Shown: one piece after another, positions 1 through 64,000 of the stretch
How the letters are laid out: each line of letters starts with the position of its first letter
Position numbering within the stretch: the stretch's first letter is position 1
DNA from: Clostridia bacterium
Lineage (GTDB): Bacteria > Bacillota > Clostridia > Oscillospirales > Acutalibacteraceae
Direction of reading: 5' to 3'
Length of the DNA: 64,000 nucleotides
NCBI GenBank assembly: GCA_017503785.1
Contig: JAFVSK010000018.1
Coordinates: forward strand, 106,079-170,078
Notes under the pieces: model-generated
The model's input: the letters and a program-made list of their open reading frames with translations, nothing else
What the model was told of the DNA's origin: nothing
Database searches by the model: none
Position numbers and translations under genes: made by a program

Positions 1-8
1 ACTCCCAT

Positions 9-238
9 GAGGCACCCTCCGTAAGGAAGGTGCCTCAGTTATATTCGCCTTGCGGCGAGTGATATTGCTTCGCAGTGATATTATGCTACGCATAGTGATA
101 TTGTCCTTCGGACAGTTTATAGGGCGAATATAATATCACTGAAACCGCAAGGTTTCAATATAACTTTGCCGTTAGGCAAAATATAACTGTGAGACCTGCC
201 TCACAATATCACTTAATACATTTATCTTTGAGATAGGT
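9..238 (+). repeat. Multi-hairpin intergenic element, copy A (possible structured RNA or miniature mobile element)
   Basis: Hairpin GAGGCACCCTCC-GTAA-GGAAGGTGCCTC lies at 9-36. AGT[T/G]ATATT occurs at 37-45, 58-66, 74-82 and 94-102, each followed by a short GC-rich hairpin. AATAT[C/A]ACT occurs at 132-140, 157-165, 180-188 and 205-213, each preceded by a hairpin. Nearly identical by eye to 8602-8830. The left edge is close to the window start. Confidence 0.7.
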
Positions 239-249
239 AGTATTTGAAA

Positions 250-322
250 GTAGGGGACGATGCCCACATCGTCCCGCCAAGGCTTGTACCAACGCGGGGG
301 GAACTCCCTCAACGAGGGAGCC
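250..322. repeat. REP-like GTAGGG-hairpin element
   Basis: GTAGGGGACGATG-CCCA-CATCGTCCCGCC hairpin plus a conserved tail (AAGGcTTGTACCAAcGCG..GGAACTCCCTC). The same family recurs at about 10 other sites in the window. Confidence 0.8.
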
Positions 323-349
323 TATGTTTGCCGATATGTGAAAAGGCTC

Positions 350-378
350 TTGAAAAAACGGAGATCATGTCGTATACT
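350..378 (+). promoter_or_regulatory. Putative sigma-A promoter of ychF
   Basis: TTGAAA (350-355), 17-nt spacer, TATACT (373-378), about 40 nt upstream of the ychF ATG. Confidence 0.5.
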
Positions 379-416
379 TATAAGGTATACATTGCACAGC
401 AAGGAGATTCAACGCT

Positions 417-1514
417 ATGAAATTAGGTATCGTTGGTTTGCCCAACGTGGGTAAATCCACCCTGTTTAACGCCATTACCAACGCGGGGGCGCAAAGCGCC
501 AACTATCCGTTTTGCACCATCGACCCCAACGTGGGCGTGGTGGCGGTGCCCGACGAACGGCTCGACCGCTTGACCGAAATGTATTCCTCGGCCAAAACCA
601 CCCCCGCCGTGATCGAATTTGTGGACATTGCCGGTTTGGTAAAGGGTGCCAGCCGCGGCGAAGGCTTGGGCAACAAGTTTTTGGCAAACATCCGCGAGGT
701 GGACGCCATCGTGCACGTGGTTCGCTGCTTTGAGGACGACGATATCATCCACGTGGACGGTTCGGTGGACCCTGCGCGCGATATGGAAACCATCAATCTG
801 GAGCTCATCTTTGCCGACATGGAGGCTGTGGAGCGCCGCTTGCAGCGCACCGTAAAAGCCCTCAAGGGCGATAAATCGCTGCAGGCCGAGGTTGATCTGC
901 TCAACCGCATCTACGCCGCGCTGGAAAGCGGCCTGCCTGCCCGCTCGGTGGAGTGCACGCCCGAAGAGGAGGCCGTGCTGGATGCTTCTCCCCTGCTCAC
1001 GAGAAAACCCGTGATCTACGCCGCCAACCTGAGCGAAAGCGATTTCGCCGACGGCGCGGCCGACAGCAATCCGCACTACCGCACGGTGTGCGCCGCCGCC
1101 GAGGCCGAGCACGCCGAAGTGCTGCCCATCTGCGCGCAGATGGAAGCCGATATTGCCGACATGGACGAGGAGGAAAAGGCGCTGTTCCTTTCGGAGCTGG
1201 GGCTCACCCATTCGGGTCTCGACCGCCTCATTCAAAAAAGCTACAGCCTGTTGGGGCTGATCTCGTATCTCACCGCCGGTCCCACCGAAAGCCGTGCCTG
1301 GACCATCGTGAAGGGCACCAAGGCTCCCGGTGCGGCAGGAAAGATCCACACCGATTTCGAGCGCGGCTTCATTCGCGCCGAGGTGGTGGCCTACACCGAT
1401 CTGATGGCCTGCGGCAGCATGACCGCCGCCAAGGAAAAGGGCTTGGTGCGTTCGGAGGGTAAGGAATACGTGGTGCAGGACGGCGACGTGGTTCTGTTCC
1501 GCTTTAACGTGTAA
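417..1514 (+). CDS. ychF: Ribosome-binding ATPase YchF (Obg-family GTPase)
   Basis: N-terminal MKLGIVGLPNVGKSTLFNAIT P-loop, a 365-aa length typical of YchF, and a C-terminal TGS-like EYVVQDGDVVLFRFNV. AAGGAG RBS at 403-408. Confidence 0.95.
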   Translation: MKLGIVGLPNVGKSTLFNAITNAGAQSANYPFCTIDPNVGVVAVPDERLDRLTEMYSSAKTTPAVIEFVDIAGLVKGASRGEGLGNKFLANIREVDAIVHVVRCFEDDDIIHVDGSVDPARDMETINLELIFADMEAVERRLQRTVKALKGDKSLQAEVDLLNRIYAALESGLPARSVECTPEEEAVLDASPLLTRKPVIYAANLSESDFADGAADSNPHYRTVCAAAEAEHAEVLPICAQMEADIADMDEEEKALFLSELGLTHSGLDRLIQKSYSLLGLISYLTAGPTESRAWTIVKGTKAPGAAGKIHTDFERGFIRAEVVAYTDLMACGSMTAAKEKGLVRSEGKEYVVQDGDVVLFRFNV

Positions 1515-1524
1515 GGAGGATATT

Positions 1525-2205
1525 ATGAAACGTGTAATTGCCATACTGCTGGTGCTGGTGCTGGCACTGGGAATGACCGCCTGCAGCGGCGGCAAAAACA
1601 GCGATAACACCCTAAAGCCCCTGCGCCCCGTGGGTACCTACAAGGCAGGCACCGACGGATTTTATGACATTCAAAACGAGTTTTACGAGTATTTCCTGCA
1701 TCTCATCGGGTTCGGGCACATATCGTTCACCGACGAAAGCGGCGATTTTTCCGATACCGAGCTGATCCAGTTTGCGGTGCTGCAGCTGTCGTACGAGGGC
1801 AAGGATATCGACGCCGGCCTTACCCAGCGCGAGATCGACCGCACCACCAAGCGGCATCTCGGCCAAAAGGCCGCCAAGCTGGATGGCTATTATCTGGAAT
1901 ACGATAAGGACGACGATCTGTACTTCCCGAAAAACGTGAGCTACGAGATCGGACAGCTCATGTCGCTGGAAACGCTTACCGTGCAGGAGGACGGCTTGTG
2001 TGTGGCCGAGTTCCGCCGCTCGAAGTGGCCCAACGGCTACGGCGAGGGCCGCACCGACGAGGAGATCAAGCAGGATTTCCTGAACGGCTGGTACGACGGA
2101 CTGGACGACGTGCAGCGCATTAAAATGACCTTCCGCGAGCGCGACACCGCCGCCTACGGCTATTACGTTGAAATTCTCACCATTGAACAGCTTCCCGTTA
2201 TGTAA
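1525..2205 (+). CDS. Hypothetical lipoprotein
   Basis: Signal peptide with lipobox (LVLALGMTAC). AAGGAGG RBS directly upstream. No family recognised. Confidence 0.6.
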   Translation: MKRVIAILLVLVLALGMTACSGGKNSDNTLKPLRPVGTYKAGTDGFYDIQNEFYEYFLHLIGFGHISFTDESGDFSDTELIQFAVLQLSYEGKDIDAGLTQREIDRTTKRHLGQKAAKLDGYYLEYDKDDDLYFPKNVSYEIGQLMSLETLTVQEDGLCVAEFRRSKWPNGYGEGRTDEEIKQDFLNGWYDGLDDVQRIKMTFRERDTAAYGYYVEILTIEQLPVM

Positions 2206-2208
2206 ACA

Positions 2209-2240
2209 AAAACCACCCGCTCTCGCGGGTGTTTTTTTTG
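2209..2240 (+). terminator. Rho-independent terminator
   Basis: CACCCGC-TCTC-GCGGGTG stem-loop followed by T8. Confidence 0.8.
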
Positions 2241-2280
2241 GTTGTGCGTCCCTTGTCCTCATCCGTCTTTTTGCTTTGCA

Positions 2281-2316
2281 AAAATACTCCCCCCGCATAG
2301 CGGGGGGAGTATTTTT
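2281..2316. terminator. Bidirectional terminator after aspS
   Basis: 11-bp stem ACTCCCCCCGC/GCGGGGGGAGT flanked by an A-run and a T-run. Sits immediately after the aspS stop codon. Confidence 0.75.
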
Positions 2317-4096
2317 ATTCTTCGGTTTTCAGCAGACCGATGCCGAGATCGGTGAGCTGTTCGGCATCCACCGCCGAGGGGCACTGTGTCATGAGCTCGG
2401 TCATGTTTTGCACCTTCGGGTAGGCCACCACGTCGCGCAGGGTGGGCGCGCCCAGCATCTGCATGACCAAGCGGTCGAGCCCCAGCGCCATGCCGCCGTG
2501 CGGCGGTGCGCCGTAGCGGAAGGCATCGGTGAGGTAGCCGAACTTGGCGTGAGATTCCTCATCCGACAAGCCGAGCGCGCGGAACATACGCTGCTGCAGC
2601 TCGGGGTTGGTGATACGAATGGAGCCGCTCGCCAGCTCGATGCCGCCGAGCACCAAGTCGTAGGCCTTGGCGAACACCTTGGACGGATCGTTATCCAGAT
2701 ACGGAATACACTCATCCAGCGGCGAGGTGAAGGGGTGGTGCATGGCCACCCAGGTTTGGCTCTCCTCGTCCCACTCGAAGAACGGGAACTCGGTGATCCA
2801 CAAAAGGCCCAGGCCTTGCTTTTCAATGTTCAGCTTGTCGGCCACCACCAGGCGCAGCGCGCCCAGCACCGACAGCACCAGCGATTTCTTCGCATCGGCT
2901 ACCACCAGCACCACGTCGCCCTGCTCGGCACCCGTGGCGGCAAGAACGGCGGCAAACTCCTCTTCGGTGAGGAACTTGCCAAACGACGAGGTAACGCCGT
3001 CGGGAGTCCAGCGCACCCACGCGAGGCCCTTGGCACCAATGCCGCGAGCGTGCTCGGTGAGCTTGTCGATCTCCTTGCGGGACAGCGTGGCCGCCGCCCC
3101 CTTGGCGGTGATGGCGCGCACCGTGCCGCCCGCCTCCAGCGCACCGGAGAACACGCCGAAGCCACAGCCGCGCACGGCATCGCTGATATCGCACAGCTCC
3201 ATGCCGAAGCGGATGTCGGGCTTATCGGAACCAAAGCGATCCATCGCTTCGGTGTAGGTCAGGCGCGGCAGCGGCGTGGGAACGTCGACATCCAGCACGG
3301 TTTTGAACACGTGCTTCATGAAGCCCTCGCCGATGGCGAGCACGTCCTCCACGTCGACAAACGACATTTCGAGGTCGATCTGCGTGAATTCGGGCTGACG
3401 GTCGGCGCGCAGGTCTTCGTCGCGGAAGCAGCGAGCCAGCTGGAAGTAGCGGTCGAATCCGGCCACCATGGACAGCTGCTTATACAGCTGCGGCGATTGC
3501 GGCAGCGCATAGAACTCGCCCTTGTGCACGCGGGACGGCACCAAGAAATCGCGGGCACCCTCGGGCGTGGAACGAATGAGCATGGGGGTTTCGATCTCAA
3601 TGAAGCCCTGCGAGTCAAAATAATCACGCGTGGCCTTCGCAATGCGATGGCGCAGCAGAATGTTCTTTTGCAGATCGGGGCGGCGCAGGTCTAAATAGCG
3701 GTACTTCAGACGCGTAGCCTCGGCGGTGGTGCTGTTTTCCGTGATCTCAAACGGGGGCGTTTCCGCCTTGTTGAGAATACGCAGCTCGGTAACGGCGATC
3801 TCCACCTCGCCGGTGGGGATCTCGGTGTTCACGGCGGAACGCACGCGCACCTCACCCGTGACGGCCAGCACGTATTCACTGCGCACGGTGCTCGCTTTTT
3901 CGAACACGTCGCGGGCGGTGGCATCGTCGAACGCGAGCTGCACGATGCCCGTGCGGTCGCGCAGGTCGATGAAAATGAGCTGACCCAGGTCGCGCTGACG
4001 CTGTGCCCAGCCGAACACCGTTACGGTATCGCCCGCGTGCTCACGGCGAAATTCGCCGCAGTAGCGCGTGCGCTTCATTCCTTGAATGGTTTCCAT
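2315..4096 (-). CDS. aspS: Aspartate--tRNA ligase
   Basis: 593 aa. The N-terminal OB-fold region (RYCGEFR..VTVFGWAQRQRDLGQLIFIDLRDRTG), class II motifs (FRDEDLRADRQPEFTQID, GGIELASGSIRI) and the C-terminal GMALGLDRLVM are recognisable. Confidence 0.95.
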   Translation of the reverse strand: METIQGMKRTRYCGEFRREHAGDTVTVFGWAQRQRDLGQLIFIDLRDRTGIVQLAFDDATARDVFEKASTVRSEYVLAVTGEVRVRSAVNTEIPTGEVEIAVTELRILNKAETPPFEITENSTTAEATRLKYRYLDLRRPDLQKNILLRHRIAKATRDYFDSQGFIEIETPMLIRSTPEGARDFLVPSRVHKGEFYALPQSPQLYKQLSMVAGFDRYFQLARCFRDEDLRADRQPEFTQIDLEMSFVDVEDVLAIGEGFMKHVFKTVLDVDVPTPLPRLTYTEAMDRFGSDKPDIRFGMELCDISDAVRGCGFGVFSGALEAGGTVRAITAKGAAATLSRKEIDKLTEHARGIGAKGLAWVRWTPDGVTSSFGKFLTEEEFAAVLAATGAEQGDVVLVVADAKKSLVLSVLGALRLVVADKLNIEKQGLGLLWITEFPFFEWDEESQTWVAMHHPFTSPLDECIPYLDNDPSKVFAKAYDLVLGGIELASGSIRITNPELQQRMFRALGLSDEESHAKFGYLTDAFRYGAPPHGGMALGLDRLVMQMLGAPTLRDVVAYPKVQNMTELMTQCPSAVDAEQLTDLGIGLLKTEE

Positions 4097-4098
4097 AC

Positions 4099-5412
4099 TT
4101 ACCCCTCCAGCAGGTTGGCGACCGCGGCAAAATGGCGGTCGAGCTCTTTGTTGTACAAATCGTTATACAGGGCGCCCTCATCCAGCACCACAGGCGTGGC
4201 TTCGCCCGTTTTCATATCCTTCAGCGTGGCTTCGCCGCTCTCAATTTCGGAGTCGCCCACCACCACGGTGTACAGAGCACCCAGCTTATCGGCATATTTC
4301 ATTTGCGCCTTTAAGCCGCGACCCACGGTGTCGCACTCGGCGGCGATGCCGCCGGCGCGCAGCGCGTTGGCCAGCTTGAAGCAATGCGTGGCTGCCGCCT
4401 CACCCAGCGAAGCAAAATACACGGTGCAGCGGGTGGGCTCGGGCAGCGCCGCCTCTTGTGCCTTGAGCACCATCAGCAGGCGTTCAAGACCCATGGCAAA
4501 GCCCAACGCAGGCAGCTTGGGACCGCCCATTTCCTCGCACAAGCCGTCGTAACGGCCGCCGCCGCACAGCACGGCCTGCGCACCCAGCGCATCCGACACA
4601 AATTCAAATACGGTGCGGGTGTAATAATCCAATCCGCGCACAATGTGCGGGTCGAGCTCGAACGCAATGTCGGCCGCGGTGAGGTATTCCTGCACCTTGG
4701 CAAAGTGCGCGGCGCAATCGTCGCACAAATAGTCGGTGATCACCGGTGCTTCGGCCGCAATGGCGCTGCACACGGGGGATTTACAGTCTAAAATGCGCAT
4801 GGGGTTACGGTCGAGTCGGTCGAGGCAGGTGCCGCACAGCTCGTCCTTCTTCCCCTCAAAGTATGCCTTGAGCGCTTTGTGATATTCGGCGCGGCAGGTG
4901 GGGCAGCCAATGGAATTCAGCCGCAACGTGACCCCCGTGACCGACAGCGCCTTCAGCACGGCATCGGCCAGTGCGATGGTTTCGGCATCGGCCAAGGGCG
5001 AAGCGGCGCCGTAGCTTTCCACGCCGAACTGATGAAACTCACGCAGGCGGCCTGCCTGCGGCTTTTCGTAGCGGTAGCAGGAGGTGACGTAGGCCACCTT
5101 TACCGGCAGAGCCTCGTTGTGCAGGCCGTGCTCGAGCAGCATACGCATGGCACCTGCGGTGCCCTCGGGGCGCAGGGTGATGGAACGCCCGCCCTTATCG
5201 TCGAACGTGTACATTTCTTTTTGCACCACGTCGGTGGTTTCGCCCACCGAGCGGGTGAACAGCTCCGTGTGCTCAAACACGGGGGTGCGCACCTCGCGGA
5301 AGCCGTAGTCGTGGGCTACCTGCAGGGCGGTGCGCTCCATGTGCTGCCAGGCAGCGCTGTCCGACGGCAGTACGTCTTGCGTGCCGCGGATCGCTTTGGT
5401 AATGAGTGCCAT
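4099..5412 (-). CDS. hisS: Histidine--tRNA ligase
   Basis: 437 aa. Recognisable RGTQDVLP, MYTFDDKGGRSITLRPEGTA, YRYEKPQAGRLREFHQFG and GGGRYDGL motifs. The stop lies 2 nt before the aspS start. Confidence 0.95.
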   Translation of the reverse strand: MALITKAIRGTQDVLPSDSAAWQHMERTALQVAHDYGFREVRTPVFEHTELFTRSVGETTDVVQKEMYTFDDKGGRSITLRPEGTAGAMRMLLEHGLHNEALPVKVAYVTSCYRYEKPQAGRLREFHQFGVESYGAASPLADAETIALADAVLKALSVTGVTLRLNSIGCPTCRAEYHKALKAYFEGKKDELCGTCLDRLDRNPMRILDCKSPVCSAIAAEAPVITDYLCDDCAAHFAKVQEYLTAADIAFELDPHIVRGLDYYTRTVFEFVSDALGAQAVLCGGGRYDGLCEEMGGPKLPALGFAMGLERLLMVLKAQEAALPEPTRCTVYFASLGEAAATHCFKLANALRAGGIAAECDTVGRGLKAQMKYADKLGALYTVVVGDSEIESGEATLKDMKTGEATPVVLDEGALYNDLYNKELDRHFAAVANLLEG

Positions 5413-5435
5413 AGTTGTTAAACTTCTTTCTGTAA

Positions 5436-5846
5436 TTAATATGCCAACGTGGGATTAACGATGGTGCGCCAGTCGAGGTCGCCGCGCTCGAGGCCGTGAA
5501 TGAGCACCTCGGCGGTGGCGATGTTGGTGGCGATGGGAATGTTGCGAATGTCGCACATACGGAGCATTTCCAGCTCGTTGGGCTCGTTTTCCTTAGCGCC
5601 TTGCGGATCGCGGAACAACAGCACCAAGTCGATCTCGTCGCAGGCGATGCGCGCCGAGATCTGCTGAGCACCGCCCTGCAAGCCGCTCATATAGCGGGTG
5701 ATCTGCAAGCCGGTGGCTTCGGACACCAAACGCCCCGTGGTGCCGGTGGCGCACAGGTTGTGACGGCTTAAAATGCCGCAATAGGCAATGCAAAACTGGA
5801 CCATCAATTCTTTTTTTGCATCGTGAGCGATCAAGGCAATGTTCAT
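5436..5846 (-). CDS. mgsA: Methylglyoxal synthase
   Basis: 136 aa. IALIAHDAKK...ATGTTG...GGAQQI...DLVLLFRDP...NIPIATN matches the MgsA family pattern. Confidence 0.9.
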   Translation of the reverse strand: MNIALIAHDAKKELMVQFCIAYCGILSRHNLCATGTTGRLVSEATGLQITRYMSGLQGGAQQISARIACDEIDLVLLFRDPQGAKENEPNELEMLRMCDIRNIPIATNIATAEVLIHGLERGDLDWRTIVNPTLAY

Positions 5847-5867
5847 GTGTTGTTCAGTCCTTTCTGT

Positions 5868-6596
5868 TTAATACAAGTCGGCCAGGGGGACGGTTTTCCC
5901 CAGATACCGCGCAGCCAAATTGGCAAAGCATTGCGCGGCCGCCGAGTCCATGGGCAGCGGCTTGCCGTAGGCATTGGCCACGGCCACCGCTTCGTCTTCG
6001 GGAATCACGCCGATAAGCTGCAGGCTGGCGGTGTCGATCAGTTCGTCGATATCCGGCATTTTACCGCGCAAAATGGGCTTTACACGCAGCCGATTGATGA
6101 CGAGCCGCGCCGGCACGTTCCGCTCGCGCAGCAGGCGCGCCATGATTTGTGCATCGCGGGCACACACCATGTCGGGTGTGGACACCACGAACGCACGCTC
6201 CGCGCCTGCCACCGCCGTTTCGAAGCCGCCGCCGATGCCTGCCGGGCAGTCGATGATGACTTCGTCGTAATACTTGGTGAGGCCGCGGCACAAGCGCGCC
6301 ATATCCTCGGGCTTGGCCAGCCGTTCGAGGCTGACGGGTGCGGGCATGACGTACACGCCCGGGCAAATGGGCGACGGATATACCGCTTCGGCGGGGGCAC
6401 AGTCGCCGGCGATAACGTCGGCCAAGTCGTACACCGCCGTGCCGGCAATGCCGAGCATGACGTCGAGGCTGCGCAGACCGGCATCGCCATCGACCAGCAG
6501 AACGCGACGGTCGCGCCGTGCCAAGGCACACGCAAGCCCACCCGACACGGTGGATTTTCCTGCTCCGCCCTTGCCGGAGGTGATTACGGTGATCAT
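5868..6596 (-). CDS. MinD/ParA-family P-loop ATPase
   Basis: Deviant Walker A ITVITSGKGGAGKST and LLVDGDAGLRSLDV. The ATG at 6596 is preferred over the TTG at 6602 because GAAGGGGG lies 8-9 nt upstream. Confidence 0.8.
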   Translation of the reverse strand: MITVITSGKGGAGKSTVSGGLACALARRDRRVLLVDGDAGLRSLDVMLGIAGTAVYDLADVIAGDCAPAEAVYPSPICPGVYVMPAPVSLERLAKPEDMARLCRGLTKYYDEVIIDCPAGIGGGFETAVAGAERAFVVSTPDMVCARDAQIMARLLRERNVPARLVINRLRVKPILRGKMPDIDELIDTASLQLIGVIPEDEAVAVANAYGKPLPMDSAAAQCFANLAARYLGKTVPLADLY

Positions 6597-6637
6597 GCGC
6601 AAGCCCCCTTCCCTTTTACAAACCTATAGATAACGAA

Positions 6638-6666
6638 AGTATATCATAATTTTGCACCGTTGTAAA
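6638..6666 (-). promoter_or_regulatory. Putative promoter of the minD-like/mgsA/hisS/aspS operon
   Basis: On the minus strand: TTTACA, 17 nt, then TGaTATACT (extended -10). Confidence 0.5.
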
Positions 6667-6708
6667 TGATTTTATCGAATTTTCGCGGCGCTTTTTTCAC
6701 GCTTGCGC

Positions 6709-6736
6709 TTGCTTTTTCGGGGAAGTATGCTATACT
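6709..6736 (+). promoter_or_regulatory. Putative promoter of ireB
   Basis: TTGCTT, 16 nt, then TATACT preceded by TGc. Confidence 0.4.
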
Positions 6737-6834
6737 GATAACCGTATACATTGGCACTTCGCACAAACTACTTGCATTTTGCGCGAAAATCACTTATACT
6801 ATATAGTGAACCCAGTGATAGGAGGTATCCGCTT

Positions 6835-7080
6835 ATGTTGGATAAAACAATGACGTTTTCCCTCGGCAACGATAAGGATCAGGAGATGAAGAAGATCCTC
6901 ACCACCGTGTACGATGCGTTAAAGGAAAAGGGCTATAATCCCATCAACCAAATTGTGGGCTATATCCTGTCGGAGGATCCCACCTATATCACCACTCACA
7001 ACAACGCCCGCAGTCTGGTCCGCAAGGTCGACCGCGACGAACTGCTGCGCGCTATGGTGAGAACCTATTTGAACGATTAA
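6835..7080 (+). CDS. ireB: IreB-family regulatory phosphoprotein (UPF0297)
   Basis: The ~80-aa product has VYDALKEKGYNPINQIVGYILSEDPTYITTHNNARSLVRKVDRDELL, typical of UPF0297/IreB. The start at 6835 follows GGAGG at 6821-6825; the track ORF from 6751 is an upstream extension. Confidence 0.85.
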   Translation: MLDKTMTFSLGNDKDQEMKKILTTVYDALKEKGYNPINQIVGYILSEDPTYITTHNNARSLVRKVDRDELLRAMVRTYLND

Positions 7081-7093
7081 GGGGAGTAACACG

Positions 7094-7387
7094 ATGGCAG
7101 AAAAAAAGGAGACGCTGCTCGTTTACAAGGAGCGTCCGTTGGTTCGCTGCGGCAACACGCTGTATTACGGCGATCCCGCCGAAAAGTGCGTGATCGTGCT
7201 GCAGGTGCTCACCACCAAAACCGTGGGCGACTTAACCGTGGCCGATAAGGTGCAGGTGCAGCTGCTGCTCACCGACCCCGAGGTGCGCATGAAGGATCGC
7301 CTGCTCAAAAAGAGCGAAAAGGTGGGCCTGTACAACGCCATGGACATTGGCCGCATTTGGTTGGAGCGCGAATTGAAGGAAGCGTAA
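7094..7387 (+). CDS. Hypothetical protein (co-transcribed with ireB)
   Basis: 97-aa ORF with an AAGGGGAG RBS and a terminator directly after it. No family recognised. Confidence 0.55.
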   Translation: MAEKKETLLVYKERPLVRCGNTLYYGDPAEKCVIVLQVLTTKTVGDLTVADKVQVQLLLTDPEVRMKDRLLKKSEKVGLYNAMDIGRIWLERELKEA

Positions 7388-7395
7388 GCACAACG

Positions 7396-7421
7396 AAAAC
7401 CGCCGTAAGGCGGTTTTTTTG
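7396..7421 (+). terminator. Rho-independent terminator
   Basis: AAAACCGCC-GTAA-GGCGGTTTTTTT. Confidence 0.85.
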
Positions 7422-7542
7422 TTGTGTTTGTACTCATGCGTGACAGCCCCCCTACCCAATTGTACAAAAAACGGCAGGTTTTGTCGGGGTTGCATCGCAG
7501 GTGATCTTTATGGTATAGTATCGTGGTAAAGGAGGCGTTACC

Positions 7543-8586
7543 ATGACTTGTAAACGCTGGTTAGCGGCGGCTCTGTGCTTTTGCCTGCTGCTGACGTTAG
7601 GCGCCTGCGGCAGCGAGCCCGCAAGCAGCACGACCACCACGGTGGCTACCACTACCACCACGGCCGCCACGGCCGAAAACACCACCACCACGGCGACGGA
7701 AGCCACGGTCACCACCACAACCACCACAACCACCACCGCTGCGGTCACCACCACGGTGACTACGGTGAAAAAGCCCGGTATCTCCACCGGCAGGGTCACC
7801 ACCACCACGGTGACCACCACCACAACCACCACCGTGCCCGCCGGACCCTACGAGGGGCCGCTCAAATATCGGCACAACGCGGGCAAGGCCGTCATCATCG
7901 GCTGCGATGAAACGAGCGAGCCCGTGGTGATCCCGAGCAGCATCGACGGAAATCCCGTTACCAACATTGAAAACGGCGCGTTTGAGGGGTGCACGTGGCT
8001 TGTCGGCATCACCCTTCCCGATACGGTGAAGCGCCTTGGCGGTTTTGCTTTTAAGGGCTGTACCGCGCTCACCGCGGTGGATATCCCGAACAGTGTTACC
8101 GAAATCGGCGACGAAGCGTTCCGCGGCTGCACCGAGCTGGCAACCGTGACCTTTCCGCGCAGCTTAAAAGAACTGGGCGAATATGCGTTTTACGGTTGCG
8201 CCAAGCTGACGGCCGCCAACCTACCGAACGGCATCACGAGCATTGGCCGTGCCGCATTTTGCGATTGCAAGGCGCTTGCCGAGCTTACGCTGCCGAGCAG
8301 CCTCACCCACTTCGGCAATTCGGTGTTTTACGGCTGCAAGAGCCTCACCGTGGTGATCTTCCCGAGCAAGGCCACCACCATCAGCGGCGAAATGTTCCGC
8401 GGCTGCTCGGGGCTGACCACCGTGACCATTCCGGCGGGAATTACCAGCATTGGTAAAAACGCATTTTTCAATTGCAAGGCCCTCACCACCGTGCATTACG
8501 GCGGCAGCGAGGCCGACCGCAACAGCATCACGGTGTACGACGGCAATGATGCGCTGTCCTCCGCCGCGTGGAATTACGCGAAATAA
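7543..8586 (+). CDS. Lipoprotein with Thr-rich linker and BspA-type leucine-rich repeats
   Basis: Lipobox LLLTLGAC. About 70 aa of poly-Thr/Ala/Val linker. About 9 repeats of the pattern L..v.iP.sVt.IG..AF..C..L (about 23 aa each). Confidence 0.8.
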   Translation: MTCKRWLAAALCFCLLLTLGACGSEPASSTTTTVATTTTTAATAENTTTTATEATVTTTTTTTTTAAVTTTVTTVKKPGISTGRVTTTTVTTTTTTTVPAGPYEGPLKYRHNAGKAVIIGCDETSEPVVIPSSIDGNPVTNIENGAFEGCTWLVGITLPDTVKRLGGFAFKGCTALTAVDIPNSVTEIGDEAFRGCTELATVTFPRSLKELGEYAFYGCAKLTAANLPNGITSIGRAAFCDCKALAELTLPSSLTHFGNSVFYGCKSLTVVIFPSKATTISGEMFRGCSGLTTVTIPAGITSIGKNAFFNCKALTTVHYGGSEADRNSITVYDGNDALSSAAWNYAK

Positions 8587-8601
8587 CGAAAAACCGCCGT
8601 A

Positions 8602-8830
8602 GAGGCACCCTCCGTAAGGAAGGTGCCTCAGTTATATTCGCCAAAGGCGAGTTATATTGCTTCGCAGTTATATTATGCTACGCATAGTTATATTGCCCTT
8701 CGGGCAGTTTTAAGGGCGGATATAATATCACGAAAACCGATAGGTTTTCATATCACTTTGCCGAAAGGCAAAATATCACTGTGAGACCTGTCTCACAATA
8801 TCACTTATTATTCTTATCTTTGAGATAGGT
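8602..8830 (+). repeat. Multi-hairpin intergenic element, copy B
   Basis: Collinear with 9-238: same first hairpin, AGTTATATT x4, then AATATCAC[T/G]-type 9-mers x4, and the same terminal TTATCTTTGAGATAGGT. Hairpin loops differ from copy A (TTGC to AAA, GCAA to GATA, GTTA to GAAA) while stems are kept. Confidence 0.75.
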
Positions 8831-8952
8831 TAATTTTAAAGTATGTAACCCACTATGACACTTTCAAACCGAAAGTGTCAATTTTTATATAAAAAGAAAG
8901 TAGGGAGAACACTTCTTTACGAAGTGTCTCCCTAAGGCGGTTTTTTTGTTGT

Positions 8953-9066
8953 GTAGGGGCAAGGGTTTGCCCTGTAGGGACCGACGTCCTCGGCGGTCCG
9001 CCATGGATTGTACAAATGCGTGGGAAACTTCCCCCGTCATCGGCGTTGCCGTGACAGCCCCCTGCA
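8953..9066. repeat. REP-like GTAGGG-hairpin elements (cluster)
   Basis: GTAGGGGCAAGGGTTTGCCCTGTAGGGACCGACGTCCTCGGCGGTCCGCC, then the conserved tail ..TTGTACAAATGCGTGGGAAACTTCCCCC, then GTTGCCGTGACAGCCCCC. Confidence 0.75.
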
Positions 9067-9104
9067 TACGGACTCCCCGGCGAAATTTGTCGGCAAATCC
9101 CCTC

Positions 9105-9133
9105 TTGACTAACGATGGCATATCCTATATAAT
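9105..9133 (+). promoter_or_regulatory. Putative sigma-A promoter of the capsule (wzz) operon
   Basis: TTGACT (9105-9110), 17 nt, TATAAT (9128-9133). The leader contains hairpin GTCGG-CTTGT-CCGAC. Confidence 0.6.
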
Positions 9134-9188
9134 ATTGGTAGGTGTCGGCTTGTCCGACCGCTACTAGGAAAGAGAGGAGGATCGGCTC

Positions 9189-9899
9189 ATGCAAGAGATC
9201 GATCTCAAATCCGTATTTGCACTGCTGCTGGCCAAGGTGAAATGGATCATCATCAGCGTAGCAGTGGGTATTTTGGTGTTCGGCGTGTACGCCTTCGCCT
9301 TCGTGCCCGAACAGTACACCGCCACGGCGTTCGTGTACGTGCGCAACACCAAAGACGATTTCGACAATACCAGCAACGGCACCACCGCCGGTAACCTTTC
9401 GGCTGCTCAGCAGTTGGTGGCCAACTATTCCATCCACATGAAAACCGAACCGGTGCTGCAGGCCGCTGCCCAAAAAATGAACGGCCGCGTCACGGCCAAG
9501 CAGATCAAAAGCGCTGCCTCGGCCGCCGGCATGGAGGAAACCTCTTGGCTGAAAATTTCGGTCACCATGCCCACCGCCGAGCTGGCTGTGGACACCTGCG
9601 CCGCCATTGCCGACGCTTCGGCCGAAACGTTCGTGGAGCTGGAGGCTTCGTCGGCCTCGGTGCGGGAACATCCCACCAAGGCTACCAAAACGGCTCCCAA
9701 CATCGCCAAAACGGCGCTGCTCGGTGCGCTGCTGGGCTTCGTGGCTTCGGTGGCGGTGATCCTGCTGCGTCAGTTTATGGATAACACCATTCACGACAAG
9801 CACGACCTGCAAATGCATATCGACATTCCGGTGTTGGGCGAGATCCCCAGCTTTGAGCTGGCCACCGGTAAAAAGAAGGGGGGCCGCACCCATGCGTAA
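9189..9899 (+). CDS. Wzz/CpsC-type polysaccharide chain-length determinant (tyrosine-kinase modulator)
   Basis: 236 aa. N-terminal TM (WIIISVAVGILVFGVYAFAF), a YTATAFVYV motif region and a C-terminal TM. Directly followed by its kinase partner. Confidence 0.8.
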   Translation: MQEIDLKSVFALLLAKVKWIIISVAVGILVFGVYAFAFVPEQYTATAFVYVRNTKDDFDNTSNGTTAGNLSAAQQLVANYSIHMKTEPVLQAAAQKMNGRVTAKQIKSAASAAGMEETSWLKISVTMPTAELAVDTCAAIADASAETFVELEASSASVREHPTKATKTAPNIAKTALLGALLGFVASVAVILLRQFMDNTIHDKHDLQMHIDIPVLGEIPSFELATGKKKGGRTHA

Positions 9900-10623
9900 C
9901 ACAAAAAGTGCCAACGGGCAGCGTCCCATTGCCTCCACGTTCCAAATCGTTGAGGCCTACAAAACCATTCGCACCAACCTGCTGTTCACGCTGGCCAACA
10001 CCGACAACAAGATCGTTGCCATTTCCAGCGCCGAGCCCAACGCGGGCAAATCCACCGTGTCGTGCAACCTGTCCATCACCATGGCCCAAACCGGCGCCAA
10101 GGTGCTGCTCATTGATGCCGACATGCGCAAGCCCTCTCAGCACAAAACCTTCCGCGTGAAGAAAGCCAACGGCTTGTCCCGCGTTCTCAGTGGCCAGGCC
10201 GAGCTGGAGGAGTGCATTTGCCACGACGTGGCCCGCGGGCTGGATCTGCTTCCCAGCGGCTCGCTGCCGCCCAACCCGTCGGAGCTGCTCAGTTCCGATA
10301 CCATGAAGGAGCTGCTGGAGCGCTTGGCGCTGCAGTACGATTACATTTTCATTGACACGCCGCCGCTGGGCGTGGTGTCCGACACGCTGGTGCTCTCGGA
10401 GCTGACGGCCGGCACCGTGCTGGTGGCGCGTCAGGGTCAAACCACCTACGACGAGCTGCAAACGGCTATCGACAGCGTGAAAAACGTGAACGGCACCCTG
10501 CTGGGCGTGGTGATCTCGGATATGCGTGAAAATCCGCGCAGCTACGGCCGCTACGAACGCTTCCAGTATTACAAGGCCTACGATTACAGCTACACCACCA
10601 GTCCCGAGGAAGCGGAAAAATAA
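9892..10623 (+). CDS. CpsD/CapB-type protein-tyrosine kinase
   Basis: EAYKTIRTNLLF, Walker A SSAEPNAGKSTVSCNLS, LLIDADMRKP, IFIDTPPLGVVSD and a C-terminal Tyr-rich tail (YGRYERFQYYKAYDYSY). The ATG at 9892 overlaps the upstream stop codon. Confidence 0.9.
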   Translation: MRNTKSANGQRPIASTFQIVEAYKTIRTNLLFTLANTDNKIVAISSAEPNAGKSTVSCNLSITMAQTGAKVLLIDADMRKPSQHKTFRVKKANGLSRVLSGQAELEECICHDVARGLDLLPSGSLPPNPSELLSSDTMKELLERLALQYDYIFIDTPPLGVVSDTLVLSELTAGTVLVARQGQTTYDELQTAIDSVKNVNGTLLGVVISDMRENPRSYGRYERFQYYKAYDYSYTTSPEEAEK

Positions 10624-10640
10624 CCTTTGCCAACAATACC

Positions 10641-10671
10641 AAAAAGCCGCACCTCCCCGTGCGGCTTTTTC
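10641..10671 (+). terminator. Terminator/attenuator between the tyrosine kinase and the CapD-like gene
   Basis: AAAAAGCCGCAC-CTCCCC-GTGCGGCTTTTT. Confidence 0.6.
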
Positions 10672-10692
10672 GTCCATCGAGGTGGATACGTT

Positions 10693-12642
10693 TTGAGTAA
10701 GAAGAAAAAATTCAGATCCTTTATCTTCAACACGCTGGCCGGCGTGCGCGAACTGGTGGTGGCCGTTATGGACCTCATCATCCTCACCGGTTGCTGCACC
10801 CTGCTGTATTGGTTGATCCAATTCGGTCAGCGCGATTCGCTGTTCTTCATGCAGGGCAGCGTGGAAAATCCCCATTTTTGGGTGGCGCAGTTTGCGTTGC
10901 TCATTCTGTCGGTGTTTATGTTCCTGCTGCTGTTTCGCGCCTATGCCAGCCTGTGGCAATACGCGTCCGGCCGCGAATATCTCACCGTCATTGCTTCGGG
11001 CTCCTGCGGCTACGTGCTGTACCTGCTGTTCAGCCGCTTGGTGCTGCAGCGTTCGCTGGCACCGGTGTTTGCGCTGCTCATCGTCACGCTGGCCATTGCC
11101 ATCATGCTGGCAGCGCGCATGCTGTACCGTCACTACCGTGAGCTGGGTCTGGCCCAAACTCTCGCAAAGCAGCGCACCCCCATCATCGTGGTGGGTGCGG
11201 GCGGCGCCGGCGTGATGGTGCTGGATGAAATGGTGCGCAGCACGAACACCGCCTATCGCCCCGTGTGCCTGGTGGACGACGATCCGAAAAAAATCGGGCG
11301 TATGATCCACGGCATTCACATTGAGGGCCCTGTGGCGCGCATGTCGGAGATCATTGCCCGCTACGGCACCAAAGAGGTGCTGGTGGCGATGCCGTCGGTG
11401 GATCGGCACCGTATTCGCGAGATCTTTGAGCTGTGCTCGGCACTGAAATGCCGCGTGCGCATACTGCCCGACGTGCTGAATCTTTCCACCGGCTCGTCAC
11501 TGACAAAGCAAATGCGCGAGGTCTCCATTGACGACCTCTTAGGCCGCGAGCCCGTGGTACTGGAGGACGATCGACTCGACGACCTGCTGCGCGACAAGGT
11601 GGTTATGGTAACCGGCGGCGGTGGGTCCATCGGCTCGGAGCTGTGCCGCCAGATCGCCAAGCACGCGCCTCGGCGGCTCGTGGTGGTGGATATTTACGAA
11701 AACAACGCCTACGATATTCAGCAGGAGCTGCTGTTTAAGTACAAGGATTCACTCGATCTGTGCGTGGAGATCGCCTCGGTGCGCGATGCACATAAGATCG
11801 ACCGCTTGTTCGACCGCTATCGCCCGCAGGTGGTGCTGCACGCCGCCGCGCACAAGCACGTGCCGCTGATGGAGCATTGCCCCGAGGAGGCGGTGCGCAA
11901 CAACGTGTTCGGCACGTACAACGTGGCCTCGGCTGCCGACCGCTTCGGTGTCGATCGGTTCATTCTCATCTCCACCGACAAGGCGGTGAACCCCACCAAC
12001 GTGATGGGCGCCTCCAAGCGGCTGTGCGAGATGATCGTGCAGAGCTTTGCGCACAGCAAAACGCAGTTTGCCGCCGTGCGCTTCGGCAACGTGCTGGGCT
12101 CCAATGGTTCGGTTATTCCGCTGTTTAAACGGCAAATTCAAAACGGCGGCCCTGTCACCATTACCGATAAACGCATCATTCGCTATTTTATGACCATTCC
12201 CGAAGCCGCACAGCTGGTGCTGCTGGCCGGTGCCATGGCCGAGCGCAGCGAGATCTTCGTGCTGGACATGGGCTCCCCCGTGAGCATTCTGGAGCTGGCG
12301 GAAAATTTGATTCGTCTGTCGGGCTTTACGCCGTATGAGGATATCGAAATTAAAGAAACCGGCCTGCGCCCGGGCGAGAAGCTGTATGAGGAGCTGCTTA
12401 CCCGCAGCGAGAATTTGACGGAAACGTCGTCGGCCAAGATCTTTATTGAACGGCAAAAGCAGCCCATCACCCCGAGCGAGCTGCAGGAGAAGTTCCGTGC
12501 GCTGAACGCGGCGCTGGCCAAAGACGATGCCGCCGCGCTGGTGGAAACCATGCACGCCATTGTGCCCACGTTCCGTCCGGCCGAGGTGGTTAACGCCGAA
12601 GCCATTGCCGACCTCGACTACAAGCACGCCGTACATAAATAA
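10693..12642 (+). CDS. CapD/EpsC-type membrane-anchored UDP-sugar 4,6-dehydratase (polysaccharide biosynthesis protein)
   Basis: Four N-terminal TM helices, two Rossmann motifs (VVGAGGAG; VTGGGGSIGSEL), and YENNAYD...HAAAHKHVP...STDKAVNPTNVMGASKR. A TTG start at 10693 after GAGGTGGA is preferred because the terminator lies inside the track ORF's 5' extension. Confidence 0.85.
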   Translation: MSKKKKFRSFIFNTLAGVRELVVAVMDLIILTGCCTLLYWLIQFGQRDSLFFMQGSVENPHFWVAQFALLILSVFMFLLLFRAYASLWQYASGREYLTVIASGSCGYVLYLLFSRLVLQRSLAPVFALLIVTLAIAIMLAARMLYRHYRELGLAQTLAKQRTPIIVVGAGGAGVMVLDEMVRSTNTAYRPVCLVDDDPKKIGRMIHGIHIEGPVARMSEIIARYGTKEVLVAMPSVDRHRIREIFELCSALKCRVRILPDVLNLSTGSSLTKQMREVSIDDLLGREPVVLEDDRLDDLLRDKVVMVTGGGGSIGSELCRQIAKHAPRRLVVVDIYENNAYDIQQELLFKYKDSLDLCVEIASVRDAHKIDRLFDRYRPQVVLHAAAHKHVPLMEHCPEEAVRNNVFGTYNVASAADRFGVDRFILISTDKAVNPTNVMGASKRLCEMIVQSFAHSKTQFAAVRFGNVLGSNGSVIPLFKRQIQNGGPVTITDKRIIRYFMTIPEAAQLVLLAGAMAERSEIFVLDMGSPVSILELAENLIRLSGFTPYEDIEIKETGLRPGEKLYEELLTRSENLTETSSAKIFIERQKQPITPSELQEKFRALNAALAKDDAAALVETMHAIVPTFRPAEVVNAEAIADLDYKHAVHK

Positions 12643-12645
12643 AAC

Positions 12646-12678
12646 GAAAAACGGAGGCACCGTGCCTCCGTTTTTTTA
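12646..12678. terminator. Bidirectional terminator
   Basis: AAAAACGGAGGCA-CCG-TGCCTCCGTTTTTTT. Confidence 0.85.
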
Positions 12679-12924
12679 TTCGCCCCATTCGGCTTTTATG
12701 CGTTCGTTGACCCCGGCATCCATCTTTTGAATGCGTTTTAAATCCTCTTTAGCAATCGAAATTTCCGCAATGTCTGCTTTTTCACCGCGCTGTGGAAAGT
12801 TAACAAGAACCGTAGCGGTCGTATCGGGCTCTATACAAATCCAGCCTTGCATACCCTTGTGTACGCCTTCTTTGGCGTACTTTTCTTTTTCTGTAATAAC
12901 CTCTACACGATCCATCATGTTCAT
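12676..12924 (-). CDS. Hypothetical small protein
   Basis: 82-aa ORF starting MNMMDRVEV with GGGAGG 8 nt upstream. No family recognised with confidence. Confidence 0.5.
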   Translation of the reverse strand: MNMMDRVEVITEKEKYAKEGVHKGMQGWICIEPDTTATVLVNFPQRGEKADIAEISIAKEDLKRIQKMDAGVNERIKAEWGE

Positions 12925-13099
12925 AGTACTTGCCTCCCATGGGGGGTGCTTTTCCCTTTTCAAACCGGCAGTCGTCAAGTTTCAAACATACCGCACAGTG
13001 ATTATCACTCAAATTTTGATGATTCCACGCAACCCAGTGCGGGGTTTGCTGATAGCGTCCCCACACACCTGCAGCAAACGCTTCGCTTATGTAACCCAA
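12800..13099 (-). CDS. Hypothetical ORF overlapping the next gene out of frame
   Basis: TTG start with a strong AAAGGAGGG RBS. The first ~53 aa look protein-like (..HWVAWNHQNLSDNHCAVCLKLDDCRFEKGKAPP). After a C6 run (G6 at 12941-12946 on the plus strand) the frame becomes Arg-rich and overlaps 12676-12924. Confidence 0.3.
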   Translation of the reverse strand: MGYISEAFAAGVWGRYQQTPHWVAWNHQNLSDNHCAVCLKLDDCRFEKGKAPPMGGKYYEHDGSCRGYYRKRKVRQRRRTQGYARLDLYRARYDRYGSC

Positions 13100-13151
13100 A
13101 AGAAAAGCCCTCCTTTACAGTATATCATCTTTTACTGCCAAATACAAGACT

Positions 13152-13343
13152 TCAGATGCCGGTTTTGTCGGTGGGGTTGTTAACGATGCCGAACGATACC
13201 AGCACCGGCAGCAGCACGTTTAACAGGCCGTCCACGGTGGTGCTGATGTCGATGCCGACAAATTCCTTTACGCAAAACGCCGTGAGCGCACCGAGCGAAA
13301 GCCACAGCGCCCACGAGCGAAAGCGGGATAAAAAGCGTTTCAT
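13152..13343 (-). CDS. Phage holin (phi LC3-like)
   Basis: 63 aa, MKRFLSRFRSWALWLSLGAL...LLPVLVSFGIVNNPTDKTGI. Two TM segments and the GIVxxPT tail typical of this holin family. The track ORF's upstream extension is REP sequence. Confidence 0.6.
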   Translation of the reverse strand: MKRFLSRFRSWALWLSLGALTAFCVKEFVGIDISTTVDGLLNVLLPVLVSFGIVNNPTDKTGI

Positions 13344-13384
13344 ACGTCGTTCTCCTTTTTTGTTGATGTGAAATAGGTCATTCT

Positions 13385-13450
13385 GCGATGCCCACATCGT
13401 CCCGCCGAGGGTGGTACCAAGGCGTGACAGCCCCCTCAAAGAGGGGGCCT
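13385..13450. repeat. REP-like GTAGGG-hairpin element
   Basis: GATGCCCACATCGTCCCGCC..GGTACCAAGGCGTGACAGCCCCCTCAAAGAGGGGGCC. Confidence 0.75.
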
Positions 13451-13472
13451 TTTCGCGCAGCGGCACGCTCCA

Positions 13473-13778
13473 TCATTTGAGCAGGAGGGCGGCAAGGGCG
13501 CCTGCCAGCGCCCCCGCCGTCCCTTTCACCAGCCATTCCACGGCGGCGTTCCACCGCTTATTCGGCACGGCCAAAAGGCCCTTAACGTCCTGCTTGATCT
13601 CCTGCACGTCGCCGTCCATGTCCACCTGCTTTTGCGCAATGGTGGCCACACTCTGCACCAGCTCGGTCATTTCGCCGTGCTTTTTCTCCACGTCATCCAA
13701 GCGGTGCGTATTGGATTTGGCGCGGTTCTCCACGGCCGACAGCCGATGCTCCAGCTTTACCTCGTCCACGCTACGCAC
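13473..13778 (-). CDS. XhlA-like phage lysis accessory protein
   Basis: About 100 aa. Coiled-coil N-terminus (LEHRLSAVENRAKSNTHRLDDVEKKH) and a C-terminal TM (GTAGALAGALAALLL). Sits between the endolysin and the holin. Confidence 0.55.
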   Translation of the reverse strand: MRSVDEVKLEHRLSAVENRAKSNTHRLDDVEKKHGEMTELVQSVATIAQKQVDMDGDVQEIKQDVKGLLAVPNKRWNAAVEWLVKGTAGALAGALAALLLK

Positions 13779-14604
13779 CTGCCTTTACGATCTCGATCTG
13801 CACACCGTCGATGGCGTAGCCCAGCACGCCGGCGTAGCCGTCGCCCGTGGGGTCGGCGGTGCCCTCGCACCACTGATGCCAATCGGCGGTTTTGAGCGAG
13901 GTCACGCGGTAGCAGATGGTGTAGTCGGGCAGATCGGTAAGCCTCATCTGCAGCGCGTCGATCGCCTTGCCGCGCACGCCCGCCCAGCTTTTTTGGCTGG
14001 TCACCCACGGCAGCCAGTCGCCGCCCAGCTGATGCACGCGGTACTCCACGGTGCCGCGCTCGGGACGCACCTGAAGCGCCGACGTTGCCTGTCCGAACAC
14101 GCCCGCATAGCCGCTCGCGCCGGCGCCGCAGTTTTGCACCCACGGCAGCCAACGGCGGCCGCTGTAGGCGCGGTAGCGCACGTCGATCCGCTCGGTGATG
14201 GGCAGATCGGCCTCCAGATACGGCGTGGGATCCACGCGCACACCGTCACGCCGCACCTCAAAATGCAGGTGAATACCGTAGCTGTTGCCGGTGTTGCCCA
14301 TGGTGCCCAGCATCTCACCGCGCGAAACGGCTTGCCCTTTTTTCACGTTCACTGAGGCGAGATGGGCATACAGCGTTTCGTAGCCGTCGCCGTGGTCCAC
14401 CTTCACAAAATTGCCGTAGCTGGCAGTACCCTTACTGCCCTTGTTGTTTTTCTGTCCTGTTTGCACCAGCGTGACCACGCCCGCGGAGTGCGCGATGATC
14501 GGCTCGCCGATTGCGTGCACGCGGCCGAGGTCCACCCCTTTATGGGTGACCTTGTAGCCCTGTGTGATGCGATTGGTTCCTTTTTGTAAAATTCTGCTTG
14601 CCAT
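13771..14604 (-). CDS. Phage endolysin: M23 peptidase with three ChW-like wall-binding repeats
   Basis: HKGVDL...GNFVKVDHGDGYETLYAHL...GNTGNSYGIHLHFEV (M23 HxxxD/HxH). Three C-terminal repeats of the type YR.....WLPWV....AGV.G.AIDALQ. Confidence 0.85.
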   Translation of the reverse strand: MASRILQKGTNRITQGYKVTHKGVDLGRVHAIGEPIIAHSAGVVTLVQTGQKNNKGSKGTASYGNFVKVDHGDGYETLYAHLASVNVKKGQAVSRGEMLGTMGNTGNSYGIHLHFEVRRDGVRVDPTPYLEADLPITERIDVRYRAYSGRRWLPWVQNCGAGASGYAGVFGQATSALQVRPERGTVEYRVHQLGGDWLPWVTSQKSWAGVRGKAIDALQMRLTDLPDYTICYRVTSLKTADWHQWCEGTADPTGDGYAGVLGYAIDGVQIEIVKAGA

Positions 14605-14614
14605 AGCGCCCTCC

Positions 14615-15415
14615 TTACGTTAACGTGAAGGTCCAGTTCGGCTTGGTGGCAACCTGTGCGCCCCATTCCTCGGGGGCAAAGGCGGCTTCCACCGCCGCAT
14701 ACGACAGCGTGAGCGTTTTATCTGCCACGGTATCGGACAGCGCCGCCACAAGGCTCGCAATGCTCTCGCGTGAGAGCAGTGTCGATTGCGACACGTCCAC
14801 GCTCGACACCAGCTCGCCCTCCAAACGGATCTCGACGAGATTGGGGATGTTTTGAAAGCTGTCACCCACGTTGCCGCCGTGCAGATACACCTTTTCAATG
14901 CGCGTCAGATACGGCATTCCGTAAAAGACCGATTGCTGCTTGGTGGTACTCGGCGCACCGCGCATATCCACAACGGGAAGCTCGGTAAAGCCCGAGGAGC
15001 AAAACGCATAGTTCCAGTCGGTGCATTGCGAGCCGTCGAACTCCACGGGCAACCGCGAGAGGGATCGGTTGCCGTAGAACGTCATGTACATGCTCGTCGG
15101 TACGAGGGGGTAGGTTGGCGTAAAGGTCTCGTCGTTCCAAAGGCGGGACAGCCTGAAAAGATTGCTGTAACTCGTGGGCTGTCCGTGGTTGGTGATGATA
15201 TCCCACCATGCATCCTGCGCGTTGCCGTAGCCCAGATCGTAACCGATGCTGTGGCCTGCCTGCTCACCCTCGTGGTAGGACGCGTCGCGTGTTTCTTCGA
15301 TACACGGCGGCACTTCCGTCAGTGTTGCGACAGGGCGCCGTAAAACACCGTTACAGCCGTCCAGCACGGCGCTGACGTTGTTGCTGATATTGATAAGATC
15401 GTCGCGCAGGCTCAT
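14615..15415 (-). CDS. Phage structural protein, possible receptor-binding/fibre protein
   Basis: 266 aa from MSLRDD (AAAGGTGG RBS). Position is between the structural genes and the endolysin. Irregular LRR-like C-terminal half. Confidence 0.4.
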   Translation of the reverse strand: MSLRDDLINISNNVSAVLDGCNGVLRRPVATLTEVPPCIEETRDASYHEGEQAGHSIGYDLGYGNAQDAWWDIITNHGQPTSYSNLFRLSRLWNDETFTPTYPLVPTSMYMTFYGNRSLSRLPVEFDGSQCTDWNYAFCSSGFTELPVVDMRGAPSTTKQQSVFYGMPYLTRIEKVYLHGGNVGDSFQNIPNLVEIRLEGELVSSVDVSQSTLLSRESIASLVAALSDTVADKTLTLSYAAVEAAFAPEEWGAQVATKPNWTFTLT

Positions 15416-16035
15416 CCGCTCACCACCTTTATAACGGAAGCGGTGATGCCGCAAAGCTCCTCCACGGCGGCGAGCGTTTCGCCGCACTCTGCGGCAGCGG
15501 CCTCGGCGCGGTCGGCGTGGTGATTGGCCTCCGAAGCCGACTCGGCGGCCGCCTGTGAAAAGGGCCTTGCCATGGTGGCGGCGGCTTCGGCGCGCAGCGT
15601 AAGCTCAGCCTGCTCATCCATGGCCTGCTCGGCGCGGGTGAGATATTCCTGCCACAGCGGTGCCGCCGTGACCCCGCCGCTGCCCTCGTCGCGGTAGTCG
15701 AACCGCAGCAGCACCGGCGGATAATAAAAGCGCGACACCTCATTGCCGCTATCGATCTCCAAGCGGATCAAGCGCAACGCCGCGGTGCCTGCGGCTGTCC
15801 ACGCGGTGGGAATGTCCCACGTGGCGGTGCCGTCTGCCACTGCCAGCGGCGCGGTGATATCGTATTGCCCTGCACCGGTCACCAGCTCCAAACGGTAGGT
15901 GTAGCCCTCGGCAAGCCCGGCGAACGTGAGCTGTGCCACCTTGTCGTCGCCCTCGGTGCCGCACGGCAGTGGACCGCGCGGCGTGATGGCCGTGTCCTGC
16001 ACCGTTAAGTGATACTTAATACAATGCTTGTCCAT
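15412..16035 (-). CDS. Phage structural protein (hypothetical)
   Basis: 207 aa from MDKHC after GGAGGAGG. ATGA overlap with the next gene. Ala-rich helical C-terminus. Confidence 0.4.
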   Translation of the reverse strand: MDKHCIKYHLTVQDTAITPRGPLPCGTEGDDKVAQLTFAGLAEGYTYRLELVTGAGQYDITAPLAVADGTATWDIPTAWTAAGTAALRLIRLEIDSGNEVSRFYYPPVLLRFDYRDEGSGGVTAAPLWQEYLTRAEQAMDEQAELTLRAEAAATMARPFSQAAAESASEANHHADRAEAAAAECGETLAAVEELCGITASVIKVVSG

Positions 16036-17020
16036 ACGGTACCTCCTCCTCGAACAATCCCAAGACCTCCTGCACCTTGGGGTTGCCGTCAATAAACGTT
16101 TGATAGCCGTTTAGCCACTCATCAATGCGGACGCGCGGCACACCTAACGCCTTGCACAGCACGCTGCGCTGCTCGTCGTTCAGCTGATAGGGCGCCACGG
16201 AGCGCATGGCGGCCTCGAAGCCGTCCTTCGTGAAGATCTCCACCGCGCGGTTCACGATGGTGTTGGTGCGCACGTATTCCTCCTTGCGCTGCAGCGTTTC
16301 CTCCACCGACCAGCCCTGGTCTAACGCCAGGGTGTACATGGTCAGGGGAATAGCGCCTTCCTCGTACAGCGTGAGCAGACCCTTGCGGCGGTTTTCCTCG
16401 GCCCTGCCGGCATTGATGCCGTTGCCGCTACCGCTGCTGCCGCTGCCACCGCTGCTGCTACCGCTGCTACCGCTGCTACCGCTGCCGCTGCCACCGCCGC
16501 CACCGCTGCCGCCGCCGCTTTGTGCCTTGGCATCGGCGGCGTAGGCGGCCTTCATCAGGGCGGCGCGGTTGTCGGCGCTGTCCTTTTCGGCGGCGTTTTC
16601 TTCCTTCAGCACCGCGGCGGCGCGCTTGCTTTCCAGCGCGGCCTCTTCGCGTGCAAGAGCTTCGGTGAGCTTGCGCACCGCCTCGTCACGCGTGTTTTCC
16701 GCCGCTTGCGTGCGGCGCTGTGCCGTGACGGCGGCCGCCTGCTCGCCTGCGTGCTCGTAGCCCGAGGCCGTGAGCCCTTGATTGGCCACCCGTTCGCGCA
16801 CCTGCTTCATGGTGATCTGCTTTTGCACCGCGGCCATATCCTGCTGCGACAGCGCCGTGCGCTGCTCGTCACGAATGGCATCGGCCGTGACGTCCACCGC
16901 CGCCTGCCGTTCCTGCTCGTAGGCGGCGTTGATTTGCTCCACGTTCGCCGCCGCCTGCTGCTTACGTTGCTTTTCATACGCATCCGCCTCGGCGGCAGCC
17001 TGCGTAATATACTTACTCAT
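16016..17020 (-). CDS. Phage structural protein with coiled-coil N-terminal half and Gly/Ser linker
   Basis: 334 aa. Ala/Gln/Glu-rich helical N-terminal half, a 35-aa G/S tract (nt ~16420-16520, simple GCT/GCC repeats), and a globular C-terminus. Confidence 0.45.
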   Translation of the reverse strand: MSKYITQAAAEADAYEKQRKQQAAANVEQINAAYEQERQAAVDVTADAIRDEQRTALSQQDMAAVQKQITMKQVRERVANQGLTASGYEHAGEQAAAVTAQRRTQAAENTRDEAVRKLTEALAREEAALESKRAAAVLKEENAAEKDSADNRAALMKAAYAADAKAQSGGGSGGGGGSGSGSSGSSGSSSGGSGSSGSGNGINAGRAEENRRKGLLTLYEEGAIPLTMYTLALDQGWSVEETLQRKEEYVRTNTIVNRAVEIFTKDGFEAAMRSVAPYQLNDEQRSVLCKALGVPRVRIDEWLNGYQTFIDGNPKVQEVLGLFEEEVPYGQALY

Positions 17021-19056
17021 TCGCGTATCTCCCCCATTCTGTGATAACCGATCTCCAGCCGATCCACCGTCATGCGCCCGGTACAGGTGAGTGCCACCGC
17101 CGCATAACGGGCACGGGCCGTACCCAGCGGCACCAGCCGCACCGCCGCTTCAGAAAGCGGAGCACCGTTCAGGCGAAGCACCGCCACGTCGCGACGATCA
17201 CCGTCGCACAACGACACCGTCACCTGCTCGTCGGCATCTCCCGTGAGCCACAGCCGCAAAAACGACAGCCGCTTATACTGCTCGGGCGCACCCAGCTCGT
17301 ACCACTTGGTACTCAGCCGCGTGGTAAGGGGGTACTGCACTCCCAGCACCGTATCCTGCGCCGCCTCACCAAAGGTGTGGGCGACGAGTGTTTGCCCCGA
17401 CGGCACCAAAAACAGCGGTACGCCGCCTGCATCGGTGAGCATACCGCGCAGCGGCAGCTCCCAGCGATACCACGCCATAGCCGCCTGCGCACCCTCGGCG
17501 GTGGCGAAGCTGCCGTAATGCGCAAGGCCGGTGGAGCTGCCGTCGAGCACGTAGGCCGTGCCGTCGAGCCACAACAGATACCACCCCTCCCAGCTCACCG
17601 CGGTCGCGGTGCGCAGGGCGAACTCGGTACAATCGGCAAGCGCCGCTTCGATGGGCTGCGACACCGCGCGCACGCTGCGCACGTCGTAGGCGCCGCTGCT
17701 GTACAGGGCATAGGCGCGCCCATTGCTGCACAGCCACACCAGACGATCGCCGCACAGGCGCACGGTGTTCGGGCAGTCGCACCCGATCTCGGGGTGGATG
17801 AGCTGCATGGGAAACACCGCCGCTGCGGTCTCGGTGTCGGTAACGGTGCCGTTCATCAGCGCTTCGGCGGTGACCGTGCCGCCAAGGCGGTACTGCGTGG
17901 CGTACACCTCGCGCTCCTTGAAGATCACCAGCATATCGCTCTGCTTGCCGAAGGCGGTGACCGCCGACGACGAATCGCCCACGTAGGCGTAGTTGTTTTC
18001 GGGAAGATACAACGGATCGTTGAGGGCGCTCCACTGCACCAGATTGGGGTGCTTTGTGTTGCCGCTCAAAAACAGGCGCGTACCGCCCACGGTGCCGTCG
18101 GCACCGCCGCCGAACCACGTGCCGAAGCGCATGCCGCACACCAGCGCCAGGTTGCCGCTGTCGGTGCGTGAGGCAAACAGCGTTACGTTGTTTGCCACGG
18201 TGATCTCCAGCGGAGCCGGGCCGCCGCTGTGAGCGTATTCGAACCAAAAGCAGCCGCGCACGGTATCCACGTGCAGCGAAAGCTCGTCCACGGGGATCTC
18301 CTCGTCCGTGGCGTATTTCTCATACCACACGCCGTCGCCCTTGTAGGTGTTCACGGTGTGCAGAAGCTCGCCGCCCAGCATATCCACGTAGGTTACCGAT
18401 AAGGCGGCGTTCATGTCGAGCGTTACGCCCTGCGGCAGCCAGTAGTATAAGCCCTCGCCGTCGGACGTGTAGCGACAGCGAAACATCTCGGTAAGCCGAT
18501 TAAACGGCTCCAGATAGGCACCGCTGTCTTGATGATGCTTCGGCACGGTAGGCCGTGCGGCCGACAGCACGGTAGGCACGTGCGGCAGCTGCTGCACAAG
18601 TGAGCCATCGACCGTCAGCTCGTAGGCACCGCGCATATCGGTGTCGTCGCTGTCGAGATACACCACCGCCTCGCGGCCGTCATCGCTCACGATATCCCCG
18701 CGTGAGGGCACCGCCGTGAGCGCGCGATAGCCCGGCAGATCGGCAAATTTGCCGCGCAGCGTGCCGTTTTGATCGGCCAGCGCCAGCAGGTGCTGCTGCG
18801 GCCCCTTGCCGTGCACGAACGCGTAGCGCCCGAGCGGCGTGACCGTATACGCCGTGCGCGGATCGGTGGTAAAGGTGCCTGCCTCGCACACGGCGGGGCG
18901 GGTGGTGAGCACGCCGTTTTTGCGCCACAGGTTGCACGCCTCACTCAGGCGATCATCGGCAATGCGGTGCGGCGGAAGCGTTACGTCGATACCGCCCGTC
19001 AGCTCCCCCACCGTCATTACGCGACGCGCGCGGCGCCCCAGGGTGGGATGCTTCAT
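17017..19056 (-). CDS. Large phage structural protein (putative tail/adaptor-complex component)
   Basis: 679 aa. Translationally coupled on both sides in the structural module. No family recognised by eye. Confidence 0.4.
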   Translation of the reverse strand: MKHPTLGRRARRVMTVGELTGGIDVTLPPHRIADDRLSEACNLWRKNGVLTTRPAVCEAGTFTTDPRTAYTVTPLGRYAFVHGKGPQQHLLALADQNGTLRGKFADLPGYRALTAVPSRGDIVSDDGREAVVYLDSDDTDMRGAYELTVDGSLVQQLPHVPTVLSAARPTVPKHHQDSGAYLEPFNRLTEMFRCRYTSDGEGLYYWLPQGVTLDMNAALSVTYVDMLGGELLHTVNTYKGDGVWYEKYATDEEIPVDELSLHVDTVRGCFWFEYAHSGGPAPLEITVANNVTLFASRTDSGNLALVCGMRFGTWFGGGADGTVGGTRLFLSGNTKHPNLVQWSALNDPLYLPENNYAYVGDSSSAVTAFGKQSDMLVIFKEREVYATQYRLGGTVTAEALMNGTVTDTETAAAVFPMQLIHPEIGCDCPNTVRLCGDRLVWLCSNGRAYALYSSGAYDVRSVRAVSQPIEAALADCTEFALRTATAVSWEGWYLLWLDGTAYVLDGSSTGLAHYGSFATAEGAQAAMAWYRWELPLRGMLTDAGGVPLFLVPSGQTLVAHTFGEAAQDTVLGVQYPLTTRLSTKWYELGAPEQYKRLSFLRLWLTGDADEQVTVSLCDGDRRDVAVLRLNGAPLSEAAVRLVPLGTARARYAAVALTCTGRMTVDRLEIGYHRMGEIRE

Positions 19057-19427
19057 CCTCTCACCCCCGGTAAGCCGTCGTGTATGCGGCGCGGCGCCTG
19101 CCGCACCGCCGAGCGCCGCTGATCGTATAAGGCGGCGTACACGGTTTGATTATCCGCATCGCCCTGCAGCTGTGCCAGCAGCATTGCCACGCCGTAGGGC
19201 AGCACGGTCTGCGCCGTGCGGTCGGACAAGGGGATCTCGTCCGACAAGGCGATAAACGGCGTGTAGGGCGTGTCGTTTTCCACGTACCACAGCTCGGCCG
19301 TGATCTGATCCACCACCGCCAACCCCTGCTTGTACACCCCATCGCCGGCAGGTACGCTGCCGGCGGCGTGGGGATCGGGATAATTGAGCAGGCGCATCGC
19401 CTGCCGCAAACAGTCTTTTACCGTCAT
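19053..19427 (-). CDS. Small phage protein downstream of portal (possible head-tail adaptor)
   Basis: 124 aa with ATGA overlaps on both sides. Function assigned from position only. Confidence 0.35.
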   Translation of the reverse strand: MTVKDCLRQAMRLLNYPDPHAAGSVPAGDGVYKQGLAVVDQITAELWYVENDTPYTPFIALSDEIPLSDRTAQTVLPYGVAMLLAQLQGDADNQTVYAALYDQRRSAVRQAPRRIHDGLPGVRG

Positions 19428-21196
19428 ACGCCGCCTCCTAACGCTTCGCGCAGCAATGCGGCACGCCGTTCCTCGGGGAGGGCGTCGTACACCGCGCGGC
19501 TGTGCTCGTCTAAGCCGTCAAGCACCGTGCCCTCATCGGGCGGGGGTGCGGCTTGCTCCAGATCGCGAATGAGTCCGTTCACCTCGGGCACCGTGCCGCG
19601 CGGCAGGCGCTTTAGGTACTGCACGGGGGTGATGACCTGCCGTTCAAACAGGTTATCCAACGTGCGGATCGACTCGCTTTCGCTCCACAGGGTAGAGGCT
19701 CCCACCTCCACGCGTGCGCTGATGAGCAGCTCGCGGTAGCGGCGGCCGTCGAACGGCAGATACCACACGCCCTCGGCGGTTTCCACCTTGAGGCTGCGCT
19801 CGCCGTACATGCTCACCCAGAACTCGGCCCAAATGCGCGCCACGTCCTCCAAGAACGCATAAAAGCGGTTTTGCACGGTCTGCATCGGCATCATGGCCGC
19901 CTCACGCACCGCAATGATGGCGGAGGTGTTGTGCGGGTCCACGTCGCCGAGCGCGCTGTCGTTGGCACCGCTTTGGGTGAGCGTGTTCTGAATGAGCGAG
20001 GCAATGTTGTTGTCGAACGCCGGCGCAAACGCGGGCGGATCGACATAGCGCATGGCATTTTGCACGTCGGTGGCGCCGCCGTACACCTGCACCACCTGTC
20101 CCGGCTCGTTGGAGATGGGCTGCTGCACCAGATCGCCGTTGACCACCAGCATGGGCATGCCCATCATCATGACCGCCCACACCGAGGCGGTGAGCATGCG
20201 GTTGATGGCAATTTGATTGGGAATGAGGTAGGTAACCTCGCTTTCCCCGTAGGCGCAGTTTTTGCGGCGTTCCCACGTGAACTTGGCCAGCGGATACAGC
20301 CGCACGCCGAGATCCCAGTCGCGGCGCACCGTGACACCGCGGCACACCTGCACCGCGCGAATGTGGGTGCGGCCGTCGTCGCCGTGGTGGCGGCAGAGCT
20401 TGGTGAGCAGCAGCGCACGGCGGTTGCCGTCCTGCTCCACCGTGCCGTAATCGCCCGATTGATAGCCGTTTTCGTTGTCGGCGCGCACGGTCTCAATGTC
20501 GGCCGCAGGGCGGTGGTGGCGCTTCATCAGCCGCTGAATATCCTCCACGCGGCGGCGCTGCGCCAGAATAATGTAGGGCTGCTTTTGGATATCGTCGCAC
20601 GACGGATCACCGAAATAGACGTTTTCCACGTCCAGCACCTCGCACTGCAGATCGCCGCAAATGGGCACGCGGCGGGCGGAGTCGGCGTACAAGCCGGTCT
20701 GCACGCTTTCGTCCCAGTAGGTGTACAGCAGCCCCGTGCCGGTCACGTAGGCGTCACGCAGAGCCGCTTCACGCAGGGAGTCGAAGCCCACGCGCTCGGC
20801 GGTAACGCGGAAATAGTCGGTGAGTGCCGACATCACGAGCGCCAGCTCCTCGTCGCCGGACACCGAGGGCAGCTCGCCGCGCAAAAACTGCTCGCGCAGC
20901 TCGCCTACACGGTGCTTGAGCTCCAGCGTGTTGGGCACGCCCTCGGCGGAGTAGTTCACGGTGACAGGACCGGCACCCACCACCGCCATTTTGTAGTCGC
21001 CGATGCGCTTGATGACGTTGTGGCGCACCAGCGGCCGATCGTTACCACAGCGGGCACCGTGCCATTGGTCGCCCACCATAAACCGCTCGTTCACGCGGTT
21101 TTGTTCGTATAATCCCCGAGCACCCAGTCCCGCCTTGTACGAAACACCCTGTTCGTACTCGGCGAACACCTGCTTGGGATCGCACCAATTGTTCAT
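19424..21196 (-). CDS. Putative phage portal protein
   Basis: 590 aa, a size and position consistent with a portal in a packaging/capsid module. The NERFMVGDQW-type N-terminal region resembles portals. Not verified by search. Confidence 0.5.
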   Translation of the reverse strand: MNNWCDPKQVFAEYEQGVSYKAGLGARGLYEQNRVNERFMVGDQWHGARCGNDRPLVRHNVIKRIGDYKMAVVGAGPVTVNYSAEGVPNTLELKHRVGELREQFLRGELPSVSGDEELALVMSALTDYFRVTAERVGFDSLREAALRDAYVTGTGLLYTYWDESVQTGLYADSARRVPICGDLQCEVLDVENVYFGDPSCDDIQKQPYIILAQRRRVEDIQRLMKRHHRPAADIETVRADNENGYQSGDYGTVEQDGNRRALLLTKLCRHHGDDGRTHIRAVQVCRGVTVRRDWDLGVRLYPLAKFTWERRKNCAYGESEVTYLIPNQIAINRMLTASVWAVMMMGMPMLVVNGDLVQQPISNEPGQVVQVYGGATDVQNAMRYVDPPAFAPAFDNNIASLIQNTLTQSGANDSALGDVDPHNTSAIIAVREAAMMPMQTVQNRFYAFLEDVARIWAEFWVSMYGERSLKVETAEGVWYLPFDGRRYRELLISARVEVGASTLWSESESIRTLDNLFERQVITPVQYLKRLPRGTVPEVNGLIRDLEQAAPPPDEGTVLDGLDEHSRAVYDALPEERRAALLREALGGGV

Positions 21197-21226
21197 GTCT
21201 TACCTCCTGTATATCGTTCCGTCGCG

Positions 21227-21509
21227 AAAAGGCCCCTCCCCGAGGGGGCTGTCACGGCAACGCCGTGACGGAGGGAGTTTCCCACGCGTTTGTGCAGCCC
21301 CCGGCGGGACGATGTGGGCATCGTCCCCTACGATGCGGATTGCCGGCCACGTAGGGAACGACCCACACGACCCCAAACCAACACCGTAGGGGGCAATGTA
21401 GCGAAAAGGCCCCCTCCCCGAGGGGGCTGTCACGGCAACGCCGTGACGGAGGGAGTTCCCCACGCGTTTGTGCAGCCCCCGGCGGGACGATGTGGGCATC
21501 GTCCCCTAC
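21227..21509. repeat. Two tandem composite REP-like units between the portal and capsid genes
   Basis: Units at 21227-21336 and 21403-21509. Each has CCCTCCCCGAGGGGGCTGTCACGGCAACGCCGTGACGGAGGGAG, a spacer, and CGGCGGGACGATG-TGGG-CATCGTCCCCTAC. Confidence 0.85.
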
Positions 21510-21559
21510 TGCAATTTCAATAGGAATCCCGCCACAGCGGCACGTATTAACGCACGGCG

Positions 21560-22474
21560 TTAATACGTATACACGAACACGCCGTCCTGCTGGCTCTTTT
21601 TCACGAGCAGGTCGTAGTACAAGCGGTAGTCGAACTTGTAGGCATCGGCCTTTTGGTTCTGGTCGGGGCTGAACGCACGCAGCTTTTCGGTTTTGCGAAT
21701 AAGCGAAGCGCCCTTCTTGGGCATCACCAACGCACCGATAGACGCGGCATCCCCCGCTTCGGCAAAGCCACCCTCGGGAGCGGAAACGCCGTCCTTAAAG
21801 GTGTAGGCCGTCTTCATGCGGGACGACGGCACCGGCAAAATGGCCACGTTGTCAATGTGCTGCACGCAGGTGGACAGCTCGCCCTTTTTGAACTCGTCCA
21901 TGCGCACGTAGCGCGTGATCTCGGGCGTGGCCATCAGCGCATCGTACACGGTCTGGTCCACGAACGCCACCAGCGCCTCGTCGTAGCCCACGGCATCGCG
22001 CACACGGCTGATGAGGCGGCGCATCAGCGCCAGCACGTTGTTGTCCAGCGTTTCGCCGCTTTCCAGCGAGGCCGTCTGACCCTCGTCAGTAGCCAGCTTT
22101 GCCAGCTTAGACAAACAGTAAGCGTCCACCTCGGGCACCACCTTGGTGCGCACGAACTCGCCCAGCACCTGGCCGGCGAGGTTGGCCACGCCGCTTTCGT
22201 CCTCATCCTGGGCATCCAGCATAAAGGAACGGCCGCGGTCCTGCGTGAGCTCAAACGCGGTGTTGGACACGTTCACCGAGCCCTCGGCGAAGCCGGTGGT
22301 ACGGTCGTAGTTGCCCAAGCCCGACAGCTCCATATCGGGAACCAGTACGGTGTGTGCGCCCACGAATTTGGCGCGCAGCGCGTTATCGGTCAAAAAGCCG
22401 GTAACGGCGCTCTGTACGAAGAGCTTGTCCAGCTCCTCGGTCATTTTGGTTGCATAAGAAATCGAATTTGCCAT
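21560..22474 (-). CDS. Phage major capsid protein
   Basis: 304 aa with a strong AAAGGAG RBS. The N-terminal ..KMTEELDKLFVQSAVTGFL..GAHTVLVPDMELSGLGNYDRTTGF pattern resembles HK97-fold capsid proteins. Lies next to a scaffold-like gene. Confidence 0.6.
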   Translation of the reverse strand: MANSISYATKMTEELDKLFVQSAVTGFLTDNALRAKFVGAHTVLVPDMELSGLGNYDRTTGFAEGSVNVSNTAFELTQDRGRSFMLDAQDEDESGVANLAGQVLGEFVRTKVVPEVDAYCLSKLAKLATDEGQTASLESGETLDNNVLALMRRLISRVRDAVGYDEALVAFVDQTVYDALMATPEITRYVRMDEFKKGELSTCVQHIDNVAILPVPSSRMKTAYTFKDGVSAPEGGFAEAGDAASIGALVMPKKGASLIRKTEKLRAFSPDQNQKADAYKFDYRLYYDLLVKKSQQDGVFVYTY

Positions 22475-22497
22475 AGTTGTTTACTCCTTTTTTGTTG

Positions 22498-22575
22498 TAG
22501 GGGGCGATACTCACATCGCCCCGTTCCTCGCATTGGTACAAGACTCGGCGGACCGCCGAGGATGTCGGTCCCTAC
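22498..22575. repeat. REP-like GTAGGG-hairpin elements between the capsid and scaffold genes
   Basis: GTAGGGGGCGAT-ACTCAC-ATCGCCCC, then GGCGGACCGCCGAGGATGTCGGTCCCTAC. Confidence 0.75.
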
Positions 22576-22611
22576 ACGCCACTCCGTCCGACATAGGACG
22601 GCAAAGGCGTG

Positions 22612-23193
22612 TCAGCCTCTCCCCCAAATGCCGCGCAGCATGGCGCTTTCACTGGCCGTTGCTGTGCTCACCGCCTCGCCTGCCAGCGAGCCGGTGGTGG
22701 CTGCCGCTGCTGTGCGTGCCGCTTCGTGTTCTGCCTCGGTACGGCAGCGCTCGCGGTACTCCCAGCGCAAATAGGCATCCAACAGGGGCACGCCGTCGGC
22801 CACCGCCGTGTGCAACACGGCCTCGGGCAACGCGGCGAACGCACCCACGGTGGGCACCTCGCGGCACAAAGCCTCGTATTCGTCGGCAAGGCGCTGTGTC
22901 AGTGCCTCGTCGGCCGTGGGCGCAGGGCGGCTTTTAAGACCCTCCACCCACTCGTTCAGCGGTTTTCCCTCGGCAGCGGCAAGCGCCTTGAGCGTTTTAA
23001 ACAGCGGCTCCACCGAATCGTACTTCATGCCCATCTGGGCATAGCGCACGGCATCCTCCCGTGATAAGCGGTGTGTCTGCTTGTTAAATTTCACCTCAAG
23101 ACCCTCGTCGGCCGCAGGGGCCGCTGTATCCGCGGCAGCCTCGGTTGACACGTCGGGTTGCGTGTCGGGCGCCGTTGTTACCGGTTCATCCAT
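22612..23193 (-). CDS. Putative phage scaffolding protein
   Basis: 193 aa, acidic/Ala-rich and helical, immediately upstream of the capsid gene. Inferred from position and composition. Confidence 0.4.
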   Translation of the reverse strand: MDEPVTTAPDTQPDVSTEAAADTAAPAADEGLEVKFNKQTHRLSREDAVRYAQMGMKYDSVEPLFKTLKALAAAEGKPLNEWVEGLKSRPAPTADEALTQRLADEYEALCREVPTVGAFAALPEAVLHTAVADGVPLLDAYLRWEYRERCRTEAEHEAARTAAAATTGSLAGEAVSTATASESAMLRGIWGRG

Positions 23194-23196
23194 CGT

Positions 23197-23370
23197 TTAG
23201 TCCTCCTGCTCGGTATAGCCGTCGTAGTTCATGAAATTGCGATACTCGCGCAGCGCCTGCTGACGGCGGCGCTGCTCGGCCTCGTTCGGCGGCGGTGTCG
23301 CGGGCTTGCGCAGCCGCTGCAGCACTGCCATGGCCAAACAGCCAACGATCACTCCCAAAATAAACGTCAT
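23197..23370 (-). CDS. Small membrane protein (57 aa; not in the ORF track)
   Basis: Hand-translated MTFILGVIVGCLAMAVLQRLRKPATPPPNEAEQRRRQQALREYRNFMNYDGYTEQED. AAAGGAG RBS. Fills the gap between TerL and the scaffold gene. Confidence 0.45.
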   Translation of the reverse strand: MTFILGVIVGCLAMAVLQRLRKPATPPPNEAEQRRRQQALREYRNFMNYDGYTEQED

Positions 23371-23385
23371 GTTGTACTCCTTTCG

Positions 23386-24690
23386 TCATTCCCAGTGCCC
23401 CTGCACGTCCTCGGCGCGGATGCCGCGATACGCTTTGCGCGGCGGCGGCGCGGGCGGCACGGGGCGAAAATAGGTGATATCCTCCATCGCATACCGCAGC
23501 GCATCCAGCAAATGATCGTTCCCGCCGCGCGGGCGGCTGCGGAGACCGCCGGTATCGCGTTCCCACGCGTAGCTCGACAGTTCCGCCGCCGTGTGCCTGC
23601 ATTTCGGGTGCACGATGATGCGATATTCCTGCAGCCGCGCAATGCCATAGAGCAGCGACCCGGGACCCTTGTCGGCCGACAGTACGCGGTGCACTCCCTC
23701 GCGGCGCAGCTCCTCGGTGGATTTCGGCTCGGCGCTGTCGGCGCGAATACGCTCGCCGGCATAGCCCAGCCGATGCAGGCGGTCGGCAATGTCACGGTTC
23801 AGCAGGCCTTGCTGCAAAAACTCGTCGAACACGTACAACCGCCGTCCCAACGGATCCACCGCCGCCGCGATAAACGCGGTGGGATCGTTGGCGTAGCCGT
23901 AGTCCAGCCCATACACGCGCTTGTAGCGCCACGGCTCGGGCAGGGTGTCGGGGTCGAACTCGGCAACCTCCCAGTTCTCGTAGATCAACCCCTCGGTGAC
24001 ACCCCATTCCCCCAGCCCCGCCACCGCATAGCGGCGCGGATTGTCGCGGCGCATACGCTCAAACACCGCCCTGTCGGCATCGTCTAAAAACTCGTTGCAG
24101 CGGTAGGTGGTGGTGAACACATCGGCGTTATCGGGCGGACGGTCGAAGAAGCGCTTTTTCAGCCAATGCCGATCGCTCCACGGGTTAAAGGTGAGCGTCG
24201 TCTGCTTAAACAGCGGCGGCGGCACCTCACCGCGGGGCACCGACAGATCGAACGTGTCGAACTCCTCCTCGTCGGCTATTTCGAACGCTTCCTCCACCCA
24301 CACCCAGCACAAATAGCCGTGTGTCACGGTGGTGGAGGCGATCTTATACACGTTATCAAAGCCGCGGAACAAGATCTTTTGCCCCGTGGGCAGGTAGGTC
24401 AGCTCCAGCGGACTGGTGGTGGCGCGCCACAAATGCGACACACCCAGCCGTTCCACCGCCCAGCGCAGCTGTGCAAAGGTGGAGGTGCGGTGCGTGTCCA
24501 TCACGGCGCGAATGACCAATAAATTGGCCTCGGGATATTGCATCAGCCGCACAATGAAATTCAGCGCGGCGGTGGTGGATTTTTTGGAGGCCTTGCCGCC
24601 CTTGAGCACGCGATAGCGACGGCGGCTGTTCCAAAATTCGCGGTATCCGCCGCCCACCACGGCGGCTAGATCGACGGTTTTGCTGCTCAA
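23386..24690 (-). CDS. Phage terminase large subunit (PBSX/Terminase_3-like)
   Basis: 434 aa with GGKASKKSTTAAL Walker A, LLVIRAV, CWVWVEEAFE (Walker B-like) and a C-terminal nuclease-like region with GLDYGYANDPTAF. The TTG start overlaps the TerS stop codon. Confidence 0.85.
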   Translation of the reverse strand: MSSKTVDLAAVVGGGYREFWNSRRRYRVLKGGKASKKSTTAALNFIVRLMQYPEANLLVIRAVMDTHRTSTFAQLRWAVERLGVSHLWRATTSPLELTYLPTGQKILFRGFDNVYKIASTTVTHGYLCWVWVEEAFEIADEEEFDTFDLSVPRGEVPPPLFKQTTLTFNPWSDRHWLKKRFFDRPPDNADVFTTTYRCNEFLDDADRAVFERMRRDNPRRYAVAGLGEWGVTEGLIYENWEVAEFDPDTLPEPWRYKRVYGLDYGYANDPTAFIAAAVDPLGRRLYVFDEFLQQGLLNRDIADRLHRLGYAGERIRADSAEPKSTEELRREGVHRVLSADKGPGSLLYGIARLQEYRIIVHPKCRHTAAELSSYAWERDTGGLRSRPRGGNDHLLDALRYAMEDITYFRPVPPAPPPRKAYRGIRAEDVQGHWE

Positions 24691-25043
24691 ATGCGCTCCT
24701 CCCCCACAAACGTCACGCCGCCCGCCTCGGTTTTAAGCTCGGGCTTTTCGCCCTTATCGGCAAAGCCGGCGCGGTTGCGCAGGTAAAACATCCACAGTCC
24801 GTGGGCCTTCGGGTCGGCCTGCAGGGCGCGGTCGATCACCGAGGCGGTACATTCCTGCAGCGCGCTTTTAAGCAGTGCCGCCATGCTGCCGCGACCCTCG
24901 GCGTAGCGCAGCAGCGTTTCGTAGGAAATGCCCAGCGCCGCCGCCAGCGCATCGGCGTGAAACGGCGTATTTGCCGCGGCACACGCCTCCCGACACGCCG
25001 CCACCGCGTGTTCAATGTCCTTTAACGTTCCCAGTTGTTTCAT
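24687..25043 (-). CDS. Putative terminase small subunit
   Basis: 118 aa from MKQLGTL with an HTH-like ALGISYETLLRYAEG. Directly upstream of TerL and overlapping it. Confidence 0.55.
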   Translation of the reverse strand: MKQLGTLKDIEHAVAACREACAAANTPFHADALAAALGISYETLLRYAEGRGSMAALLKSALQECTASVIDRALQADPKAHGLWMFYLRNRAGFADKGEKPELKTEAGGVTFVGEERI

Positions 25044-25247
25044 ACCCCACCCCAAACAAATCAAGATCAACGCAAGCCCCTCTCCGAGGGGCTTGTCGCT
25101 GCGGCGAGATTCCGCTCGCTTCGCTCGCTCTACGCGCAGGGAACCCCTGACGGTTCCCCCGCACACACCCCCTCCCTCCGAAGTGGCAAAGCCCCTCTCC
25201 GTCCGAAGTGTCCACAGTATAGCACAGGGGGGCTAGTCACCTTCAAG

Positions 25248-25658
25248 TCACTTTTCCAAACTTTTTTTGGCGTTTTGAAACACCTGCTCAGCCAGCTTTT
25301 CCAAAGCCTTATTGTGCTCTCGCAGGAGGTACTGCTTGGCCTTTTTTTGCCGTGCCACAATGTCACCCCACGTGCACCCTTGCACGTATCGCTGCCCCAA
25401 AATGCGGTTTTGCAGCGGTGTCAGCCGCCCTGCGCGCACGCGCGCCCAGTTTTTCAGCTGCTGCCGCGTAAACGCCCGCCGCAGCGCCATTCGTTCGCGG
25501 TTAACACTCTCGGCCAGCGCCAGCCCTTCGTCGTCGATCACGCTGTTCTCCAGCGCCTCCAGCAGGTCGCGCCATTCCTGTTCCAGCGCTTCCAGCTCGC
25601 GCCGCAGCGTTACCGCCGTCATCATCTCCCGTTTTACGGCCTCTGCCGTTTTACTCAT
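25248..25658 (-). CDS. Phage late transcriptional regulator (sigma-70 region-4-like, RinA/ArpU/DUF1492 type)
   Basis: 136 aa. The C-terminal LTPLQNRILGQRYVQGCTWGDIVARQKKAKQYLLREHNKALEKL resembles a sigma region-4 HTH. Sits upstream of the packaging genes. Confidence 0.5.
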   Translation of the reverse strand: MSKTAEAVKREMMTAVTLRRELEALEQEWRDLLEALENSVIDDEGLALAESVNRERMALRRAFTRQQLKNWARVRAGRLTPLQNRILGQRYVQGCTWGDIVARQKKAKQYLLREHNKALEKLAEQVFQNAKKSLEK

Positions 25659-25815
25659 CGCCATACATGCCCTCCTTGCACAACACACAATACACTTCAT
25701 CCTCGTCAACGGCCTCGCCACACAGCGGGCACACCGCCATCACCAGCGGATCCTCGGCAGCCCGATAATTCGGACACCCCTCCGCACACCACAACAATCC
25801 GCACAAGTCACACAT
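25651..25815 (-). CDS. Small Cys-rich zinc-ribbon protein (54 aa; not in the ORF track)
   Basis: Hand-translated MCDLCGLLWCAEGCPNYRAAEDPLVMAVCPLCGEAVDEDEVYCVLCKEGMYGDE. The stop overlaps the start of the next gene (ATGAGTAA). Confidence 0.4.
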   Translation of the reverse strand: MCDLCGLLWCAEGCPNYRAAEDPLVMAVCPLCGEAVDEDEVYCVLCKEGMYGDE

Positions 25816-25857
25816 TCCTTCGCCTTTCTTTCGTGTTTGTCCACCGATTGTGAAAAG

Positions 25858-26011
25858 TTTTCCACAGCCGCTTTGCAGTTGGATTCGGATTCAAAATAAG
25901 ATTGGATTACGATTGGATTGGATTGGAAACACCATTTGCAACCGCTTGCTGCAAACAGTTGTCAACATAGTTATTCACATTTTTCCACATAATTCCACCG
26001 TTTTTTCCACA
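25858..26011. promoter_or_regulatory. Origin-like region: DnaA-box-like 9-mers plus GGATT iterons
   Basis: TTTTCCACA at 25858-25866, 25981-25989 and 26003-26011. TTATTCACA at 25971-25979. AATTCCACC at 25991-25999. All have the same orientation. GGATTC x2 and GATTG x5 lie between 25881 and 25925. Confidence 0.5.
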
Positions 26012-26019
26012 CGCACACG

Positions 26020-26358
26020 CTAAAACAACGTGCGCGGCGGCGGAAATTTCACGCGCGGCGCCCGGATCCGCTGGTGCTTGTCCCACGTGCACAGCTGCAG
26101 ATAGGGCTGTCCGTCCACGGTGTAGCGCTCGATCAGCCCCACCGCCTCCAGCTGATCCATGGCCGCCTCCACGGCGGCAACGTCCACGTCGTCCCGCAGC
26201 GGAAACAGCCGCGCACGCAGCAGCTGCGGACGAGCATCGTACCGCCCGAAATCGTCGCACTGCACCAGCAGTCGATAAAAACACACCTCCTCAAACCACC
26301 CCAGCAGCTCAATGTTGGGACTGGTGCACACACTTTCACAGATAATGCGATTGGGCAT
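26020..26358 (-). CDS. Phage replication-initiator/replisome-organizer-like winged-helix protein (short, possibly truncated)
   Basis: 112 aa. The pattern ..FYRLLVQCDDFGRYDARPQLLRARLFPLR..VEAAMDQLEAVGLIERY..LQLCTWDKHQ resembles the N-terminal domain of phage DnaD-like/replisome organizers. There is no C-terminal domain. Confidence 0.4.
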   Translation of the reverse strand: MPNRIICESVCTSPNIELLGWFEEVCFYRLLVQCDDFGRYDARPQLLRARLFPLRDDVDVAAVEAAMDQLEAVGLIERYTVDGQPYLQLCTWDKHQRIRAPRVKFPPPRTLF

Positions 26359-26372
26359 ACTCTCCTCCTTTC

Positions 26373-26534
26373 TCTACTTTTAGTAGACAATAGGCGCAAA
26401 AAATACACCCGACAGCATGCGCCTCCGTTGCCTATCAGGTGACTCCCATTATACTCTACTTTTGGTAGAAAGTCAAGCCGTTTTGCAAAATAATGCTTGC
26501 AATTTCTCTACTTATGCGATACAATAAGTAGAGA
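26373..26534. promoter_or_regulatory. Three operator-like palindromes in the divergent repressor/early region, with a putative cI promoter
   Basis: TCTACT-TTT-AGTAGA (26373-26387). TCTACT-TTT-GGTAGA (26455-26469). TCTCTACTTAT-N8-ATAAGTAGAGA (26505-26534). TTGCAA-N17-TACAAT (26497-26525) overlaps the third palindrome. Confidence 0.6.
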
Positions 26535-26585
26535 ACAGGAGAAAAAGCGGGGGTTTTGCGGTCACCTTTGGGGCACCTTGGCATA

Positions 26586-26624
26586 CCCTCGGCGGGACGA
26601 TGTGGGCATCGTCCCCTACGATGC
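26586..26624. repeat. REP-like GTAGGG-hairpin element inside the repressor leader
   Basis: CCCTCGGCGGGACGATG-TGGG-CATCGTCCCCTACGATGC. Confidence 0.8.
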
Positions 26625-26662
26625 ACCGCACACACCCCAAAACCAACACAGGAGATGATTGC

Positions 26663-27517
26663 ATGTCCATCGCCGAGAATATTAAGCGCCTGCGCGAACA
26701 GCACGGGCTCACCCAACGCGAGCTGGGCGACGTGGCCGGCGTGTCCGACAAGGCCGTTTCCACGTGGGAAAACGGCACCAAGGAGCCGCGCATGGGCGCG
26801 GTGTCCCGCATGGCAGCGCATTTTGGCATTCCCAAAAGCGCCATTTTGGACGATACACCCGCCGCCGCGGGCTTCCCTGCCGCCATTGATCGCCTGTGCG
26901 CCGCTTGGGGGCGCACGCCCGAGCGTGTGGAACGCGAGCTGCCGCTGCCGCACGGCCGTATGCTGCTCTTGCGCCGCGGTCAGGCCACCCCCACCGATGC
27001 CGAGCTGGATGCGTTTGCCGCCTATTTCCGCGTGCCGCGCACCGTGCTGCTGGGCGAAGAGGTGCCCACCGAAGCCGCCAACGTAACACCGCTCCCCGTG
27101 TCGGTACCTGCCGAGGTGCGCCGCATTCCCGTGCTGGGGCGCGTGCCTGCCGGCGTGCCGCTGGAGGCGGTCACCGATATTATTGACGAGATCGAGCTCG
27201 ACAGCCGCCTCACCGACAGCGGCTACGACTATTTCGGCCTGCTGGTCACGGGCGACAGCATGTTCCCCGAATACCGCGAGGGCGACGTGGTGATCCTGCG
27301 CGCCCAAAACACCGCCGAAACCGGCGACGACGTGGTGGCCTATATCGGCGGCTCCGATGCCACGCTCAAGCGCATTGCCGTGCTGGACGACGGTATTCAG
27401 CTTCGCCCCATCAACCCCGCCTACCCTGTGCGCAGCTTCACGCAGCAGGAGGTGGTGTCGCTGCCGGTCACGGTGGGCGGCATCGTGGTGGAGCAGCGGC
27501 GTATCAGGAGGCGATAA
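26663..27517 (+). CDS. CI/LexA-type phage repressor (XRE HTH + S24 peptidase)
   Basis: IKRLREQHGLTQRELGDVAGVSDKAVSTWENG HTH. The C-terminal ...VTGDSMFPEYREGDVVIL...ATLKRI carries the Ser/Lys dyad context of S24 peptidases. Start at MSIAENIK; the upstream track extension is REP sequence. Confidence 0.85.
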   Translation: MSIAENIKRLREQHGLTQRELGDVAGVSDKAVSTWENGTKEPRMGAVSRMAAHFGIPKSAILDDTPAAAGFPAAIDRLCAAWGRTPERVERELPLPHGRMLLLRRGQATPTDAELDAFAAYFRVPRTVLLGEEVPTEAANVTPLPVSVPAEVRRIPVLGRVPAGVPLEAVTDIIDEIELDSRLTDSGYDYFGLLVTGDSMFPEYREGDVVILRAQNTAETGDDVVAYIGGSDATLKRIAVLDDGIQLRPINPAYPVRSFTQQEVVSLPVTVGGIVVEQRRIRRR

Positions 27518-27518
27518 C

Positions 27519-28073
27519 ATGGCAGATTTCGGTTGTCGCAATTATTACGTGGTGATCGCGTGCGAGCATAAAGGAAAGCTGCTCATGCTGCACCGCAACC
27601 GCCGCAAGCACTACACCGGCTTTCAGGGTCGCTGGATGGGCATCGTGGGCAACAAAACCGAAAAAGTCCATCCTCACCTGGAGGCCATGCGCATTTTCCA
27701 CGAGGAAACCGGCCTCACCGCCACCAAGGTGCGCTACCGCGGGCTCATTCAAATGTGGCCGTATCCGGAGCTCATCGACGGTAAGTGGCACTTTTTCGTG
27801 GACGGCGTGGTCATGTTTGACATCATGAAATGGGAAGGCGAGCTGCAGCCCGAAACCTACCTCGGCACCTACGAATGGGTGCCCAAGGAGCGGGTGTACG
27901 AAAAGCTGTACAAAAAGCTGTGGCGACCCGACCGCGTGCTGCTCAAATGCCTGCGCGATAACATTAAGCTCACCCACCTGCGCTACAGCATCTACCCCGA
28001 CGACACCGTGCACCGCGCCGATCTGTTTGAAAAACGCATTGAGGGCGAGGCTTTTGAGGAGTGGAACGTATGA
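27519..28073 (+). CDS. NUDIX hydrolase
   Basis: 184 aa after an AGGAGG RBS. The G(x5)E(x7)REUxEExGU-like region is GNKTEKVHPHLEAMRIFHEETGL. The start is 1 nt after the repressor stop. Confidence 0.7.
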   Translation: MADFGCRNYYVVIACEHKGKLLMLHRNRRKHYTGFQGRWMGIVGNKTEKVHPHLEAMRIFHEETGLTATKVRYRGLIQMWPYPELIDGKWHFFVDGVVMFDIMKWEGELQPETYLGTYEWVPKERVYEKLYKKLWRPDRVLLKCLRDNIKLTHLRYSIYPDDTVHRADLFEKRIEGEAFEEWNV

Positions 28074-28747
28074 TACGGTATTTGCTGTTTGATATTGACG
28101 ATACGCTGCTGAATTTCCGCGACCAATCCGAGGCGGTCATTCAAGACACGCTGGCCGAGTTCGGCCTGCACTTTTCCGACGAGCAATTCGCGGTGTACCA
28201 CCGCATCAACAACGACCTGTGGAACCAAGTCAGCAACGGCACGCTCAGCCGCGAGGGGCTGTACGCCATTCGCTGGACGCGTGTGCTCGAGGCACTGAAC
28301 CTGCCGGGCGACGGCCCCGCCGTGGAGGCGCAGTTTCGCCGGCTGCTCAATTTGAGCGCCGTGCCCGAACAGGGCGCCGCCGAAACACTGCAGGCGCTGG
28401 CCTCGCGCTATACGCTGTGCACCGCCAGCAACGCCCCGCAGCGCCAGCAGGAGCTGCGGCTGGAAAAGGCCGATCTAAGCCGTTATTTTGCGCATATCTT
28501 CACGTCGGAGGGGTTGGGTGTCGATAAGCCCTCGCCGCTGTTTTTCGAGCGTATTTTAGAGGCACTCGGCAACCCCGCCCGTGACACGGTGATGATGCTG
28601 GGCGACTCGCCGCAGGCCGACGTGCTGGGCGCCGCCGCCGTGGGGCTGCGCACGTGCTTCGTCAATCTCCGCGGCGTGACCCTGCCGCCCGATTGCACCC
28701 CCGACCACACCGTAACCACCCTCCCCGACTTGCGTAAGTTCCTATAG
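28070..28747 (+). CDS. HAD-superfamily hydrolase (YjjG-like nucleotidase type)
   Basis: LLFDIDDTLL motif I, a TASNAP motif II region and MLGDSPQADVLGA motif IV. ATGA overlap with the NUDIX gene. Confidence 0.8.
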   Translation: MIRYLLFDIDDTLLNFRDQSEAVIQDTLAEFGLHFSDEQFAVYHRINNDLWNQVSNGTLSREGLYAIRWTRVLEALNLPGDGPAVEAQFRRLLNLSAVPEQGAAETLQALASRYTLCTASNAPQRQQELRLEKADLSRYFAHIFTSEGLGVDKPSPLFFERILEALGNPARDTVMMLGDSPQADVLGAAAVGLRTCFVNLRGVTLPPDCTPDHTVTTLPDLRKFL

Positions 28748-28893
28748 ACCCTCCCCGAGGGGGCTGGCACGGCAACGCCGTGACCGGGGGAGTTTTCACG
28801 CATTTGCACGACCCTCGGCGGGACGATGTGGGCATCGTCCCCTACGGTCGCTCAACCCTTGGCGGACCGTCAAGGACGCCGGTCCCTACGATG
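28748..28893. repeat. Composite REP-like elements
   Basis: CCCTCCCCGAGGGGGCTGGCACGGCAACGCCGTGACCGGGGGAG, then CGGCGGGACGATGTGGGCATCGTCCCCTAC, then GGCGGACCGTCAAGGACGCCGGTCCCTAC. Confidence 0.8.
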
Positions 28894-28923
28894 CTGATTG
28901 CGACACCGCACCCCCTCCCCGAA

Positions 28924-28962
28924 ACAAAAAAACACCGTCCGTCCGGACGGTGTTTTTTTATT
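28924..28962. terminator. Bidirectional terminator; also the left copy of a 38/39-bp direct repeat (see 47157-47194)
   Basis: ACAAAAAAACACCGTCCGTCCGGACGGTGTTTTTTTATT. Confidence 0.8.
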
Positions 28963-28963
28963 G

Positions 28964-29409
28964 TTAAAACTCGTTGGGGTTTTCCTCGTAGCTTTGAATG
29001 AGCGCTTCAATATCAAAATTATAGGTAGCAAAATACCGCGTGCCCGCGGCCTCGGCCGCCACCTTGCTGTCGAAGGCCATCGTCACGTTCACGATCCCCT
29101 CCTCACGCGCTTTCTGCAAATACTCCTTGAACTTTATCGGCGTGTCAAACTTCAGCAGACCCATGCTCTCCGTCAGCCGTTCCGCAAACTCCTCTGTGTG
29201 CGACACGGTGATCGACCCGTTATACTCCGGACTGTAGATCGCCTCGGTGCCGGCGCCCACGCCACGGCAGAAAGCACTCGCACGCCGGCCTTCCTGCGCC
29301 GTTTTCGACGGTTCGGCTTCGCCTTAGCGGCAACTATCGCACCGCAGCAGGAGCACAAAACAGCGTTGTCCTCCAGGGCGCTTCCGCATTTCGGGCAGTT
29401 CATAGACAT
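28964..29409 (-). pseudogene. Zinc-ribbon protein with a split reading frame (frameshift or sequencing error near 29321-29330)
   Basis: The N-terminal frame (29409 downwards) reads MSMNCPKCGSALEDNAVLCSCCGAIVAAKAKP and then turns Arg-rich. The second frame is open from 29323 (GEAEPSKTAQEG...) to 28964 and looks like a normal protein (..EYLQKAREEGIVNVTMAFD..). Confidence 0.45.
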
Positions 29410-29492
29410 TCCTCCGCTGTGATTTCAAAATGAGGGGATGCATCACACATCCCCTCATGACTTGTTCGTTTACAAAGCCGTTACGCTTCTGC

Positions 29493-30440
29493 TCAATCGC
29501 AGCAGGGATCGGCCTTTTTGGCTGCCGCGGGAGCATCGGGTGCCGACGGCGTGGTATCGCCCAGGCCGGAGGTCTCCGAGAAGAGCACGTTGGCCTTGGT
29601 CATATCCACCACGTCGCTGGGAACGATGATCTTCGAGGCCTTACCGTCGGCCATGGCCACCAGCGCCTCATACTTTTTCAGCTCCAGCACCGCCGTGTCC
29701 ACGCCCGCCTCTTTCAGCGCACGCAAGCCGTCGGCTTCGGCCTTTTTGGACAGGAAGATCGCGCGGGCCTCACCCTCGGCGCGAGCAATGCGGGCATCGC
29801 GTTCACCCTCGGCGGCCAAGATCATGGCCTGCTTGTCACCCTCGGCGCGGGTGATCGCCGCCGCCTTGTGGCCCTCGGCCTGCAGCAGCGTTTCACGGCG
29901 ATCGCGTTCGGCCTTCATCTGCTTTTCCATGGCGTTTTGGATCTCCGTGGGCGGAATGATATTCTTCAGCTCCACACGGTTTACCTTAATGCCCCACTTA
30001 TCGGTGGCTTCGTCCAAGATCTCGGTCATTTTGGCGTTGATGGTATCACGTGAGGTAAGCGTGCCGTCAAGCTCCAGCTCACCCACGATATTACGCAGCG
30101 TGGTTGCCGCCAGATTGGACAGTGCCGAAATGGGATTCACGGCACCGTAGGCGTACAGCTTGGCATCGTACACCGAATAGTAGATGACGGTGTCGATCTG
30201 CATGGTCACGTTATCCTTGGTGATCACCGGCTGCGGAGGGGAATCCAGCACCTGCTCCTTCAGCGTTACCTTTTTGGAAATACGCTCAAGCAGCGGCACC
30301 TTTACGTGGAAGCCGGCCGACCACGTAGTCTTATACTTACCCAAAAACTCCACCACGTACTCGTGCGCCTGCGGCACGATCTTGGCGTTTGCCAGCACAA
30401 ACACGATCGCAACGACCGCTAAAGCAACGATCCATCCCAT
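29493..30440 (-). CDS. SPFH/Band-7 (stomatin/prohibitin-like) membrane protein
   Basis: N-terminal TM, then KIVPQAHEYVVEFLGKY...QVLDSPPQPVITKDNVTMQIDTVIYY and an EA-rich coiled-coil. The ATG at 30440 follows AAGGAG. Confidence 0.9.
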   Translation of the reverse strand: MGWIVALAVVAIVFVLANAKIVPQAHEYVVEFLGKYKTTWSAGFHVKVPLLERISKKVTLKEQVLDSPPQPVITKDNVTMQIDTVIYYSVYDAKLYAYGAVNPISALSNLAATTLRNIVGELELDGTLTSRDTINAKMTEILDEATDKWGIKVNRVELKNIIPPTEIQNAMEKQMKAERDRRETLLQAEGHKAAAITRAEGDKQAMILAAEGERDARIARAEGEARAIFLSKKAEADGLRALKEAGVDTAVLELKKYEALVAMADGKASKIIVPSDVVDMTKANVLFSETSGLGDTTPSAPDAPAAAKKADPCCD

Positions 30441-30461
30441 AGTTAACACTCCTTACCTTAC

Positions 30462-32108
30462 TTATTTTACGGCGTACACGTCCACGGTACCATCCTCGTT
30501 GTAGGCATACACGTACATCATCTTACCGGGAACCTCCACGCACGAAAAGCTGGAATACCCGTCGAGTATGGTGGTGCCGGAGATCACATCCACCAGTGCG
30601 TACTCGTAGTCGGGCTTATTCACCTTCACGATCCACGGACAGAAGCTGCTGCCCTCGATCGTGAAATCCTTATCCTTCAGCGAGTAGTACGTTGTTTTAT
30701 CGTCCACCTTCTTGCTCATCAGGAACGTAGAATAGGTGTCGAAATCGCAGTCCTCGGTTTCGGTGCCCTGATACAGCACGGTGCCGTCCTTTTTGATCAG
30801 CGTATAGTTGTCGTCGTTTTTCAGGAACCACGCGTTGTTCGTCAGCTTATCCACATACGCGTACTCGTAGGTACCCTCGATGACCACGTTACCCGACAGG
30901 TCGTACAACTTTTGGTCGGCCAGCACCAGCTCGCCGTACAGATTGGGCATCGCGGTAAATTCGGCGCTGACCACTTTGCCCGTGGTATCCATATATACAT
31001 AGGCTCTCACGTCGCCATATTTGGAGGCCAGAATGTAGTCATCTTCGCTTTCCAACGGCACGAAGCCGTCTTCGGTATACGTAAACAGCGTATTGCCGTC
31101 GGAATCGTATACTGCACCGTTCAGCGCATACATACCGTTTTCAAAAAGATCGGCACCCTCCGGCAACGCGGCGCCCTTGTCGTTCACCGTCTTCTGCTGC
31201 TCATCGTCGGTGACGTACCGCACGAAGTTGCCGTACCCCGAAACCGTATACGGCGTGGTGCCCGTCACACCGTCCAGCAGCTTGCCGGCAACCGTGTCGA
31301 ACACGTACCAGTTGCCCTTGAACAGAATATCGCCTTCCTTGGCAGACAGCGAGAACATCGAATCGGTGTAATACATCAGCATTTCGTCTTTGTTCTCGGT
31401 TTGCTCGGTCAGCTCGATCACACGCACGTAGCGGTCGTTGATCTTTTTGATTTCGGCGTACTTGGCAGGAATGATCTCGCGGCCGTTCACGTCCACCAGG
31501 CCGTAGCAGTTGAGCGTGGCCAGGTTATTCATATCGTACGTCACGGGCGCCGTGGTCACCTTAAAGAAGTTCCCCACCACATCGCAGGTGGTGTACAGGC
31601 CACCGGTATCGGATTTGCCGTCAAGCGACACGATATGGTACTTGCCGGAATCATCCTTGTAAAACACACCCACTTTTGACGTGGTGCTCACCGAATCGGC
31701 GATGGTACCGATCTTGGTGGCTGTAAAGCCCGTGGGGAACGCCGTGTAGGCCTCGCCCGACACCGCACCGCCCTGCTGGACGCTCGATTGATCGTTTTGG
31801 TCGTTATCCTGAACGTTGTTTTCTTCATCGTTCAAGCCGCTGTTGGTATCGGTTTGGCCGTAGCCCTCGCTCTGGAACAGTTTTTCGGCCGTAAAGCCAA
31901 TACCCGCCAGCACCAGCAGCACCACCGCAACGATGGCAATGATCAGCCCTGTCTTCTTTTTTTGGGGCGTTTGCTGCACAGGCGGCTGCTGATACACCGG
32001 CGCCGCCGGCTGCGAGGGGGCCTCCTGAACGATAAATTGCGTGCCGCAGTTGGGGCAAAACGCATCGGTTTCCTTTACCTCGGCGTTACAAATAGGACAA
32101 ACCATCAT
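30462..32108 (-). CDS. Zinc-ribbon / single-TM protein with extracytoplasmic WG-type repeats
   Basis: MMVCPICNAEVKETDAFCPNCG, a Pro/Gln linker, a TM helix, then repeats of the YGLVDVNGREIIPAKYAEI type. Confidence 0.75.
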   Translation of the reverse strand: MMVCPICNAEVKETDAFCPNCGTQFIVQEAPSQPAAPVYQQPPVQQTPQKKKTGLIIAIVAVVLLVLAGIGFTAEKLFQSEGYGQTDTNSGLNDEENNVQDNDQNDQSSVQQGGAVSGEAYTAFPTGFTATKIGTIADSVSTTSKVGVFYKDDSGKYHIVSLDGKSDTGGLYTTCDVVGNFFKVTTAPVTYDMNNLATLNCYGLVDVNGREIIPAKYAEIKKINDRYVRVIELTEQTENKDEMLMYYTDSMFSLSAKEGDILFKGNWYVFDTVAGKLLDGVTGTTPYTVSGYGNFVRYVTDDEQQKTVNDKGAALPEGADLFENGMYALNGAVYDSDGNTLFTYTEDGFVPLESEDDYILASKYGDVRAYVYMDTTGKVVSAEFTAMPNLYGELVLADQKLYDLSGNVVIEGTYEYAYVDKLTNNAWFLKNDDNYTLIKKDGTVLYQGTETEDCDFDTYSTFLMSKKVDDKTTYYSLKDKDFTIEGSSFCPWIVKVNKPDYEYALVDVISGTTILDGYSSFSCVEVPGKMMYVYAYNEDGTVDVYAVK

Positions 32109-32129
32109 GGGATATTCCTCCTTGTCAAA

Positions 32130-32747
32130 TCAGTTAACAAACAGTGCGCTGCGCTTTTGGAAGTAGGTGCGATTCAAGAGGATCATGGCAATCGAAACAA
32201 CCACCGACGGCACAACGGTTGCCAGATCATTCACACCCGACACCACCGCCACGGCGAGGGTGTACAGCAGCGAAACAGCGGCACCGGCCGCATACAGCAC
32301 GTACAAGCAGGTGGGGCCGTTCTTCTTGTATTTCGCCAAGCGGAAGCGGGTGTACACACCAAAAGCCGACATAGCCAACAGCACCACACCGTAAAACACG
32401 TCCACCGCCTTCAGAGCAGCACCGTACAGACTATACACCTGCTCCGCCGAAACCTGACCGTTGGTTTGCACAAAATAGATGCCGCCGCTAATGTAGTTGA
32501 ACCCGTTCACCACGTTCAACACCGCACCGAGAAACAGCGCAAAGTAGATCAAGAACTTAAACCACGACATCGGCTGCTCCGCCACAGGAGGTGTGGGCGC
32601 TGCCTGCTGCGGCATCGGCTGCACGTAAACCGGAGCCTGCGGCGCCGCGGGCGCCTGCTCCCCTTCCGTAACAAACGGCGTACCGCAGGCGGTGCAAAAC
32701 CGCGCAGCATCCTCCACCACGGCGTTGCAATTGGGACATTGCTTCAT
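32130..32747 (-). CDS. Zinc-ribbon multi-pass membrane protein
   Basis: MKQCPNCNAVVEDAARFCTACG, a Pro/Ala/Gln linker and four predicted TM helices. Confidence 0.7.
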   Translation of the reverse strand: MKQCPNCNAVVEDAARFCTACGTPFVTEGEQAPAAPQAPVYVQPMPQQAAPTPPVAEQPMSWFKFLIYFALFLGAVLNVVNGFNYISGGIYFVQTNGQVSAEQVYSLYGAALKAVDVFYGVVLLAMSAFGVYTRFRLAKYKKNGPTCLYVLYAAGAAVSLLYTLAVAVVSGVNDLATVVPSVVVSIAMILLNRTYFQKRSALFVN

Positions 32748-32824
32748 AATACTTCCTCCTTAAATTAGACAAAAGGCTCCCCATAAAGTGCCTTTATGGG
32801 GAGCCTTCAAGATCCGTTTACGCG

Positions 32825-35800
32825 TTATGCGTTCTTCTTGCGTTTCTTGTAGATCACGAAGAAGATGATGGCCGCCGTCAGCAGCAGCACGCCGCCAATG
32901 ACACCCCAACGCAGGGTCTTGTTCGCCCAGAACTGTACGATAAAGGCGTTTGAGTTGATCGAAACGTTGCCAATCGTTACAGTGTATTCATTCGCCTTAC
33001 CATCGTTGCCGCTGGCACGGTCAGTACACTCGATGCGCACGTTCTGATACAAGCCCTTGTCGATGGTAAAGGTGATTGCACCGTTACCCACAGTCAGCTC
33101 ATCAGCCAGCTTATCATCAACCAGATTGACCAATTCCTTCAGCTTATTACCGTCCTCATCCACTAAGTATACCAACAGCGAATACAGCGCACCGCCGTCG
33201 TCAGTGGGGATCAGCGTAACAACCTGCTTATCGGTCTGATATCTACCGTCTTCGGTAATACCCGACACCGTTACCACAGGCGGGGTACGGTCAACAACGA
33301 AGTTGATGGCCGCATCCTTTACGTCGCTGAACGCGTCGTTCTTTGCCTTATCGGTAGACGACACCACCAGGATGTATTCGCCCTCGGCCTCAAACAGTTC
33401 CTTCTTCACCGTGTAGGTGTAGCGCTTCCACTGGCCCACACCGCCGGTGGACTCAACCGTGTAATCGGTATCCTTCACCAGCTCCACGCCGTTGAGCGTA
33501 ACGTTGTACTCTGTCAGCACGTCGGTGTTGATCTCGTGGATCACCACGTCGCTCGTTACGTTCTTCACGTAGTACTGCTTCAGCAGCTCCTGAACGTCCT
33601 CAGACAGCTCGTAGGTGGAGCCGAAGCGGTTCACCGAGAAGAGAATAGACTTTTGGGTGGTTCTGCCTGCCATGTCGGTCAAGCTGACCGACAGCGTGTA
33701 GATATCGTCGATCTCCTTCTTCTCCGCAAAGTTGTCGAAGGTGAAGGTCTGACCGAAGGTGCGGCCGGCGCGGATATCGTCAACGGACTTACCGGAGATC
33801 TTCACGCCCTTGCGGTTTACGCCGGTCAGCGTAATGGTTACGTTGTTCTCGTCCCAGTTGGTATCCGAGTAGGTCACCACGGGGATCACGTCGCCGGCAT
33901 TGGCCGACTTGTCGGCCACACCGGTGATCTCCAACGCGGGATCAATGTTATCTACAACGAAGTTCTGCTTCGCAAAGTCAGCAGCATCGTTGCCCGCCAG
34001 ATCCTTCATCGCAATATCGAAGGTGTACTCCGCATCGGCGCTGTAGGTGATAGTGGCGGTATGCGTATCGCCGTTGGATACCCAAGCAGTGGGCGCAGGA
34101 GCTGCAACCGTTGTCAGGGGATCCTGGGCCGTGATATCAAAGGTCACGCGATCAGCGGCGAAGTTGTGCTCCGTGATGGTCACAGTTGCCACACGCGTTC
34201 TCTGATAATACTTGCCGTTGTACACGTCGTTGTTATCGTAAGTAACCACGATCACCGGCAACGTCTTATCAATGGTGAACTCATACGGCTGCACCGAATT
34301 ACCGGTTTCAACCTCTTCGTTCGCATTACCGGCTTCGTCGGTGTACTTCACACTAAACGTGTAGTCGCCGTCTGCAACGTAGTCAATGGTAGCAGTCCAA
34401 GTGGTATCGTCCAAATTGCCGGTACCCTCCGTCTTGGTCCAGCCAACCACGGCAGGAATCACGCCATCGGTATTGGTAATGTCAATTTCCACCTTTTCCT
34501 GGTTGAAATTGCGCTCGGTAATCGTGATAGTAGCCTTTCTGTCGGCCTTGAAGTACTTAACGCTGCCAACGTCGGCCTGGTTGTTATCATACGATACGTT
34601 GATCTTCGGCTTCGTGATATCGATCTGGATATCCTTATATGTGGTAATCGTCGTGTTACCGGCGTTATCGGTAGCAGTTACCGTTACACAAACGTGGTTG
34701 CTATTGAAATTGCTTGCAGGGATCACGATTTCGCCGTTCCAAGAATGGATCAACTTGTCGTACTCGCCACGCACCACTTCGCCATCAACATCGGCTTGCA
34801 GTTCAGCGTTTTCCATCAACGCCGCCGTATATTCAGCATTAATATCGGCAGCAACAATCTGGTAACTAATCTCTTTCAAACCGGAATAATATCCGTTCAG
34901 ATCAGCCGTGGCACCCACATATTTAGGATCCTGCACAAACAGCTTCACAGTTACGTCGCTGTTGTTGAAACCTAGAGCATTAGCGCCTTGAGGTGCAATG
35001 GTGATTTTCGGCGGTTGCTGTTCTTCCGAGCCATCGGGAGCCTTATCGTCCACCACGATACCACGCGAATGGATAATGGTGGTATTAGTCGACTTGTCCT
35101 CCACGCGCACATACACGATCACACGCGTGTTCGGCTCAATTCGGAAGCCGTTTTCAGCATCGTATTCCACCCAGTTTTCCTCTAATTTAAACGCCTCGTC
35201 GTGGTTGACGATCTGATACTTAACGGAAGCTACACCACTGGTCTTGTCAAAGGCCGACAGCTTCACCGTAATCGTTGTTTGCGAGAAGACGTTAAACGCG
35301 ATTTCGTTCAGATCCTCCGGCTTCACCGATTTATCGCCAACAAAGATATCCAAATCGCCGGTCAACGGAGCGGTCTTATCCACCGTAAAGGTATCGACAA
35401 CCTCGTCCTTCTGTGCATTGCCGGCCAAATCCTCGCCGGTGATCTTAATGCTGTAGTTTGCTTCGGTCTCAAACGGAATTTCGGTAACAAAAACATTCGT
35501 CGCTTCTTCCGTCCAAGTGGCTTCCTGCAAATATTCCGCATAATTAAGCACGGTTTCGCCCTGCTTAAACTCGGTAATCTTCACCTCGTCGCCGGTCGTC
35601 TTATCATATTCGAAACCGGTCACTTCCAGGTTCATCAGCGTAGCATTAAAGTTGTGCTCCTTCACCGTTACCTTAACGGTCTTGTTCTTATCGTAGAAAG
35701 CACCGTTAGCCGGCTCAATCGAAATTTCCGGCTTCGTTGTATCCACCGTAAACTCCTTCTTGTAACTGGATGCGTTACCCGAACGATCGGTATATTCAAT

Positions 35801-38800
35801 TGTCAAGGTATAATCAGCATCCTCGTTGAACGTGGGAAGAACAGCCTCGTATACATCCGCACTGCCCTCGACCTTATTAAACGTCAGATCCTTCAACAAA
35901 GTCGGCGTTTCCGGATTCTTGGTCTCGTCATCATACACCTTTGTCAGATATACCTTCAGCTTTTCCTCCACTAGATCCGCAGCTCCAAAGAAGTTGGCTT
36001 CCTCAATAACGATGGTAGCCACGGTGTCGTGGTTAGCCAAGTAAAGCTTGTTATCCACATTATTGGTGTAGAACTCATTGGTGTATTTCACGCTCACTTC
36101 GGGAGCAATGTTGTCCACCACAATAGTTTTTTCGACTCCGTCGATGTCGTCATCAACAAATTCCGTTGAGTTCTGCGATTTGTCGGTAGCCACGAACGAC
36201 ACCTTACCACGGAACTGAGCAGGAATCGTAAACACAACCTCATCCGTTACGCCGTTCACCGTCACGGAAGTATCGTCTTTGCCCGTGTTACCGGAATTGA
36301 TAGCATCTGCATCTACCGTATACTTATAGGTAAAGGTATCCAGACGGGAGGTCGTATCAGTAGCCTTCAGCGTTACCGTTACTTCATCCTTGTAGAACCC
36401 AAACACCTTACCCAAACCAAAAGTAACCGCATTCCACAGCACATTCTCAAATTTGGGCGTATACGTAATGCTCAAATCGGTAGGAGCGGTCTCATCCACC
36501 GTAAAGGTGTCAACAACCTCGTCCTTCTGTGCATTGCCGGCCAAATCCTCGCCGGTGATCTTAATGCTGTAGTTCGCTTCGGTCTCAAACGGAATTTCGG
36601 CAACCCAAACATTCGTTGCTTCTTCCGTCCAAGTGGCTTTCTGCAAATACTCCGCATAATTAAGCACGGTTTCGCCCTGCTTAAACTCGGTAATCTCCAC
36701 CTTGTCGCCGGTCGTCTTATCATATTCGAAACCGGTCACTTCCAGGTTCATCAGCTCAGCAACAAAGTTGTGCTCCTTCACCGTTACCTTAACGGTCTTG
36801 TTCTTGTCGTAGAAAGCACCGTTAGCCGGCTCAATCGAAATTTCCGGCTTCACCGTATCCACCGTAATGATCTTAGAAGTGTATTGCGCCGTACTGGCTT
36901 CCAAAGCATCGTCAGCCTTAATCGTCGAGTCGTTGGTGGAGAAATCCGCATAGTTAACCGTAATCACATAGTCGGCATCATCTTCAAGCGGAATAACCAA
37001 CGTATGCTTGTCGCCCTCGTGCTTCCACTCAAACACCGTGGTTTCGTTTACATCGGCAAAACGCTGCTCCGCATCTTCTGCAGGAAGATACTCAATCTTC
37101 GTCACCTTGCCTTGGTCGTCTGTCTTTGTTACTAAAATACCAACTTCATGAACGCTCTTACCGATAGGTGCTCCCTGCTCATCGGTGTACTTATAGCCCT
37201 CGAAGAAGTTCACCTCTTCAATGGAGATCTTAGCGTCAACACTGCCATCGTAATACGCCTGCGTTGCCGCGTTGAAATCCATCACGAACGAGTCGGCATT
37301 TCTAAAGAACACGGTGGTGTTCTCATCCTTCGGCTTATAGGCAATGTCGATCTTGGGCCCTAAGGAATCTACCACAAGAACCTTATCGCCCACCATCACA
37401 TTGCTCAACCCGGCTTTGTTGGTGGCCGTAAAGGTTATCGCCTTTTGATTCAGTTCAGCCGGAATCGTAAACGTTTTGCTTACGGTTGCATCATCCGTTG
37501 CTTCAATTGCAATCTCGCCTTCAATATCTTCGCCAATCTTATAGCTAAATTTATCCAGCTTGGAAATATCATCTGTAGCAGTAAGAGTTACCTCCATCGA
37601 AGGCTTATAGAAGCCAAACGTAACTGCTTCGATTATTTTCTCAACGATCGGCTGAGAATACTCGATCTTCAATTCCGTCGGAGCGGTCTTGTCGATCCAA
37701 ATCTCGCCAACATTCACCGCTTCACTGATATATCCGGTTTCCTCGTGCTTCAGATAGATAGCCGCCGGTGTGTTTTTGCCTTCGGTCGCTATGGTGATCT
37801 TGTCCATCCAAGTGGCATCAAACAAATCGGAATTCGAAATCTTATACCCTTCAGCAGGAGTAATATCTACGTCGATCGTATACCAGCCGCTCGCCGGAAC
37901 ATCAGGGACAGAATACTTATCCTCGAAATCGTTGGTGTTCACTTTCACAGTAGCTTCGGCAGTAATATCATTATAGTTATTGCCGCCGGCAAGCGTTGCC
38001 TTTACAGTAAAGGGGCCCGTTTTGCCGCTGTTAAATGTGAGCGCACCACTCGTATTGTTAATGGAAGCAATATCGCCATCTACTACTTCATAGGTGACCG
38101 TGCCACCGGACTGACCACCCAAGGCTGTAACCGTCAGCGTGGTTTTCGAGCCATACTGCACGCTGTATTCGCTTTGGGTAAAAGCAAAACCGGTTTGATC
38201 AGCCTTAATGGTATTGATCACATAGGTGGTAGAAATAGCTTTATAGTTATTATCCCCCGCACGGGTAGCCGTGACAGTTGCCGTACCGCCGGCCTTGATG
38301 GCTTTGACGTTACCGTTTTCGTCAACTTCCACATACTCCTGACCCGCGGTCACTTCATACGTGACCTCACCGGTGGATTGCCCACCGGTAGCCTGATTGA
38401 TTACGGTGCTGTTGTAGGGCAGATCAGGCATGGTTGCATTTTCAAAAACAAAGCCGGTTTGTTCCTCTTTGGCAATGTATACGTTGAACGGGACCGCAGC
38501 CGACTGGGCCGGCGCAACCTCAACGTCTTTATCTTCATAGTTGGCCTTGGTCACCTTGACAAACACAGTGTACGAGCCTGCGTCGACAACTGTGGGGATT
38601 TCCTCTTGCCATGCGCCATCCACGCCAAGCTTATACTTAATCGTGTAGTCAGCACCTTCGTTGCCGCTTACCGTTACCACCTTTTGCGGATTACCGGTAT
38701 AGATACCCTCAAGACCCTCAACCTTGAGACTGCCGAGGACCAATTCGCCCAAAGCGATCTCTGAGGTTACCGTTTGAACGTAAGGACGATAATTGTCACC

Positions 38801-39787
38801 TCTATCAACGGTAATCGTCACCTCATAGCTACGCACTTCAGCAAACTTCGGAATGGCCGAATACTCATTTTCGTCACCCGTGATCGTATACGTAACCTTG
38901 TCATCGGGCAGAAGTGTACCCTTCAAGATTGCCACGGGGAATTTCTCTCCCGTGTACTTGTTGATGGTTTTCTCAATGGAGATACCGGTGATTTCCGCAA
39001 GAGTCACGGACAACTTAACTTCCTTTGTCAGCGCCACGTAACCGGCTTTCGAAAGCTGGACATACACCGTTTTCTCACCAACGTCGGTAATCGAAACAGG
39101 CGTCTCCGTGAAATCAATGTTGTTTTCGCTGTACTTAACAGTATAGCCCTCTGCAGTTACCAAAGCCGTGTGCGCCTCACCGTCGTACACGCCGGTATAG
39201 CCCTCAACACTAACGGAATCCTCCAGCGGATATACCTGCACGCCGTCCTTCATCAGAACGATCTTCTCGCTGGGCGTCACCGCGAAGGTAACTTCTTGCT
39301 CGTACACAGCATCGCCGTCCCAGTCGAACTCATACACTCTGGTGGGCTTGAGTCCCTGAGCGGCAAACGTTTCCAGATCCTCGGGCGAAACAGGGAACCA
39401 CAGCTCAACGTAGCTGCCGTCGCCGTCGGCAGTGTCCGAAAAATCATACGGCGTGCCGTACTCTGCATCGAGCCCCTTCTTAATTCTAAAGCCCGCATTG
39501 TCGGCAATCTCAGTGGGAGCAGTCATCTTAATACCGACCCACCAGCCGGCAGCACGGTTCAAGCCCGCGTCAGCATCGACCCACTGTAACGTAGTCTCTT
39601 CCACCAGCACCGAAACCTTCGAGGGATCCTCGTCAGCCACCGTACCGCCGGTAAAGGTCGTTACCGTGCCGTAGTCCGTGCTTGTCGATGCAAACACGTT
39701 TGCCGGGATCATCGCGATCACCAGCAAAATCGCCAAAGCGATAGCTACCAGGCGGTCGAACGATCGTCTCTTCGCGTAATTTTTCAT
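32825..39787 (-). CDS. Giant (2,320 aa) surface protein with many Ig-like repeat modules, N-terminal signal peptide and C-terminal TM anchor
   Basis: Signal peptide ..IAMIPANVFAST. Recurrent module boundaries of the type (V/I)D.T.P....(V/I) occur at least 12 times. C-terminal WGVIGGVLLLTAAIIFFVIYKKRKKNA. No LPXTG motif seen. Confidence 0.85.
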   Translation of the reverse strand: MKNYAKRRSFDRLVAIALAILLVIAMIPANVFASTSTDYGTVTTFTGGTVADEDPSKVSVLVEETTLQWVDADAGLNRAAGWWVGIKMTAPTEIADNAGFRIKKGLDAEYGTPYDFSDTADGDGSYVELWFPVSPEDLETFAAQGLKPTRVYEFDWDGDAVYEQEVTFAVTPSEKIVLMKDGVQVYPLEDSVSVEGYTGVYDGEAHTALVTAEGYTVKYSENNIDFTETPVSITDVGEKTVYVQLSKAGYVALTKEVKLSVTLAEITGISIEKTINKYTGEKFPVAILKGTLLPDDKVTYTITGDENEYSAIPKFAEVRSYEVTITVDRGDNYRPYVQTVTSEIALGELVLGSLKVEGLEGIYTGNPQKVVTVSGNEGADYTIKYKLGVDGAWQEEIPTVVDAGSYTVFVKVTKANYEDKDVEVAPAQSAAVPFNVYIAKEEQTGFVFENATMPDLPYNSTVINQATGGQSTGEVTYEVTAGQEYVEVDENGNVKAIKAGGTATVTATRAGDNNYKAISTTYVINTIKADQTGFAFTQSEYSVQYGSKTTLTVTALGGQSGGTVTYEVVDGDIASINNTSGALTFNSGKTGPFTVKATLAGGNNYNDITAEATVKVNTNDFEDKYSVPDVPASGWYTIDVDITPAEGYKISNSDLFDATWMDKITIATEGKNTPAAIYLKHEETGYISEAVNVGEIWIDKTAPTELKIEYSQPIVEKIIEAVTFGFYKPSMEVTLTATDDISKLDKFSYKIGEDIEGEIAIEATDDATVSKTFTIPAELNQKAITFTATNKAGLSNVMVGDKVLVVDSLGPKIDIAYKPKDENTTVFFRNADSFVMDFNAATQAYYDGSVDAKISIEEVNFFEGYKYTDEQGAPIGKSVHEVGILVTKTDDQGKVTKIEYLPAEDAEQRFADVNETTVFEWKHEGDKHTLVIPLEDDADYVITVNYADFSTNDSTIKADDALEASTAQYTSKIITVDTVKPEISIEPANGAFYDKNKTVKVTVKEHNFVAELMNLEVTGFEYDKTTGDKVEITEFKQGETVLNYAEYLQKATWTEEATNVWVAEIPFETEANYSIKITGEDLAGNAQKDEVVDTFTVDETAPTDLSITYTPKFENVLWNAVTFGLGKVFGFYKDEVTVTLKATDTTSRLDTFTYKYTVDADAINSGNTGKDDTSVTVNGVTDEVVFTIPAQFRGKVSFVATDKSQNSTEFVDDDIDGVEKTIVVDNIAPEVSVKYTNEFYTNNVDNKLYLANHDTVATIVIEEANFFGAADLVEEKLKVYLTKVYDDETKNPETPTLLKDLTFNKVEGSADVYEAVLPTFNEDADYTLTIEYTDRSGNASSYKKEFTVDTTKPEISIEPANGAFYDKNKTVKVTVKEHNFNATLMNLEVTGFEYDKTTGDEVKITEFKQGETVLNYAEYLQEATWTEEATNVFVTEIPFETEANYSIKITGEDLAGNAQKDEVVDTFTVDKTAPLTGDLDIFVGDKSVKPEDLNEIAFNVFSQTTITVKLSAFDKTSGVASVKYQIVNHDEAFKLEENWVEYDAENGFRIEPNTRVIVYVRVEDKSTNTTIIHSRGIVVDDKAPDGSEEQQPPKITIAPQGANALGFNNSDVTVKLFVQDPKYVGATADLNGYYSGLKEISYQIVAADINAEYTAALMENAELQADVDGEVVRGEYDKLIHSWNGEIVIPASNFNSNHVCVTVTATDNAGNTTITTYKDIQIDITKPKINVSYDNNQADVGSVKYFKADRKATITITERNFNQEKVEIDITNTDGVIPAVVGWTKTEGTGNLDDTTWTATIDYVADGDYTFSVKYTDEAGNANEEVETGNSVQPYEFTIDKTLPVIVVTYDNNDVYNGKYYQRTRVATVTITEHNFAADRVTFDITAQDPLTTVAAPAPTAWVSNGDTHTATITYSADAEYTFDIAMKDLAGNDAADFAKQNFVVDNIDPALEITGVADKSANAGDVIPVVTYSDTNWDENNVTITLTGVNRKGVKISGKSVDDIRAGRTFGQTFTFDNFAEKKEIDDIYTLSVSLTDMAGRTTQKSILFSVNRFGSTYELSEDVQELLKQYYVKNVTSDVVIHEINTDVLTEYNVTLNGVELVKDTDYTVESTGGVGQWKRYTYTVKKELFEAEGEYILVVSSTDKAKNDAFSDVKDAAINFVVDRTPPVVTVSGITEDGRYQTDKQVVTLIPTDDGGALYSLLVYLVDEDGNKLKELVNLVDDKLADELTVGNGAITFTIDKGLYQNVRIECTDRASGNDGKANEYTVTIGNVSINSNAFIVQFWANKTLRWGVIGGVLLLTAAIIFFVIYKKRKKNA
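35367..35750. repeat. Internal 384-bp duplication in the giant gene, copy 2
   Basis: Near-identical to 36483-36866, exactly 1,116 bp away. The encoded 128 aa differ at about 10 positions. Confidence 0.9.
36483..36866. repeat. Internal 384-bp duplication in the giant gene, copy 1
   Basis: See 35367-35750. Encodes TVDTVKPEISIEPANGAFYDKNKTVKVTVKEHNF...DTFTVDETAP. Confidence 0.9.
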
Positions 39788-40203
39788 TCCGCATCTCTCC
39801 TTACTTCTTTAAACTCTGTATAAAAACGTCCGTTTAACAAACAATGCAGCCCCAACGAAAGGATCCACAGGGCCATCAGCGAAAACAGCACCCACAGATG
39901 CCACTGACAGGCTCGACCGATAATAAACACGATCAGCAAACACAACAGGGCACCGTCGGCAACAGCTGCCGGTTGGTTCTTGAAAAACCTCAAAAACCCA
40001 AAGGCTTGGGGCGTGCTTCGATGGATCAGGATCGCCCACAGCACAGTGGTGATCAATCCAAGCCAAAACAAGGCGCCCGAAATGTACAAGAATGCCGGTA
40101 CGGTATCGGCAAGCGGCATCAGCAGCACCGCTGCTGCCACCACCAAAACGCCTGCCAGATACCCACACAACAACCGCTTTTTGTAACGTAAATTACGACT
40201 CAT
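39784..40203 (-). CDS. Small multi-pass membrane protein
   Basis: 139 aa with 4 hydrophobic segments and a GAGGTGA RBS. The stop overlaps the start of the giant gene. Confidence 0.65.
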   Translation of the reverse strand: MSRNLRYKKRLLCGYLAGVLVVAAAVLLMPLADTVPAFLYISGALFWLGLITTVLWAILIHRSTPQAFGFLRFFKNQPAAVADGALLCLLIVFIIGRACQWHLWVLFSLMALWILSLGLHCLLNGRFYTEFKEVRRDAE

Positions 40204-40216
40204 AGCTTACGTCACC

Positions 40217-40675
40217 TCAAACGATGATCTCACTAGAATGTGTATAGGTAATATCACACTCAACCTGGAACGTTCCATCCGCCACAGCGGGCGCAGCCTG
40301 TACAGCTGCCATCGCCTCAGCGGCGCTCAACACCGTGGTTTCGGAAGCGGTTGCATTCAGCGTTGTCGTTTCGGAAGCTTCCATGCTATCGTAGCGGTCT
40401 TGAGCACTGATCTTGGTAGTTTCCTTTGTTTCGTAATCCAACCGCGCCGACGTGGTTTTGTTCGAATAGTCCACCTTGGTAGCGTGCTTTTTGTTATTGC
40501 CCGCTATCGAGCTCTTATTATGGATGTTTTCAACAGCTCTTCGCTTGTTCGTACCCGTAATATCACCGATCACACCGCGAATGTTCAACAGAAAGAAGAT
40601 CAACACCGTGGCGATCAGCATCACGATGGCGAGGACGAGTCCGCCTATGAAAATATAGTTGTATATCTCTTGCAT
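40217..40675 (-). CDS. Single-TM protein with a cytoplasmic tail carrying three ETT motifs
   Basis: 152 aa. N-terminal TM followed by basic residues (positive-inside). KETTKI, SETTTL and SETTVL at aa 84-116. AAGGAGGGG RBS. Confidence 0.65.
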   Translation of the reverse strand: MQEIYNYIFIGGLVLAIVMLIATVLIFFLLNIRGVIGDITGTNKRRAVENIHNKSSIAGNNKKHATKVDYSNKTTSARLDYETKETTKISAQDRYDSMEASETTTLNATASETTVLSAAEAMAAVQAAPAVADGTFQVECDITYTHSSEIIV

Positions 40676-40688
40676 AGCCGACCCCTCC

Positions 40689-42410
40689 TTATTCCTCTTT
40701 TATTGAATTGTACTTATCCAATGCACTGGTAATCTGACTCTGCAACGCCTCAATGTCTTCTTTCAGTGCCGGGATATTCACGGTTCCGGTTTTGGCATAA
40801 ACGTCATTCATCATAGCCGTAACATCGTCTTTTGAAATGTATTTAAAGGTAGTTTTCGGGTCGTTTGACAACAAATAGATTATCTGACTCCAAACACGAA
40901 TCTTTAGATCATTTTCTTTATCTTCCTTGTTGCTCACTTCATCTCGCAGGATCACCAAGGTGTTCCAAAGAGTTTGGTAGGCCTCACTCAACTTTTCGGT
41001 TTGTTTTCCTCTTCCATATTTATTGATTTGGCCTAATGCGGTAGAAATATCATCGTAGTGCTTTGCCATGGCAAGCGACTCATCGGAACTATCAAGAACC
41101 TCTTTAAACCATGTTGACGCCGCACTGTATCGATCACTCGGTACGTTCACATTGCTGTAGAAAAGAATATGCTCGCCGATTTCAAAGCAAACCTTTTGGT
41201 ATTTTGCAAGATCGGCCGTCTTCAGTTCCTCCAGAGGCTTTACGGTAGTGGTATACCCGTTTTTACCGGTTTTGTCGATACCTCGGCGCAGTTTTTCCAG
41301 CAAGCCGCTTTCGCTCGCGTCGTTTTCCAGTACGCCATCTTCAACCAAGCAGTCTAAAAGGCCGTCATAGCCGCTGCCACCCTCGTCATGGTCGCCGATA
41401 TAGGCCTCAGTGCGTGTGGGATCAATCAAAATCGCCTCTACATAATCATCCACGGTTTCAGCGGTATACCACGAAAACTCATAGTTATCCGCCTGAGCAG
41501 CCTGGGCCGAAAAATACCCAAACACCGACGTGGCAGCGAATACCAAGGTTAACGCCGCACTGGTGGCAAACAGCGACAACTTTTTCTTCTGCTGCTTAAT
41601 ATACTCGTCTTCAAAGTCCTTATAATGCTCCAGATCGTACATTAACTCCGCGCACGACTGATAGCGGTCGGCAGGGTTGTTTTGCGTACATTTTAAGATG
41701 ATCTTCTCCAAGCCGGTGGACAGCGCCGGATTGATCTCGGTGATCGGCCGGATCTCATACGGCGGCTGGCTCGGGTTCATGCCCGTCACCAAGTGGTAGA
41801 TCGTGGCACCCAAGCAATAAATATCGGTGCGGGCATCGGTTTGCCCCATGCCGCCGTATTGCTCCGGAGCCGCATAGCCACGCGTACCCAAGCAGGTGGT
41901 ATCCTCCACCTTCGAAGCCTTATGCTCGCGAGCGGTACCGAAGTCGATCAGCGAAATGGTGCCGTCAGGCTTGAGCATCACGTTAGCCGGCTTCATATCA
42001 CGGTAGATGATGGCCGGCTCGCGGGTGTGCAGATACCCCAGCACGTCGCACAGCTGCTTCGACCATTCAATAACGTCTTCCTGCGGCTGCGCGCCGAAAT
42101 CGCGCAGAGCCTTGTCCAGCGAGTTACCCTGAACGTAGTCCATAATAATAATGAACGAATCCGCAGTATCAATAACGTCAACGATACTGGGCAAATGCTT
42201 ATGACTCAGTTTTTTCAGAATATCGGTTTCGGCCACCAAGCCTTGCTTCACCGCTTCAAAATCCAAAACGCCGTCCTTACGCACTTCCTTAACGGCCCAT
42301 TGTTTATTCGCTCTTTCGTTCATGGCGAGGTACACAACGCTCATACCGCCCTGACCGACTTTATTTAATATTTTATATTTTCCGTCGACAAGCGAACCTA
42401 CTTCTAACAT
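40689..42410 (-). CDS. Hanks-type Ser/Thr protein kinase with TM helix and ~270-aa extracytoplasmic domain (not PASTA-like)
   Basis: GQGGMSVVY, WAVKEV, YRDMKPANVML, DFGTAR and GTRGYAAPEQ. TM LSLFATSAALTLVFAATSVFGYF. C-terminal domain unrecognised. Confidence 0.9.
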   Translation of the reverse strand: MLEVGSLVDGKYKILNKVGQGGMSVVYLAMNERANKQWAVKEVRKDGVLDFEAVKQGLVAETDILKKLSHKHLPSIVDVIDTADSFIIIMDYVQGNSLDKALRDFGAQPQEDVIEWSKQLCDVLGYLHTREPAIIYRDMKPANVMLKPDGTISLIDFGTAREHKASKVEDTTCLGTRGYAAPEQYGGMGQTDARTDIYCLGATIYHLVTGMNPSQPPYEIRPITEINPALSTGLEKIILKCTQNNPADRYQSCAELMYDLEHYKDFEDEYIKQQKKKLSLFATSAALTLVFAATSVFGYFSAQAAQADNYEFSWYTAETVDDYVEAILIDPTRTEAYIGDHDEGGSGYDGLLDCLVEDGVLENDASESGLLEKLRRGIDKTGKNGYTTTVKPLEELKTADLAKYQKVCFEIGEHILFYSNVNVPSDRYSAASTWFKEVLDSSDESLAMAKHYDDISTALGQINKYGRGKQTEKLSEAYQTLWNTLVILRDEVSNKEDKENDLKIRVWSQIIYLLSNDPKTTFKYISKDDVTAMMNDVYAKTGTVNIPALKEDIEALQSQITSALDKYNSIKEE

Positions 42411-42421
42411 TGTGTCACCCC

Positions 42422-43189
42422 TTAATATGTTCTCACGAGAACGACCGAAATGTTATCGCGCTCTTCCCGCTGCTTGTTCAGATCAATAAGAAATCTGCCG
42501 TTATTCTCCATAGTCGCAGAGTCGGTTAACGCAGCAGGTTGAAATTTCTCATAAATCTCATCAGGAGTAATCTCGTGCCGGAAGCCGTCTGAACACAGCA
42601 TATACACCGCATCGCTTTTGACATCGCCAAAAAACATATCGGGATATACCTCGTCCGATGCGCCAACGCACTGAAGTAACACACTTCTGCGGGGATCCAC
42701 CTTTGCCTCCTCGGCAGTCATTCTACCCAACTGGACCTCGCGGGCCACAAAGGTTTGATCCTCGGTTACCTGATGAAGTGTATCAGAAATCTCATAGGCA
42801 CGGGAGTCACCAACGTTTAAAATGTAATATCGGGTTTGGGTAAGGAGCATTACCACCACGGTGGTACCCAAACGGATGCCCTGACTGGCACCGTAGGCAC
42901 CGATGGTGCTGTTCTGCTTCACCACAATGCTCTCCCACTGACTGCGAATGGTGGCATCCTCAATGGGGGCGGAGCACAAGGCGGGCAGTTCGTTATACAC
43001 CCAATCGTTAAAGGCCGACACCACCGTCGTGCTTGCAACCTCACCCTTGGCAAGGCCGCCCATACCATCGCAAAGAATGGCAAACACCATTTTTCCCTGC
43101 TGCGTATTCAGCACTTTTACCGACAAACCGTCTTGGTTGGTGTCCTTAACATTGCCGATATCCGTATTTGCAGAAATCAAAAATTCCAT
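42422..43189 (-). CDS. PP2C-family Ser/Thr phosphatase
   Basis: TDIGNVKDTNQDG, AILCDGMGG, LNVGDSRAY, LCSDGF and NISVVLV motifs. Confidence 0.9.
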   Translation of the reverse strand: MEFLISANTDIGNVKDTNQDGLSVKVLNTQQGKMVFAILCDGMGGLAKGEVASTTVVSAFNDWVYNELPALCSAPIEDATIRSQWESIVVKQNSTIGAYGASQGIRLGTTVVVMLLTQTRYYILNVGDSRAYEISDTLHQVTEDQTFVAREVQLGRMTAEEAKVDPRRSVLLQCVGASDEVYPDMFFGDVKSDAVYMLCSDGFRHEITPDEIYEKFQPAALTDSATMENNGRFLIDLNKQREERDNISVVLVRTY

Positions 43190-43238
43190 ATTGGTAACCC
43201 CTTAGGCAAGAAAATTATAAAGCTCTAAAACGACCAAT

Positions 43239-43278
43239 AGATAGGGTACAGGCGGCGGTCTCACCGCCTGTACCCTAT
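43239..43278 (-). terminator. Strong hairpin between the FHA-protease and PP2C genes (attenuator/processing site or weak terminator)
   Basis: Perfect 16-bp stem GATAGGGTACAGGCGG / CCGCCTGTACCCTATC with an 8-nt loop. Only a short, interrupted T-tract follows on the minus strand. Confidence 0.35.
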
Positions 43279-43307
43279 CCGTATTCAACAAATTCTACGC
43301 GTTGGTC

Positions 43308-45044
43308 TTATTTCTTGTACTCAAACTTCTCGTCGGCCAACAGGATCTTGTCGCCATCTTTCAGTTCAACTTCCTGACCGGCGCGCGCCTTCACACCGTT
43401 AACGAAGGTGCCGTTGGCAGCCTTATTGTCAACAATGTAGGTAACACCGTCACGAACCACAAAGCGAGCATGCACACGGCTGATATTCGTATTGCCGCCC
43501 ACGCAGTAATCAACACTGCTGCGCTCTCTGCCCACCGTGAACTCGGCCGAGCAGATCGGAATACGCTCGTTGTTGCTGGAACGCACCAACGCACCGCCGT
43601 TCACGTTCTGCGACAGAACGGTGGTTTCACCGGCGCTCTGCGACAAAACGGTGGTTTCGCCGGCGCTCTGCGACAGAACGGTGGTTTCACCGGCAGAGGG
43701 GGCTGCAGGCTTCGCAGGAGCAGCCACAGGCTTCACGGCAGCCACCGGAGCGGGAGCAGCCACAGGCTTCGCGGCAACCGGAGCCACGGGAGCAACCGGA
43801 GCAGCCACCGGAGCGGGCTGAGCCTTTTTCTTGTTCATCGAAACGATCAGAATGATAACAACAACGATCACAGCAATCGCCACAACCGCGATGATACCGA
43901 TCATCACGTACTGATTCATAGCAGATTTCTGCTCTTCCTTCGCCAGCGCGTCGATAGCCTCATCCAAAGCCTCGGCAGCATTGTCGATGGTAGCCTGCGA
44001 ATCGGCAGTCAAAGCAGCCTTCGCATCCTTCAGAGCAGCCTTCATCGCCTTATAGGACTCTTCGGTGTAATCCTGAGCGGCATAGCCCTCAGCCTTGGTG
44101 ATCAGGCTCGACAGCTCGCTGGTGTTCAGCGTAGCACCGGTGGTCGTCGTAGTAGTATCGGCGGTCGTCGTTTTGATGGGACCGGGGCCAGCGAACGAAA
44201 TGTTCAGCGCAGTCAGGTAGGTAATCAGCTCTTTACTACTAATAGCCATGAAACGGCTTCCGTCTCCTGCGGCGTTCACGCCCACCACGTTACCGTCTTT
44301 GTCTACCAGCGGGCCGCCGGAGTTGCCACCGGTGATCAGCGCGCTGTTCACTACGCAGTTAACATCTTTGTATTCATGAACTTCATAGTTGTCATCGTAT
44401 GCATCAAACTCTACGTCACCGACCTTGTTCACATTACCACTACTAATGGTAATATCGTCAATGTCGTAGGTGTTTTTAGAATCAATACTTACCAAATCCG
44501 AAGGATAACCGATAGCAAACACCTCGTCGGTCTGCTTCAATTCGTCGCTGTTGCGGATGGCCAGAGGGGTGCGAGCAATCTGCTGGCTCAGTGTCAGCAC
44601 GGCCAGGTCGAGCTCGGGGTTAGCGTTGGTGAGCTTCGCCTTCACGTAAGTACCACGATACAGCATTACGCGCAGCTCCAGCATATCCTTGATCTGAGCC
44701 GCCGTACGGTTGGTGCTGTTTTCGGCGTTGGTGAGCTTTGCCCAGTTAACATACCACTCATCCGGGAAACCGTTCGCCACGTGCTGGCAGGTTACCACGG
44801 TGGTGTCGTTCACCAGGAAGCCGGTGCCATAGTGAAGCGGCACTTCGGTAGCAGTTTCAGGGTCTTTAAACCACACCTGCACCTGTACAACGCCGTTCTT
44901 GGCCTCGGTGACAGCCTGGCCCACTTCGGCAGCATTGGCGCTGAACGCCATACCGAACACCAAGCACATCATCATGCTTACTGCGAGAATCAAGCTAACG
45001 AGCTTTGTTCTCTTTGCTTCGGGATTCTTTGTTTTGAAGAACAT
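43308..45044 (-). CDS. Fusion protein: signal peptide, trypsin-like (S1/HtrA-type) protease, helical stalk, TM helix, Pro/Ala linker, 3x GETTVLSQSA repeat, FHA domain
   Basis: Protease triad context: TCQHVANG, DLAVLTL, GNSGGPLVDKDGNVVGV. TM MIGIIAVVAIAVIVVVIILIV followed by KKK. FHA domain: FTVGRE...ISRVHARF...NGTFVNG. Confidence 0.85.
   Translation of the reverse strand: MFFKTKNPEAKRTKLVSLILAVSMMMCLVFGMAFSANAAEVGQAVTEAKNGVVQVQVWFKDPETATEVPLHYGTGFLVNDTTVVTCQHVANGFPDEWYVNWAKLTNAENSTNRTAAQIKDMLELRVMLYRGTYVKAKLTNANPELDLAVLTLSQQIARTPLAIRNSDELKQTDEVFAIGYPSDLVSIDSKNTYDIDDITISSGNVNKVGDVEFDAYDDNYEVHEYKDVNCVVNSALITGGNSGGPLVDKDGNVVGVNAAGDGSRFMAISSKELITYLTALNISFAGPGPIKTTTADTTTTTTGATLNTSELSSLITKAEGYAAQDYTEESYKAMKAALKDAKAALTADSQATIDNAAEALDEAIDALAKEEQKSAMNQYVMIGIIAVVAIAVIVVVIILIVSMNKKKAQPAPVAAPVAPVAPVAAKPVAAPAPVAAVKPVAAPAKPAAPSAGETTVLSQSAGETTVLSQSAGETTVLSQNVNGGALVRSSNNERIPICSAEFTVGRERSSVDYCVGGNTNISRVHARFVVRDGVTYIVDNKAANGTFVNGVKARAGQEVELKDGDKILLADEKFEYKK
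43608..43697. repeat. 3 x 30-nt tandem repeat encoding (SA)GETTVLSQ
   Basis: CTGCGACAGAACGGTGGTTTCACCGGCGCT repeated three times with 2-3 substitutions. Confidence 0.9.
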
Positions 45045-45145
45045 TTTCTACTCCTCCACGTTGAATTTGTTTATGTAATCGGTAATAGTACCGTTCACAT
45101 CGTCGTCACAAAAAATTTCAAATTGTGATACACTGGTCTTAATCC

Positions 45146-45165
45146 TTCGTAGAACTGATACTTCT
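45146..45165. repeat. Inverted repeat, left arm (IRL)
   Basis: TTCGTAGAACTGATACTTCT, the exact reverse complement of 46585-46604. Confidence 0.95.
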
Positions 45166-45394
45166 AAAAATGAATATATATTCCAAAAAAAGGTATAATA
45201 CACCTACTATTGCGGTTATTATATCACTCGGAACAGGGTTTGTCAATTATTCCCTGCCGGTTTTTGTCGAAAATATTAAGAATTTGTAAATTTTTGCCGT
45301 GTGAGATTTTATGCAGTTAGTATTATTCGCCGTTTGTGGTCAGCGCTGTGGTCGGAGAACTTCTCAATCTATAATCAAGAAAGGATGATTACTT

Positions 45395-46513
45395 ATGTCA
45401 AGGCGCGGGGATCATATTCATAAGCGAAAGGACGGACGTTGGGAGGGCCGCTATCGTATAGGGACCAACATGGACGGAACGGCTCATTATCGCTCAGTAT
45501 ATGCGCACACCTATGCTGACTGTAAAGCCAAACTGACCGAAGCAACCGCCCGGCGACACAGCGAACCGCCTTCGTCAGCAAAGCAACTGCGTTTTCGTGA
45601 AGCCATATATCAGTGGCTTTCTGTCAAGCAAATGCAACTAAAGAGCTCCACCAAGCTAAAATATCGTGACATGATTGAAAAACATATTTTACCGGAACTG
45701 GGAGAACTTCCCTTATCCACTCTTAATGCCGTTGTAATCAGCTCTTTTTTAGAGCGAAAGCTACATTGCGGGGGTGTCAAAAGCAGTACTCCCTTAGCAT
45801 CTTCCTATGTAAGAACCATGGCGATTCTCATCACTTCAGCACTGGAGTTTGCCGCCTCTCTCGGCTGGTGCGTCCCTCTGAAAATTCCACCGTGTCTGCC
45901 AAGCGTTCCTAAGAAAGAACCAACCGTATTAACAAAAATCGAAGAAGAAACTTTGACGGACTTTTTGTTGCAAGAGCATTCTCTAACCGTATTGGGAACT
46001 CTGCTGGCTCTACAAGCAGGCCTGCGCATCGGTGAGGTCTGTGCCCTGCGTTGGTGTGATATTGACCTTGAAAAACGCTTACTACACGTTCGGCATACGC
46101 TATCCCGAACCGTATCAGAAGAAACTTCTAAAACCGTTTTCATTTTAGATCGACCGAAATCACGTTCATCCCACCGTGACGTTCCGTTAACTGCAGCCTT
46201 GCTGCAAAAGCTACATGCAGCGCGCGAAATTCGCCTTTCCGATTACGTTATTTCTGAAACCTCATCGTTTGTTGGTACACGAACATTTGAATACCGCTAT
46301 AAAGCCCTGCTCAAAAGAGCAGGTGTTCGGCCAATTAATTTCCATGCGTTGCGACACACCTACGCTACCCGCTGTGCCGAAGCCGGAATGGATGCCAAGA
46401 TGCTAAGCATGCTGTTGGGGCACGCTTCCGCGACAACAACGTTAAATGTGTATGTACATCCCTCTATGGAAAGTGCATCACAGCAGGTAGAAGCTATTTA
46501 CCGTCTTGCCTGA
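45395..46513 (+). CDS. Tyrosine site-specific recombinase (phage-integrase family)
   Basis: 372 aa. N-terminal KRKDGRWEGRYRIG arm-type motif, GLRIGEVCALRW, HALRHTYATRCAEAG and LGHASATTTLNVYVH (R..H-x-x-R..H..Y). Confidence 0.9.
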   Translation: MSRRGDHIHKRKDGRWEGRYRIGTNMDGTAHYRSVYAHTYADCKAKLTEATARRHSEPPSSAKQLRFREAIYQWLSVKQMQLKSSTKLKYRDMIEKHILPELGELPLSTLNAVVISSFLERKLHCGGVKSSTPLASSYVRTMAILITSALEFAASLGWCVPLKIPPCLPSVPKKEPTVLTKIEEETLTDFLLQEHSLTVLGTLLALQAGLRIGEVCALRWCDIDLEKRLLHVRHTLSRTVSEETSKTVFILDRPKSRSSHRDVPLTAALLQKLHAAREIRLSDYVISETSSFVGTRTFEYRYKALLKRAGVRPINFHALRHTYATRCAEAGMDAKMLSMLLGHASATTTLNVYVHPSMESASQQVEAIYRLA

Positions 46514-46530
46514 ACGGGGTCAAAATAAGG

Positions 46531-46560
46531 GTCACAAAACGGCACAGATCCTTATATAAT
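46531..46560 (+). promoter_or_regulatory. Putative outward-facing promoter just inside IRR
   Basis: GTCACA, 18 nt, TATAAT (46555-46560). It points out of the segment through IRR. Confidence 0.4.
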
Positions 46561-46584
46561 GCAAGGCTCTGCGCTGTTCTTTAC

Positions 46585-46604
46585 AGAAGTATCAGTTCTA
46601 CGAA
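46585..46604. repeat. Inverted repeat, right arm (IRR)
   Basis: AGAAGTATCAGTTCTACGAA. Confidence 0.95.
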
Positions 46605-46616
46605 AGCAAGATGCGC

Positions 46617-47123
46617 TTACACCCCAAAAAAGCAAGCACATCTCCTAAACGGCTGCTCGCGCACGATCTGTATGAGCAGCAGCGTTGCCACGGCGCTAAG
46701 CCCCCAAAAACAAACAGCAATCCCCTCCGGCCACCATTGCAATAATTGCGTCATATCGTCGCTTGGCAGCGGCACTCCTCCGGCAAAGCATACCACCGAT
46801 ACTACCGAAAGCACAAGAGCCACCAGTGCCGTTATCTTAACCAACAGCGAAAGATACCATCCCCAAAACCACCGGCAGCTCAACAGACTGAGCGCAGCCG
46901 GAAACAGCACCCCTGCCAGAGAAATCACGATCCGCCCCTCTTGCGTAACAGCGGCAAGATCACACACCACGTACGGCAGCGGCAGCACGTGCACCTCCTT
47001 CACCGTGGCGCCTGTCAACAGCGCTGCCAGCGCGTGCCCGGTCTCGTGCAGTGCCGGATACAGCACCAACGCAACAGCCATTCCCAAGGCAGTGATTCCC
47101 ACCATTTTCCCTAACAGTTTCAC
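46617..47123 (-). CDS. Membrane protein with HExxH motif (DUF3267-like putative zincin)
   Basis: LYPALHETGHALAALLTG plus about 5 TM segments. A GTG start at 47123 after AAGGGG is preferred because the longer ORF starts inside the terminator hairpin. Confidence 0.6.
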   Translation of the reverse strand: MKLLGKMVGITALGMAVALVLYPALHETGHALAALLTGATVKEVHVLPLPYVVCDLAAVTQEGRIVISLAGVLFPAALSLLSCRWFWGWYLSLLVKITALVALVLSVVSVVCFAGGVPLPSDDMTQLLQWWPEGIAVCFWGLSAVATLLLIQIVREQPFRRCACFFGV

Positions 47124-47156
47124 AAGAACACCCCTTACGAGTGTTCCCGCAACACA

Positions 47157-47194
47157 ACAAAAAAACACCGTCCATCCGGACGGTGTTTTTTATT
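47157..47194. terminator. Bidirectional terminator; right copy of the 38/39-bp direct repeat
   Basis: ACAAAAAAACACCGTCCATCCGGACGGTGTTTTTTATT. Differs from 28924-28962 by one loop base and one T. Confidence 0.8.
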
Positions 47195-47203
47195 CAGTCA
47201 CGT

Positions 47204-48088
47204 TTAATGCGCCTGTACCGATTGCGTGTACTCACGCGGGGTCATGCCAGTGGCCTGCTTGAAGTGCCGCGAAAAATAGTGCACCGAGGTGTAGCCCAGC
47301 CGATCGGCGATCTGCGTAATGTTGCCGCAGCCCTCGCGCAGCAGCTGCTTGGCGCGCTCGATCTTCAAATGGCGGTAATATTCCATAACGCCCATGCCCG
47401 TTACCGATTTGAACACGGTTTTCAGGTTGGTGGCGCTTTGTGCCGAGAACACGCAAATGGTGGAGAACGACAAATTCTCGCACAGGTGCTCCTCCATGTA
47501 GCGGATCACACGCTCGGTCATTTCGTTGTCGGCGCGCTGCTTCACGCTGGAGGCCACACGCGGGCGCTCCACCACGGGGGCGGCACTGCGCACAATGTCG
47601 ATCAGCAGCTGCTCCAGCACCAAGCCCACCATCTGCTGCGAGCCGAACGGCGCTGCTTCGTCGCAAGTCAGCTGCGGCACCATCGGGTCGCCCAGAGGGC
47701 AGGAAAACGCCTGGCGCGCCTCGTTGATGATATTGGACAACAGCTTCCGCTGCTGCTGCGTGGCGTACATGACCTTGTTCTCAAAGAACGCCATGGCAGG
47801 CGAATGCGACACAAACGACACGATCACCACATTGGGTGCCACCGTTCCGTTGGCCATGAGATTGTGATATTCGTTGGGCTTGTGGAAGATCATTTGACCC
47901 TGCAGCATTTCGTAGGTCACGTCCTCGGCGACCTCGCGCACCTGGCCCTTGTCCACGTACACCAGTTCCCAGAAATCGTGCGATTCGCCCTTAAACGCGT
48001 AATTTTTGGCGTGCTCCAGGTAGTGCACCGACACCACCGACTCCACCGTAATTTCGCGTTTGAGCACGGTAGGAATATAGTCCGTCAT
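47204..48088 (-). CDS. AraC-family transcriptional regulator (cupin + HTH)
   Basis: The C-terminal ..FSTICVFSAQSATNLKTVFKSVTGMGVMEYYRHLKIERAKQLL..ITQIADRLGYTSVHYFSRHFKQATGMTPREY is a classic AraC HTH pair. Start at MTDYIP after AAGGGGA. Confidence 0.85.
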   Translation of the reverse strand: MTDYIPTVLKREITVESVVSVHYLEHAKNYAFKGESHDFWELVYVDKGQVREVAEDVTYEMLQGQMIFHKPNEYHNLMANGTVAPNVVIVSFVSHSPAMAFFENKVMYATQQQRKLLSNIINEARQAFSCPLGDPMVPQLTCDEAAPFGSQQMVGLVLEQLLIDIVRSAAPVVERPRVASSVKQRADNEMTERVIRYMEEHLCENLSFSTICVFSAQSATNLKTVFKSVTGMGVMEYYRHLKIERAKQLLREGCGNITQIADRLGYTSVHYFSRHFKQATGMTPREYTQSVQAH

Positions 48089-48105
48089 TCCAACATCCCC
48101 TTGCT

Positions 48106-49275
48106 TTATAAGTACACGCGCGGCACTCGCTGCCCCACGCGGCATAGGATCTCGTACACAATGGTTCCCGCCGACTCCGCCAGCGCATCGGCCGGCAGGC
48201 CGTTACCGAACACAACCACCTCGTCGCCGGGCTGTACCTGCAGTCCGGTCACGTCCAGCACGCATTGGTCCATACACACGCGACCCACGATGGTGGCGCG
48301 TTCACCGTTCACCAGCATGGTTGCCGTGTTGGAGCAGGCGCGCGGCAAGCCGTCGGCATAGCCGATGGGCACCGTGGCCAATTGCGTTTCGCGGGTGGTC
48401 ACGCCCATGCCGCCGTAGCTGACAGCCGTGCCCGCAGGCACAGTTTTCACCTGCGCCACCACGGTTTTGAGCGACATGGCGGGGGTAAGCTCCTCCCACG
48501 AAAGCGACGCATCCGGCACGCCGCCGTACAGCAGCAGCCCCGGGCGCACCATATCGAGATGCATTTCGGGGAACCGCAGGGTGGCAGCGCTGTTGCAGCA
48601 ATGCCGTAGCGCCACGGTGATGCCGGCTTCGCGCAGGCGGTTGGTAACTTCCTCGAACAACGCAAACTGATGCCGCGTTTTCGCTTCGTCGGGATCGTCG
48701 GCAAAGGCAAAATGGGTAAACAGCCCCTCGGCTTGCAAATGCGGCAGCGTGCAGGCGGCGGCGATCTCGTCGATCGCGGCACCGTGCTGCTGATACACAA
48801 AGCCCAAGCGGGACATACCCGTATCAATTTTAATATGTACCGGCAACACCACACCCGCGTGGGCCGCTTCGGCCTCCAGCGCTTCGGCGTAGGCCGCGTC
48901 GGACACGGTTTGCGTAATGTGCAGCCGCGCCAGCTCCGCCGCCTCCTCGGGAGGGGTGTAGCCTAAGATCAGTATCGCTTGTGTGAGGCCTGCCTCGCGC
49001 AGCTCGGCGGCTTCGCACAGGTTGGACACCGCCAACCAATCGGCGCCCGCCTCCACCAACGCCTTGGCCGTGGGCACCGCGCCGTGACCGTAGCCATCGG
49101 CCTTGACGATCGCCATAACGCGGCAATCCTCACCCACCAAGCGGCGCACCGCGCGGTAGTTGGCCGCGATCGCCTCGGTGGACACCGCCGCCCAGGTACG
49201 CTTCAGCACCGCAACGTCGCCCCTCTCACACTTTGACATTAATTTAACAAGCATGTTCAGTATACCCCAATTCAC
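48106..49275 (-). CDS. alr: Alanine racemase
   Basis: AIVKADGYGHG (PLP lysine), VAQVKTVPAGTAVSYGG, ATVPIGYADG and VCMDQCVLDV. Start uncertain (GTG 49275, ATG 49254 or ATG 49239). Confidence 0.85.
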   Translation of the reverse strand: MNWGILNMLVKLMSKCERGDVAVLKRTWAAVSTEAIAANYRAVRRLVGEDCRVMAIVKADGYGHGAVPTAKALVEAGADWLAVSNLCEAAELREAGLTQAILILGYTPPEEAAELARLHITQTVSDAAYAEALEAEAAHAGVVLPVHIKIDTGMSRLGFVYQQHGAAIDEIAAACTLPHLQAEGLFTHFAFADDPDEAKTRHQFALFEEVTNRLREAGITVALRHCCNSAATLRFPEMHLDMVRPGLLLYGGVPDASLSWEELTPAMSLKTVVAQVKTVPAGTAVSYGGMGVTTRETQLATVPIGYADGLPRACSNTATMLVNGERATIVGRVCMDQCVLDVTGLQVQPGDEVVVFGNGLPADALAESAGTIVYEILCRVGQRVPRVYL

Positions 49276-49440
49276 CTATTTAATCAAGAAAAATGACAAG
49301 GAATGACAAAAAATACCAATCAGCCGCCCAAAAAGATAAATTTGCACATTTCGGCTCGCAAATGACAAACCGCTCGCCCATCTGTGCACAAGCAAGAGGA
49401 TTTACGCAGAACACTTACCCAGCGAAAATCCGACTGCGCT

Positions 49441-49495
49441 GTAGGGACCGACATCCTCGGCGGTCCGCCAAGGATCGTGCTAATGCGTGGGAAGC
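49441..49495. repeat. REP-like GTAGGG-hairpin element
   Basis: GTAGGGACCGACATCCTCGGCGGTCCGCC followed by AAGGATCGTGCTAATGCGTGGGAAGC. Confidence 0.8.
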
Positions 49496-50380
49496 TTATC
49501 GACACACGCCGGTGAGGTCGAACGCCGGGATCATGGCCTCGCCCGCCGCCTCGCGGCTTTGCACGTAACCGTCGGTGAGCCCCAAATCTATCATACGCTG
49601 CCACACCTTGTCACATTCCCGCGCGGTCACACGGCGAGACAGCTCAGGATGCCCCGCCACCTCGTCCATGGGCGTGTACTGAAACATGAGGCTCACGTAG
49701 CAGCCCTGCGGCAGCACCGCGGCCAGCGTTTCCAGGCAGCGGAGCGAATCGTTGGTGTGCCCCGGCAGCACCAAATGCCGCACCACCGTGCCGCGCTGAA
49801 TAAGGCCGTGCTCATCCAGCACCACGGGCCCTGTTTGCCGTGCCATCTCACGAATGGCTGCCGCCGCAACGGCGGGATAGTCCTCGGCCCCCGACAACGC
49901 CTGCCCCAGCGCCGCCGAAGCGTATTTGTAGTCGGGCAGATACACGTCCACCAAGCCCTCCAAGGCACGCAGCGTTTCCACACGCTCCCATCCGGAGGAA
50001 TTGTACACCACCGGCACGGGCGGCCGATACTGCCGCAGCGCTTCACGCACGGCGGGCACGTAGGGCGTGGGGCTTACCAGATTGATATTGTGCGCCCCTG
50101 CCTGCACCAGCTCGCGAAAAATTTCCGCCAACCGCGCGGGCGATACGGGCGCACCTGCAGCGGTGCGACTGATGGCGCGATTTTGGCAAAACGCGCACGC
50201 CAGCGTGCAGCCGCCGAAAAACACCGTGCCCGAACCGCGCTCGCCGCTGATGCACGGCTCTTCACCGAAATGCAGCGCCGCTCGCGCCACCATGGCCGTG
50301 TTCGGCAAACGGCAACGCCCCGCCCCCTCCGTTTCTGTACGGACGGCGCGGCAGCGGTGTGGACACAACGAGCACAGCAT
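49496..50380 (-). CDS. Radical SAM protein (PflX-like activase family)
   Basis: CSLCPHRC..., then GGCTLACAFCQN (CxxxCxxC cluster) and an ..INLVSPTPY.. TIM-barrel pattern. Start at MLCSLC after GGAGGAGG. Confidence 0.7.
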   Translation of the reverse strand: MLCSLCPHRCRAVRTETEGAGRCRLPNTAMVARAALHFGEEPCISGERGSGTVFFGGCTLACAFCQNRAISRTAAGAPVSPARLAEIFRELVQAGAHNINLVSPTPYVPAVREALRQYRPPVPVVYNSSGWERVETLRALEGLVDVYLPDYKYASAALGQALSGAEDYPAVAAAAIREMARQTGPVVLDEHGLIQRGTVVRHLVLPGHTNDSLRCLETLAAVLPQGCYVSLMFQYTPMDEVAGHPELSRRVTARECDKVWQRMIDLGLTDGYVQSREAAGEAMIPAFDLTGVCR

Positions 50381-50466
50381 AGCGGTCACCTCCTCCACAG
50401 TATACACCGTTTGTGCAACAAAAACAAGCATTTGTGCACCGTTTGTGCAAAAAAAAGCGCTGCGTA

Positions 50467-50667
50467 GGGAGACTTCTCTAAGGGAAGTCTCCCAGTTTTA
50501 TTCGCCAAAGGCGAGTTCTATTGCTGCGCAGTGATATTCGGCTAACGCCGAGTGGTATTCGCTTCGCGAGTTTTGGTGGCGAATAAAATAACACTGAAAC
50601 CGAAAGGTTTCAATAACACTATTGCCGTAAGGCAATAATATCACTCCGACAAAGTCGGAATATAACT
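50467..50667 (+). repeat. Multi-hairpin intergenic element, divergent copy C
   Basis: Same order of parts as copies A and B: a long first hairpin (GGGAGACTTC..GAAGTCTCCC); AGTTTTATT, AGTTCTATT, AGTGATATT and AGTGGTATT each followed by a hairpin; then AATAACACT x2, AATATCACT and AATATAACT each flanked by hairpins. Several stems have different sequence with pairing kept. Confidence 0.7.
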
Positions 50668-50713
50668 TGAAAGACTACCGGTTTTTATGTATAATAATTT
50701 TGAGGTGATAACA

Positions 50714-51064
50714 TTGGCTGATAGCATTTTAAGAGATAAAGCAAAAGAATTTGCAAAGACTATTGTTTTTCTCTGTCGTGATATGAAAGAAAATTGTAAG
50801 GAATCAGTTTTAATAAACCAATTACTTCGTTCTGCTACTTCAATCGGTGCGAATTTACACGAAGCACAATACGCACAAGGAACAAAGGATTTTATTTCTA
50901 AACTTGAAATAGCACAAAAAGAATGCTACGAAACTGAATATTGGCTTGAACTTCTATTTGAAACAAATTGCATGAATGAAGAAAATTATAAAGCATTACA
51001 AAACGATTGCGGTGCTATCCGCAGAATGTTAATTTCTTCTCTTAAAACAATAAAATCGAAATAG
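50714..51064 (+). CDS. Four-helix-bundle protein (23S rRNA intervening-sequence protein / Avd-like family)
   Basis: ..RDKAKEFAKTIVFLCRDM...LINQLLRSATSIGANLHEAQYAQGTKDFISKLEIAQKECYETEYWLELL is the recognisable family pattern. A TTG start at 50714 after GAGGTGA is preferred (the track ORF starts at 50687). Strongly A/T-rich relative to its surroundings. Confidence 0.75.
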   Translation: MADSILRDKAKEFAKTIVFLCRDMKENCKESVLINQLLRSATSIGANLHEAQYAQGTKDFISKLEIAQKECYETEYWLELLFETNCMNEENYKALQNDCGAIRRMLISSLKTIKSK

Positions 51065-51199
51065 GGGTTTGGGCTTACCTACAAACTCTTATGAAATAAA
51101 AAAACGCACCGGAAATATCGGTTTATCATTGGTTTCCTAAGTATGCTAAGGAAAAAAGATATATCGAAATATGGTTGCCTATAGAAAAAGCAAGATAAC

Positions 51200-51240
51200 A
51201 AAAAGTTCCAGACAGAGATTTTTCTGCCTGGAACTTTTTG
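51200..51240. terminator. Bidirectional terminator
   Basis: AAAAAGTTCCAGACAG-AGATTTTT-CTGCCTGGAACTTTTT. Confidence 0.75.
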
Positions 51241-53109
51241 TTATCCGATCTCTTTTCCGTCTTTCCAATAGCCGGCATTCACGCGGCCGTCGGCAAAGAT
51301 ATACCGCCCGGGGCCGTTACGCTCACCGTTTTCCCATTGTCCCTCAAAGCGGTCGCCGCTCTTCCAGTAATAGGTGCCACTGCCCTCGCGTTTACCGTTC
51401 ACCCACATGCCGTCGTACACGTCGCCGTCGGCATAGGTCATTTTCCCGCGGCCGTGGCGCCTACCGTTCTTCCAGTCGCCCGTGTACACCTCGCCATCCG
51501 TCCACGTGTACGTGCCATGTCCGCACTTTTGATCATTCACCCACGCGCCGCTATACACGTCGCCGTTCTTCCACGTGTACGTGCCGTGTCCGCTCACTTG
51601 ATCGTTCACCCACTCGCCGTCGTACGCGTCACCGCTTTTATAGGTCATTTTTCCGCGACCGTGACAGCGAAGTCTGCCGTGCTCGGCTTCGTGCAACGCT
51701 CCCTCGTACACACTGCCGGTGCTGTAGCGCACCCGCACGTGGTCCAGCTGCAGCACACCGTTTTGCCAGGTGCCCTCGTAGGTATCCTCACCCTCGTCCA
51801 CGTACACACCGCGGCCGTGGCGCTTACCGTCCTTCCATTCGCCCTCGTAGGTGCAATCGTCGCTCTCCTCCAGCCGTCCAAAGCCGTTGTACGCACCGTT
51901 CTTATAGCTGCCAATGTACGTTGTGCCATCGTCGTATTCCACGCGCGCATGCCCGCACGGCTCATCGTCGCGCCAATCACCGTCGTACACCACTTCACTC
52001 TCGTTACCGTATTGGTCTTTCGTTTTTTTCACGAGCTTGCCCTTGCCGTGGCGCTTATCACTTTTCCAGTCGCCCTCGTAGGTGCTGCTGTCGGCATAGG
52101 TCATCACGCCGCGACCGTGGCGCTCACCATCCTTCCAGTTGCCCTCGTACGCCGCACCGTCATTGTACACCAACCGGCCGAAGCCGTTGCGCTTGCCATT
52201 CTCTGCCATGCCGTCGTAGACAAAGCCGTCGCAAAATACCGCATGTATGTGACCGTGCGCTTTCCACTGCTTCCACTCGCCGTCCACAGAGGCGCCGTTA
52301 TCGTATGTCAGGCGGCCGCGGCCCTCGATCATGTCGTCGCACCAGTCGCCAACGTACGTGCGGTTGCTCCAGCGATACTCGCCGTGGCCGTGGCGCTTGC
52401 CGTCACGCCAGCTGCCGCGGTACACCGAGCCGTCCTTATACGTCATGGTGCCCACGCCGTGCGGCACGTCGCCCACGCGGTCGCCGCTATATTCGCCCGC
52501 CTCGGTAAACACCTGCTCGTCGGACTCCACCACCCCGAACACCTCGCCGATCTGGCGCAGCAGGGTTTCGGTGTGACCCGCCGCTTGATACTTCACGTAG
52601 GTGTGGCTTTGCGGGAACATTTCGGCCAGCACCGTCATTTTTTCCAGATCCACGCAGCCCTCGGCAAACGCTTCGCCCAGCATCTGTTGCGGGCTCTTTT
52701 GGGCCAGCTTCACGCAAAAATACGTTTTCGGCTCGGCGCCCTCCACCGGCTTGCCGTGTTCGTCGCACCCGCGGGTAAACTGCACCTCGCGGTAAATGGC
52801 ACTGCTGCGCAGCATGCTTTCACTCAAATAAAAAATTACGCCGCGGCAGTTGGGATGCTGGATCCACGCCTGCGCATCGTCGTCCCACGCTTCGCCGGCC
52901 GTGAAATGCCGATCGTAGAAAAACCGCACGTTTTGATCGTACAGATCGGCCAAGTCGGCGTACACCTGCTTGTAATCCACGCGCGCATAGCTGATGAACA
53001 CAAAGGTCTTTTTTTCGCGGTCAAACTCGGGCAGGGGCACCTTGTCGCACACATCCAGACTGCTTGCCGCCGCCAGTTGTTTTTTGTATTCTTCGCTGTT
53101 AAACGCCAT
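51241..53109 (-). CDS. TIR-domain protein with a long MORN-repeat array
   Basis: N-terminal [38 protein letters not shown]...[20 protein letters not shown] (TIR_2-like). The C-terminal ~400 aa hold about 16-17 repeats of the type Y.G.W.dGkrHG.G. The ATG at 53109 follows GAGGAGG. Confidence 0.8.
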
Positions 53110-53140
53110 GCTTCGCGCCTCCTCGCAGGGTACTGTATTC

Positions 53141-53169
53141 ATTATAAACGTCCGCTACAGGCTTGTCAA
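53141..53169 (-). promoter_or_regulatory. Consensus sigma-70/sigma-A promoter of the TIR-MORN gene
   Basis: On the minus strand: TTGACA (53169-53164), exactly 17 nt, TATAAT (53146-53141), about 30 nt upstream of the start codon. Confidence 0.7.
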
Positions 53170-53299
53170 GAACAGGGAACCCCCCATATCTTGTGGTATT
53201 TCGCCGCATTTCGCGCGTTTTGTCACAATTTGTTTACAAAAAAGGCTTGCACTTTGCCGAAGTATTGTGTTAAACTATAGCGGTAAAGGAGCTGATCCT

Positions 53300-53752
53300 A
53301 TGAAATGTCCGTTCTGCGGCCAACCTGAAAGCAAGGTTATCGACTCCCGCCCCACCGATGAGGGCACCCGCATTCGCCGTCGGCGCGAATGCTTGGAATG
53401 TGCGCGCCGCTTCACCACGTACGAAATTGTGGAAAGCCTGCCCATCGTGGTGGTCAAGAAGGATTCTTCCCGCGAATTGTTCGACCGTCAAAAGCTGTTC
53501 AACGGCATGCTGCGCGCCTGTCAAAAGCGCCCCGTACCGCTGGAGGTGCTGGAGCGCGCGGTAGACGAAATCGAAGCCCAGCTGCAAAATTCGCTGGAGC
53601 GCGAGGTTCCCGCCACCAAAATCGGCGAATACGCCATGGAAAAGCTCCGCAATATCGACGAGATCGCCTACGTGCGCTTCGCCTCGGTGTACCGCCAGTT
53701 TAAGGATATCAGCTCGTTCCACGACGAGATCAGCAAGCTGCTCGATAAATAA
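53300..53752 (+). CDS. nrdR: Transcriptional repressor NrdR
   Basis: [42 protein letters not shown] zinc ribbon plus an ATP-cone. AAAGGAG RBS. Confidence 0.95.
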
Positions 53753-53759
53753 ATAAATA

Positions 53760-53793
53760 AAAAGCAGAGAACACCTGTTCTCTGCTTTTTTTA
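53760..53793. terminator. Bidirectional terminator
   Basis: AAAAGCAGAGAAC-ACCT-GTTCTCTGCTTTTTTT. Confidence 0.85.
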
Positions 53794-55128
53794 TTCCCGC
53801 AAGGCACCGCGTCGCCGCGCATGCACCAAAAACGCCGCCGTCATCACAAGGCACAGCAGCTCCGAGGCCGGCCCCGCCAGCCAAATGCCGTCCAGTCCCC
53901 ACCACAGCGGCAGCAGGTACAAGGCCGCCAGCTGGAACACCAGCGTGCGCGAAAACGACAGCAACGCCGAAACCAAGCCGTTGTTGAGCGCCGTGTAATA
54001 CGACGAGCCGAAAATATTGATGCCCGACACCAAAAACGACAGCGAGCACAGCTGAAACGCGCGCAGGGTCATTTGGTACAGCTCGCGGTCGTACCCCACG
54101 AACACACCGCTGAGCGCAGGGGCTAACAGCAGCGCCAACGCCGTGAGCAGCACGCCTGCCACTGCAAGCAGCAGCACGCTTTTGCGCAAAAGGCTGCGCA
54201 GCTCGGGGCGATTGCCCGCACCGAAATGAAAGCTCACGGGTGGGGCACTGCCCACCGCGTAGCCGATAAACACCGAAACGAAAATGAAATTGACATACAT
54301 GACCACGCCGTAGGCGGCAATGCCGTTTTCGCCCGCCAAGCGCAGCAGCTGCACGTTGTACAGCATCGACACCAGCGACATCGACAGATTGTTCATCAGC
54401 TCCGACGAGCCGTTGGTGCACACCCGCAACAGGGCACCGCCGTCGAACGTGAAGCGGCACAGCCGCAGCAAGCTGCTGTTGCGGCGGCCGAAATAGAACA
54501 GCGGCAGCACGCCGCCCACCGTTTGGCTGAGCGCCGTAGCCCACGCCGCGCCCTCTAAGCCCCAGCGAAACACCGCCACGAACAAGGCGTCCAGCACAAT
54601 GTTGGTCACGCCCGCCGCCACCGTTACCGCCAGTCCCAAGCGCGGCTTACCGGCCGTAACGAAAAAGCTTTGAAATTCGTTTTGCAGCACGAACGCAGGC
54701 AGCACGATCATGAGAATACGCCCATAGGTCACGCAGCACTCCAGCATCTCGCCCTCGGCGCCCAGCAGCGCCGCAATGGGGCGCAAAAACAACAGCCCCA
54801 GCACCGTGAGCACCACAGCGCCCACCAGCGATACGCCGAGCAGCATGGAAAAGAGCCGATTGGCGCGGTCGTTCTCACCCTCGCCCAGCGTTTTTCCCAC
54901 CAGCGCGCTGCCGCCGGTGCCGATCATAAAGCCCAGAGCGGAAAACACCATTAGAAAAGGGAAAATGAGGTTCACCGCCGCAAACGGCGTTTTCCCCACG
55001 AAGTTCGACACGAATATTCCGTCGATCACGCCGTAGATGGACACAAAGATCATCATCACCACCGACGGCACGGTAAACCGCAGCAGCCGCCCGTAAGAAA
55101 AATGCCCGTCCAACGGACTGTTCTTCAT
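53791..55128 (-). CDS. MATE-family efflux transporter
   Basis: 445 aa with 12 hydrophobic segments. The N-terminal LLRFTVPSVVMMIFVSIYGVIDGIFVSNFVGKTPFAAV is typical of the MATE family. Confidence 0.85.
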   Translation of the reverse strand: MKNSPLDGHFSYGRLLRFTVPSVVMMIFVSIYGVIDGIFVSNFVGKTPFAAVNLIFPFLMVFSALGFMIGTGGSALVGKTLGEGENDRANRLFSMLLGVSLVGAVVLTVLGLLFLRPIAALLGAEGEMLECCVTYGRILMIVLPAFVLQNEFQSFFVTAGKPRLGLAVTVAAGVTNIVLDALFVAVFRWGLEGAAWATALSQTVGGVLPLFYFGRRNSSLLRLCRFTFDGGALLRVCTNGSSELMNNLSMSLVSMLYNVQLLRLAGENGIAAYGVVMYVNFIFVSVFIGYAVGSAPPVSFHFGAGNRPELRSLLRKSVLLLAVAGVLLTALALLLAPALSGVFVGYDRELYQMTLRAFQLCSLSFLVSGINIFGSSYYTALNNGLVSALLSFSRTLVFQLAALYLLPLWWGLDGIWLAGPASELLCLVMTAAFLVHARRRGALRE

Positions 55129-55270
55129 GGCTCTCTCCCCTTCCTTAACGCAATTAGGCCTATTATATCACACCGATCGTAAAATACAATCCTTTTCCGC
55201 CGCGGGTCTGTACTTTTTTAAAAAACTATGCTACACTTATAGCCGAAGACACCACCAAAGGAGGTTTCCC

Positions 55271-57661
55271 ATGCGTTGTTTGCAAATTTTCGTATCCAGC
55301 ACCTTCAGTGATATGCACCGCGAGCGGGATCTTCTTCATCAGGTCGCGGGGCTTATCAACCGCGATATCGTTCACACCGGCTACCAAATCGTGCTGCGCG
55401 ACCTGCGCTACGGCATCAACACCGCCGACCTGCAAAGCGAACGCGACGTTGAGCGCACCATTCTGTCGGAATGCTTCGACGTTATTGACGACTGCGCGCT
55501 GTTCGTGCTGCTGCTCGGCAACCGCTACGGCACCGTCTTTCACGATATGGACACACCGCAGCGCTACCTGCCGCACGTAGATCTCGAGGGCAAAAGCGTA
55601 ACGCACCTCGAGGTGGACTACGGCCGCGTTCGCATCGACAAGCAGCGGCTACTGGTGTTTGAGCGTGCGCTTGAGGGCGCCGTCACCGGGCTGTCGCTGC
55701 CCTACCGCGAAACCGAAGAGGGCGCCGCCAAGGTGCGCTTGCTGCGCGATGCTCTGCTGCGCGAGGGCTACACCATCGACCGCTACACCGCCACCGCCGA
55801 GGGCGGCGCGCTGTGCATCGACGAGCACTATTTCATCAAGCACACGCAAGGGCTTTTGGAGCAACGCGTGCTGGAATACATTGCCGCGCAGCCTGCCACG
55901 GCTGCCGCCGCCACCGAGGCCTTACACCCCGCGCTGCAGCAGGCGCTGGAGCAAAAGCTCGCCGTCTATCCCGCGCCGTACCGCGCGTGCGCCGAAGCGC
56001 TGCTCCGCTTGCGTATGCAAGACCTTTTGCACCAAGCCGACTACGACGCCGTGCGCCGCTTCGGCCGCGGCGGCAAAGCATTGTTAGATTATCGCTGCGC
56101 GCTCGTTGCCTCACAGCCCGACGATATTCTCGAGCTACTGCAAGCCGTGTGCGCCTGTCTGGCCGAGGTAACCGCCCCCACGTCCGACGTATTTCGTGCC
56201 CTGCAGCTGCTGGCGTGCGCACAAACCACGGCGCTGGCCCAAACGGGCGGTATCAGCCTGCACGAGCTTACCTGCTTGTTGGAGAACACCCCCCTACCTC
56301 ATGGGCAGGATTACGATGCATGGCAAGCATGGCGCAGCGAAGCGGGCGGCATGCAGCACGCACAAACGCCGCTGCAGCGCGCCTTCTCCTGCCTGCTCGA
56401 CTCCCTGCTCACCCACACCGAGGCCGGCTACGCCTTTGTGGACGAAGCGGTGGCCTCGCTGCTGGCCGCCACCGCTCCTGCCGCCGTGCGCGAACGGCTG
56501 CAGCACTACGTAGCCGCGGTGTTTTGGTATCTGCCGAAACCCGCCAAAGCGTGGCTGTCGCTGCTGCGCGAGGGCCGCTATGCTCTGTGCGTGGCCTGCG
56601 TGGAGCAGCTGCATTACGACGAACGCTTCACCAACGCCCTGTGCACCTATCTTGAAGACGAACATGTCCCCGTGGGCGAGCTGCTTTCGCTGCTGGAGGA
56701 GCTACTCAAAAACGCCATCGAGCTGCCTGCTGCCCCCACCACGCTGTATTATCTGCTCACGGTGGCCGCCGCGCTGGTGGAGTTCGCCTCCTACGATGAC
56801 GACATCGACGGCGACGAGCTGTTTGCCAACCGCATGGTACCGCTGTATCAAACGGTGCATCAGCGGTTTTACGAAACGCACAAGGATGCGCTCACCCTCG
56901 AAAAGCGGTATTTTCTCCATCAGGTGTACAACCGCTTTGAGCTCGAGCTCGATGCTACTCCGCCGCCGCTGCTCACACCGCCGCAGCAGGATGAGGCCGA
57001 AGCCCTGTATGGGGCGATCCTCCAATTCCTCTACCCCACCCTGCCGCCCGAGCTGGAGGGGGACTCCCTGTTAGAAACGCTGGGCGCACTGCTTCAGCAG
57101 AATGCTCCGCCCACCTTCGCATTCCCCGAGGAATTTGAAGAGGCACTCAACCTGCTGCACTCGTACCTGCCGCAGGAAGCCGCGCTCACCGCCGTGTTTC
57201 AGTTGTATATGCTCAACTGCGGTTCACAGCCGCTGGCGATGCTGGAAAGCCTGGCCGTTGCGGTGCTGAAGGGGGCGTTCAGCACGGCGTTTGCGCAAAC
57301 GCTGGCAGAGAACTGCCTATACATTCATCCCACCGCCTACGACCTCGAAACCACCATTGCCGCAACCGTGCTGTTTCTGGCCATTCCCGCCCTTGCTAAG
57401 AAAGAACTTGCGCATTGCTTGGCAGCGCTGCACACCGTGTACGCGCTGGTGCGCACCGAAACGAAGCTGCTTCGCTGCGATTGGTTCCGCTGGAGCACCC
57501 TCGTTTCGTGCGATCTCATCGACAAGCTGCGCGACACCGACGATGCCGTGGTTGCCGAGATCGCCTTGGTGCAAGACGACTTTTTCGGCGCCGACTACGA
57601 CGAGTTGGCCGCCATCGACGCAAATCTCGTCAAAGCCGCTCGGCAGCACCACCCACAGTAA
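55271..57661 (+). CDS. DUF4062-type N-terminal domain fused to a ~650-aa alpha-helical region (no P-loop seen)
   Basis: MRCLQIFVSSTFSDMHRERDLLHQVAGLI...ECFDVIDDCALFVLLLGNRYGTVF matches the DUF4062 pattern (FISStf.Dl..eR...i....d.fvlllG.rYG). The remainder is Leu/Ala-rich and helical. AAAGGAGG RBS. Confidence 0.65.
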   Translation: MRCLQIFVSSTFSDMHRERDLLHQVAGLINRDIVHTGYQIVLRDLRYGINTADLQSERDVERTILSECFDVIDDCALFVLLLGNRYGTVFHDMDTPQRYLPHVDLEGKSVTHLEVDYGRVRIDKQRLLVFERALEGAVTGLSLPYRETEEGAAKVRLLRDALLREGYTIDRYTATAEGGALCIDEHYFIKHTQGLLEQRVLEYIAAQPATAAAATEALHPALQQALEQKLAVYPAPYRACAEALLRLRMQDLLHQADYDAVRRFGRGGKALLDYRCALVASQPDDILELLQAVCACLAEVTAPTSDVFRALQLLACAQTTALAQTGGISLHELTCLLENTPLPHGQDYDAWQAWRSEAGGMQHAQTPLQRAFSCLLDSLLTHTEAGYAFVDEAVASLLAATAPAAVRERLQHYVAAVFWYLPKPAKAWLSLLREGRYALCVACVEQLHYDERFTNALCTYLEDEHVPVGELLSLLEELLKNAIELPAAPTTLYYLLTVAAALVEFASYDDDIDGDELFANRMVPLYQTVHQRFYETHKDALTLEKRYFLHQVYNRFELELDATPPPLLTPPQQDEAEALYGAILQFLYPTLPPELEGDSLLETLGALLQQNAPPTFAFPEEFEEALNLLHSYLPQEAALTAVFQLYMLNCGSQPLAMLESLAVAVLKGAFSTAFAQTLAENCLYIHPTAYDLETTIAATVLFLAIPALAKKELAHCLAALHTVYALVRTETKLLRCDWFRWSTLVSCDLIDKLRDTDDAVVAEIALVQDDFFGADYDELAAIDANLVKAARQHHPQ

Positions 57662-57667
57662 CGCAAC

Positions 57668-57704
57668 AAAAAAGCACGCAACCCTCGGTTGCGTGCTTTT
57701 TTTA
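57668..57704. terminator. Bidirectional terminator
   Basis: AAAAAAGCACGCAACC-CTC-GGTTGCGTGCTTTTTTT. Confidence 0.85.
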
Positions 57705-58493
57705 AGTCTTCTTCCGTTTCAGCCATGCCGGCAAATACGGCAGCGCGTGAATCAGCAAATAGATGGCATACACCAACATCACCGACAGCCAGTCGGGCGT
57801 GGCCGCGCCCAGCGGCGCAAAGAAAAAGGAATTGAGCTTAAAAAACATGTAATCGGACTGAACGGGCGAAAAATTCACGAGATTGGCCACCACCGACACG
57901 CACAGCGCCGGCACGGCAGGCAGCAGCAGCTCGTAGCCCTTGGTCACGCGCGTGTAGCTGTGATAGCCCGATACCAACATCAGTAGTGCACACAGCACCA
58001 GCGTGCCGTGATAAAACAGCGTGTGGAACCCTGCAAAGGACACGCAGGAATAGTTGCTCAGAACGTTGGCGGGATACACGAAATTGATCACTCCGCCCAA
58101 CAGTCCCAGGCTGCACACGTAGCCGCAGGCGGCGTAGCGCACGCGGCCCTTGCCCCAAACGGCAAACGGCATGGCATACATAAAAATGCTGCAGGGATAC
58201 AGCGGCAAAATGCCGCCCCACTCAAAGCTCACGGTCGCGCCGCAGCAGGTCTCCCACGTAATTTTGGCGATCTCCAGCACCACCGTGGCGATCCACAGCC
58301 CCGCAAACACGCGCTGCAGCACGCGCTCGCTTTGGTGCTTCAGCCGCACACACAGCAGCACGATCACCGCCACCCAGCAAGCCGAAGTCAAAAAATGCAG
58401 CGGCGTAAACAGCGTGCCCGGCAGCTGCTCGGCGGCGGGCAAAAAATCCTTATGCGTAAAGAAATTGCGAAGCAGCTCTCCCATCGTCCACAT
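57702..58493 (-). CDS. Integral membrane protein (YwaF/TMEM164-like)
   Basis: 263 aa with about 7 TM segments. The family assignment is tentative. Confidence 0.45.
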   Translation of the reverse strand: MWTMGELLRNFFTHKDFLPAAEQLPGTLFTPLHFLTSACWVAVIVLLCVRLKHQSERVLQRVFAGLWIATVVLEIAKITWETCCGATVSFEWGGILPLYPCSIFMYAMPFAVWGKGRVRYAACGYVCSLGLLGGVINFVYPANVLSNYSCVSFAGFHTLFYHGTLVLCALLMLVSGYHSYTRVTKGYELLLPAVPALCVSVVANLVNFSPVQSDYMFFKLNSFFFAPLGAATPDWLSVMLVYAIYLLIHALPYLPAWLKRKKT

Positions 58494-58523
58494 TTAAAAC
58501 GCACCCTTTCTCATCCGTGCTTT

Positions 58524-58558
58524 AAAAAAACCGCCGCAATAGTGCGGCGGTTTTTTTA
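58524..58558. terminator. Bidirectional terminator
   Basis: AAAAAAACCGCCGCA-ATAG-TGCGGCGGTTTTTTT. Confidence 0.85.
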
Positions 58559-58559
58559 T

Positions 58560-61500
58560 TTAGTCCTTGTCCTCCACGTCGCTGATCACACGATGGAAGC
58601 CCTCGAACACGAGCTTGTGTTCGTCCTTTTCCATGCAACGACCCGAGCAACGCACTGTTACCGTGTCTTTCTTAGGATGGTGCCATCGGTATTCCACCTG
58701 CACCACCTTATCGCTGTTTGTCATCGCATCGATCATAGCCTCCACCGCCGCGCGGTCGCTCCTATGTATCCGCTTTAGCCAGTACGCAAAGCAGTCCTTC
58801 GGCGTGATCGCATCGTCAACATCCAGCAGCGCGCGCATGGTTTCGTCGGTATACAATTCGCCCTTGCCGGTGGCCTTATCTATGCGAACGATCCACAAAC
58901 CGATACGAATACCGCTCAAGATCGTTTTCATTTCCATGTTCACGACCGGCGCGTGGCGCTTCACCTTGTTCAGCCGTTCGGTCAGCTCGAGCCGTTCGGC
59001 GTATTCCTTGGTGTTTTCGCTCAAATACTTAGCCTCAAGCAGCTCGACCGTCATCGGCTTGTCGAACAGATAACCCTGGAAAATATCCGGCTGCAGGCCC
59101 GAAACCACGGCAAATTCGTCGGTGGTCTCCACACCCTCCAGACACACCTTCAGTTCATTGGAGCGCGCAAACTCGATCACGTTGTAGATCAAATTGTAAT
59201 TGTAGCCGTTTTCCTTAATACCGCGAATGAACACGCGGTCCACTTTAAGAATGTTGGCGTGGATATGCTTCAAGTTACCCAGGTTGGAATAGCCGGTACC
59301 GAAATCGTCAATGGCGATCTGCACGCCTGCCTGCCGCAGCTTTGCCAAAATGGCAAACGTGTCTTCGCTTTCGTCCAGCGGTGTCGATTCGGTGATCTCC
59401 AAGATCAAGGCCTCACCGGGCAAGCCGTGCTTGGTGAGCAGCCGTGTGATCTGCGCGGCAAAGCGCTTCTTTTCCAACTGCTTGGGCGAAACGTTTACAC
59501 TGATCTTAAACTCGGGGAACCGCTCGCGCCACGCCTTGCATTGGCCGAGCGCCTCGTTCACCACCCAAGCGCCCACCTCGTTAATAAGACCGGCCTGCTC
59601 CAGCAGCGGAATGAATTGGTCGGGATATACCAGACCCTTGGTTTTTGACTCAAAGCGCAGCAGCGCCTCGGCCGACACCAGCGAAAGATCCTCGGCGGCA
59701 ATTTGCGGCTGATACATCAGCGAAAATCCGCGGCACTTATGCTTTACGCTGTCCTCCAGCTCCTCCAGCAGTTCCACGGCCGACAACCGCTCCATCAAGC
59801 TGTCTTTCGAGAAGAACACCAGTTTCCCAACGCCGTCTTTTTTGGCGCTGTTGAGGATCTGCACGGCGTAATCGTAAATGTTTTCGGCGCTGACGTACAA
59901 GGAGCGATCGTTGGGAACGACCGATGCGGAAATGGTGCATTGCCCTTCCATGGCCGCTTTGATCTCCTCGAACCGTGCTTCGGCCTCTCTGCTCGACTCC
60001 ACGTTGAGCAGCACCACAAAGCGGTCTTTTTCCGCGTGGTAAAGCTGCTGCAGTGAAAAGCGGTTTTCCAGTTCCTCGGCAAGCATCTTGAGCAGCTTGT
60101 CGCCGTACACGGAGCCGTGCTTCAGGTTGATCTCCGAAAGATTATCAATGTCAAGGAGCATCAGGCAGCTGAACGAGTTTTCCGTTTGCTTGAGCAGATC
60201 GGCTTTCAGCTTGGTCTTGTTAAACAGCGTGGTAATGGGGTTGTACAGATGCTTCACCGCGTTTTGCGAAATGCGCCCGATCACCACGAAATGGCTGTCG
60301 GTCTCGTCTTTGATCACGCTGCCGCGGCAGTTGACCCAACGTGCGCTGTTGTTGATATTCATGCGGAAGTTGATATCAATGGTTTCGGTGTCGTGTTGGA
60401 TCACCGCCGTAACGGCATTTTTCACCAGCGCATGATCGTTCACGTGCACAAAGCGGAGCATATCCAGTATGCCGCCTGCCAGCTCGCGGCCGTCGGCAAT
60501 GTCAAAGGCGTTCGGATCATCACCGAAGAAGCGGATCACACCCGTTTCGGTGTTCATGAGGAACAAATAGTCGTCGGTGCTGGAGGTGAGTGTCTGCAGC
60601 AGCTGGCAATACTTTTCCACCTGCAGCTGCTTAATGCCCTTCATGCCCTCCTGCCACGGGAAGGTCTCGCGCTTGGTGAGCGATTTGTTGTTGTACATTT
60701 CCTTATCGGCGCGGCGCAGCACGTCGGCAAGGCGATGGTCGGTCTCGGCATCAAAATGCGCCACACCGTAGGCACACGACACGCGACACTCGGGAAAGTC
60801 CTCCAGCCACAGGTCCTGCATACCGTCGATGCAATCGCTGATTCTGCGGGTGCGATCCTCATCGTCCTTTTCGTCCAAGATCACCACGAATTCGTCGCCG
60901 CCCATGCGGTACACGTTGGGCAGGCCAAAGCACGACATCAGGAAATTCGACACTGTCCACAGCAGCTTATCGCCCGCCATGTGTCCGAACACGTCGTTGG
61001 TGATCTTCAGTTTATTCACGTCGAACACCGCCACGGAAAAATCGGCCGTGCCGGCAAAGATCTCGTCGTTGATCACGGCCTCGCGATCCATGAAGGCCGA
61101 TTTGTTACCCACGCCGGTCAAGCCGTCGCGGTGTGCTTCGGCATCCAGCAAATGAATTTGATTTTTCAAGATCTTGCGCGTTTCAATGAAGGTGGAGGTC
61201 AGTTCACCGATCTCATCGCGCGATTTGGTATTAATATCGTAATCAAACTCGCCGTCCGTCAAGTGCTTGGCGGCCTCGTTGAGCTGTTTAATGGGGCGCG
61301 CCATTTCGCGGCTGACGAAGAACGCGATGAGCAGCGCACCGGCGATGACCACCAAAATGATGGAGCCGGTAAACAAGATCAGCTCGCGCTGCTCGCGGTA
61401 GATTTCCGACACGGGCGCAAAGCACACCATCAGCATACCGTTGCGCAGCTTGTAGCTGGCAAGGCGTTTTTCCACGCCGTCCAGCTCGTAGGCGATGAGC

Positions 61501-62303
61501 TCGTCGGTGTGATCGGAAGCGGTAAGCGCATCCACCACGCCGGCGAAGCCGGGGTCGCCCTCGCCGATCAAATGCCCTTTTGCAAAGTTCGGGTGATACA
61601 CGACCGTGCCGTCGCTCTTGAGCACCGCCGCCTTACCCGAATTGTAAATGGACATCTTCTTAGCCAGATCTTCCACGTAATCGGTGGAAATATCGGCACC
61701 GATCACACCCACCAGCAGCCCCTCTTTGTAGATCGGCACCGCGTAGGAAATAATATGGCGCTGCATGTTGGCGTTGTAATAGGCCTCCAGCCACGTGGCC
61801 CTGCCGTTTTCCACGGTGGTATACCACCAGCCCACGTGTTCCGTATCGTCCTTGTTATACGCCGAGATCACCGTCAGGGGATGACTTTCAAACGTTTGCG
61901 TGCCTTGTTTCTTCACGTAAAAGAAGCCGTCGGTCTTGCCGATATACGCTTCGTCGTAATGCATCCACACCGCCTCGGCACCCTCGGCGCTTTCAATGTG
62001 ATGCAGCGCACTTTTCTCCAGACTGGCCGAAAACGCCGCGCGCATTTCGTCGTTTTGCAGGAGCTTCACGTCGATCAGCTCCGCTTCGGCGTAGTGCGCC
62101 AGCGTGTCCACAGAATCCTCGATCTTCGCCAAGGAGATATCCATATCATCGGCGTTGCTTTTGCACAGCAGATTCATGTTTTCGGTTGAACTTTTTTGAA
62201 TAACACTGGCCGTCAGCGTAATGCTCATCATACCGATAATGAGCGACGCGATCAGCACGCTACCGAAAAGCAACCACATAATTTTTCCGCGAATCGATCT
62301 CAT
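58560..62303 (-). CDS. Multidomain c-di-GMP signalling protein (TM, Cache-like sensor, HAMP, GGDEF, PAS, degenerate GGDEF, EAL, C-terminal PAS-like)
   Basis: HAMP ..ARPIKQLNEAAKHLTDGEFDY... Active-looking GGDEF (RDGLTGVGNKSAF...YRMGGDEFVVIL). Second module with EKDRFVVLL. EAL motifs EALLRF, AIDDFGTGYSNL, LKVDRVFI and EGVET. Confidence 0.85.
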   Translation of the reverse strand: MRSIRGKIMWLLFGSVLIASLIIGMMSITLTASVIQKSSTENMNLLCKSNADDMDISLAKIEDSVDTLAHYAEAELIDVKLLQNDEMRAAFSASLEKSALHHIESAEGAEAVWMHYDEAYIGKTDGFFYVKKQGTQTFESHPLTVISAYNKDDTEHVGWWYTTVENGRATWLEAYYNANMQRHIISYAVPIYKEGLLVGVIGADISTDYVEDLAKKMSIYNSGKAAVLKSDGTVVYHPNFAKGHLIGEGDPGFAGVVDALTASDHTDELIAYELDGVEKRLASYKLRNGMLMVCFAPVSEIYREQRELILFTGSIILVVIAGALLIAFFVSREMARPIKQLNEAAKHLTDGEFDYDINTKSRDEIGELTSTFIETRKILKNQIHLLDAEAHRDGLTGVGNKSAFMDREAVINDEIFAGTADFSVAVFDVNKLKITNDVFGHMAGDKLLWTVSNFLMSCFGLPNVYRMGGDEFVVILDEKDDEDRTRRISDCIDGMQDLWLEDFPECRVSCAYGVAHFDAETDHRLADVLRRADKEMYNNKSLTKRETFPWQEGMKGIKQLQVEKYCQLLQTLTSSTDDYLFLMNTETGVIRFFGDDPNAFDIADGRELAGGILDMLRFVHVNDHALVKNAVTAVIQHDTETIDINFRMNINNSARWVNCRGSVIKDETDSHFVVIGRISQNAVKHLYNPITTLFNKTKLKADLLKQTENSFSCLMLLDIDNLSEINLKHGSVYGDKLLKMLAEELENRFSLQQLYHAEKDRFVVLLNVESSREAEARFEEIKAAMEGQCTISASVVPNDRSLYVSAENIYDYAVQILNSAKKDGVGKLVFFSKDSLMERLSAVELLEELEDSVKHKCRGFSLMYQPQIAAEDLSLVSAEALLRFESKTKGLVYPDQFIPLLEQAGLINEVGAWVVNEALGQCKAWRERFPEFKISVNVSPKQLEKKRFAAQITRLLTKHGLPGEALILEITESTPLDESEDTFAILAKLRQAGVQIAIDDFGTGYSNLGNLKHIHANILKVDRVFIRGIKENGYNYNLIYNVIEFARSNELKVCLEGVETTDEFAVVSGLQPDIFQGYLFDKPMTVELLEAKYLSENTKEYAERLELTERLNKVKRHAPVVNMEMKTILSGIRIGLWIVRIDKATGKGELYTDETMRALLDVDDAITPKDCFAYWLKRIHRSDRAAVEAMIDAMTNSDKVVQVEYRWHHPKKDTVTVRCSGRCMEKDEHKLVFEGFHRVISDVEDKD

Positions 62304-62382
62304 TGTTTTATATCACCAGAATTGTATTTATAATATCTCACTTTCTACTATAGCACACTCCTTTTAAAATAGCAAGTACCAC

Positions 62383-62421
62383 AAAAAAAGAAAAGCCGCG
62401 GCAAGCTTGCCGCGGCTTTCG
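62383..62421 (-). terminator. Terminator after the EAL gene
   Basis: Palindrome AAAGCCGCGGCAAGCTTGCCGCGGCTTT, followed on the minus strand by T7. Confidence 0.7.
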
Positions 62422-62483
62422 TTATTGGTATTTCAAGTGAGTATAACGCTGTTGCTGTGAAAAATTGTTGTTTTGACCGATTG

Positions 62484-64000
62484 CTATTGCTTGGTTTTGT
62501 AAAATTCCAGTGCGTTTTCCACCGGTAACACGCGGGAATAGAGGAAGCCTTGAATAAAATCGCACTCGGCCTCGGTCACCTTATGATTTTCCGACTCGGT
62601 TTCCACACCCTCGCACAGCACGCGAATGTCCAGTGCGTGCGCCATGCGGATAATGCCCGTCAGCACGGCGTAGCCGCGGCTGTCGGAGGCCTTGATAACG
62701 ATGTGGCGGTCGATCTTGATCACGTCGATGGGATAATCGCACAGGTCGCTGAACGAGGTGTAGCCGCTGCCGAAATCGTCCAACGCAATGCGGCAGCCCA
62801 GCTTTTTAATGGCCAAAATGTTTTTGTACGCCACCGCGCTGTCGCTCACCAGCGAATCCTCGGTCAGTTCCACCAGAAGCTTTTCGCGGTCGAACGCATA
62901 GCGCGACAACACCGCCTCGAACTGCTCGGCAAAATCCGCTTTGGAAAGCGTGGTGCGTGTGAAGTTGCACGACAGATACAGCCCTTCGTATGCCGTTCCC
63001 CGCCATGCCTGCAGCAGCGCGCAGGTCTTTTCAAAAACGTACAGATCCAGCTTGTCGATCATGCCCGCCACTTTCATGTCCTCAATATAATTGGCAGGCG
63101 ACAGCACCCCCTCCTCGGGGCTGTGCCAGCGCGACAGCACCTCCGCACCGCACAGCGTGCGGTTATCGGTGTCGAAGATAAACTGCAAATACAGCTGAAA
63201 CTCCTCCTGCTCAATGGCGGCGGAGATCTTCTTTTGCAGGCGGCTTTTCATCGCCACGCGGCCCAGCATCTGCTTATCGCACAGGCACACGTTCTGCCCC
63301 TCGTTTTCTGCATACAAATACCCCTGCCGCGCGTTGTACAGCACCGTTTCGGCAGGCAGCTGTTGCTTGTCGAGCGGGAACACACCGCAGCGGAACGCCG
63401 CATCGTTTTCGCCCGCGTGGCCGTCCTTATACTCGTTCAGCGTGCGCACCAGTTCTGCCGCCTTGGCAAGTGCCCGCTCGGTGTCGGGACACAGGAAGCA
63501 CGCCGCAAACACGCCGTTGTCGATGCGCGCCGCAAAATCCGTATCGCCCATGGCGCTCACCAGCGTGCTCGCCGCATAGCGCTGCAGCTCCTCCGACTCG
63601 GCCTGTCCGAAATAGGTTTCAATTTTTTTAATATCCAGCGCCACGTAGGCCACGTAATACAACGAGCGCATATCCGCAGGCAGATGATGCGCGTAGCAAT
63701 CCTCAAAATAGGCAATGTTGCCAATACCCGTTAACGGATCGTTAAGCTTTTGCGCCTGCTGCTCGTTGCCGCGGCGGCGGTGCTTTACCAATCGCACCGT
63801 CAGCACGACCACCGCCACGAGCAACACTCCCACAGCCGCAGCCAGCCACAGCGCCGCGTCGGGCACCTGCGGACGGCCCTCGAGCTTCATGGCGGCCGCC
63901 AGCCACGTGTGCTTATCGGCCGCCTGCACGGCAGCCTCCACCTCGGCCACCAGCTGCGGGGCGGCGATCTTCGTAAACCCGATGCACACGGTCACCGTTT
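62484..64000 (-). CDS. Membrane-anchored degenerate-GGDEF / EAL protein (5' end runs off the window)
   Basis: TM LWLAAAVGVLLVAVVVLTV, a GGDEF-like region lacking GG[DE]EF, and EAL motifs EVLSRW, ALDDFGSGYTSF, IKIDRHIV and EGVETE. The frame is still open at 64000. Confidence 0.8.
   Translation of the reverse strand, partial: TVTVCIGFTKIAAPQLVAEVEAAVQAADKHTWLAAAMKLEGRPQVPDAALWLAAAVGVLLVAVVVLTVRLVKHRRRGNEQQAQKLNDPLTGIGNIAYFEDCYAHHLPADMRSLYYVAYVALDIKKIETYFGQAESEELQRYAASTLVSAMGDTDFAARIDNGVFAACFLCPDTERALAKAAELVRTLNEYKDGHAGENDAAFRCGVFPLDKQQLPAETVLYNARQGYLYAENEGQNVCLCDKQMLGRVAMKSRLQKKISAAIEQEEFQLYLQFIFDTDNRTLCGAEVLSRWHSPEEGVLSPANYIEDMKVAGMIDKLDLYVFEKTCALLQAWRGTAYEGLYLSCNFTRTTLSKADFAEQFEAVLSRYAFDREKLLVELTEDSLVSDSAVAYKNILAIKKLGCRIALDDFGSGYTSFSDLCDYPIDVIKIDRHIVIKASDSRGYAVLTGIIRMAHALDIRVLCEGVETESENHKVTEAECDFIQGFLYSRVLPVENALEFYKTKQ

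Follow-up and report, generated by a model that had tools for sequence, protein, structure and literature searches.

Repeated GETTVL motifs before the FHA domain of a clostridial membrane protease, candidate phospho-motifs of a kinase/phosphatase cassette

The protease-FHA gene and its neighbours

The window analyzed here, i.e. the whole stretch of 64,000 nucleotides from a Clostridia bacterium (Acutalibacteraceae, contig JAFVSK010000018.1), carries on its minus strand a gene for a membrane protein which combines a protease with an FHA domain. The gene and its parts are as follows:

43308-45044, minus: protease-FHA gene, 578-aa type-I membrane protein (Pfam Trypsin_2 73-256, FHA 503-569; AlphaFold mean pLDDT 83.4)
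44190-44912, minus: extracytoplasmic HtrA-like protease domain, residues 45-285, catalytic H88, D146 and S242 (GNSGGP) conserved
43839-43913, minus: TM helix, residues 378-402, followed by KKK (AlphaFold helix; positive-inside rule from sequence)
43608-43697, minus: repeat array, SAGETTVLSQ x3, with candidate phospho-acceptor/FHA-binding threonines T454, T464 and T474, all of which have Leu at +3
43311-43604, minus: FHA domain, residues 481-578, pThr-binding G505-R506, S522-R523-x-H525 and N544-G-T

From its N-terminus the protein consists of a signal peptide, the HtrA-like serine protease, a helical (FIVAR-like) region, the TM helix, a Pro/Ala linker, three GETTVL units and the FHA domain, an architecture common to 184 homologues; its relatives are Clostridia (Acutalibacteraceae, Oscillospiraceae and Lachnospiraceae). 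In a Foldseek search of PDB structures the best matches were the protease domains of HtrA1/2/3, and matches of this kind dominated the result, with nothing on the GETTVL motif. The TM helix followed by KKK places, by the positive-inside rule, both the motif array and the FHA domain on the cytoplasmic side. Extracellular T-rich linkers or glycosylation sites were also considered, and they were ruled out since the array comes after the TM helix and KKK and before the cytoplasmic FHA domain. The FHA domain itself is well defined: residues 503-569 match Pfam FHA (PF00498) with 55.7 bits against a cut-off of 20.7, pLDDT is about 96 over residues 481-578 and strand beta-1 of the AlphaFold model lies at 485-488. 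Residues which contact pThr align with those of the Vps64, Rv1747 and EmbR FHA domains, and G505, R523, H525 and N544 are invariant in an alignment of 107 homologues. The phosphate-binding Ser is replaced by Gly in 57 of 258 relatives and is kept in the 578-aa protein, so that the pThr-binding Arg, Ser and Asn on which the original prediction depends are intact by alignment. A literature search on FHA, trypsin-like and Hanks proteins in Firmicutes found nothing on the motif, and a 2008 protease survey listed the combination of FHA and trypsin only as FHA-FHA-Tryp in Bacteroides.

Downstream of the protease-FHA gene there is a series of genes with the same orientation:

42422-43189, minus: PP2C/PPM phosphatase, 255 aa (TseF-like; Pfam PP2C_2), candidate pThr eraser
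40689-42410, minus: Hanks-type Ser/Thr kinase, 573 aa (TseD-like; Pfam Pkinase E=1.5e-44), candidate writer
41889-41906, minus: kinase activation-loop E169-D-T-T-C-L174, resembling G-E-T-T-V-L; VEDTTCLGT(R/Q)GYAAPE identical in the window and in loci L001, L003 and L005
40217-40675, minus: 152-aa single-TM protein (TseH/TseK-like), disordered cytoplasmic tail, conserved C-terminal DFxVExDITYVHSxEVI
40328-40426, minus: motif region of the 152-aa protein, residues 84-116, with KETTKI (84-89), SETTTL (101-106) and SETTVL (111-116)
39784-40203, minus: 139-aa polytopic membrane protein, part of cassettes only, homologue in 6 searched sequences including the window, 157-aa counterpart in L001
32825-39787, minus: 2320-aa surface protein (TseI-like) with signal peptide, many Ig-like (Big) domains (Pfam Big_13, Big_3_x) and C-terminal TM anchor

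Read from the sequence, the phosphatase possesses the DGMGG, GDSR, SDG and DN motifs and the kinase the VAIK-type Lys, RD, DFG and APE motifs, together with a TM helix and, outside the cell, a domain of about 270 aa. Loci L001, L003 and L005, at 66%, 40% and 32% identity, have the genes in the same order (protease-FHA, PP2C, kinase, small TM protein, giant protein); in all three the phosphatase gene adjoins the protease-FHA gene and giant counterparts of 1783-2506 aa lie downstream of the kinase. The kinase is syntenic in every cassette examined, and 64 of the searched sequences (the window and fetched loci) contain a PP2C homologue. Published type VII secretion systems of the T7SSd/e types comprise a kinase and a PPM phosphatase, proteins with FHA domains, single-TM proteins whose cytoplasmic part has unstructured stretches, and a giant protein of the Ig-like kind (PMC11217815), and in architecture and order, compared with the published descriptions only, our cassette matches the kinase-side part of T7SSe (TseD, TseF, TseH/TseK and TseI). 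Since tblastn with the L003 proteins found no EssC-type T7SS ATPase (TseC), WXG100 (TseA/A2), YukD-like protein (TseB) or DUF6382-FHA (TseJ) in the 64-kb window, the link to secretion comes from other genomes. In L003/L004 the cassette stands back to back with genes for WXG100, an EssC-like ATPase, YukD, AAA_31 and DUF6382-FHA, and in one genome the T7SS core genes lie 270 kb from the cassette on the same contig (L052, L062).

Upstream of the operon there is a segment with features of an invertible promoter:

45146-46604, no strand assigned: invertible segment bounded by 25-nt inverted repeats (45146-45170 and 46580-46604)
45395-46513, plus: tyrosine recombinase gene (Pfam) inside the segment
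45246 to 45218, minus: sigma-70 promoter, 12/12 consensus, pointing into the operon in the window

The core of the inverted repeats, TAGAACT-N5-TTCT, is conserved in five genomes. The promoter is directed towards the operon in the window and in L014 and away from it in L001, and the orientation of the recombinase varies across 11 loci. With repeats, promoter, enclosed recombinase and both orientations among different genomes, the segment has, on sequence evidence, what defines an inverton. The original prediction had overlooked this invertible promoter, as well as the T7SSe-like cassette and the presence of the motif in DUF6382-FHA proteins.

The repeated motif and its distribution

As originally predicted, three tandem 30-nt units in the 43308-45044 gene encode SAGETTVLSQ three times (residues 450-479 of the 578-aa product), which was confirmed by reading the sequence and by TRF (43607-43694, period 30, 2.9 copies, 93% matches, score 162). 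Differences between the units are synonymous only (GGT/GGC, CTG/TTG, AGC/TCT). The region has pLDDT below 50 in the AlphaFold model and is predicted to be disordered; a folded beta-meander, considered as the source of the 10-aa period, was ruled out on that ground. T454, T464 and T474 lie 31, 21 and 11 residues before beta-1 of the FHA domain. The distance of about 15 residues between array and FHA domain given originally is only approximate, as the Pfam envelope starts at residue 503 while in the model the last unit stops 5 residues short of the structural domain. In the AlphaFold model of the full-length protein the units are not docked on the FHA domain, which is expected for an unphosphorylated sequence and hence uninformative on binding.

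The KETTKI, SETTTL and SETTVL motifs predicted in the 152-aa protein were also found, after its one N-terminal TM helix. AlphaFold predicts this helix with confidence and the tail with pLDDT of 42-61, the motif region being disordered and without docking. Its alignment shows T86, K88, T103 and L106 to be invariant, and homologues possess 0-6 ETTVL-like units placed 9-11 aa apart, with motifs that are degenerate in distant small-TM homologues. About 4e-4 E-T-T-[VT]-L sites are expected per 152-aa protein, under assumed rough residue frequencies (about 6% E, 6% T, 13% V+T and 9% L) which were not derived from the window, while two are present. Among the other ORFs of the window the pattern E/D-T-x-[VIL]-L is rare, with five scattered single matches.

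To see how far the motif extends, we scanned 185,579 species genomes with a degenerate DNA pattern requiring two ETTVL units at a spacing of 10 aa, for which about one chance match is expected. The scan returned 94 loci, 77 of them in three families: the protease-FHA family (31), DUF6382-FHA (14), and the 152-aa single-TM family (23), the 77 also including nine FHA proteins cut by the end of the locus. Most of the 17 loci outside these families are unrelated ETTVLETTVL repeats with a 5-aa period, T-rich linkers or very short ORFs. The motif is nearly always accompanied by an FHA domain or the kinase/PP2C cassette. Three actinobacterial proteins are found among the 17 outside loci, and actinobacterial arrays read D-D-E-T-T-V-L-P.

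The motif was present in 119 of 120 homologues among the matches listed, down to 32% identity. In 107 aligned sequences the unit next to the FHA domain never varies at its first Thr (T474) or its +3 Leu (L477), while E473, T475 and V476 are conserved in more than 90%; degenerate copies retain E-T-x-[VIL]-L. The proximal unit is the only one retained in all lineages, and many orthologues possess that unit alone. Spacing is also well maintained: from Thr to Thr it is 10 aa in 320 of 362 cases, the last Thr lies 29-33 residues from the GR of the FHA domain in 231 of 258, and in double-FHA variants each FHA domain has its own T-x-V-L about 10-15 residues upstream. The upstream Pro/Ala linker, judged by eye, varies visibly in length and sequence. 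All this indicates, at the level of sequence, that the GETTVL motif is ancient and selected. Absence of the motif from orthologues was one of three outcomes named at the outset as speaking against a phospho-motif, loss of the pThr-binding FHA residues being another; with the residues intact and the motif in the orthologues, the idea survives both.

FHA domains are pThr-specific, and since Ser or Gly frequently replaces the second Thr (ETSVL 62, ETGVL 9), it is the first Thr which is indicated as the FHA-read residue. E-T-x-[VIL]-L also satisfies the pT-x-x-L rule for FHA ligands. Specificity of FHA domains for the +3 position has been described, the tails of DgcB and OdhI having hydrophobic residues at +2/+3 and a nearby Glu (PMC6733907). 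Very few bacterial kinase-substrate motifs are known; the consensus for M. tuberculosis STPKs is X-acidic-acidic-acidic-acidic-T-X-(X/V)-large hydrophobic-(P/R)-I (PMC6888350), and E(-1) T T(+1) V(+2) L(+3) agrees with it, a fit in sequence only and to a consensus from M. tuberculosis. The coupling of motif and FHA domain is not absolute, as can be concluded from the family members P0196 and P0272 in which the motif is absent, from the [GA]TTVL clades in which Glu is lost, and from the 57 of 258 FHA domains with Gly for Ser. The residue at -1 shifts only weakly with the Ser or Gly state of the FHA domain (E in 86% vs 65%). A search of the literature for ETTVL or TTVL together with FHA found no mention of the motif.

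Proposed phosphorylation and FHA binding, and alternative explanations

Presence of the same motif in two partner families of a kinase/phosphatase cassette suggests that it is probably both a phosphorylation site and an FHA docking site. The original proposal that the ETTxL units are substrates of the co-encoded kinase and PP2C and ligands of the FHA domain is well supported by comparison of sequences, and the intact FHA domain, the conserved Thr and +3 Leu, the agreement with the kinase consensus and the restriction of the scan to a few families add to it. We consider it rather probable that the GETTVL arrays are phospho-motifs in a disordered cytoplasmic linker which act as a multivalent, reversible pThr/FHA connector of a membrane complex. 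In each E-T-x-[VIL]-L unit the co-encoded membrane Hanks kinase would phosphorylate the first Thr, and the PP2C encoded beside it would take the phosphate off. The resulting pT-x-x-L could be read by the protease's own FHA domain, either within one molecule (cis), in the case of the distal units, or from one molecule to another (trans), and, where present, by the FHA domain of the DUF6382-FHA (TseJ-like) protein as a further reader, while units on the 152-aa single-TM protein would make it a phospho-dependent partner. Reversible pThr marks read by several FHA domains would turn the array into a multivalent connector, and this connector may assemble or gate the HtrA-like protease, the kinase, the small TM protein and the giant Ig-like surface protein as a T7SSe-like envelope module. 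For the proximal unit binding in trans seems at least as likely as in cis, since it lies 11 residues from beta-1 compared to 18 in DgcB and about 30 in GarA.

A pure intramolecular switch of the GarA/OdhI type, in which phosphorylated units fold onto their own FHA domain and auto-inhibit it while units of the small TM protein compete, seems unlikely to us. An E-T-T motif N-terminal of an FHA domain does resemble the ETTS of GarA, T464 and T454 lie at 21 and 31 residues from beta-1, comparable to DgcB (T14, FHA start V32, 18 residues) and GarA, and motifs are found on both the FHA protein and a neighboring protein. However, the termini of FHA domains are opposite to the peptide-binding loops, and cis binding of a unit only 11 residues from beta-1 is therefore sterically doubtful, yet it is precisely this proximal unit which is universally retained and, in many orthologues, stands alone. 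Furthermore, up to three FHA-bearing and three motif-bearing families coexist, which favours a network over a single cis switch, and there was no sign of a phospho-independent FHA target like that of GarA. Freedom from phosphate is the essence of another explanation, namely that the motif is a docking site for kinase or PP2C, or a site of beta-strand addition for another partner, and that its adjacency to the FHA domain is architectural only. A period fixed at 10 aa and a constant distance from the FHA domain could indeed mean a structural register, Glu is replaced in some clades, Gly takes the place of the phosphate-binding Ser in part of the FHA domains, and FHA domains of the GarA type are reported to bind partners without phosphate as well (Nott et al. 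2009). We nevertheless judge it distinctly improbable, as the invariant residues are exactly the Thr and the +3 Leu, AlphaFold gives the array no structure, and the motif is nearly exclusive to the FHA domain or the kinase/PP2C cassette and fits the Hanks-kinase consensus.

The tandem arrangement of the units at the DNA level could also suggest that the triple repeat is a product of slippage, either a neutral low-complexity linker or a phase-variable switch of copy number. Codons are shared between units more than expected (8/10, 9/9 and 7/9 identical vs 3.7/10 expected, P(>=8)=0.006), which points to occasional unit-to-unit conversion, and copy number does vary across deep lineages, the FHA protein having 1-3 units and the small protein 0-6. 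Among close relatives, however, the slippage-driven change in copy number that had been envisaged was not seen: in ten clusters formed at 90% identity, with 85 full-length members altogether, the number never varies inside a cluster, and nine conspecific contigs encode an identical protein. Three units of 30 nt are besides a poor substrate for slippage, different genomes encode the conserved peptide with differing codons while the differences within the window are all synonymous, and the neutral version is contradicted by conservation of the motif in orthologues. Such an origin is therefore, in our opinion, very improbable.

The reading as a multivalent connector can be extended, in a rather speculative manner and with the odds against it, to a “zip code” of an unrecognised phospho-assembly system, in which E-T-T-V-L arrays would mark three components (the HtrA-like protease-FHA, the DUF6382-FHA TseJ and the single-TM adaptor) for one kinase/PP2C pair and several FHA readers. 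The length of the array, 1-7 units at about 10 aa, would then set valency and threshold, the FHA readers would polymerise or gate a T7SSe-type envelope-spanning machine, the inverton would switch the module ON or OFF, and the protease-FHA would be analogous, under phospho-control, to the mycosin MycP of the actinobacterial T7SSa.

Relation to known FHA systems

Although a GarA-like phospho-switch had been suggested, the protein falls outside the GarA/OdhI family, whose members are small, soluble and restricted to Actinobacteria, being instead a type-I membrane protein of 578 aa whose ectodomain is HtrA-like. The resemblance lies in the E-T-T core, which in both cases precedes an FHA domain within a disordered stretch; the motif of GarA/OdhI is reportedly phosphorylated by Hanks kinases and its pThr bound by the protein's own FHA domain, and OdhI (2kb3) is among the sequence matches of the protease-FHA's FHA domain. 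GarA and OdhI are actinobacterial, soluble and about 140-160 aa long, with a single ETTS about 30 residues from an FHA domain which inhibits TCA/glutamate enzymes phosphate-free, whereas the protein described here is a clostridial membrane protease with 1-3 repeated G-E-T-T-V-L units of 10-aa period and invariant +3 Leu, a proximal unit 11 residues from beta-1 and a secretion/envelope cassette as its context. None of the GarA/OdhI targets (2-oxoglutarate dehydrogenase, GDH, GOGAT) was found in the neighborhood.

A further comparison is with the M. tuberculosis ABC transporter Rv1747, whose FHA domains are said to bind pThr sites in its own disordered linker, giving multivalent clustering under control of kinase and PstP. 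It is likewise a membrane protein with FHA binding to own linker sites, and among the PDB sequence matches its FHA domain ranks second (6cah), but it has two FHA domains, two dispersed sites without a periodic array and a transporter as effector, and it belongs to an actinobacterium. In the Bdellovibrio FHA-GGDEF protein DgcB the FHA ligand comes from its own N-terminal tail (E-K-pT-S-I-V), both intra- and intermolecular binding having been considered (PMC6733907). This self-derived ligand with hydrophobic +2/+3 and a nearby Glu is similar to ours and DgcB's FHA domain is among the sequence matches (6hc0, 6hc1); DgcB differs in being a soluble enzyme with a single site, without repeat arrays and without a co-encoded kinase, PP2C or partner cassette.

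The T7SSd, T7SSe and T7SSj systems (Garrett et al. 2024, PMC11217815) share with the cassettes the gene set TseD, TseF, TseH/TseK, TseI and the DUF6382-FHA TseJ, and Thr phosphorylation has been proposed as their regulator (PMC11217815). The same publication describes TseD as having an extracellular domain, the cytoplasmic unstructured stretches of TseH/TseK as short, and TsdI/TseI as carrying a signal peptide and a TM at the C-terminus. They differ in that the publication mentions no trypsin- or HtrA-like protease-FHA and no ETTVL or other phospho-acceptor sites, and in that the cassette of the window stands apart from the T7SS core. The motif is thus found in three families tied to T7SSe, whose phospho-regulation has so far only been speculated on, and the HtrA-like protease-FHA component and the invertible promoter are two unreported additions to systems of this type. 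Very little is known about Ser/Thr kinase signalling in gut Clostridia, and here a defined conserved candidate phospho-motif and its likely writer, eraser and readers are encoded side by side, so that peptides, a single kinase domain and a single FHA domain would allow a direct test. In T6SS (PpkA/PppA/Fha1, and TssL-Fha of Agrobacterium) a membrane Hanks kinase and a PP2C also control assembly through pThr-FHA binding (PMC11217815), although these systems are Gram-negative, with unrelated proteins, a single phospho-site and no motif arrays.

Outside bacteria, phospho-acceptor threonines clustered as SQ/TQ sites on the N-terminal side of the FHA domain drive oligomerisation in trans in Chk2/Rad53. 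These proteins differ in being eukaryotic, in having PIKK (TQ) sites and in kinase activation as output; they share with the protease-FHA a Thr cluster directly before the FHA domain, and Rad53 FHA1 is a weak sequence match.

The repeat array and its host protein

The triple repeat of the original prediction was confirmed by reading the sequence: 43608-43697 (-) consists of three head-to-tail 30-nt units, which TRF called at 43607-43694 (period 30, 2.9 copies, 93% matches). The units differ at synonymous sites only, and the array translates as SAGETTVLSQ x3, residues 450-479 of the 578-aa product of 43308-45044 (-), a membrane HtrA-like protease with an FHA domain (protease-FHA), built as follows:

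N-terminal part: signal peptide
Residues 73-256: Trypsin_2 domain with conserved H88, D146 and S242
Between this domain and the TM helix: helical region
Residues 378-402: TM helix, with KKK directly after
After the TM helix: Pro/Ala-rich linker, then the three units, then the C-terminal FHA domain

The ectodomain groups with HtrA1/2/3 and M. tuberculosis HtrA in Foldseek. The AlphaFold model (mean pLDDT 83.4) falls below 50 at residues 403-427 and 435-474 and reaches about 96 from residue 481, so the array is, as modelled, a disordered cytoplasmic segment abutting a well-folded FHA domain. Its position before this domain had been correctly predicted, while the distance of "about 15 residues" was loose: strand beta-1 occupies residues 485-488, and T454, T464 and T474 lie 31, 21 and 11 residues from it, respectively.

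The Trypsin_2 and FHA architecture is shared by 184 homologues, mostly from uncultured Clostridia, in a whole-protein search, and one to three strict x-T-T-x-L copies are found in the same place in 119 of the 120 listed protease-FHA homologues; seeming motif losses are degenerate copies (e.g. GETSVL, EETGIL, GETVLL, EDTVVL). An alignment of 107 sequences shows T474 and L477 to be invariant and E473, T475 and V476 to be more than 90% conserved, with FHA residues G505, R523, H525 and N544 and protease residues D146 and S242 invariant too. An exhaustive HMMER search (E<=1e-3; 11,161 hits) supplied 138 further representatives, whose motif cores were ETTVL (124), ETSVL (62), ETTLL (19), ETTIL (9) and ETGVL (9), with [GA]TTVL in a few clades and very few motif-free members. 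The geometry of the array is conserved as well as its sequence: of 362 intervals between neighboring motif threonines, 320 are 10 residues, and 231 of 258 proteins have the last such Thr 29-33 residues ahead of the FHA Gly-Arg (exactly 31 in 145). Each FHA domain of two-FHA variants is preceded by a T-x-V-L of its own at 10-15 residues.

Distribution of the motif and its neighbors

Protease-FHA belongs to a cassette of conserved order, namely protease-FHA, PP2C (255 aa), a Hanks kinase (~570 aa) with a TM helix and an extracellular domain, small TM protein(s) and a giant Ig-like surface protein, and this order is kept at 66%, 40% and 32% identity. PP2C homologues were found in 64 and kinase homologues in 62 of the sequences searched, the window included. 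A degenerate DNA pattern encoding two E-T-T-V-L units at 10-residue spacing was run against one genome per species (185,579 species, 596 Gb). Chance alone would give about one match; 94 loci were obtained, which were sorted by local HMMs and Pfam.

Proteins carrying the double unit (loci of 94)
Protease-FHA: 31
DUF6382-linker-(ETTVL)2-FHA: 14
FHA proteins truncated at a locus edge: 9
Family of the 152-aa single-TM protein: 23
Others, for the most part T-rich extracellular linkers or ETTVLETTVL runs of 5-aa period: 17

Three families hold 82% of the double-motif occurrences; two of them contain an FHA domain and the third, that of the 152-aa single-TM protein, is encoded beside the kinase. This protein (40217-40675) has one N-terminal TM helix followed by a tail of low AlphaFold confidence which, just as had been noticed originally, bears KETTKI, SETTTL and SETTVL. 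Its family keeps the TM helix, an invariant E-T86-x-K88-I...QDRYD segment, again T-x-x-I, and a strongly conserved C-terminus, DFxVExDITYVHSxEVI(R), at 40217-40258 (-) in the window and likewise modelled with low confidence. Members carry 0-6 ETTVL-like units at 9-11 aa spacing; in distant ones (137 aa in locus L003, 157 aa in L005) the ends are kept and the motifs degenerate.

The DUF6382-FHA (TseJ-like) proteins of loci L008, L010, L020, L031, L052 and nine more have a pair of ETTVL units with 10-aa spacing, at the same distance to FHA, after a long Pro/Gln-rich linker, and that of L003 (7140-8024) is without them. Three of the 17 others are actinobacterial, belong to unrelated families and bear [DG]ETTVLP in 3-11 copies, in tails that are disordered and probably cytoplasmic:

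L021, 5897-7237: LmeA-like protein, Segniliparus rugosus
L065, 1921-4707: zinc-ribbon membrane protein, Collinsella sp.
L090, 307-3567: MFS-thymidylate-kinase fusion, Actinocatenispora comari

As this sequence agrees almost perfectly with the STPK consensus of M. tuberculosis, the three are candidate substrates for phosphorylation by kinases at multiple sites.

The units as possible phospho-sites and FHA ligands

For M. tuberculosis, phosphoproteomic data yielded X-acidic(x4)-T-X-(X/V)-large hydrophobic-(P/R)-I as the consensus, as quoted in PMC6888350. The invariant pattern of the units is acidic-T-x-[VIL]-L; E-T-T-V-L agrees with the consensus, and DDETTVLP of the actinobacterial arrays does so almost perfectly. 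It is known that FHA domains recognise pThr, not pSer, with the +3 residue as the main specificity. DgcB and OdhI illustrate this +3 specificity (PMC6733907). The first Thr of each unit has Leu at +3 and is likely the residue read by FHA, since the second position accepts Ser or Gly. The kinase activation loop, VEDTTCLGT(R/Q)GYAAPE, is identical in four cassettes whose protease-FHA is 32-66% identical to that of the window, and it contains a near copy of G-E-T-T-V-L, which could serve for autophosphorylation as well as for FHA docking:

41889-41906 (-): E-D-T-T-C-L, kinase residues 169-174

One motif is common to protease-FHA, its small TM neighbor and TseJ-like proteins, the kinase and PP2C of the same operon look active from sequence, and the FHA domain beside the motif is intact. 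We consider it fairly probable that the units form a phospho-site/FHA-ligand network, in which the cassette kinase would phosphorylate the first Thr of each unit, PP2C would reverse this, and the FHA domains of the system would bind pT-x-x-L. The arrays would then be reversible, multivalent links for assembling or gating a membrane complex.

A strictly GarA-like cis switch, with the units binding their own FHA domain, is unlikely. Spacings like those of DgcB and GarA make cis-versus-trans competition possible for the distal units, but the universally retained proximal unit is only 11 residues from beta-1, and the termini of FHA domains are located opposite the binding loops, so that for this unit trans binding (dimers, chains, other FHA proteins) would be at least as likely as cis. 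That the units are instead a phospho-independent docking motif seems rather improbable, and a neutral or contingency repeat is very improbable. Identical codons between the three units number 8/10, 9/9 and 7/9, where operon codon usage predicts 3.7/10 (P(>=8)=0.006), and orthologous units of other genomes are encoded by different codons, which argues for purifying selection on the GETTVL peptide and homogenisation of the units now and then within a lineage. The suggested change of copy number by slippage, as a fast switch, found no support: ten clusters at 90% identity, with 85 full-length members in all, each have a single copy number, and nine conspecific contigs do not differ in it either.

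The proposed array function resembles that of GarA/OdhI, DgcB and the Rv1747 linker, and the whole system the T6SS threonine-phosphorylation pathway. Protease-FHA does not belong to the GarA/OdhI family, as size, solubility, taxon and context all speak against it. Within reach of the literature searched, the motif and its periodic arrays, their presence across three component families and the HtrA-like protease-FHA component appear new.

Secretion context, invertible promoter and remaining genes

In loci L003 and L004 the cassette lies back to back with WXG100, EssC-type ATPase, YukD, AAA_31 and DUF6382-FHA genes, and the DUF6382-(ETTVL)2-FHA gene adjoins an EssC-type ATPase gene in L020, L050 and L052 (in the latter two also YukD). 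Garrett et al. 2024 defined T7SSd, T7SSe and T7SSj with accessory parts including the kinase TseD, the PPM phosphatase TseF, TseH and TseK (single-TM, with short unstructured cytoplasmic regions), the giant Ig-like TseI and the DUF6382-FHA TseJ, and suggested control by Thr phosphorylation; they name no trypsin-like component and no phospho-acceptor motif (PMC11217815). Architecturally, the cassette corresponds to that half of T7SSe which includes the kinase. In the 64-kb window tblastn with the L003 proteins found no ATPase, WXG100 or YukD gene; a single contig of one genome holds the T7SS core (L052) 270 kb from the protease-FHA cassette (L062), and so the core may sit elsewhere in this organism's genome too.

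Immediately upstream of the operon the following were found:

45146-45170 and 46580-46604: 25-nt inverted repeats flanking segment 45146-46604
45395-46513 (+): tyrosine recombinase gene, between the repeats
45246 to 45218 (-): promoter, facing the operon in the window

Five genomes (window, L001, L009, L014, L047) share a conserved repeat core, TAGAACT-N5-TTCT. The promoter is a 12/12 sigma-70 consensus with extended -10 (TTGACA-17-TGnTATAAT), inside the segment and divergent from the recombinase; its direction is toward the operon in L014 as in the window, and L001 has the entire segment inverted, with the promoter directed away. Among 11 loci, the recombinase gene is found in either orientation with respect to the operon. 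The conspecific contig SRR12529278_186418 (L103) breaks off, at its position 1, 131 nt before the protease-FHA start codon, where the proximal inverted repeat lies, as would be expected if both orientations coexisted in the sample and broke the assembly. The segment probably turns the cassette ON and OFF by phase variation, and the state seen in the window appears to be ON.

Directly downstream of the giant gene lie two N-terminal zinc-ribbon membrane proteins (30462-32108 (-) and 32130-32747 (-)), one with WG-containing beta repeats outside the membrane, and after them an SPFH/Band 7 protein (29493-30449). Prophage-like genes occupy ~17000-24700 (-), with a large terminase (23386-24690), a weak SU10-portal-like match (19424-21196) and unannotated ORFs around. 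A 633-aa protein (51241-53142 (-)) combines a TIR_2-like match at its N-terminus, which falls short of the Pfam cut-off, with at least nine MORN repeats, whose region includes a 69-nt tandem repeat (51485-51619). Unrelated to the array are a 23S rRNA intervening-sequence protein family gene (50687-51064 (+)) and a large dCache-HAMP-GGDEF-EAL-PAS signalling protein (58560-62303 (-)).

Follow-up and report, generated by a model that had tools for sequence, protein, structure and literature searches.

A tyrosine recombinase gene that is enclosed by perfect inverted repeats and situated beside a long operon for a Hanks kinase and a giant surface protein raises the question of whether the enclosed segment inverts and, if it does, which orientation switches the operon on. 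The locus lies in a 64-kb stretch of DNA from a bacterium of the class Clostridia, which was analysed at its full length and is referred to here as the window. The segment 45146-46604 is very probably a self-contained invertible promoter cassette that switches the kinase/surface-protein operon. The invertible promoter is an already known kind of switch, and the cassette is a variant form of it.

The repeat pair and its core-type sites

The 20-bp sequence TTCGTAGAACTGATACTTCT occupies positions 45146-45165 of the plus strand and recurs as its exact reverse complement at 46585-46604, the pair enclosing a segment of 1,459 bp in which the recombinase gene is the only substantial gene. Perfect 20-bp inverted repeats around a single recombinase gene had been described in the initial annotation, and repeat search, shuffled sequences and open reading frames all agree with this description. 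With three mismatches tolerated, the 20-mer had only these two matches in the 64-kb window and none in 100 shuffles; the inverted repeat is well above chance level. An imperfect extension lengthens it to 25 nt (92%), giving a left repeat, IR5 (45146-45170), on the 5′ side of the recombinase gene and a right repeat, IR3 (46580-46604), on its 3′ side.

IR5 holds a core-type site composed of the half-site TAGAA (45150-45154), the 7-bp spacer CTGATAC (45155-45161) and the half-site TTCTA (45162-45166). No further core site was found in the 64-kb window beyond the two repeats. The core TAGAA-N7-TTCT is common to ten cassettes (see below), and its 7-bp spacer is the same in both repeats of each cassette but takes eight forms across the ten. 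A spacer that is matched within a cassette and varied between cassettes is as expected for the region of strand exchange. The identical 20-mer is also present in another contig (L004), which is otherwise without nucleotide similarity to the window. A match in L003 (metagenome contig scan, two matches) was set aside as chance, since the organism is an unrelated one of high GC content and the 20-mer falls within one of its coding genes. An Rfam scan of 44800-46900 with E-values up to 1 gave no match.

The recombinase and its putative arm-type sites

The recombinase gene (45395-46513, plus strand) encodes 372 aa with a Phage_integrase domain (PF00589, 5e-26, above the cut-off of this model), which places the protein in the tyrosine recombinase superfamily, and a Phage_int_SAM_3 domain. 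Residues R211, H317, R320, H343 and Y353 are invariant among 75 homologues. The protein is predicted to begin with a domain of three strands and a helix (about residues 8-56), which is followed by the core-binding and the catalytic domain. In the AlphaFold2 model (pLDDT 85.9) this N-terminal part consists of strands at residues 8-10, 16-24 and 30-37 and a helix at 40-56, with a low-confidence linker at 55-62; the N-terminal 72 residues matched no Pfam model. All fold matches of the recombinase are tyrosine recombinases, the top Foldseek matches being Tn1549 Int, a transposon integrase and the nearest solved structure (E = 1e-18 by sequence), and full-length lambda Int, with which 385-391 columns were aligned. 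PHROGs and Pfam label the protein as phage integrase. Judged by its modelled structure, the recombinase is a lambda/Tn1549-like heterobivalent integrase with a predicted arm-binding domain.

Better known invertase and resolvase families fit the protein poorly. The model for FimB/FimE-type tyrosine DNA invertases (NCBIfam NF007370) gave 25.4 bits against a cut-off of 221, and among the Xer equivalogs XerA scored best with 82 bits against 220, followed by XerC and XerD with 47 against 330-335. A resolvase-type serine domain (PF00239) is absent from the recombinase, which contains only Phage_integrase and SAM-like domains. The term "Hin-style", which had been applied to the locus, therefore holds for the layout and fails for the enzyme, a lambda/Tn1549-like tyrosine integrase rather than a serine invertase.

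Two sets of short direct repeats flank the gene on the plus strand. The upstream set, GGTCA/GGTCG at 45338-45354 (45338-45342 and 45350-45354, 12 nt apart), lies 5′ of the ribosome-binding site, and the downstream set, GGTCA at 46518-46534 (46518-46522 and 46530-46534, also 12 nt apart), directly follows the stop codon. At either position, a GGTC[AG] pair about 12 nt apart is found in five of eight aligned cassettes and a single copy in three. By their motif and placement, these repeats are putative arm-type binding sites for the N-terminal domain of the recombinase. The initial annotation had warned that the N-terminus is of the arm-binding type; the structure model bears this out, and with the paired GGTCA repeats inside the element the arm-binding N-terminus appears to be part of the mechanism. 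Lambda-type enzymes usually require accessory factors; no excisionase-like or other accessory gene was found within the cassette. The best candidate for a promoter of the recombinase gene itself matched the consensus at 9/12 positions, which allowed no confident assignment. A look-up of a 347-aa NCBI variant of the recombinase (P0001) returned no record.

The adjacent operon and the predicted outward promoter

To the left of the segment, the putative target operon runs on the minus strand (29493-45044). It begins with an FHA-trypsin protease (43308-45044, ATG at 45044) and continues with a PP2C (42422-43189), a Hanks kinase (40689-42410), two small membrane proteins (40217-40675 and 39784-40203) and a 2320-aa Ig-like surface protein (32825-39787), possibly extending through zinc-ribbon/WG-repeat proteins to an SPFH protein (29493-32747). 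The left repeat is 101 nt away from the ATG, and annotation of open reading frames and domains thus corroborates the minus-strand gene train which had been noted at this distance. On the right flank, convergent with the recombinase gene, the minus strand encodes a membrane protein of 183 aa that contains an HExxGH motif (46617-47168). This protein is homologous (E = 2e-20) to the product of a gene flanking a related switch (P0098 in contig L024); in a look-up that collapsed similar places, only a contig known before was among the matches listed. Read-through into the operon is possible from upstream minus-strand genes (alr, an araC-type gene and the gene of the 183-aa protein).

Inside the segment, an outward promoter, P_out, is predicted on the minus strand at 45218-45246, with the -35 box TTGACA (45246-45241), a 17-nt spacer, a TG element and the -10 box TATAAT (45223-45218). 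It matches the consensus at 12/12 positions in addition to the TG and is directed leftwards across IR5 toward the operon. Nine of the ten cassettes possess an equivalent with a full 12/12 match, whose -10 box lies 31-52 nt from the IR5 core (49-52 nt in seven, 31 and 44 nt in the others). The minus strand of the 101-nt spacer yielded no further promoter match of at least 9/12. Going by its position and conservation, P_out would drive the adjacent operon, and as it already faces the operon in the assembly, the assembled orientation is most likely the ON state.

The recombinase gene is followed on the plus strand by a hairpin and UUCUUU (46539-46584, z = -1.2), a probable weak terminator just before IR3. 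Clear hairpin-plus-T-run terminators occupy the equivalent position 3′ of the recombinase gene in two related contigs (L024 and L004), and in relatives with the OFF orientation P_out meets a terminator just beyond the repeat. Since the hairpin is weak in the present locus, its OFF state might allow some leaky expression. Downstream of the predicted transcription start, a leader hairpin with a U7 run was considered as an attenuator and rejected, as it is weak and its conservation is not visible.

The opposite assignment of states had been suggested in the initial annotation, in which GTCACA-N18-TATAAT at 46531-46560 was taken as the operon's promoter, so that the assembly would capture OFF and inversion would lead to ON. 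The motif is indeed present, points outwards and matches at 10/12 positions. Its function as a promoter is nevertheless doubtful, because five other cassettes showed no outward promoter at the corresponding place and because its TATAAT falls in the loop of the hairpin behind the recombinase gene, whereas the opposite end carries the conserved P_out pointing into the operon. An inverting segment with this motif as its functional promoter and an assembly in the OFF state is accordingly very improbable.

Evidence for inversion

That the segment carrying the recombinase inverts, as the initial annotation had suggested, is supported both by contigs from related organisms and by breaks in the assembly graph for this strain. 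Among the relatives, two cassettes of the same layout, with recombinases 47% and 53% identical to the present one, were each recovered in the two orientations, and the breakpoints coincide exactly with their repeats. For the P0098 cassette, comparison of contigs L033 and L024 aligned an interior of 1,429 nt forward at 100% identity with both flanks reversed, the alignment overlapping by 25 nt, which corresponds to the repeat. For the P0017 cassette (L051 and L046), the interior of 1,464 nt aligned forward at 99.9% identity, again with both flanks reversed. The contigs with both orientations cross both junctions in the two relatives, and one of them was assembled at k=141.

For the present locus, the Logan k=31 contigs of SRR12529278 are informative. 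One of them (L002) corresponds to 45146-46614 and ends 10 nt past the right repeat; another (L057) ends at 45175, giving an overlap of 30 nt. Together they are identical to the window over 6.3 kb (40308-46614), a stretch that spans the locus, although SRR12529278 may be another sample than the one behind the window. A simulated k=31 assembly produced the span 45146-46614 only when the flipped right-side junction was added, while the forward orientation alone caused no break; the end at 45175 follows from the same k-mer logic. The contig ends thus agree to the base with the k=31 prediction, and the assembly graph implies one of the two flipped junctions. From this match between contig ends and simulation we infer that the locus also exists in the flipped orientation in this strain. 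A short contig (L055) was discarded as evidence for inversion, as its 30-nt repeat equals k-1 and by itself breaks a k=31 graph.

These data also bear on whether the gene could simply be an ordinary integrase gene left by a prophage or integrative element that has decayed, with fortuitous or relic repeats and contig breaks that are noise. Such an origin would be in line with the Pfam and PHROGs labels and with a transposon integrase as the nearest structure. It is difficult to reconcile with a chance expectation of 0 for the repeat, an anatomy kept in ten lineages, junction-spanning contigs of both orientations from two relatives, including the one at k=141, and contig ends predicted to the base. 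Hallmarks of a prophage, ICE or IME were missing as well: there is no tRNA in 40000-52000, no significant direct repeats were found, and the neighbours are chromosomal operons without phage or element genes. In addition, inverted repeats do not flank the more distant integrases of a genome scan (L007-L013, 24-27% identity), which were not counted as members of the family. We consider the explanation by a decayed element or assembly noise largely refuted and its residual probability minimal.

A family of cassettes in gut Clostridia

Ten cassettes of 1.40-1.46 kb from different organisms share the same layout, in which inverted repeat, P_out, GGTCA repeats, recombinase gene, GGTCA repeats, hairpin and inverted repeat follow each other, and their recombinases are 43-55% identical. 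Clustering at 90% identity leaves at least 120 protein clusters whose identity to the recombinase is no less than 46%. In 19 of the best 120 homologue clusters, the longest contig measures 1420-1494 nt, which is about the length of a cassette. By these sequence comparisons, the cassette most likely belongs to a large family in gut Clostridia. No published description of such cassettes was found, which with an incomplete coverage of the literature is an absence of evidence only.

The distribution of the cassettes might alternatively indicate a small mobile element that inserts upstream of operons and whose inversion is incidental, without a regulatory role. Several features would suit such an element: the same cassette type precedes unrelated operons (Tad pilus, FtsK/FHA, kinase and tubulin-like), the identical 20-mer repeat is found in two unrelated genomes, some copies lie in a conjugative-element-like context, and the GC content of 0.34-0.50 inside the segment is below that of the flanks (0.55-0.65). 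However, the segment lacks the target-site duplication of an insertion sequence or transposon (left ...TTAATCC, right AGCAAGA...), the window contains only the two repeat copies and neither a second copy of the cassette nor an extra core site, and direct repeats and a tRNA are absent. Moreover, in another species (L022) a cassette occupies the orthologous site before the orthologous operon, whose proteins are 66-79% identical, and this fits vertical descent; relative to the operon, that cassette is oriented the other way round, which speaks for inversion. Conservation extends to the outward promoter, the terminator and the location in front of a co-oriented operon, and a mere mobile element is in our view improbable.

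A phase switch for the adjacent operon is, in contrast, supported. As proposed here, the lambda/Tn1549-type recombinase would recombine the two inverted core sites (TAGAA-7 bp-TTCT[A/G]) and would thereby catalyse the inversion of its own segment, probably aided by binding of its N-terminal domain to the GGTCA pairs flanking its gene. Inversion would re-aim the consensus extended -10 promoter P_out, located some 50 nt inward from the repeat that adjoins the 5′ end of the recombinase gene. As assembled, P_out would read across the left repeat into the FHA-protease/PP2C/Hanks-kinase/2320-aa protein operon (ON). Once flipped, it would be directed antisense into the convergent gene for the 183-aa protein, entering at the 3′ end, and the end of the cassette next to the operon would then be the one with the 3′ terminus of the recombinase gene and the hairpin (OFF or low).

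Discussion

A close parallel is the Hin/H segment of Salmonella, in which hixL-hin-promoter-hixR controls fljBA. Like the Hin segment (about 1 kb), the cassette combines a recombinase gene and an outward promoter within an invertible segment between short inverted repeats, and as in Salmonella one orientation would drive an adjacent operon for a surface structure. Hin is a serine recombinase and needs a Fis-bound enhancer, whereas the enzyme of the cassette is a tyrosine recombinase (R-H-R-H-Y) with GGTCA repeats as putative accessory sites.

Tyrosine recombinases are also known to invert promoter elements. In E. coli fimS with FimB/FimE, and likewise in ipuS and hyxS, they turn a surface organelle ON or OFF (PMC6083910). 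Unlike fimS, the cassette measures 1.46 kb and encodes its own 372-aa enzyme. FimB and FimE, by comparison, have about 200 aa, contain no arm-binding domain and are encoded outside their 314-bp switch. The RecV switches of C. difficile (flagellar, cwpV, cmrRST and pdcB) are inversions by a tyrosine recombinase at surface and signalling loci (PMC5386303, PMC5903667 and 10.1101/690230). The cassettes differ from them in that each brings its own recombinase; in the 64-kb window no additional sites were found. RecV is encoded elsewhere and serves, as one recombinase, many short switches of about 150-300 bp. A further parallel are the "epigenetic invertons" of type I restriction-modification systems, such as ivr of S. 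pneumoniae with PsrA/CreX (PMC7096588 and PMC7672463). The cassette resembles ivr in having the recombinase gene inside its own repeats and differs from it in that its repeats lie between genes and its inversion would redirect a promoter. In ivr, a tyrosine recombinase gene lies between inverted repeats that are recombined by its enzyme; these repeats are located within hsdS coding sequences, so that specificity domains are shuffled.

In sequence and fold, the system is most similar to lambda Int and Tn916/Tn1549 Int, with which it also has in common a predicted N-terminal domain and, as putative arm sites, repeated motifs near the core sites. These integrases insert and remove elements between directly oriented sites, whereas the core sites of the cassette are inverted. 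With inverted core sites, each reaction would be attL x attR-like and would regenerate equivalent sites.

DNA-inversion phase variation is a main route of surface change in gut bacteria, and most catalogued invertons are short promoter elements, mainly from Bacteroidetes, C. difficile and enterobacteria. As standard inverton surveys address shorter invertons with inverted repeats at most about 750 bp apart, they may have missed the cassettes described here. Whether gut Clostridia (Oscillospiraceae, Ruminococcaceae and relatives) harbor a large and hitherto undescribed family of cassettes, each about 1.4 kb long, built on domesticated integrases and autonomous in phase variation, is a proposal whose chances we regard as evenly balanced. 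If it is true, each cassette would employ a lambda/Tn916-type heterobivalent integrase whose attL/attR-like sites have become inverted, turning an excision-type reaction into an endlessly repeatable one that flips a consensus promoter, and each would serve one operon, be it for Tad pili, FtsK/FHA secretion-like ATPases, tubulin-like proteins or a Ser/Thr kinase with a giant adhesin. An arm-binding integrase acting as an invertase would be a natural example of mechanistic interest and possibly of use as a self-contained genetic toggle, and inversion of such cassettes would account for the breaks, about 1.4 kb in size, that recur in metagenome assemblies. As a compact, widespread module of repeats, consensus promoter, own integrase and terminator, the cassette would be a candidate cause of on/off heterogeneity in Tad pili, secretion-like ATPases and Ser/Thr-kinase/adhesin modules of abundant, little-studied Clostridia.

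Anatomy of the window locus

The 20-mer TTCGTAGAACTGATACTTCT at 45146-45165 recurs as its exact reverse complement at 46585-46604. A search of the whole 64-kb window that allowed up to three mismatches gave no match besides these two, and 100 dinucleotide shuffles gave none at all. The enclosed 1,459-bp segment has a GC content of 0.34-0.50, compared with 0.55-0.65 outside, and holds one real gene, which encodes a 372-aa tyrosine recombinase with Phage_integrase and Phage_int_SAM_3 domains (45395-46513, plus strand). A minus-strand gene train begins 101 nt left of the left repeat and encodes, in this order, an FHA-trypsin protease, a PP2C phosphatase, a Hanks kinase, two small membrane proteins and a 2320-aa Ig-like protein. 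Repeat search and gene and domain calls thus bear out the initial annotation, which had described perfect 20-bp inverted repeats around a single recombinase gene, 101 nt from this operon. Further along the same strand, at 29493-32747, the 2320-aa gene is followed at short gaps by genes for a pair of zinc-ribbon membrane proteins, one of which has WG repeats, and for an SPFH/Band 7 protein, and the switch-controlled unit may extend through these genes to a total of about 15.5 kb. To the right of the segment lie genes for a convergent 183-aa membrane protein, an AraC-type regulator and an alanine racemase. A gene a few kilobases to the right of the switch (51241-53142, minus strand) encodes a protein with MORN repeats and a weak TIR_2 domain, about 622-633 aa in length, which could serve defence or signalling. 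No tRNA, Rfam family or significant direct repeat was found at the locus. The window is identical to an ENA gut-metagenome scaffold (L001).

A conserved cassette family

A scan with the 20-mer yielded an AT-rich metagenome contig (L004), in which the same sequence, extended to 27 bp, flanks, as two inverted copies, the gene for a 377-aa recombinase 43% identical to that of the window. Nucleotide similarity is restricted to the repeat, the contig being otherwise unrelated. Together with homologue searches and context look-ups, ten distinct cassettes were obtained (window, L004, L005, L022, L024, L035, L042, L045, L046 and L053), with recombinases 43-55% identical to that of the window. All ten are 1.40-1.46 kb long and contain the same parts in the same order: a repeat at the outer edge with the core TAGAA-N7-TTCT(A/G), an outward promoter (P_out) on the strand opposite the recombinase gene, GGTCA direct repeats before the ribosome-binding site, the recombinase gene, GGTCA(AAA) repeats directly after its stop codon, a hairpin with a T-run and the second repeat. 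The GGTCA elements before the gene form a pair about 12 nt apart in five of the eight aligned cassettes and are single in three, and those after the stop codon are likewise paired in five and single in three. The 7-bp spacer is the same in both repeats of each cassette and takes eight forms across the ten, a pattern expected of the strand-exchange (overlap) region between recombinase half-sites. Integrases of at most 27% identity lacked such flanking repeats. A sister type with a different repeat, TTAAATATATCTTTTGCGAAA, and a 34% identical recombinase is present in a Ruminococcus MAG (L006, 1205-2501; 1,297 nt, outward promoter 10/12), so the design extends past the TAGAA-N7-TTCTA group.

In the window, the strongest promoter match between 44900 and 46800, and the sole strong one, is TTGACA-N17-TG-TATAAT (12/12; 45246-45218, minus strand), which points outward via the left repeat towards the operon. 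Its equivalent scores 12/12 in nine cassettes and 11/12 in the tenth; the distance from the -10 box to the repeat core is 49-52 nt in seven of the nine, and 31 and 44 nt in the other two. As P_out faces the operon, the assembled orientation is most likely ON. The initial annotation had read it as OFF, from a GTCACA-N18-TATAAT promoter (10/12) at the opposite end. This reading is contradicted by the promoter conservation: the other cassettes contain nothing equivalent to the proposed promoter, and its TATAAT lies in the loop of the post-gene hairpin. At that hairpin position L024 and L004 carry clear terminators. In relatives whose assembled P_out is aimed off the cargo operon, a terminator-like hairpin lies just past the repeat (L004, 3743-3766; L046, 3746-3722). 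At the start of the predicted P_out leader of the window (about 45183-45205, minus strand), a weak 6-bp hairpin precedes a U7 run; this element could work as an attenuator and shows no visible conservation among the other cassettes.

Inversion in relatives and probable inversion at the window locus

Two family members were found in both orientations. For the P0098 cassette (47% identity), an ENA contig from a k=141 assembly (L033) and a JGI contig (L024) share an interior of 1,429 nt that aligns in forward orientation at 100% identity, with both flanks reversed and 25-nt overlaps that are the repeat itself. P_out faces the HTH_3 and FHA/FtsK-SpoIIIE operon in nine of ten P0098 contigs and is flipped in one. 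For the P0017 cassette (53% identity), L051 and L046 share an interior of 1,464 nt in forward orientation (99.9% identity), again between reversed flanks. Since the contigs cross both junctions and the 25-nt repeats are shorter than the assembly k, both orientations must exist in the reads; inversion really occurs within this family. These inversions, together with the cassette conservation, exclude a relic integrase with fortuitous repeats. Beside the P0098 switch, L024 encodes a 171-aa M50-like protein (6245-6760, minus strand) homologous (E = 2e-20) to the 183-aa protein with an HExxGH motif that adjoins the right repeat of the window (46617-47168, minus strand), the position being the same in another species.

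Contig ends in SRR12529278 give good, though indirect, support for the flipped form of the window cassette in a minority of the cells of that sample. Logan assemblies are built from k=31 unitigs, with singleton k-mers dropped, and then Minia3 (PMC12424806). In that run the recombinase lies on a 1,469-nt contig equal to 45146-46614, which opens with the first base of the left repeat and runs 10 nt past the right one. The operon contig (L057) stops at 45175, and the two contigs have 30 nt (k-1) in common. A 20-bp repeat alone cannot break a k=31 graph. In simulation, forward k-mers only gave no break, both flipped junctions added gave a unitig of 45146-46604, the left one only 45136-46604 and the right one only 45146-46614, as observed. 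By k-mer logic outside the simulation, the flipped right junction also predicts the left contig end at 45175, as observed. A short contig of another cassette, L045, whose repeat is 22 nt long, bears the same signature: one of its ends coincides with the edge of the repeat, and the other lies 8 nt (k-1-22) past the repeat. The longest contig measured 1420-1494 nt in 19 of the best 120 homologue clusters. A 1,438-nt Logan contig (L055) was rejected as evidence, as its 30-nt repeat (k-1) alone explains the break; cassette-length contigs therefore count for inversion only if the repeat is shorter than 30 nt. In L052, a scaffold N-gap falls exactly at the repeat beside the 5′ end of the recombinase gene (about 3788-3798).

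In another species (L022), the orthologous operon (proteins 66-79% identical, recombinase 55%) carries the cassette in the opposite orientation, which fits long residence of the switch rather than recent insertion. The occurrence of one cassette type before unrelated operons shows that cassettes moved over evolutionary time. A mobile element with terminal repeats is disfavoured by the orthologous position in L022, the lack of a target duplication at the repeat edges, the single copy in the 64-kb window and the conserved promoter and terminator logic.

Recombinase and proposed mechanism

Across 75 homologues, R211, H317, R320, H343 and Y353 of the recombinase do not vary. The protein scores below the cut-off of every curated NCBIfam family; the FimB/E-type invertase model gives 25 bits versus 221, and Xer families fall far below. 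The AlphaFold2 model (pLDDT 85.9) comprises an N-terminal three-strand-plus-helix domain, a flexible linker, and core-binding and catalytic domains. Foldseek ranked Tn1549 Int, the closest solved relative, and full-length lambda Int at the top. The predicted fold and the GGTCA repeats suggest a heterobivalent integrase whose putative arm sites, the GGTCA repeats, lie inside the invertible segment. Each inversion would then be an attL × attR-like reaction that regenerates equivalent sites. At the window, inversion would turn P_out antisense into the 183-aa gene. The sole transcription to reach the operon would then come from the recombinase gene, reading through a weak hairpin, and OFF may therefore be a leaky state.

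Relation to known switches and cargo

The cassette has the layout of the Salmonella Hin segment and is its tyrosine-recombinase counterpart. The fimS and RecV switches are nearer in enzyme class, but use short recombinases that have no arm domain and whose genes lie outside the switch, whereas type I RM invertons likewise enclose their own tyrosine recombinase but shuffle coding sequence. No description of the family was found in the literature searched, the coverage of which is incomplete. PhaseFinder-type surveys reportedly consider only repeats up to about 750 bp apart and would therefore miss 1.4-kb cassettes.

Tad pilus operons (TadZ, TadA, T2SSF) adjoin the cassettes of L004, L035-39, L042-44 and L052-54, and an HTH_3 gene with an FHA/FtsK-SpoIIIE ATPase gene that of L024. 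The L046 cargo (5600-9119), unusual as a phase-variable module, consists of a small HTH_3 regulator in front of a 697-aa protein without domain match and a tubulin-like 1153-aa protein (Tubulin_2 family). In L042 (1-3135; Tad) and L046 (1-3713), cassette and cargo adjoin genes for a TraG/VirD4-type coupling protein, HTH_36, Toprim and an NS_2 endonuclease, which looks like a conjugative-element context. The window, L005 and L022 share the FHA-protease/PP2C/kinase module, the 2320-aa surface protein being seen in the window only. The cassette family is real and well supported; its effects on expression and the binding of its putative arm sites are predicted. Several cargoes are surface structures (Tad pili, the giant Ig-like protein), the usual targets of phase variation, and the rest are secretion-like or signalling systems.

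Follow-up and report, generated by a model that had tools for sequence, protein, structure and literature searches.

The hairpin cluster at 50467-50667 is probably the conserved core of a family of non-autonomous insertion elements of gut Clostridia, which are located in the loops of terminator hairpins. The complete element runs from a terminal-repeat hairpin, through two mirror-image Gut-1 motifs and an optional cargo, to an inverted terminal repeat. Each Gut-1 motif consists of three or four short hairpins, G+C-rich and variable in sequence, with the conserved 9-mer AGTGATATT or its complement between them, and this copy (copy C) represents the cargo-bearing form, with its own promoter and an S23p/Avd-fold gene behind the core.

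The elements occupy the apical loop of intrinsic terminators located at the 3' ends of genes, and both orientations occur. It is proposed that the insert folds into a closed hairpin bundle, leaving the separated arms of the host terminator able to pair ahead of the U-run. Insertion would be tolerated because the host arms can still pair, following the same logic as the S23p-encoding intervening sequences (IVSs) found in 23S rRNA hairpin loops. Since a dispersed selfish element conserves what its spreading and its toleration need, we infer that the arrays are a cis-acting structure and/or a terminator-preserving fold. A mobilising activity provided in trans would read the hairpins and their conserved linkers as single strands, and/or these would constitute the fold that keeps the interrupted terminator working.

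Three copies of a mirror-image Gut-1 core

The window, that is, the whole 64-kb stretch of DNA analysed, contains three copies of a multi-hairpin core of ~180 nt: A (9-215), B (8602-8810) and C (50467-50667). Their parts are collected in Table 1. A covariance model run on the window returns exactly these three copies, with E-values of 1e-38 to 6e-43, and no further core copy was found in the 64 kb; a weak model match at 45110-45254 was dropped, as it corresponds to plain A/T-rich spacer. The window has 17 occurrences of the 9-nt linker AGTKATATT, where 0.37 are expected, and both the linker and the model matches far exceed chance.

Table 1. Coordinates of the three copies, of their parts and of adjoining features in the window.
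Feature	Position	Strand	Basis or content
Copy C hairpin 1, left terminal inverted repeat	50467..50493	+	sequence; terminator scan
Copy C left Gut-1 motif	50493..50563	+	Rfam RF01706, 40.7 bits; covariation
Left Gut-1 hairpins of C	50502-50514, 50522-50530, 50539-50550, 50560-50568		AGTNNTATT linkers between
Long-range helix P1 of C	50495..50589	+	MFE and centroid folds; covarying pair
Copy C right Gut-1 motif	50587..50667	-	Rfam Gut-1 on minus strand, 25.5 bits; covariation
Right Gut-1 hairpins of C	50596-50611, 50621-50636, 50646-50658		AATAWCACT linkers between
Predicted sigma-70-type promoter of cargo gene, TTGAAA-17-TATAAT	50667..50695	+	score 11 of 12
Cargo gene, predicted 116-aa four-helix-bundle protein	50714..51064	+	PF05635, TIGR02436, 2rld, AlphaFold, Foldseek
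Tail of A/T-rich insert of C	51065..51243	.	blastn limits; terminator scan
Copy A	9..252	+	Rfam Gut-1, 66.2 bits; model match, 175.6 bits; blastn limits
Copy A parts	9-36; 37-213; to ~252		hairpin 1; Gut-1 pair; short 3' extension
REP-like repeat beside copy A	250-275
Copy B, complete ORF-less element, 331 nt	8602..8932	+	sequence; model match, 171.7 bits
Copy B parts	8602-8629; 8630-8805; 8903-8932		left repeat hairpin; Gut-1 pair; right repeat hairpin, with an internal module between the Gut-1 pair and the right repeat
Host terminator 5' arm split by B, AAAAACCGCC	8589..8598	+	sequence; inverted-repeat analysis; fold
Host terminator 3' arm and T-run, GGCGGTTTTTTT	8936..8947	+	sequence; inverted-repeat analysis; fold

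Copies C, A and B correspond column for column in the alignment, and all the hairpins, arms and loops which the first-pass annotation had listed for C are found where it placed them. The fold of C has a z of -7.8. Its hairpin 1, GGGAGACTTCTC-TAA-GGGAAGTCTCCC, with a 12-bp stem and a TAA loop, is terminator-like and carries the tail AGTTTTATTC according to the terminator scan; the equivalent of this hairpin in other copies has an inverted partner at the right end. In the left half of C, the hairpin CGGC-TAAC-GCCG (50539-50550) is the counterpart of ATGC-TAC-GCAT in A and B, and in the right half, where GAAA and GTAA loops are confirmed, CCGAC-AAA-GTCGG (50646-50658) is that of GTGAG-ACCTGY-CTCAC. 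The long-range helix P1 surrounds the left hairpins, one of which (the local hairpin 50502-50514) it competes with; its arms are GTTTTATTCGCC (50495-50506) and GGCGAATAAAAT (50578-50589) in C, and TTATATTCGCC and GGCGAATATAA in A.

Homology of C to other copies stops near 51085 in blastn comparisons, and the terminator scan reveals a bidirectional terminator hairpin at 51196-51243, in the tail of the insert. No right terminal repeat of C was identified in this tail (51065..51243), and the split terminator of C is visible as its left half only. The protein look-ups had neither of the genes flanking C (radical SAM and MORN/TIR) on record.

The left flank of copy A is cut by the start of the window, and its right side adjoins an unrelated REP-like repeat. 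The hairpin GGGGACGATG...CATCGTCCC found after A was rejected as a right terminal repeat, since it belongs to a true REP-like family of the window, distinct from the element and characterised by a GTAG head.

From its Rfam matches and its layout, the left half of every copy is assigned to the motif Gut-1 (RF01706), already catalogued, and the right half to a further Gut-1 that runs on the opposite strand. No such mirror arrangement of two Gut-1 motifs was found in the literature searched. Taking into account that the curated Rfam gathering score for Gut-1 is 50 bits, A is above gathering (66.2 bits), whereas the left half of C, clearly homologous to A, is under it (40.7 bits, E 8.6e-6). The close homologues of C score between 40.8 and 60.3 bits, and one of the homologues (L048) has both halves above gathering, its minus-strand Gut-1 reaching 51.5 bits. 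Moreover, C fits the Gut-1 layout of three consecutive hairpins with covarying stems and conserved GUGAnAU linkers between them. Gut-1 was described in 2010 from uncultured gut bacteria and was rated a certain RNA (PMC2864571). The seed alignment of that year includes members of the element family described here (PMC2864571); in it, hairpin 1 is annotated as a terminator and one tRNA-adjacent member is present.

Split terminators and spread of the element

Copy B is enclosed by the two arms of a terminator. The 5' arm comes directly after the stop codon of the upstream gene, 3 nt ahead of B, and in the predicted fold of the B insert it is closed with 8936-8945. The whole insert folds with a z of -11.6, the host arms being closed in both the MFE and the centroid structures. 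The homology limits of B, as established by blastn, are 8597-8935, and B shares 94% identity with another copy (L116) whose flanks are unrelated. The contigs returned by an exact-protein look-up of the genes flanking B end at the element (short-read contigs, with breaks at the B edges), and a metagenome scan for the empty B site gave only a chance match, an unrelated proteobacterial terminator.

Other copies are located likewise: they separate the two arms of an intrinsic terminator at the 3' end of a gene, in either orientation, and the host hairpins stand behind protein or tRNA genes. In 16 of 84 copies the 5' flank and the downstream DNA share an exact inverted repeat of 12 nt or more, vs 1.5 expected by permutation; with the limit lowered to 10 nt, the figures are 31 vs 11 expected. 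Twenty-two cases read A-run and arm, followed by the complementary arm and a T-run; their inserts mostly measure 281-407 nt, the exceptions being one of 586 nt and another, bearing the gene, of 810 nt. A further gene-bearing split terminator (locus L171) has an insert of ~820 nt, which folds with the host arms closed in both the MFE and the centroid structures. In a phage contig (L031), 13-bp terminator arms surround the element; a phage that is 75-78% related and has the same block order shows this terminator uninterrupted, around a loop of 6 nt. In this comparison, indels appear on both sides and the immediate flank has no homology. The genes on either side of the elements converge in 18 cases, are in tandem in 11 and 10 (the two element orientations) and diverge in only 2. 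The predicted folds suggest that an interrupted terminator would still terminate.

The core forms part of an element of 0.3-0.9 kb with terminal inverted repeats, which the gut Clostridia of humans and ruminants carry at more than 118 genomic loci, 104 covariance-model matches having E < 1e-15; the genome sample was drawn by a pattern fixing part of the left half, and is thus biased toward one branch of the family. Copies with 90-94% identity have unrelated flanks in blastn comparisons, and mobility would be the mechanism behind this distribution. The right ends of many copies carry an inverted copy of hairpin 1, exact over 9-14 nt and similar over ~20-25 nt. Junctions fit target duplications of 0-3 bp (TA, TT, TG, CG or none), with no fixed-length rule.

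Among the 121 loci listed, neither a transposase or recombinase in or recurrently near the element nor an autonomous version, with the two arrays parted by genes or cargo, was found. Neighbourhood clustering as a route to a transposase was rejected, since only ABC-transporter and AraC-type families recur in these loci, with no fixed position. Lone left arrays look like decayed copies, and 35 of the 36 matches of a linker-only pattern in viral contigs are due to chance. It has to be noted that one subfamily is located directly after an intact canonical terminator that follows tRNA genes, and has neither the TAAGG-loop terminal repeat nor the split stem; thus, the Gut-1 pair can occur outside the terminal-repeat/split-terminator frame.

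Base-pairing, cargo gene and alternative explanations

The base-pairing of the hairpin cluster is under strong selection. In a MAFFT alignment of 66 sequences, not fitted to the structure, 89.4% of cells pair vs 74.3% in shuffles (none of 500 reaches this value), pairing is ~40% once the partners are slid, and double-sided changes appear in 362 cells vs 111. In this alignment, the pair of the long-range helix with the A:T to T:A swap takes three states (UA 26, AU 22, CG 14). A second alignment, built with the model from 103 distinct copies, has 93.2% of its cells paired vs 71.9% in shuffles; double-sided changes amount to 617 vs 173, and compensatory changes occur at 24 of 33 pairs. Covariation is strong across the seven hairpins and the long-range helix, and all the right-half pairs covary.

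The first-pass annotation had described C as a divergent third copy that keeps its architecture through compensatory changes, and had named a larger alignment as a check. The A/B/C alignment bears this description out, and in the alignments of 66 and 103 sequences the compensatory changes are significant. Covariation also supports its proposal of selection on pairing in RNA or single-stranded DNA, a choice that it rightly left undecided: the asymmetry of wobble pairs (G.T vs A.C) is inconsistent, and each half has loops that mirror those of the other. With an end-anchored parse, the right half gives 23:6 in favour of the plus strand, whereas the model-based alignment gives 25:35 for the right half, 18:9 for the left half and 43:44 overall. 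Assigning the functional strand from these mismatches was abandoned as not robust, since the parses disagree.

The left and right linkers are exact complements. A rod model in which they pair with each other was rejected because their G/T variant states mismatch (TGGG on the left and GTTG on the right in A; TTTT and GGGG in B); the right linkers are much more uniform than the left ones. Linkers are better conserved than terminal repeats, which hints at a sequence-specific function.

Strong covariation would also be expected of free-standing sRNA genes, each array being a trans-acting Gut-1 sRNA and the copies paralogues or a convergent pair. This explanation, which we consider unlikely, draws on the Rfam scores above gathering of A and of both halves of L048, on the rating of Gut-1 as a certain RNA by Weinberg 2010 (PMC2864571), and on the AGTTTT that follows the last left hairpin. 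A promoter-like TTGAAA-17-TATTAT/TATTTT with TG on the minus strand of the right half, present in three of the three window copies, points in the same direction, as do the wobble pairs when each half is read in its Gut-1 orientation (G.T 53 vs A.C 34). However, the left array begins right behind a terminator-like hairpin, with no promoter upstream, and the minus-strand site has no conserved -35, given the free covariation of the hairpin from which it derives. G.U pairs are very rare, ~1.4% of paired cells, with no overall strand bias (43 vs 44), and the loops in Gut-1 orientation are the triloops C(TTC)G and C(TAC)G, neither of them known as a stable RNA loop. Random orientation, together with terminal repeats and split terminators, is typical of an insertion element.

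Behind the core of C, the -35 of the cargo promoter overlaps the last linker, and in other ORF-bearing copies the promoter has the same offset. The gene has a TTG start at 50714, preceded by a GAGGTG ribosome-binding site, and C ends 46 nt before this start. Its product matches PF05635 (E 4.8e-28, 97.9 bits vs a cut-off of 33.8) and TIGR02436 (106.7 bits vs a cut-off of 24), and its AlphaFold model has four helices with a pLDDT of 94. Foldseek matches are 2rld (TM 0.93), an S23p-family structure, 2gsc, and the phage Avd 4dwl (TM 0.80), the third-best distinct structural match. From these profile and model matches, the protein is assigned to the S23p/23S rRNA IVS protein family, with a predicted Avd fold; it has no match in PHROG or PADLOC.

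The location of C at the edge of an A/T-rich insert and next to an Avd-like ORF had been pointed out beforehand; it is true, and the arrangement is recurrent in other loci. The gene is carried, at a fixed offset, by 8 of ~81 scanned copies (~10%), the remaining ~90% having no ORF, and in the ten places retrieved via five close homologues of the protein the core was always found, 44-60 nt upstream. The element as a 5' leader of the ORF was rejected, since a strong promoter lies in between. The idea that the Gut-1 pair always stands upstream of a promoter, as an insulator or UP-element, was also rejected, because a promoter scoring at least 10 of 12 follows the last linker in only 15 of 94 copies, mostly cargo-bearing.

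The linkage, complete when followed from the protein (10 of 10), could reflect a ribonucleoprotein-like complex in which the pentameric four-helix-bundle protein binds the array as RNA or single-stranded DNA, copies A and B being bound in trans, as in the case of Avd and the RNA of diversity-generating retroelements (DGRs). S23p of Xanthomonas is a homopentamer (PMC4990558), whose subunit number would go well with four or five repeated units; the resemblance to Avd (TM 0.80) favours this possibility too, as does the fact that, among the 121 loci listed, this protein is the only one specifically recurrent near the element. It is nevertheless quite improbable in our view, since ~90% of copies are devoid of the gene, the promoter between array and ORF makes co-transcription unnecessary, and the tRNA-adjacent subfamily has other cargo genes after the same core; neither a reverse transcriptase nor template/variable repeats are found nearby.

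The conserved linkers could, on the other hand, be duplex DNA sites, four direct and four inverted 9-mers bound by a transposase, a regulator or a nucleoid protein (cf. the ends of Tn7 and Mu), with the palindromes as incidental spacers. The dyad symmetry, the linkers being the best-conserved part and resembling extended -10 elements (TGnTATT), and wobble pairs without strand bias are in line with this. We hold it to be very doubtful, because the spacers vary freely and yet are 93-98% Watson-Crick paired with compensatory changes, which duplex binding does not explain; furthermore, linker spacing is variable (16 to 23 bp), and left and right linker variants do not covary. Finally, a remnant or part of a DGR, suggested by the Avd fold (4dwl) among the structural matches of the neighbouring ORF, is effectively refuted, as no template/variable repeat pair occurs anywhere in the window, no reverse transcriptase is found among the genes called beside the ORF in 8 contexts, and the protein belongs to the S23p/TIGR02436 branch.

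The element among known systems

The insertion element proposed here shares traits with several known systems. Avd of DGRs has the same four-helix-bundle fold as that predicted for the cargo protein (4dwl, TM 0.80), with a sequence identity of just 15%, but the element has no reverse transcriptase and no template or variable repeats. Group IIC introns and IS1397/ISKpn1 (in REP loops) likewise use a stem-loop as an insertion landmark, although group IIC introns insert after the hairpin and not in its loop. Ribozyme, reverse transcriptase and transposase are absent from the element, and Rfam found no intron domain in it.

MITEs and mosaic repeats (Correia/NEMIS, ERIC, BOX, RUP; REP/BIME) are also short, multi-copy, non-coding and highly structured, with terminal inverted repeats and a modular organisation, and they too are located at gene 3' ends and transcribed with the host gene. 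As in MITEs, the element has terminal inverted repeats and appears in many unrelated contexts without an internal transposase. In contrast to them, it has no fixed TA duplication and no known cognate transposase, it targets the loop of terminator hairpins, and it may carry a promoter and a gene. With regard to REP/BIME, the linkers are conserved and the palindromes vary, the reverse of what occurs in REP, and there is no GTAG-head palindrome. From a practical point of view, the element causes breaks in short-read assemblies and supplies the ends of genes with additional promoters and terminators, and in annotation it can pass for sRNA genes.

The Gut-1 entry of Rfam and the left half of every copy have in common hairpins of variable sequence with GUGAnAU-type linkers. 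Rfam describes a single array, with no function or context, whereas the element comprises a mirror pair, a covarying long-range helix and a terminal-repeat hairpin, and is known here in split terminators with optional cargo. Gut-1 would thereby acquire a context, as one half of a core with mirror symmetry, in an insertion element abundant among gut Clostridia, and two orphans would be connected: Gut-1 and the widespread PF05635/S23p proteins.

Together with MITEs, the closest parallels are the 23S rRNA IVSs of Coxiella, Leptospira and Brucella, selfish inserts of similarly small size (0.4-0.8 kb) that also occupy the apex of an RNA hairpin (PMC4990558). That of Coxiella, a selfish element of 428 nt in the loop of 23S helix 45, has inverted repeats at its ends, contains an ORF for S23p and is cut out by RNase III (PMC4990558). 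In both cases complementary termini prolong the host stem, a PF05635 four-helix-bundle ORF follows short repeats, and a transposase is absent. The differences concern the host, which is an intrinsic terminator for the element and 23S helix 25 or 45 for IVSs (the Rfam search found no rRNA in the window); the gene, which in the element has its own strong promoter and ribosome-binding site and is missing from most copies; and the Gut-1 arrays, which are not described for IVSs.

It could even be conceived, although we find it quite doubtful, that Gut-1-pair elements and S23p-encoding IVSs constitute one mobile class, which would invade hairpin loops via single-stranded RNA or DNA. The arrays would then provide cis recognition, and the Avd-fold pentamer, its role being modelled on that of Avd with the DGR reverse transcriptase, would act as a nucleic-acid chaperone or a cofactor recruiting a polymerase or nuclease in trans; if true, this would amount to a mobility mechanism without an element-encoded transposase. 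How 23S rRNA IVSs arrive in hairpin loops is a question standing since about 1990, and hundreds of recent copies of the element, with filled and intact terminators, forms with and without the gene, and a promoter of their own, make it testable in ordinary genes.

Architecture and identity of the core

The first-pass annotation had described 50467-50667 as a divergent third copy (C) of a multi-hairpin element, and the sequence matches this description exactly, with the same order of parts borne out by sequence and alignment in copies A (9-215), B (8602-8810) and C. A covariance model search of the window finds these three cores (E 1e-38 to 6e-43) and no further ones. Each core consists of two hairpin arrays, the left and right halves, which meet at a centre and are preceded by hairpin 1, taken as the left terminal inverted repeat. 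Copy C folds with z = -7.8 on the plus strand and z = -7.4 on the minus strand.

Coordinates of core parts, host terminator arms and REP-like units in the window, and members of the tRNA-adjacent subfamily
Feature	Position	Description
Hairpin 1 of copy C	50467-50493	12-bp stem, G+C-rich; from sequence
Left short hairpins of C (four)	50502-50514, 50522-50530, 50539-50550, 50560-50568	from sequence
Left linkers of C	between left hairpins	9 nt, form AGTNNTATT
Centre of C	50578-50589	GGCGAATAAAAT, complementary to GTTTTATTCGCC at 50495-50506
Right hairpins of C (three)	50596-50611, 50621-50636, 50646-50658	linker AATAWCACT, complement of left linker
Host terminator of B, 5' arm	8589-8598	AAAAACCGCC, after the stop codon of the upstream gene
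Host terminator of B, 3' arm	8936-8947	GGCGGTTTTTTT, arm and T-run, after the element
REP-like unit, five exact copies	250-275(+), 21306-21331(-), 21484-21509(-), 26594-26619(-), 28820-28845(-)	
REP-like unit, diverged variants	near 8968-9030 and 49435-49497	common 60-100 nt extension
tRNA-adjacent subfamily (loci in other genomes)		L049, L051, L055, L057, L064, L069, L087, L088, L121, L150, L172

The left half of the core is the Rfam motif Gut-1 (RF01706), scoring 66.2 bits in copy A, above the gathering score of 50, and 40.7 bits (E 8.6e-6) in copy C, below it. On the minus strand, the right half also matches the Gut-1 model, weakly in C (25.5 bits) and above gathering in a homologous locus from another genome, L048 (51.5 bits); the core is therefore a mirror-image pair of convergent Gut-1 motifs. 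Gut-1 dates from a 2010 study of human-gut metagenomes, which listed 43 representatives and rated it a certain RNA, giving neither function nor organism (PMC2864571); full-text literature searches turned up nothing later. Members of this element family are already present in its seed alignment of 2010, where hairpin 1 is labelled a predicted terminator and the right half falls in the unannotated flank. The motif itself is already known from Rfam. The searchable literature yielded nothing on four features of the element: that the motif is paired in mirror image, that a long-range helix covaries, that the element resides in terminator loops and has terminal repeats, and that it is tied to S23p/Avd-fold genes.

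A single pattern scan across 185,579 species genomes yielded at least 118 loci, all from Clostridia genomes and nearly all from metagenome-assembled bins; among the matches listed, the sources were human and ruminant gut, and the taxa were Acutalibacteraceae, Oscillospiraceae, Eubacteriales, Christensenellaceae and one Roseburia bin. The architecture is rigid, most copies having eight linkers, four in each half, and a core of ~180 nt. Some copies (L092 3845-4054, L093, L099, L107, L140, L150) contain 20-40 nt extra within the core, as exemplified by an additional hairpin in the right half of L092, and L091 holds tandem or partial arrays; evidently, array units can be gained, lost or nested.

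In a MAFFT alignment of 66 distinct copies, made without fitting to any structure, 89.4% of cells are paired. Column shuffles give 74.3%, with none of the 500 attaining the observed value, and sliding the partners by 1-3 columns gives ~40%. Both sides change in 362 cells versus 111 in shuffles. The model-based alignment of 103 distinct copies gives 93.2% versus 71.9% of cells paired and 617 versus 173 both-side changes, with compensatory changes at 24 of the 33 pairs. Since the scan pattern fixed the entire second left hairpin and, in the first, the 3' arm, these parts are invariant by construction. The claim that the architecture is kept by compensatory changes therefore holds in both larger alignments, confirming the initial observation and supporting its interpretation as selection on structure in RNA or single-stranded DNA.

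The 5' arm TCGCC of C has two possible partners. One is the adjacent GGCGA, giving the local hairpin 50502-50514 as modelled in Rfam; the other is the distant centre, within an 11-12 bp helix (50495-50506/50578-50589) containing a covarying pair with three states (UA 26, AU 22 and CG 14 in the MAFFT alignment). As these pairings are mutually exclusive, a switch between them is possible.

Terminal repeats and split terminators

Homology between copies begins at hairpin 1 and extends well beyond the core (A 5-252, B 8597-8935, C 50465 to ~51085), and a copy from another genome, with unrelated flanks, shares 94% identity with B. At the right end, hairpin 1 recurs in inverted form, exact over up to 14 nt and similar over ~20-25 nt, and these terminal repeats co-vary by lineage. 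In 16 of the 84 copies whose flanks were long enough, the sequence immediately 5' of hairpin 1 recurs downstream as an exact inverted repeat of at least 12 nt, versus 1.5 in the permuted pairs used as control; at 10 nt or more, the count is 31 versus 11. Twenty-two split terminators were found, that of copy B among them, in which an A-run and a G+C-rich arm of locus-specific sequence are followed by 1-10 nt, the element, a few nt, and the complementary arm with a T-run. The inserts mostly measure 281-407 nt, together with one of 586 nt and a gene-bearing one of 810 nt; L171 is a further gene-bearing case (~820 nt). Convergent flanking genes are seen in 18 cases and divergent ones in 2, with 11 and 10 tandem cases for the two element orientations; the element therefore sits at gene 3' ends and shows no preferred orientation.

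In the phage contig L031, the element splits a terminator that another phage of that sample has in intact form, with a 6-nt loop; the two phages are 75-78% related and have their conserved blocks in the same order. A second viral contig also has this terminator intact. L031 and the related phage are the closest approach to a filled/empty pair obtained, with indels around the terminator.

Contigs from short reads break off at the edges of B, and public ones carrying its flanking genes (L160, L161, L163, L164) end within ~45 nt and ~220-285 nt of the element; the repeat evidently breaks assemblies. Left of C (50409-50450), direct repeats CCGTTTGTGCA(A) occupy the upstream region of a minus-strand radical-SAM gene and are followed by an A-run and GCGCTGC; these resemble one side of a split terminator, the left, with no right counterpart in the window. 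Unrelated to the element is another repeat family, whose REP-like unit combines a GTAG head with a G+C-rich hairpin (GTAGGGGACGATGCCCACATCGTCCC); one unit adjoins A, one lies just after the terminator of B and one ~1 kb upstream of C.

Strand, cargo gene and alternative readings

The stems are nearly all Watson-Crick, wobble pairs making up ~1.4% of paired cells, and their asymmetry is unstable between parses: a naive parse gives 23 G.T versus 6 A.C in the right half (plus strand), and the model-based alignment 25 versus 35 there, 18 versus 9 in the left half and 43 versus 44 overall. On the plus strand, left-half loops are C(TTC)G (94), C(TAC)G (46), C(TGC)G (18), TTAC, TTGC and TAAC, and right-half loops C(AAA)G, C(GAA)G, GCAA, GAAA and GTAA; being mirror images, they make the halves look alike when read on opposite strands, and both strands of the core fold about equally well. 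That the cores are stand-alone small RNA genes, a reading in keeping with the RNA rating of Gut-1, has to be weighed beside this strand symmetry and is unlikely. Promoter-like sites on the minus strand of the right half (130-158, 8722-8751, 50585-50613) occur in all three copies, aimed into the left half, as TTGAAA or ATGAAA, 17-18 nt, and TATTAT or TATTTT, with an extended -10 with TG; their reality is doubtful, since the hairpin supplying the -35 covaries freely elsewhere in the family.

Copy C has a strong promoter, TTGAAA-17-TATAAT (11/12), whose -35 is overlapped by the last linker; next come a GAGGTG ribosome-binding site and a 116-aa ORF (50714-51064). Its product matches PF05635 (E 4.8e-28) and TIGR02436 and is close to PDB 2rld, also the best structural match (TM 0.93) of its model (pLDDT 94), followed by 2gsc, a pentameric Xanthomonas S23p, and then by the Avd of a Bordetella phage DGR (TM 0.80, 15% identity). 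Homologues number thousands in gut metagenomes (85-97% identical, mostly on short contigs), and an exact-sequence look-up of five placed them at 10 sites in 5 gene contexts, in all of which the core ends 44-60 nt before the ORF; the adjacency to an Avd-like ORF first noted at C is thus recurrent. From the element side, the gene follows 8 of the ~81 copies with enough downstream sequence, and a strong promoter 15 of 94, mostly cargo-bearing ones. This protein is the only one specifically recurrent near the element, no recurrent transposase or recombinase being found among the neighbouring proteins.

A ribonucleoprotein of the core with the Avd-fold protein would fit the protein-anchored linkage and, taking into account the count from the element side, is quite improbable. 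An array of binding sites in duplex DNA would suit the linker AGTKATATT, found 17 times in the window versus 0.37 expected, and, set beside the covariation of the stems, is very improbable. A DGR remnant, despite the Avd-like fold, can practically be discarded, as the window holds no template/variable-type repeats. A rod of linker helices was also rejected, the complementary left and right linkers lacking mutual covariation.

The product of the gene adjoining C (51241-53142, minus strand), 633 aa long, contains nine MORN repeats and, at its N terminus, weakly matches a TIR domain (26.7 bits, cut-off 28). It may be defence-related, and the assembly collection has no entry identical to it. Elsewhere, a 300-nt direct repeat (35367-35666 and 36483-36782, 95% identical) lies in a lower-G+C stretch at ~34-46 kb (GC 0.42-0.53 versus ~0.6 elsewhere) that may be an island or prophage region, and CAC/CGC-rich 9-nt periodic low-complexity repeats at 7620-7843 and 16420-16517, inside long ORFs, are unrelated to the Gut-1-pair element.

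Proposed mechanism and known parallels

On balance, the Gut-1-pair element is probably a non-autonomous insertion that would occupy the loops of hairpins and be tolerated by folding away, its arrays and conserved linkers acting as a cis-acting structure, read single-stranded, that would be needed for spread and/or would keep the interrupted terminator working. The whole B insert with its flanks folds at z = -11.6, both MFE and centroid structures closing the host arms around the element directly before the U-run, and the host arms of the 820-nt gene-bearing insert of L171 are likewise closed in predicted folds; these predictions agree with the split-terminator reading. What the data show directly is the anatomy with its terminal repeats, the covariation, the split terminators, the variety of contexts and the linkage to the gene, whereas insertion as an event, a function for the arrays and continued termination are inferred.

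The insertion-element explanation does not account for one core subfamily, lacking the TAAGG-loop hairpin and the split stem, that directly follows an intact canonical terminator behind tRNA genes. Downstream lie a conserved promoter (TTGC..-17-TATACT), a ribosome-binding site AGGCGGTGA and varied small ORFs (membrane or lipoprotein-like, XRE-type, or the four-helix-bundle gene), resembling a portable expression cassette. The human-faecal phage record MT835815.1, a near base-for-base match to one 2010 Gut-1 seed sequence, contains a tRNA, terminator, core, promoter and a four-helix-bundle gene copy (70% nucleotide identity). Thus, the Gut-1 pair is a module able to exist outside the terminal-repeat frame.

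The predicted folding within a host hairpin mirrors the S23p-encoding intervening sequences (IVS) of 23S rRNA. In Coxiella, the IVS is selfish, measures 428 nt and occupies the apex of helix 45, with terminal inverted repeats forming a 28-bp stem and short repeats before its S23p ORF; it is excised by RNase III and, though of unknown origin, may be a transposition remnant (PMC4990558). The element described here is kin to Gut-1 and to MITE-like and IVS-like elements.
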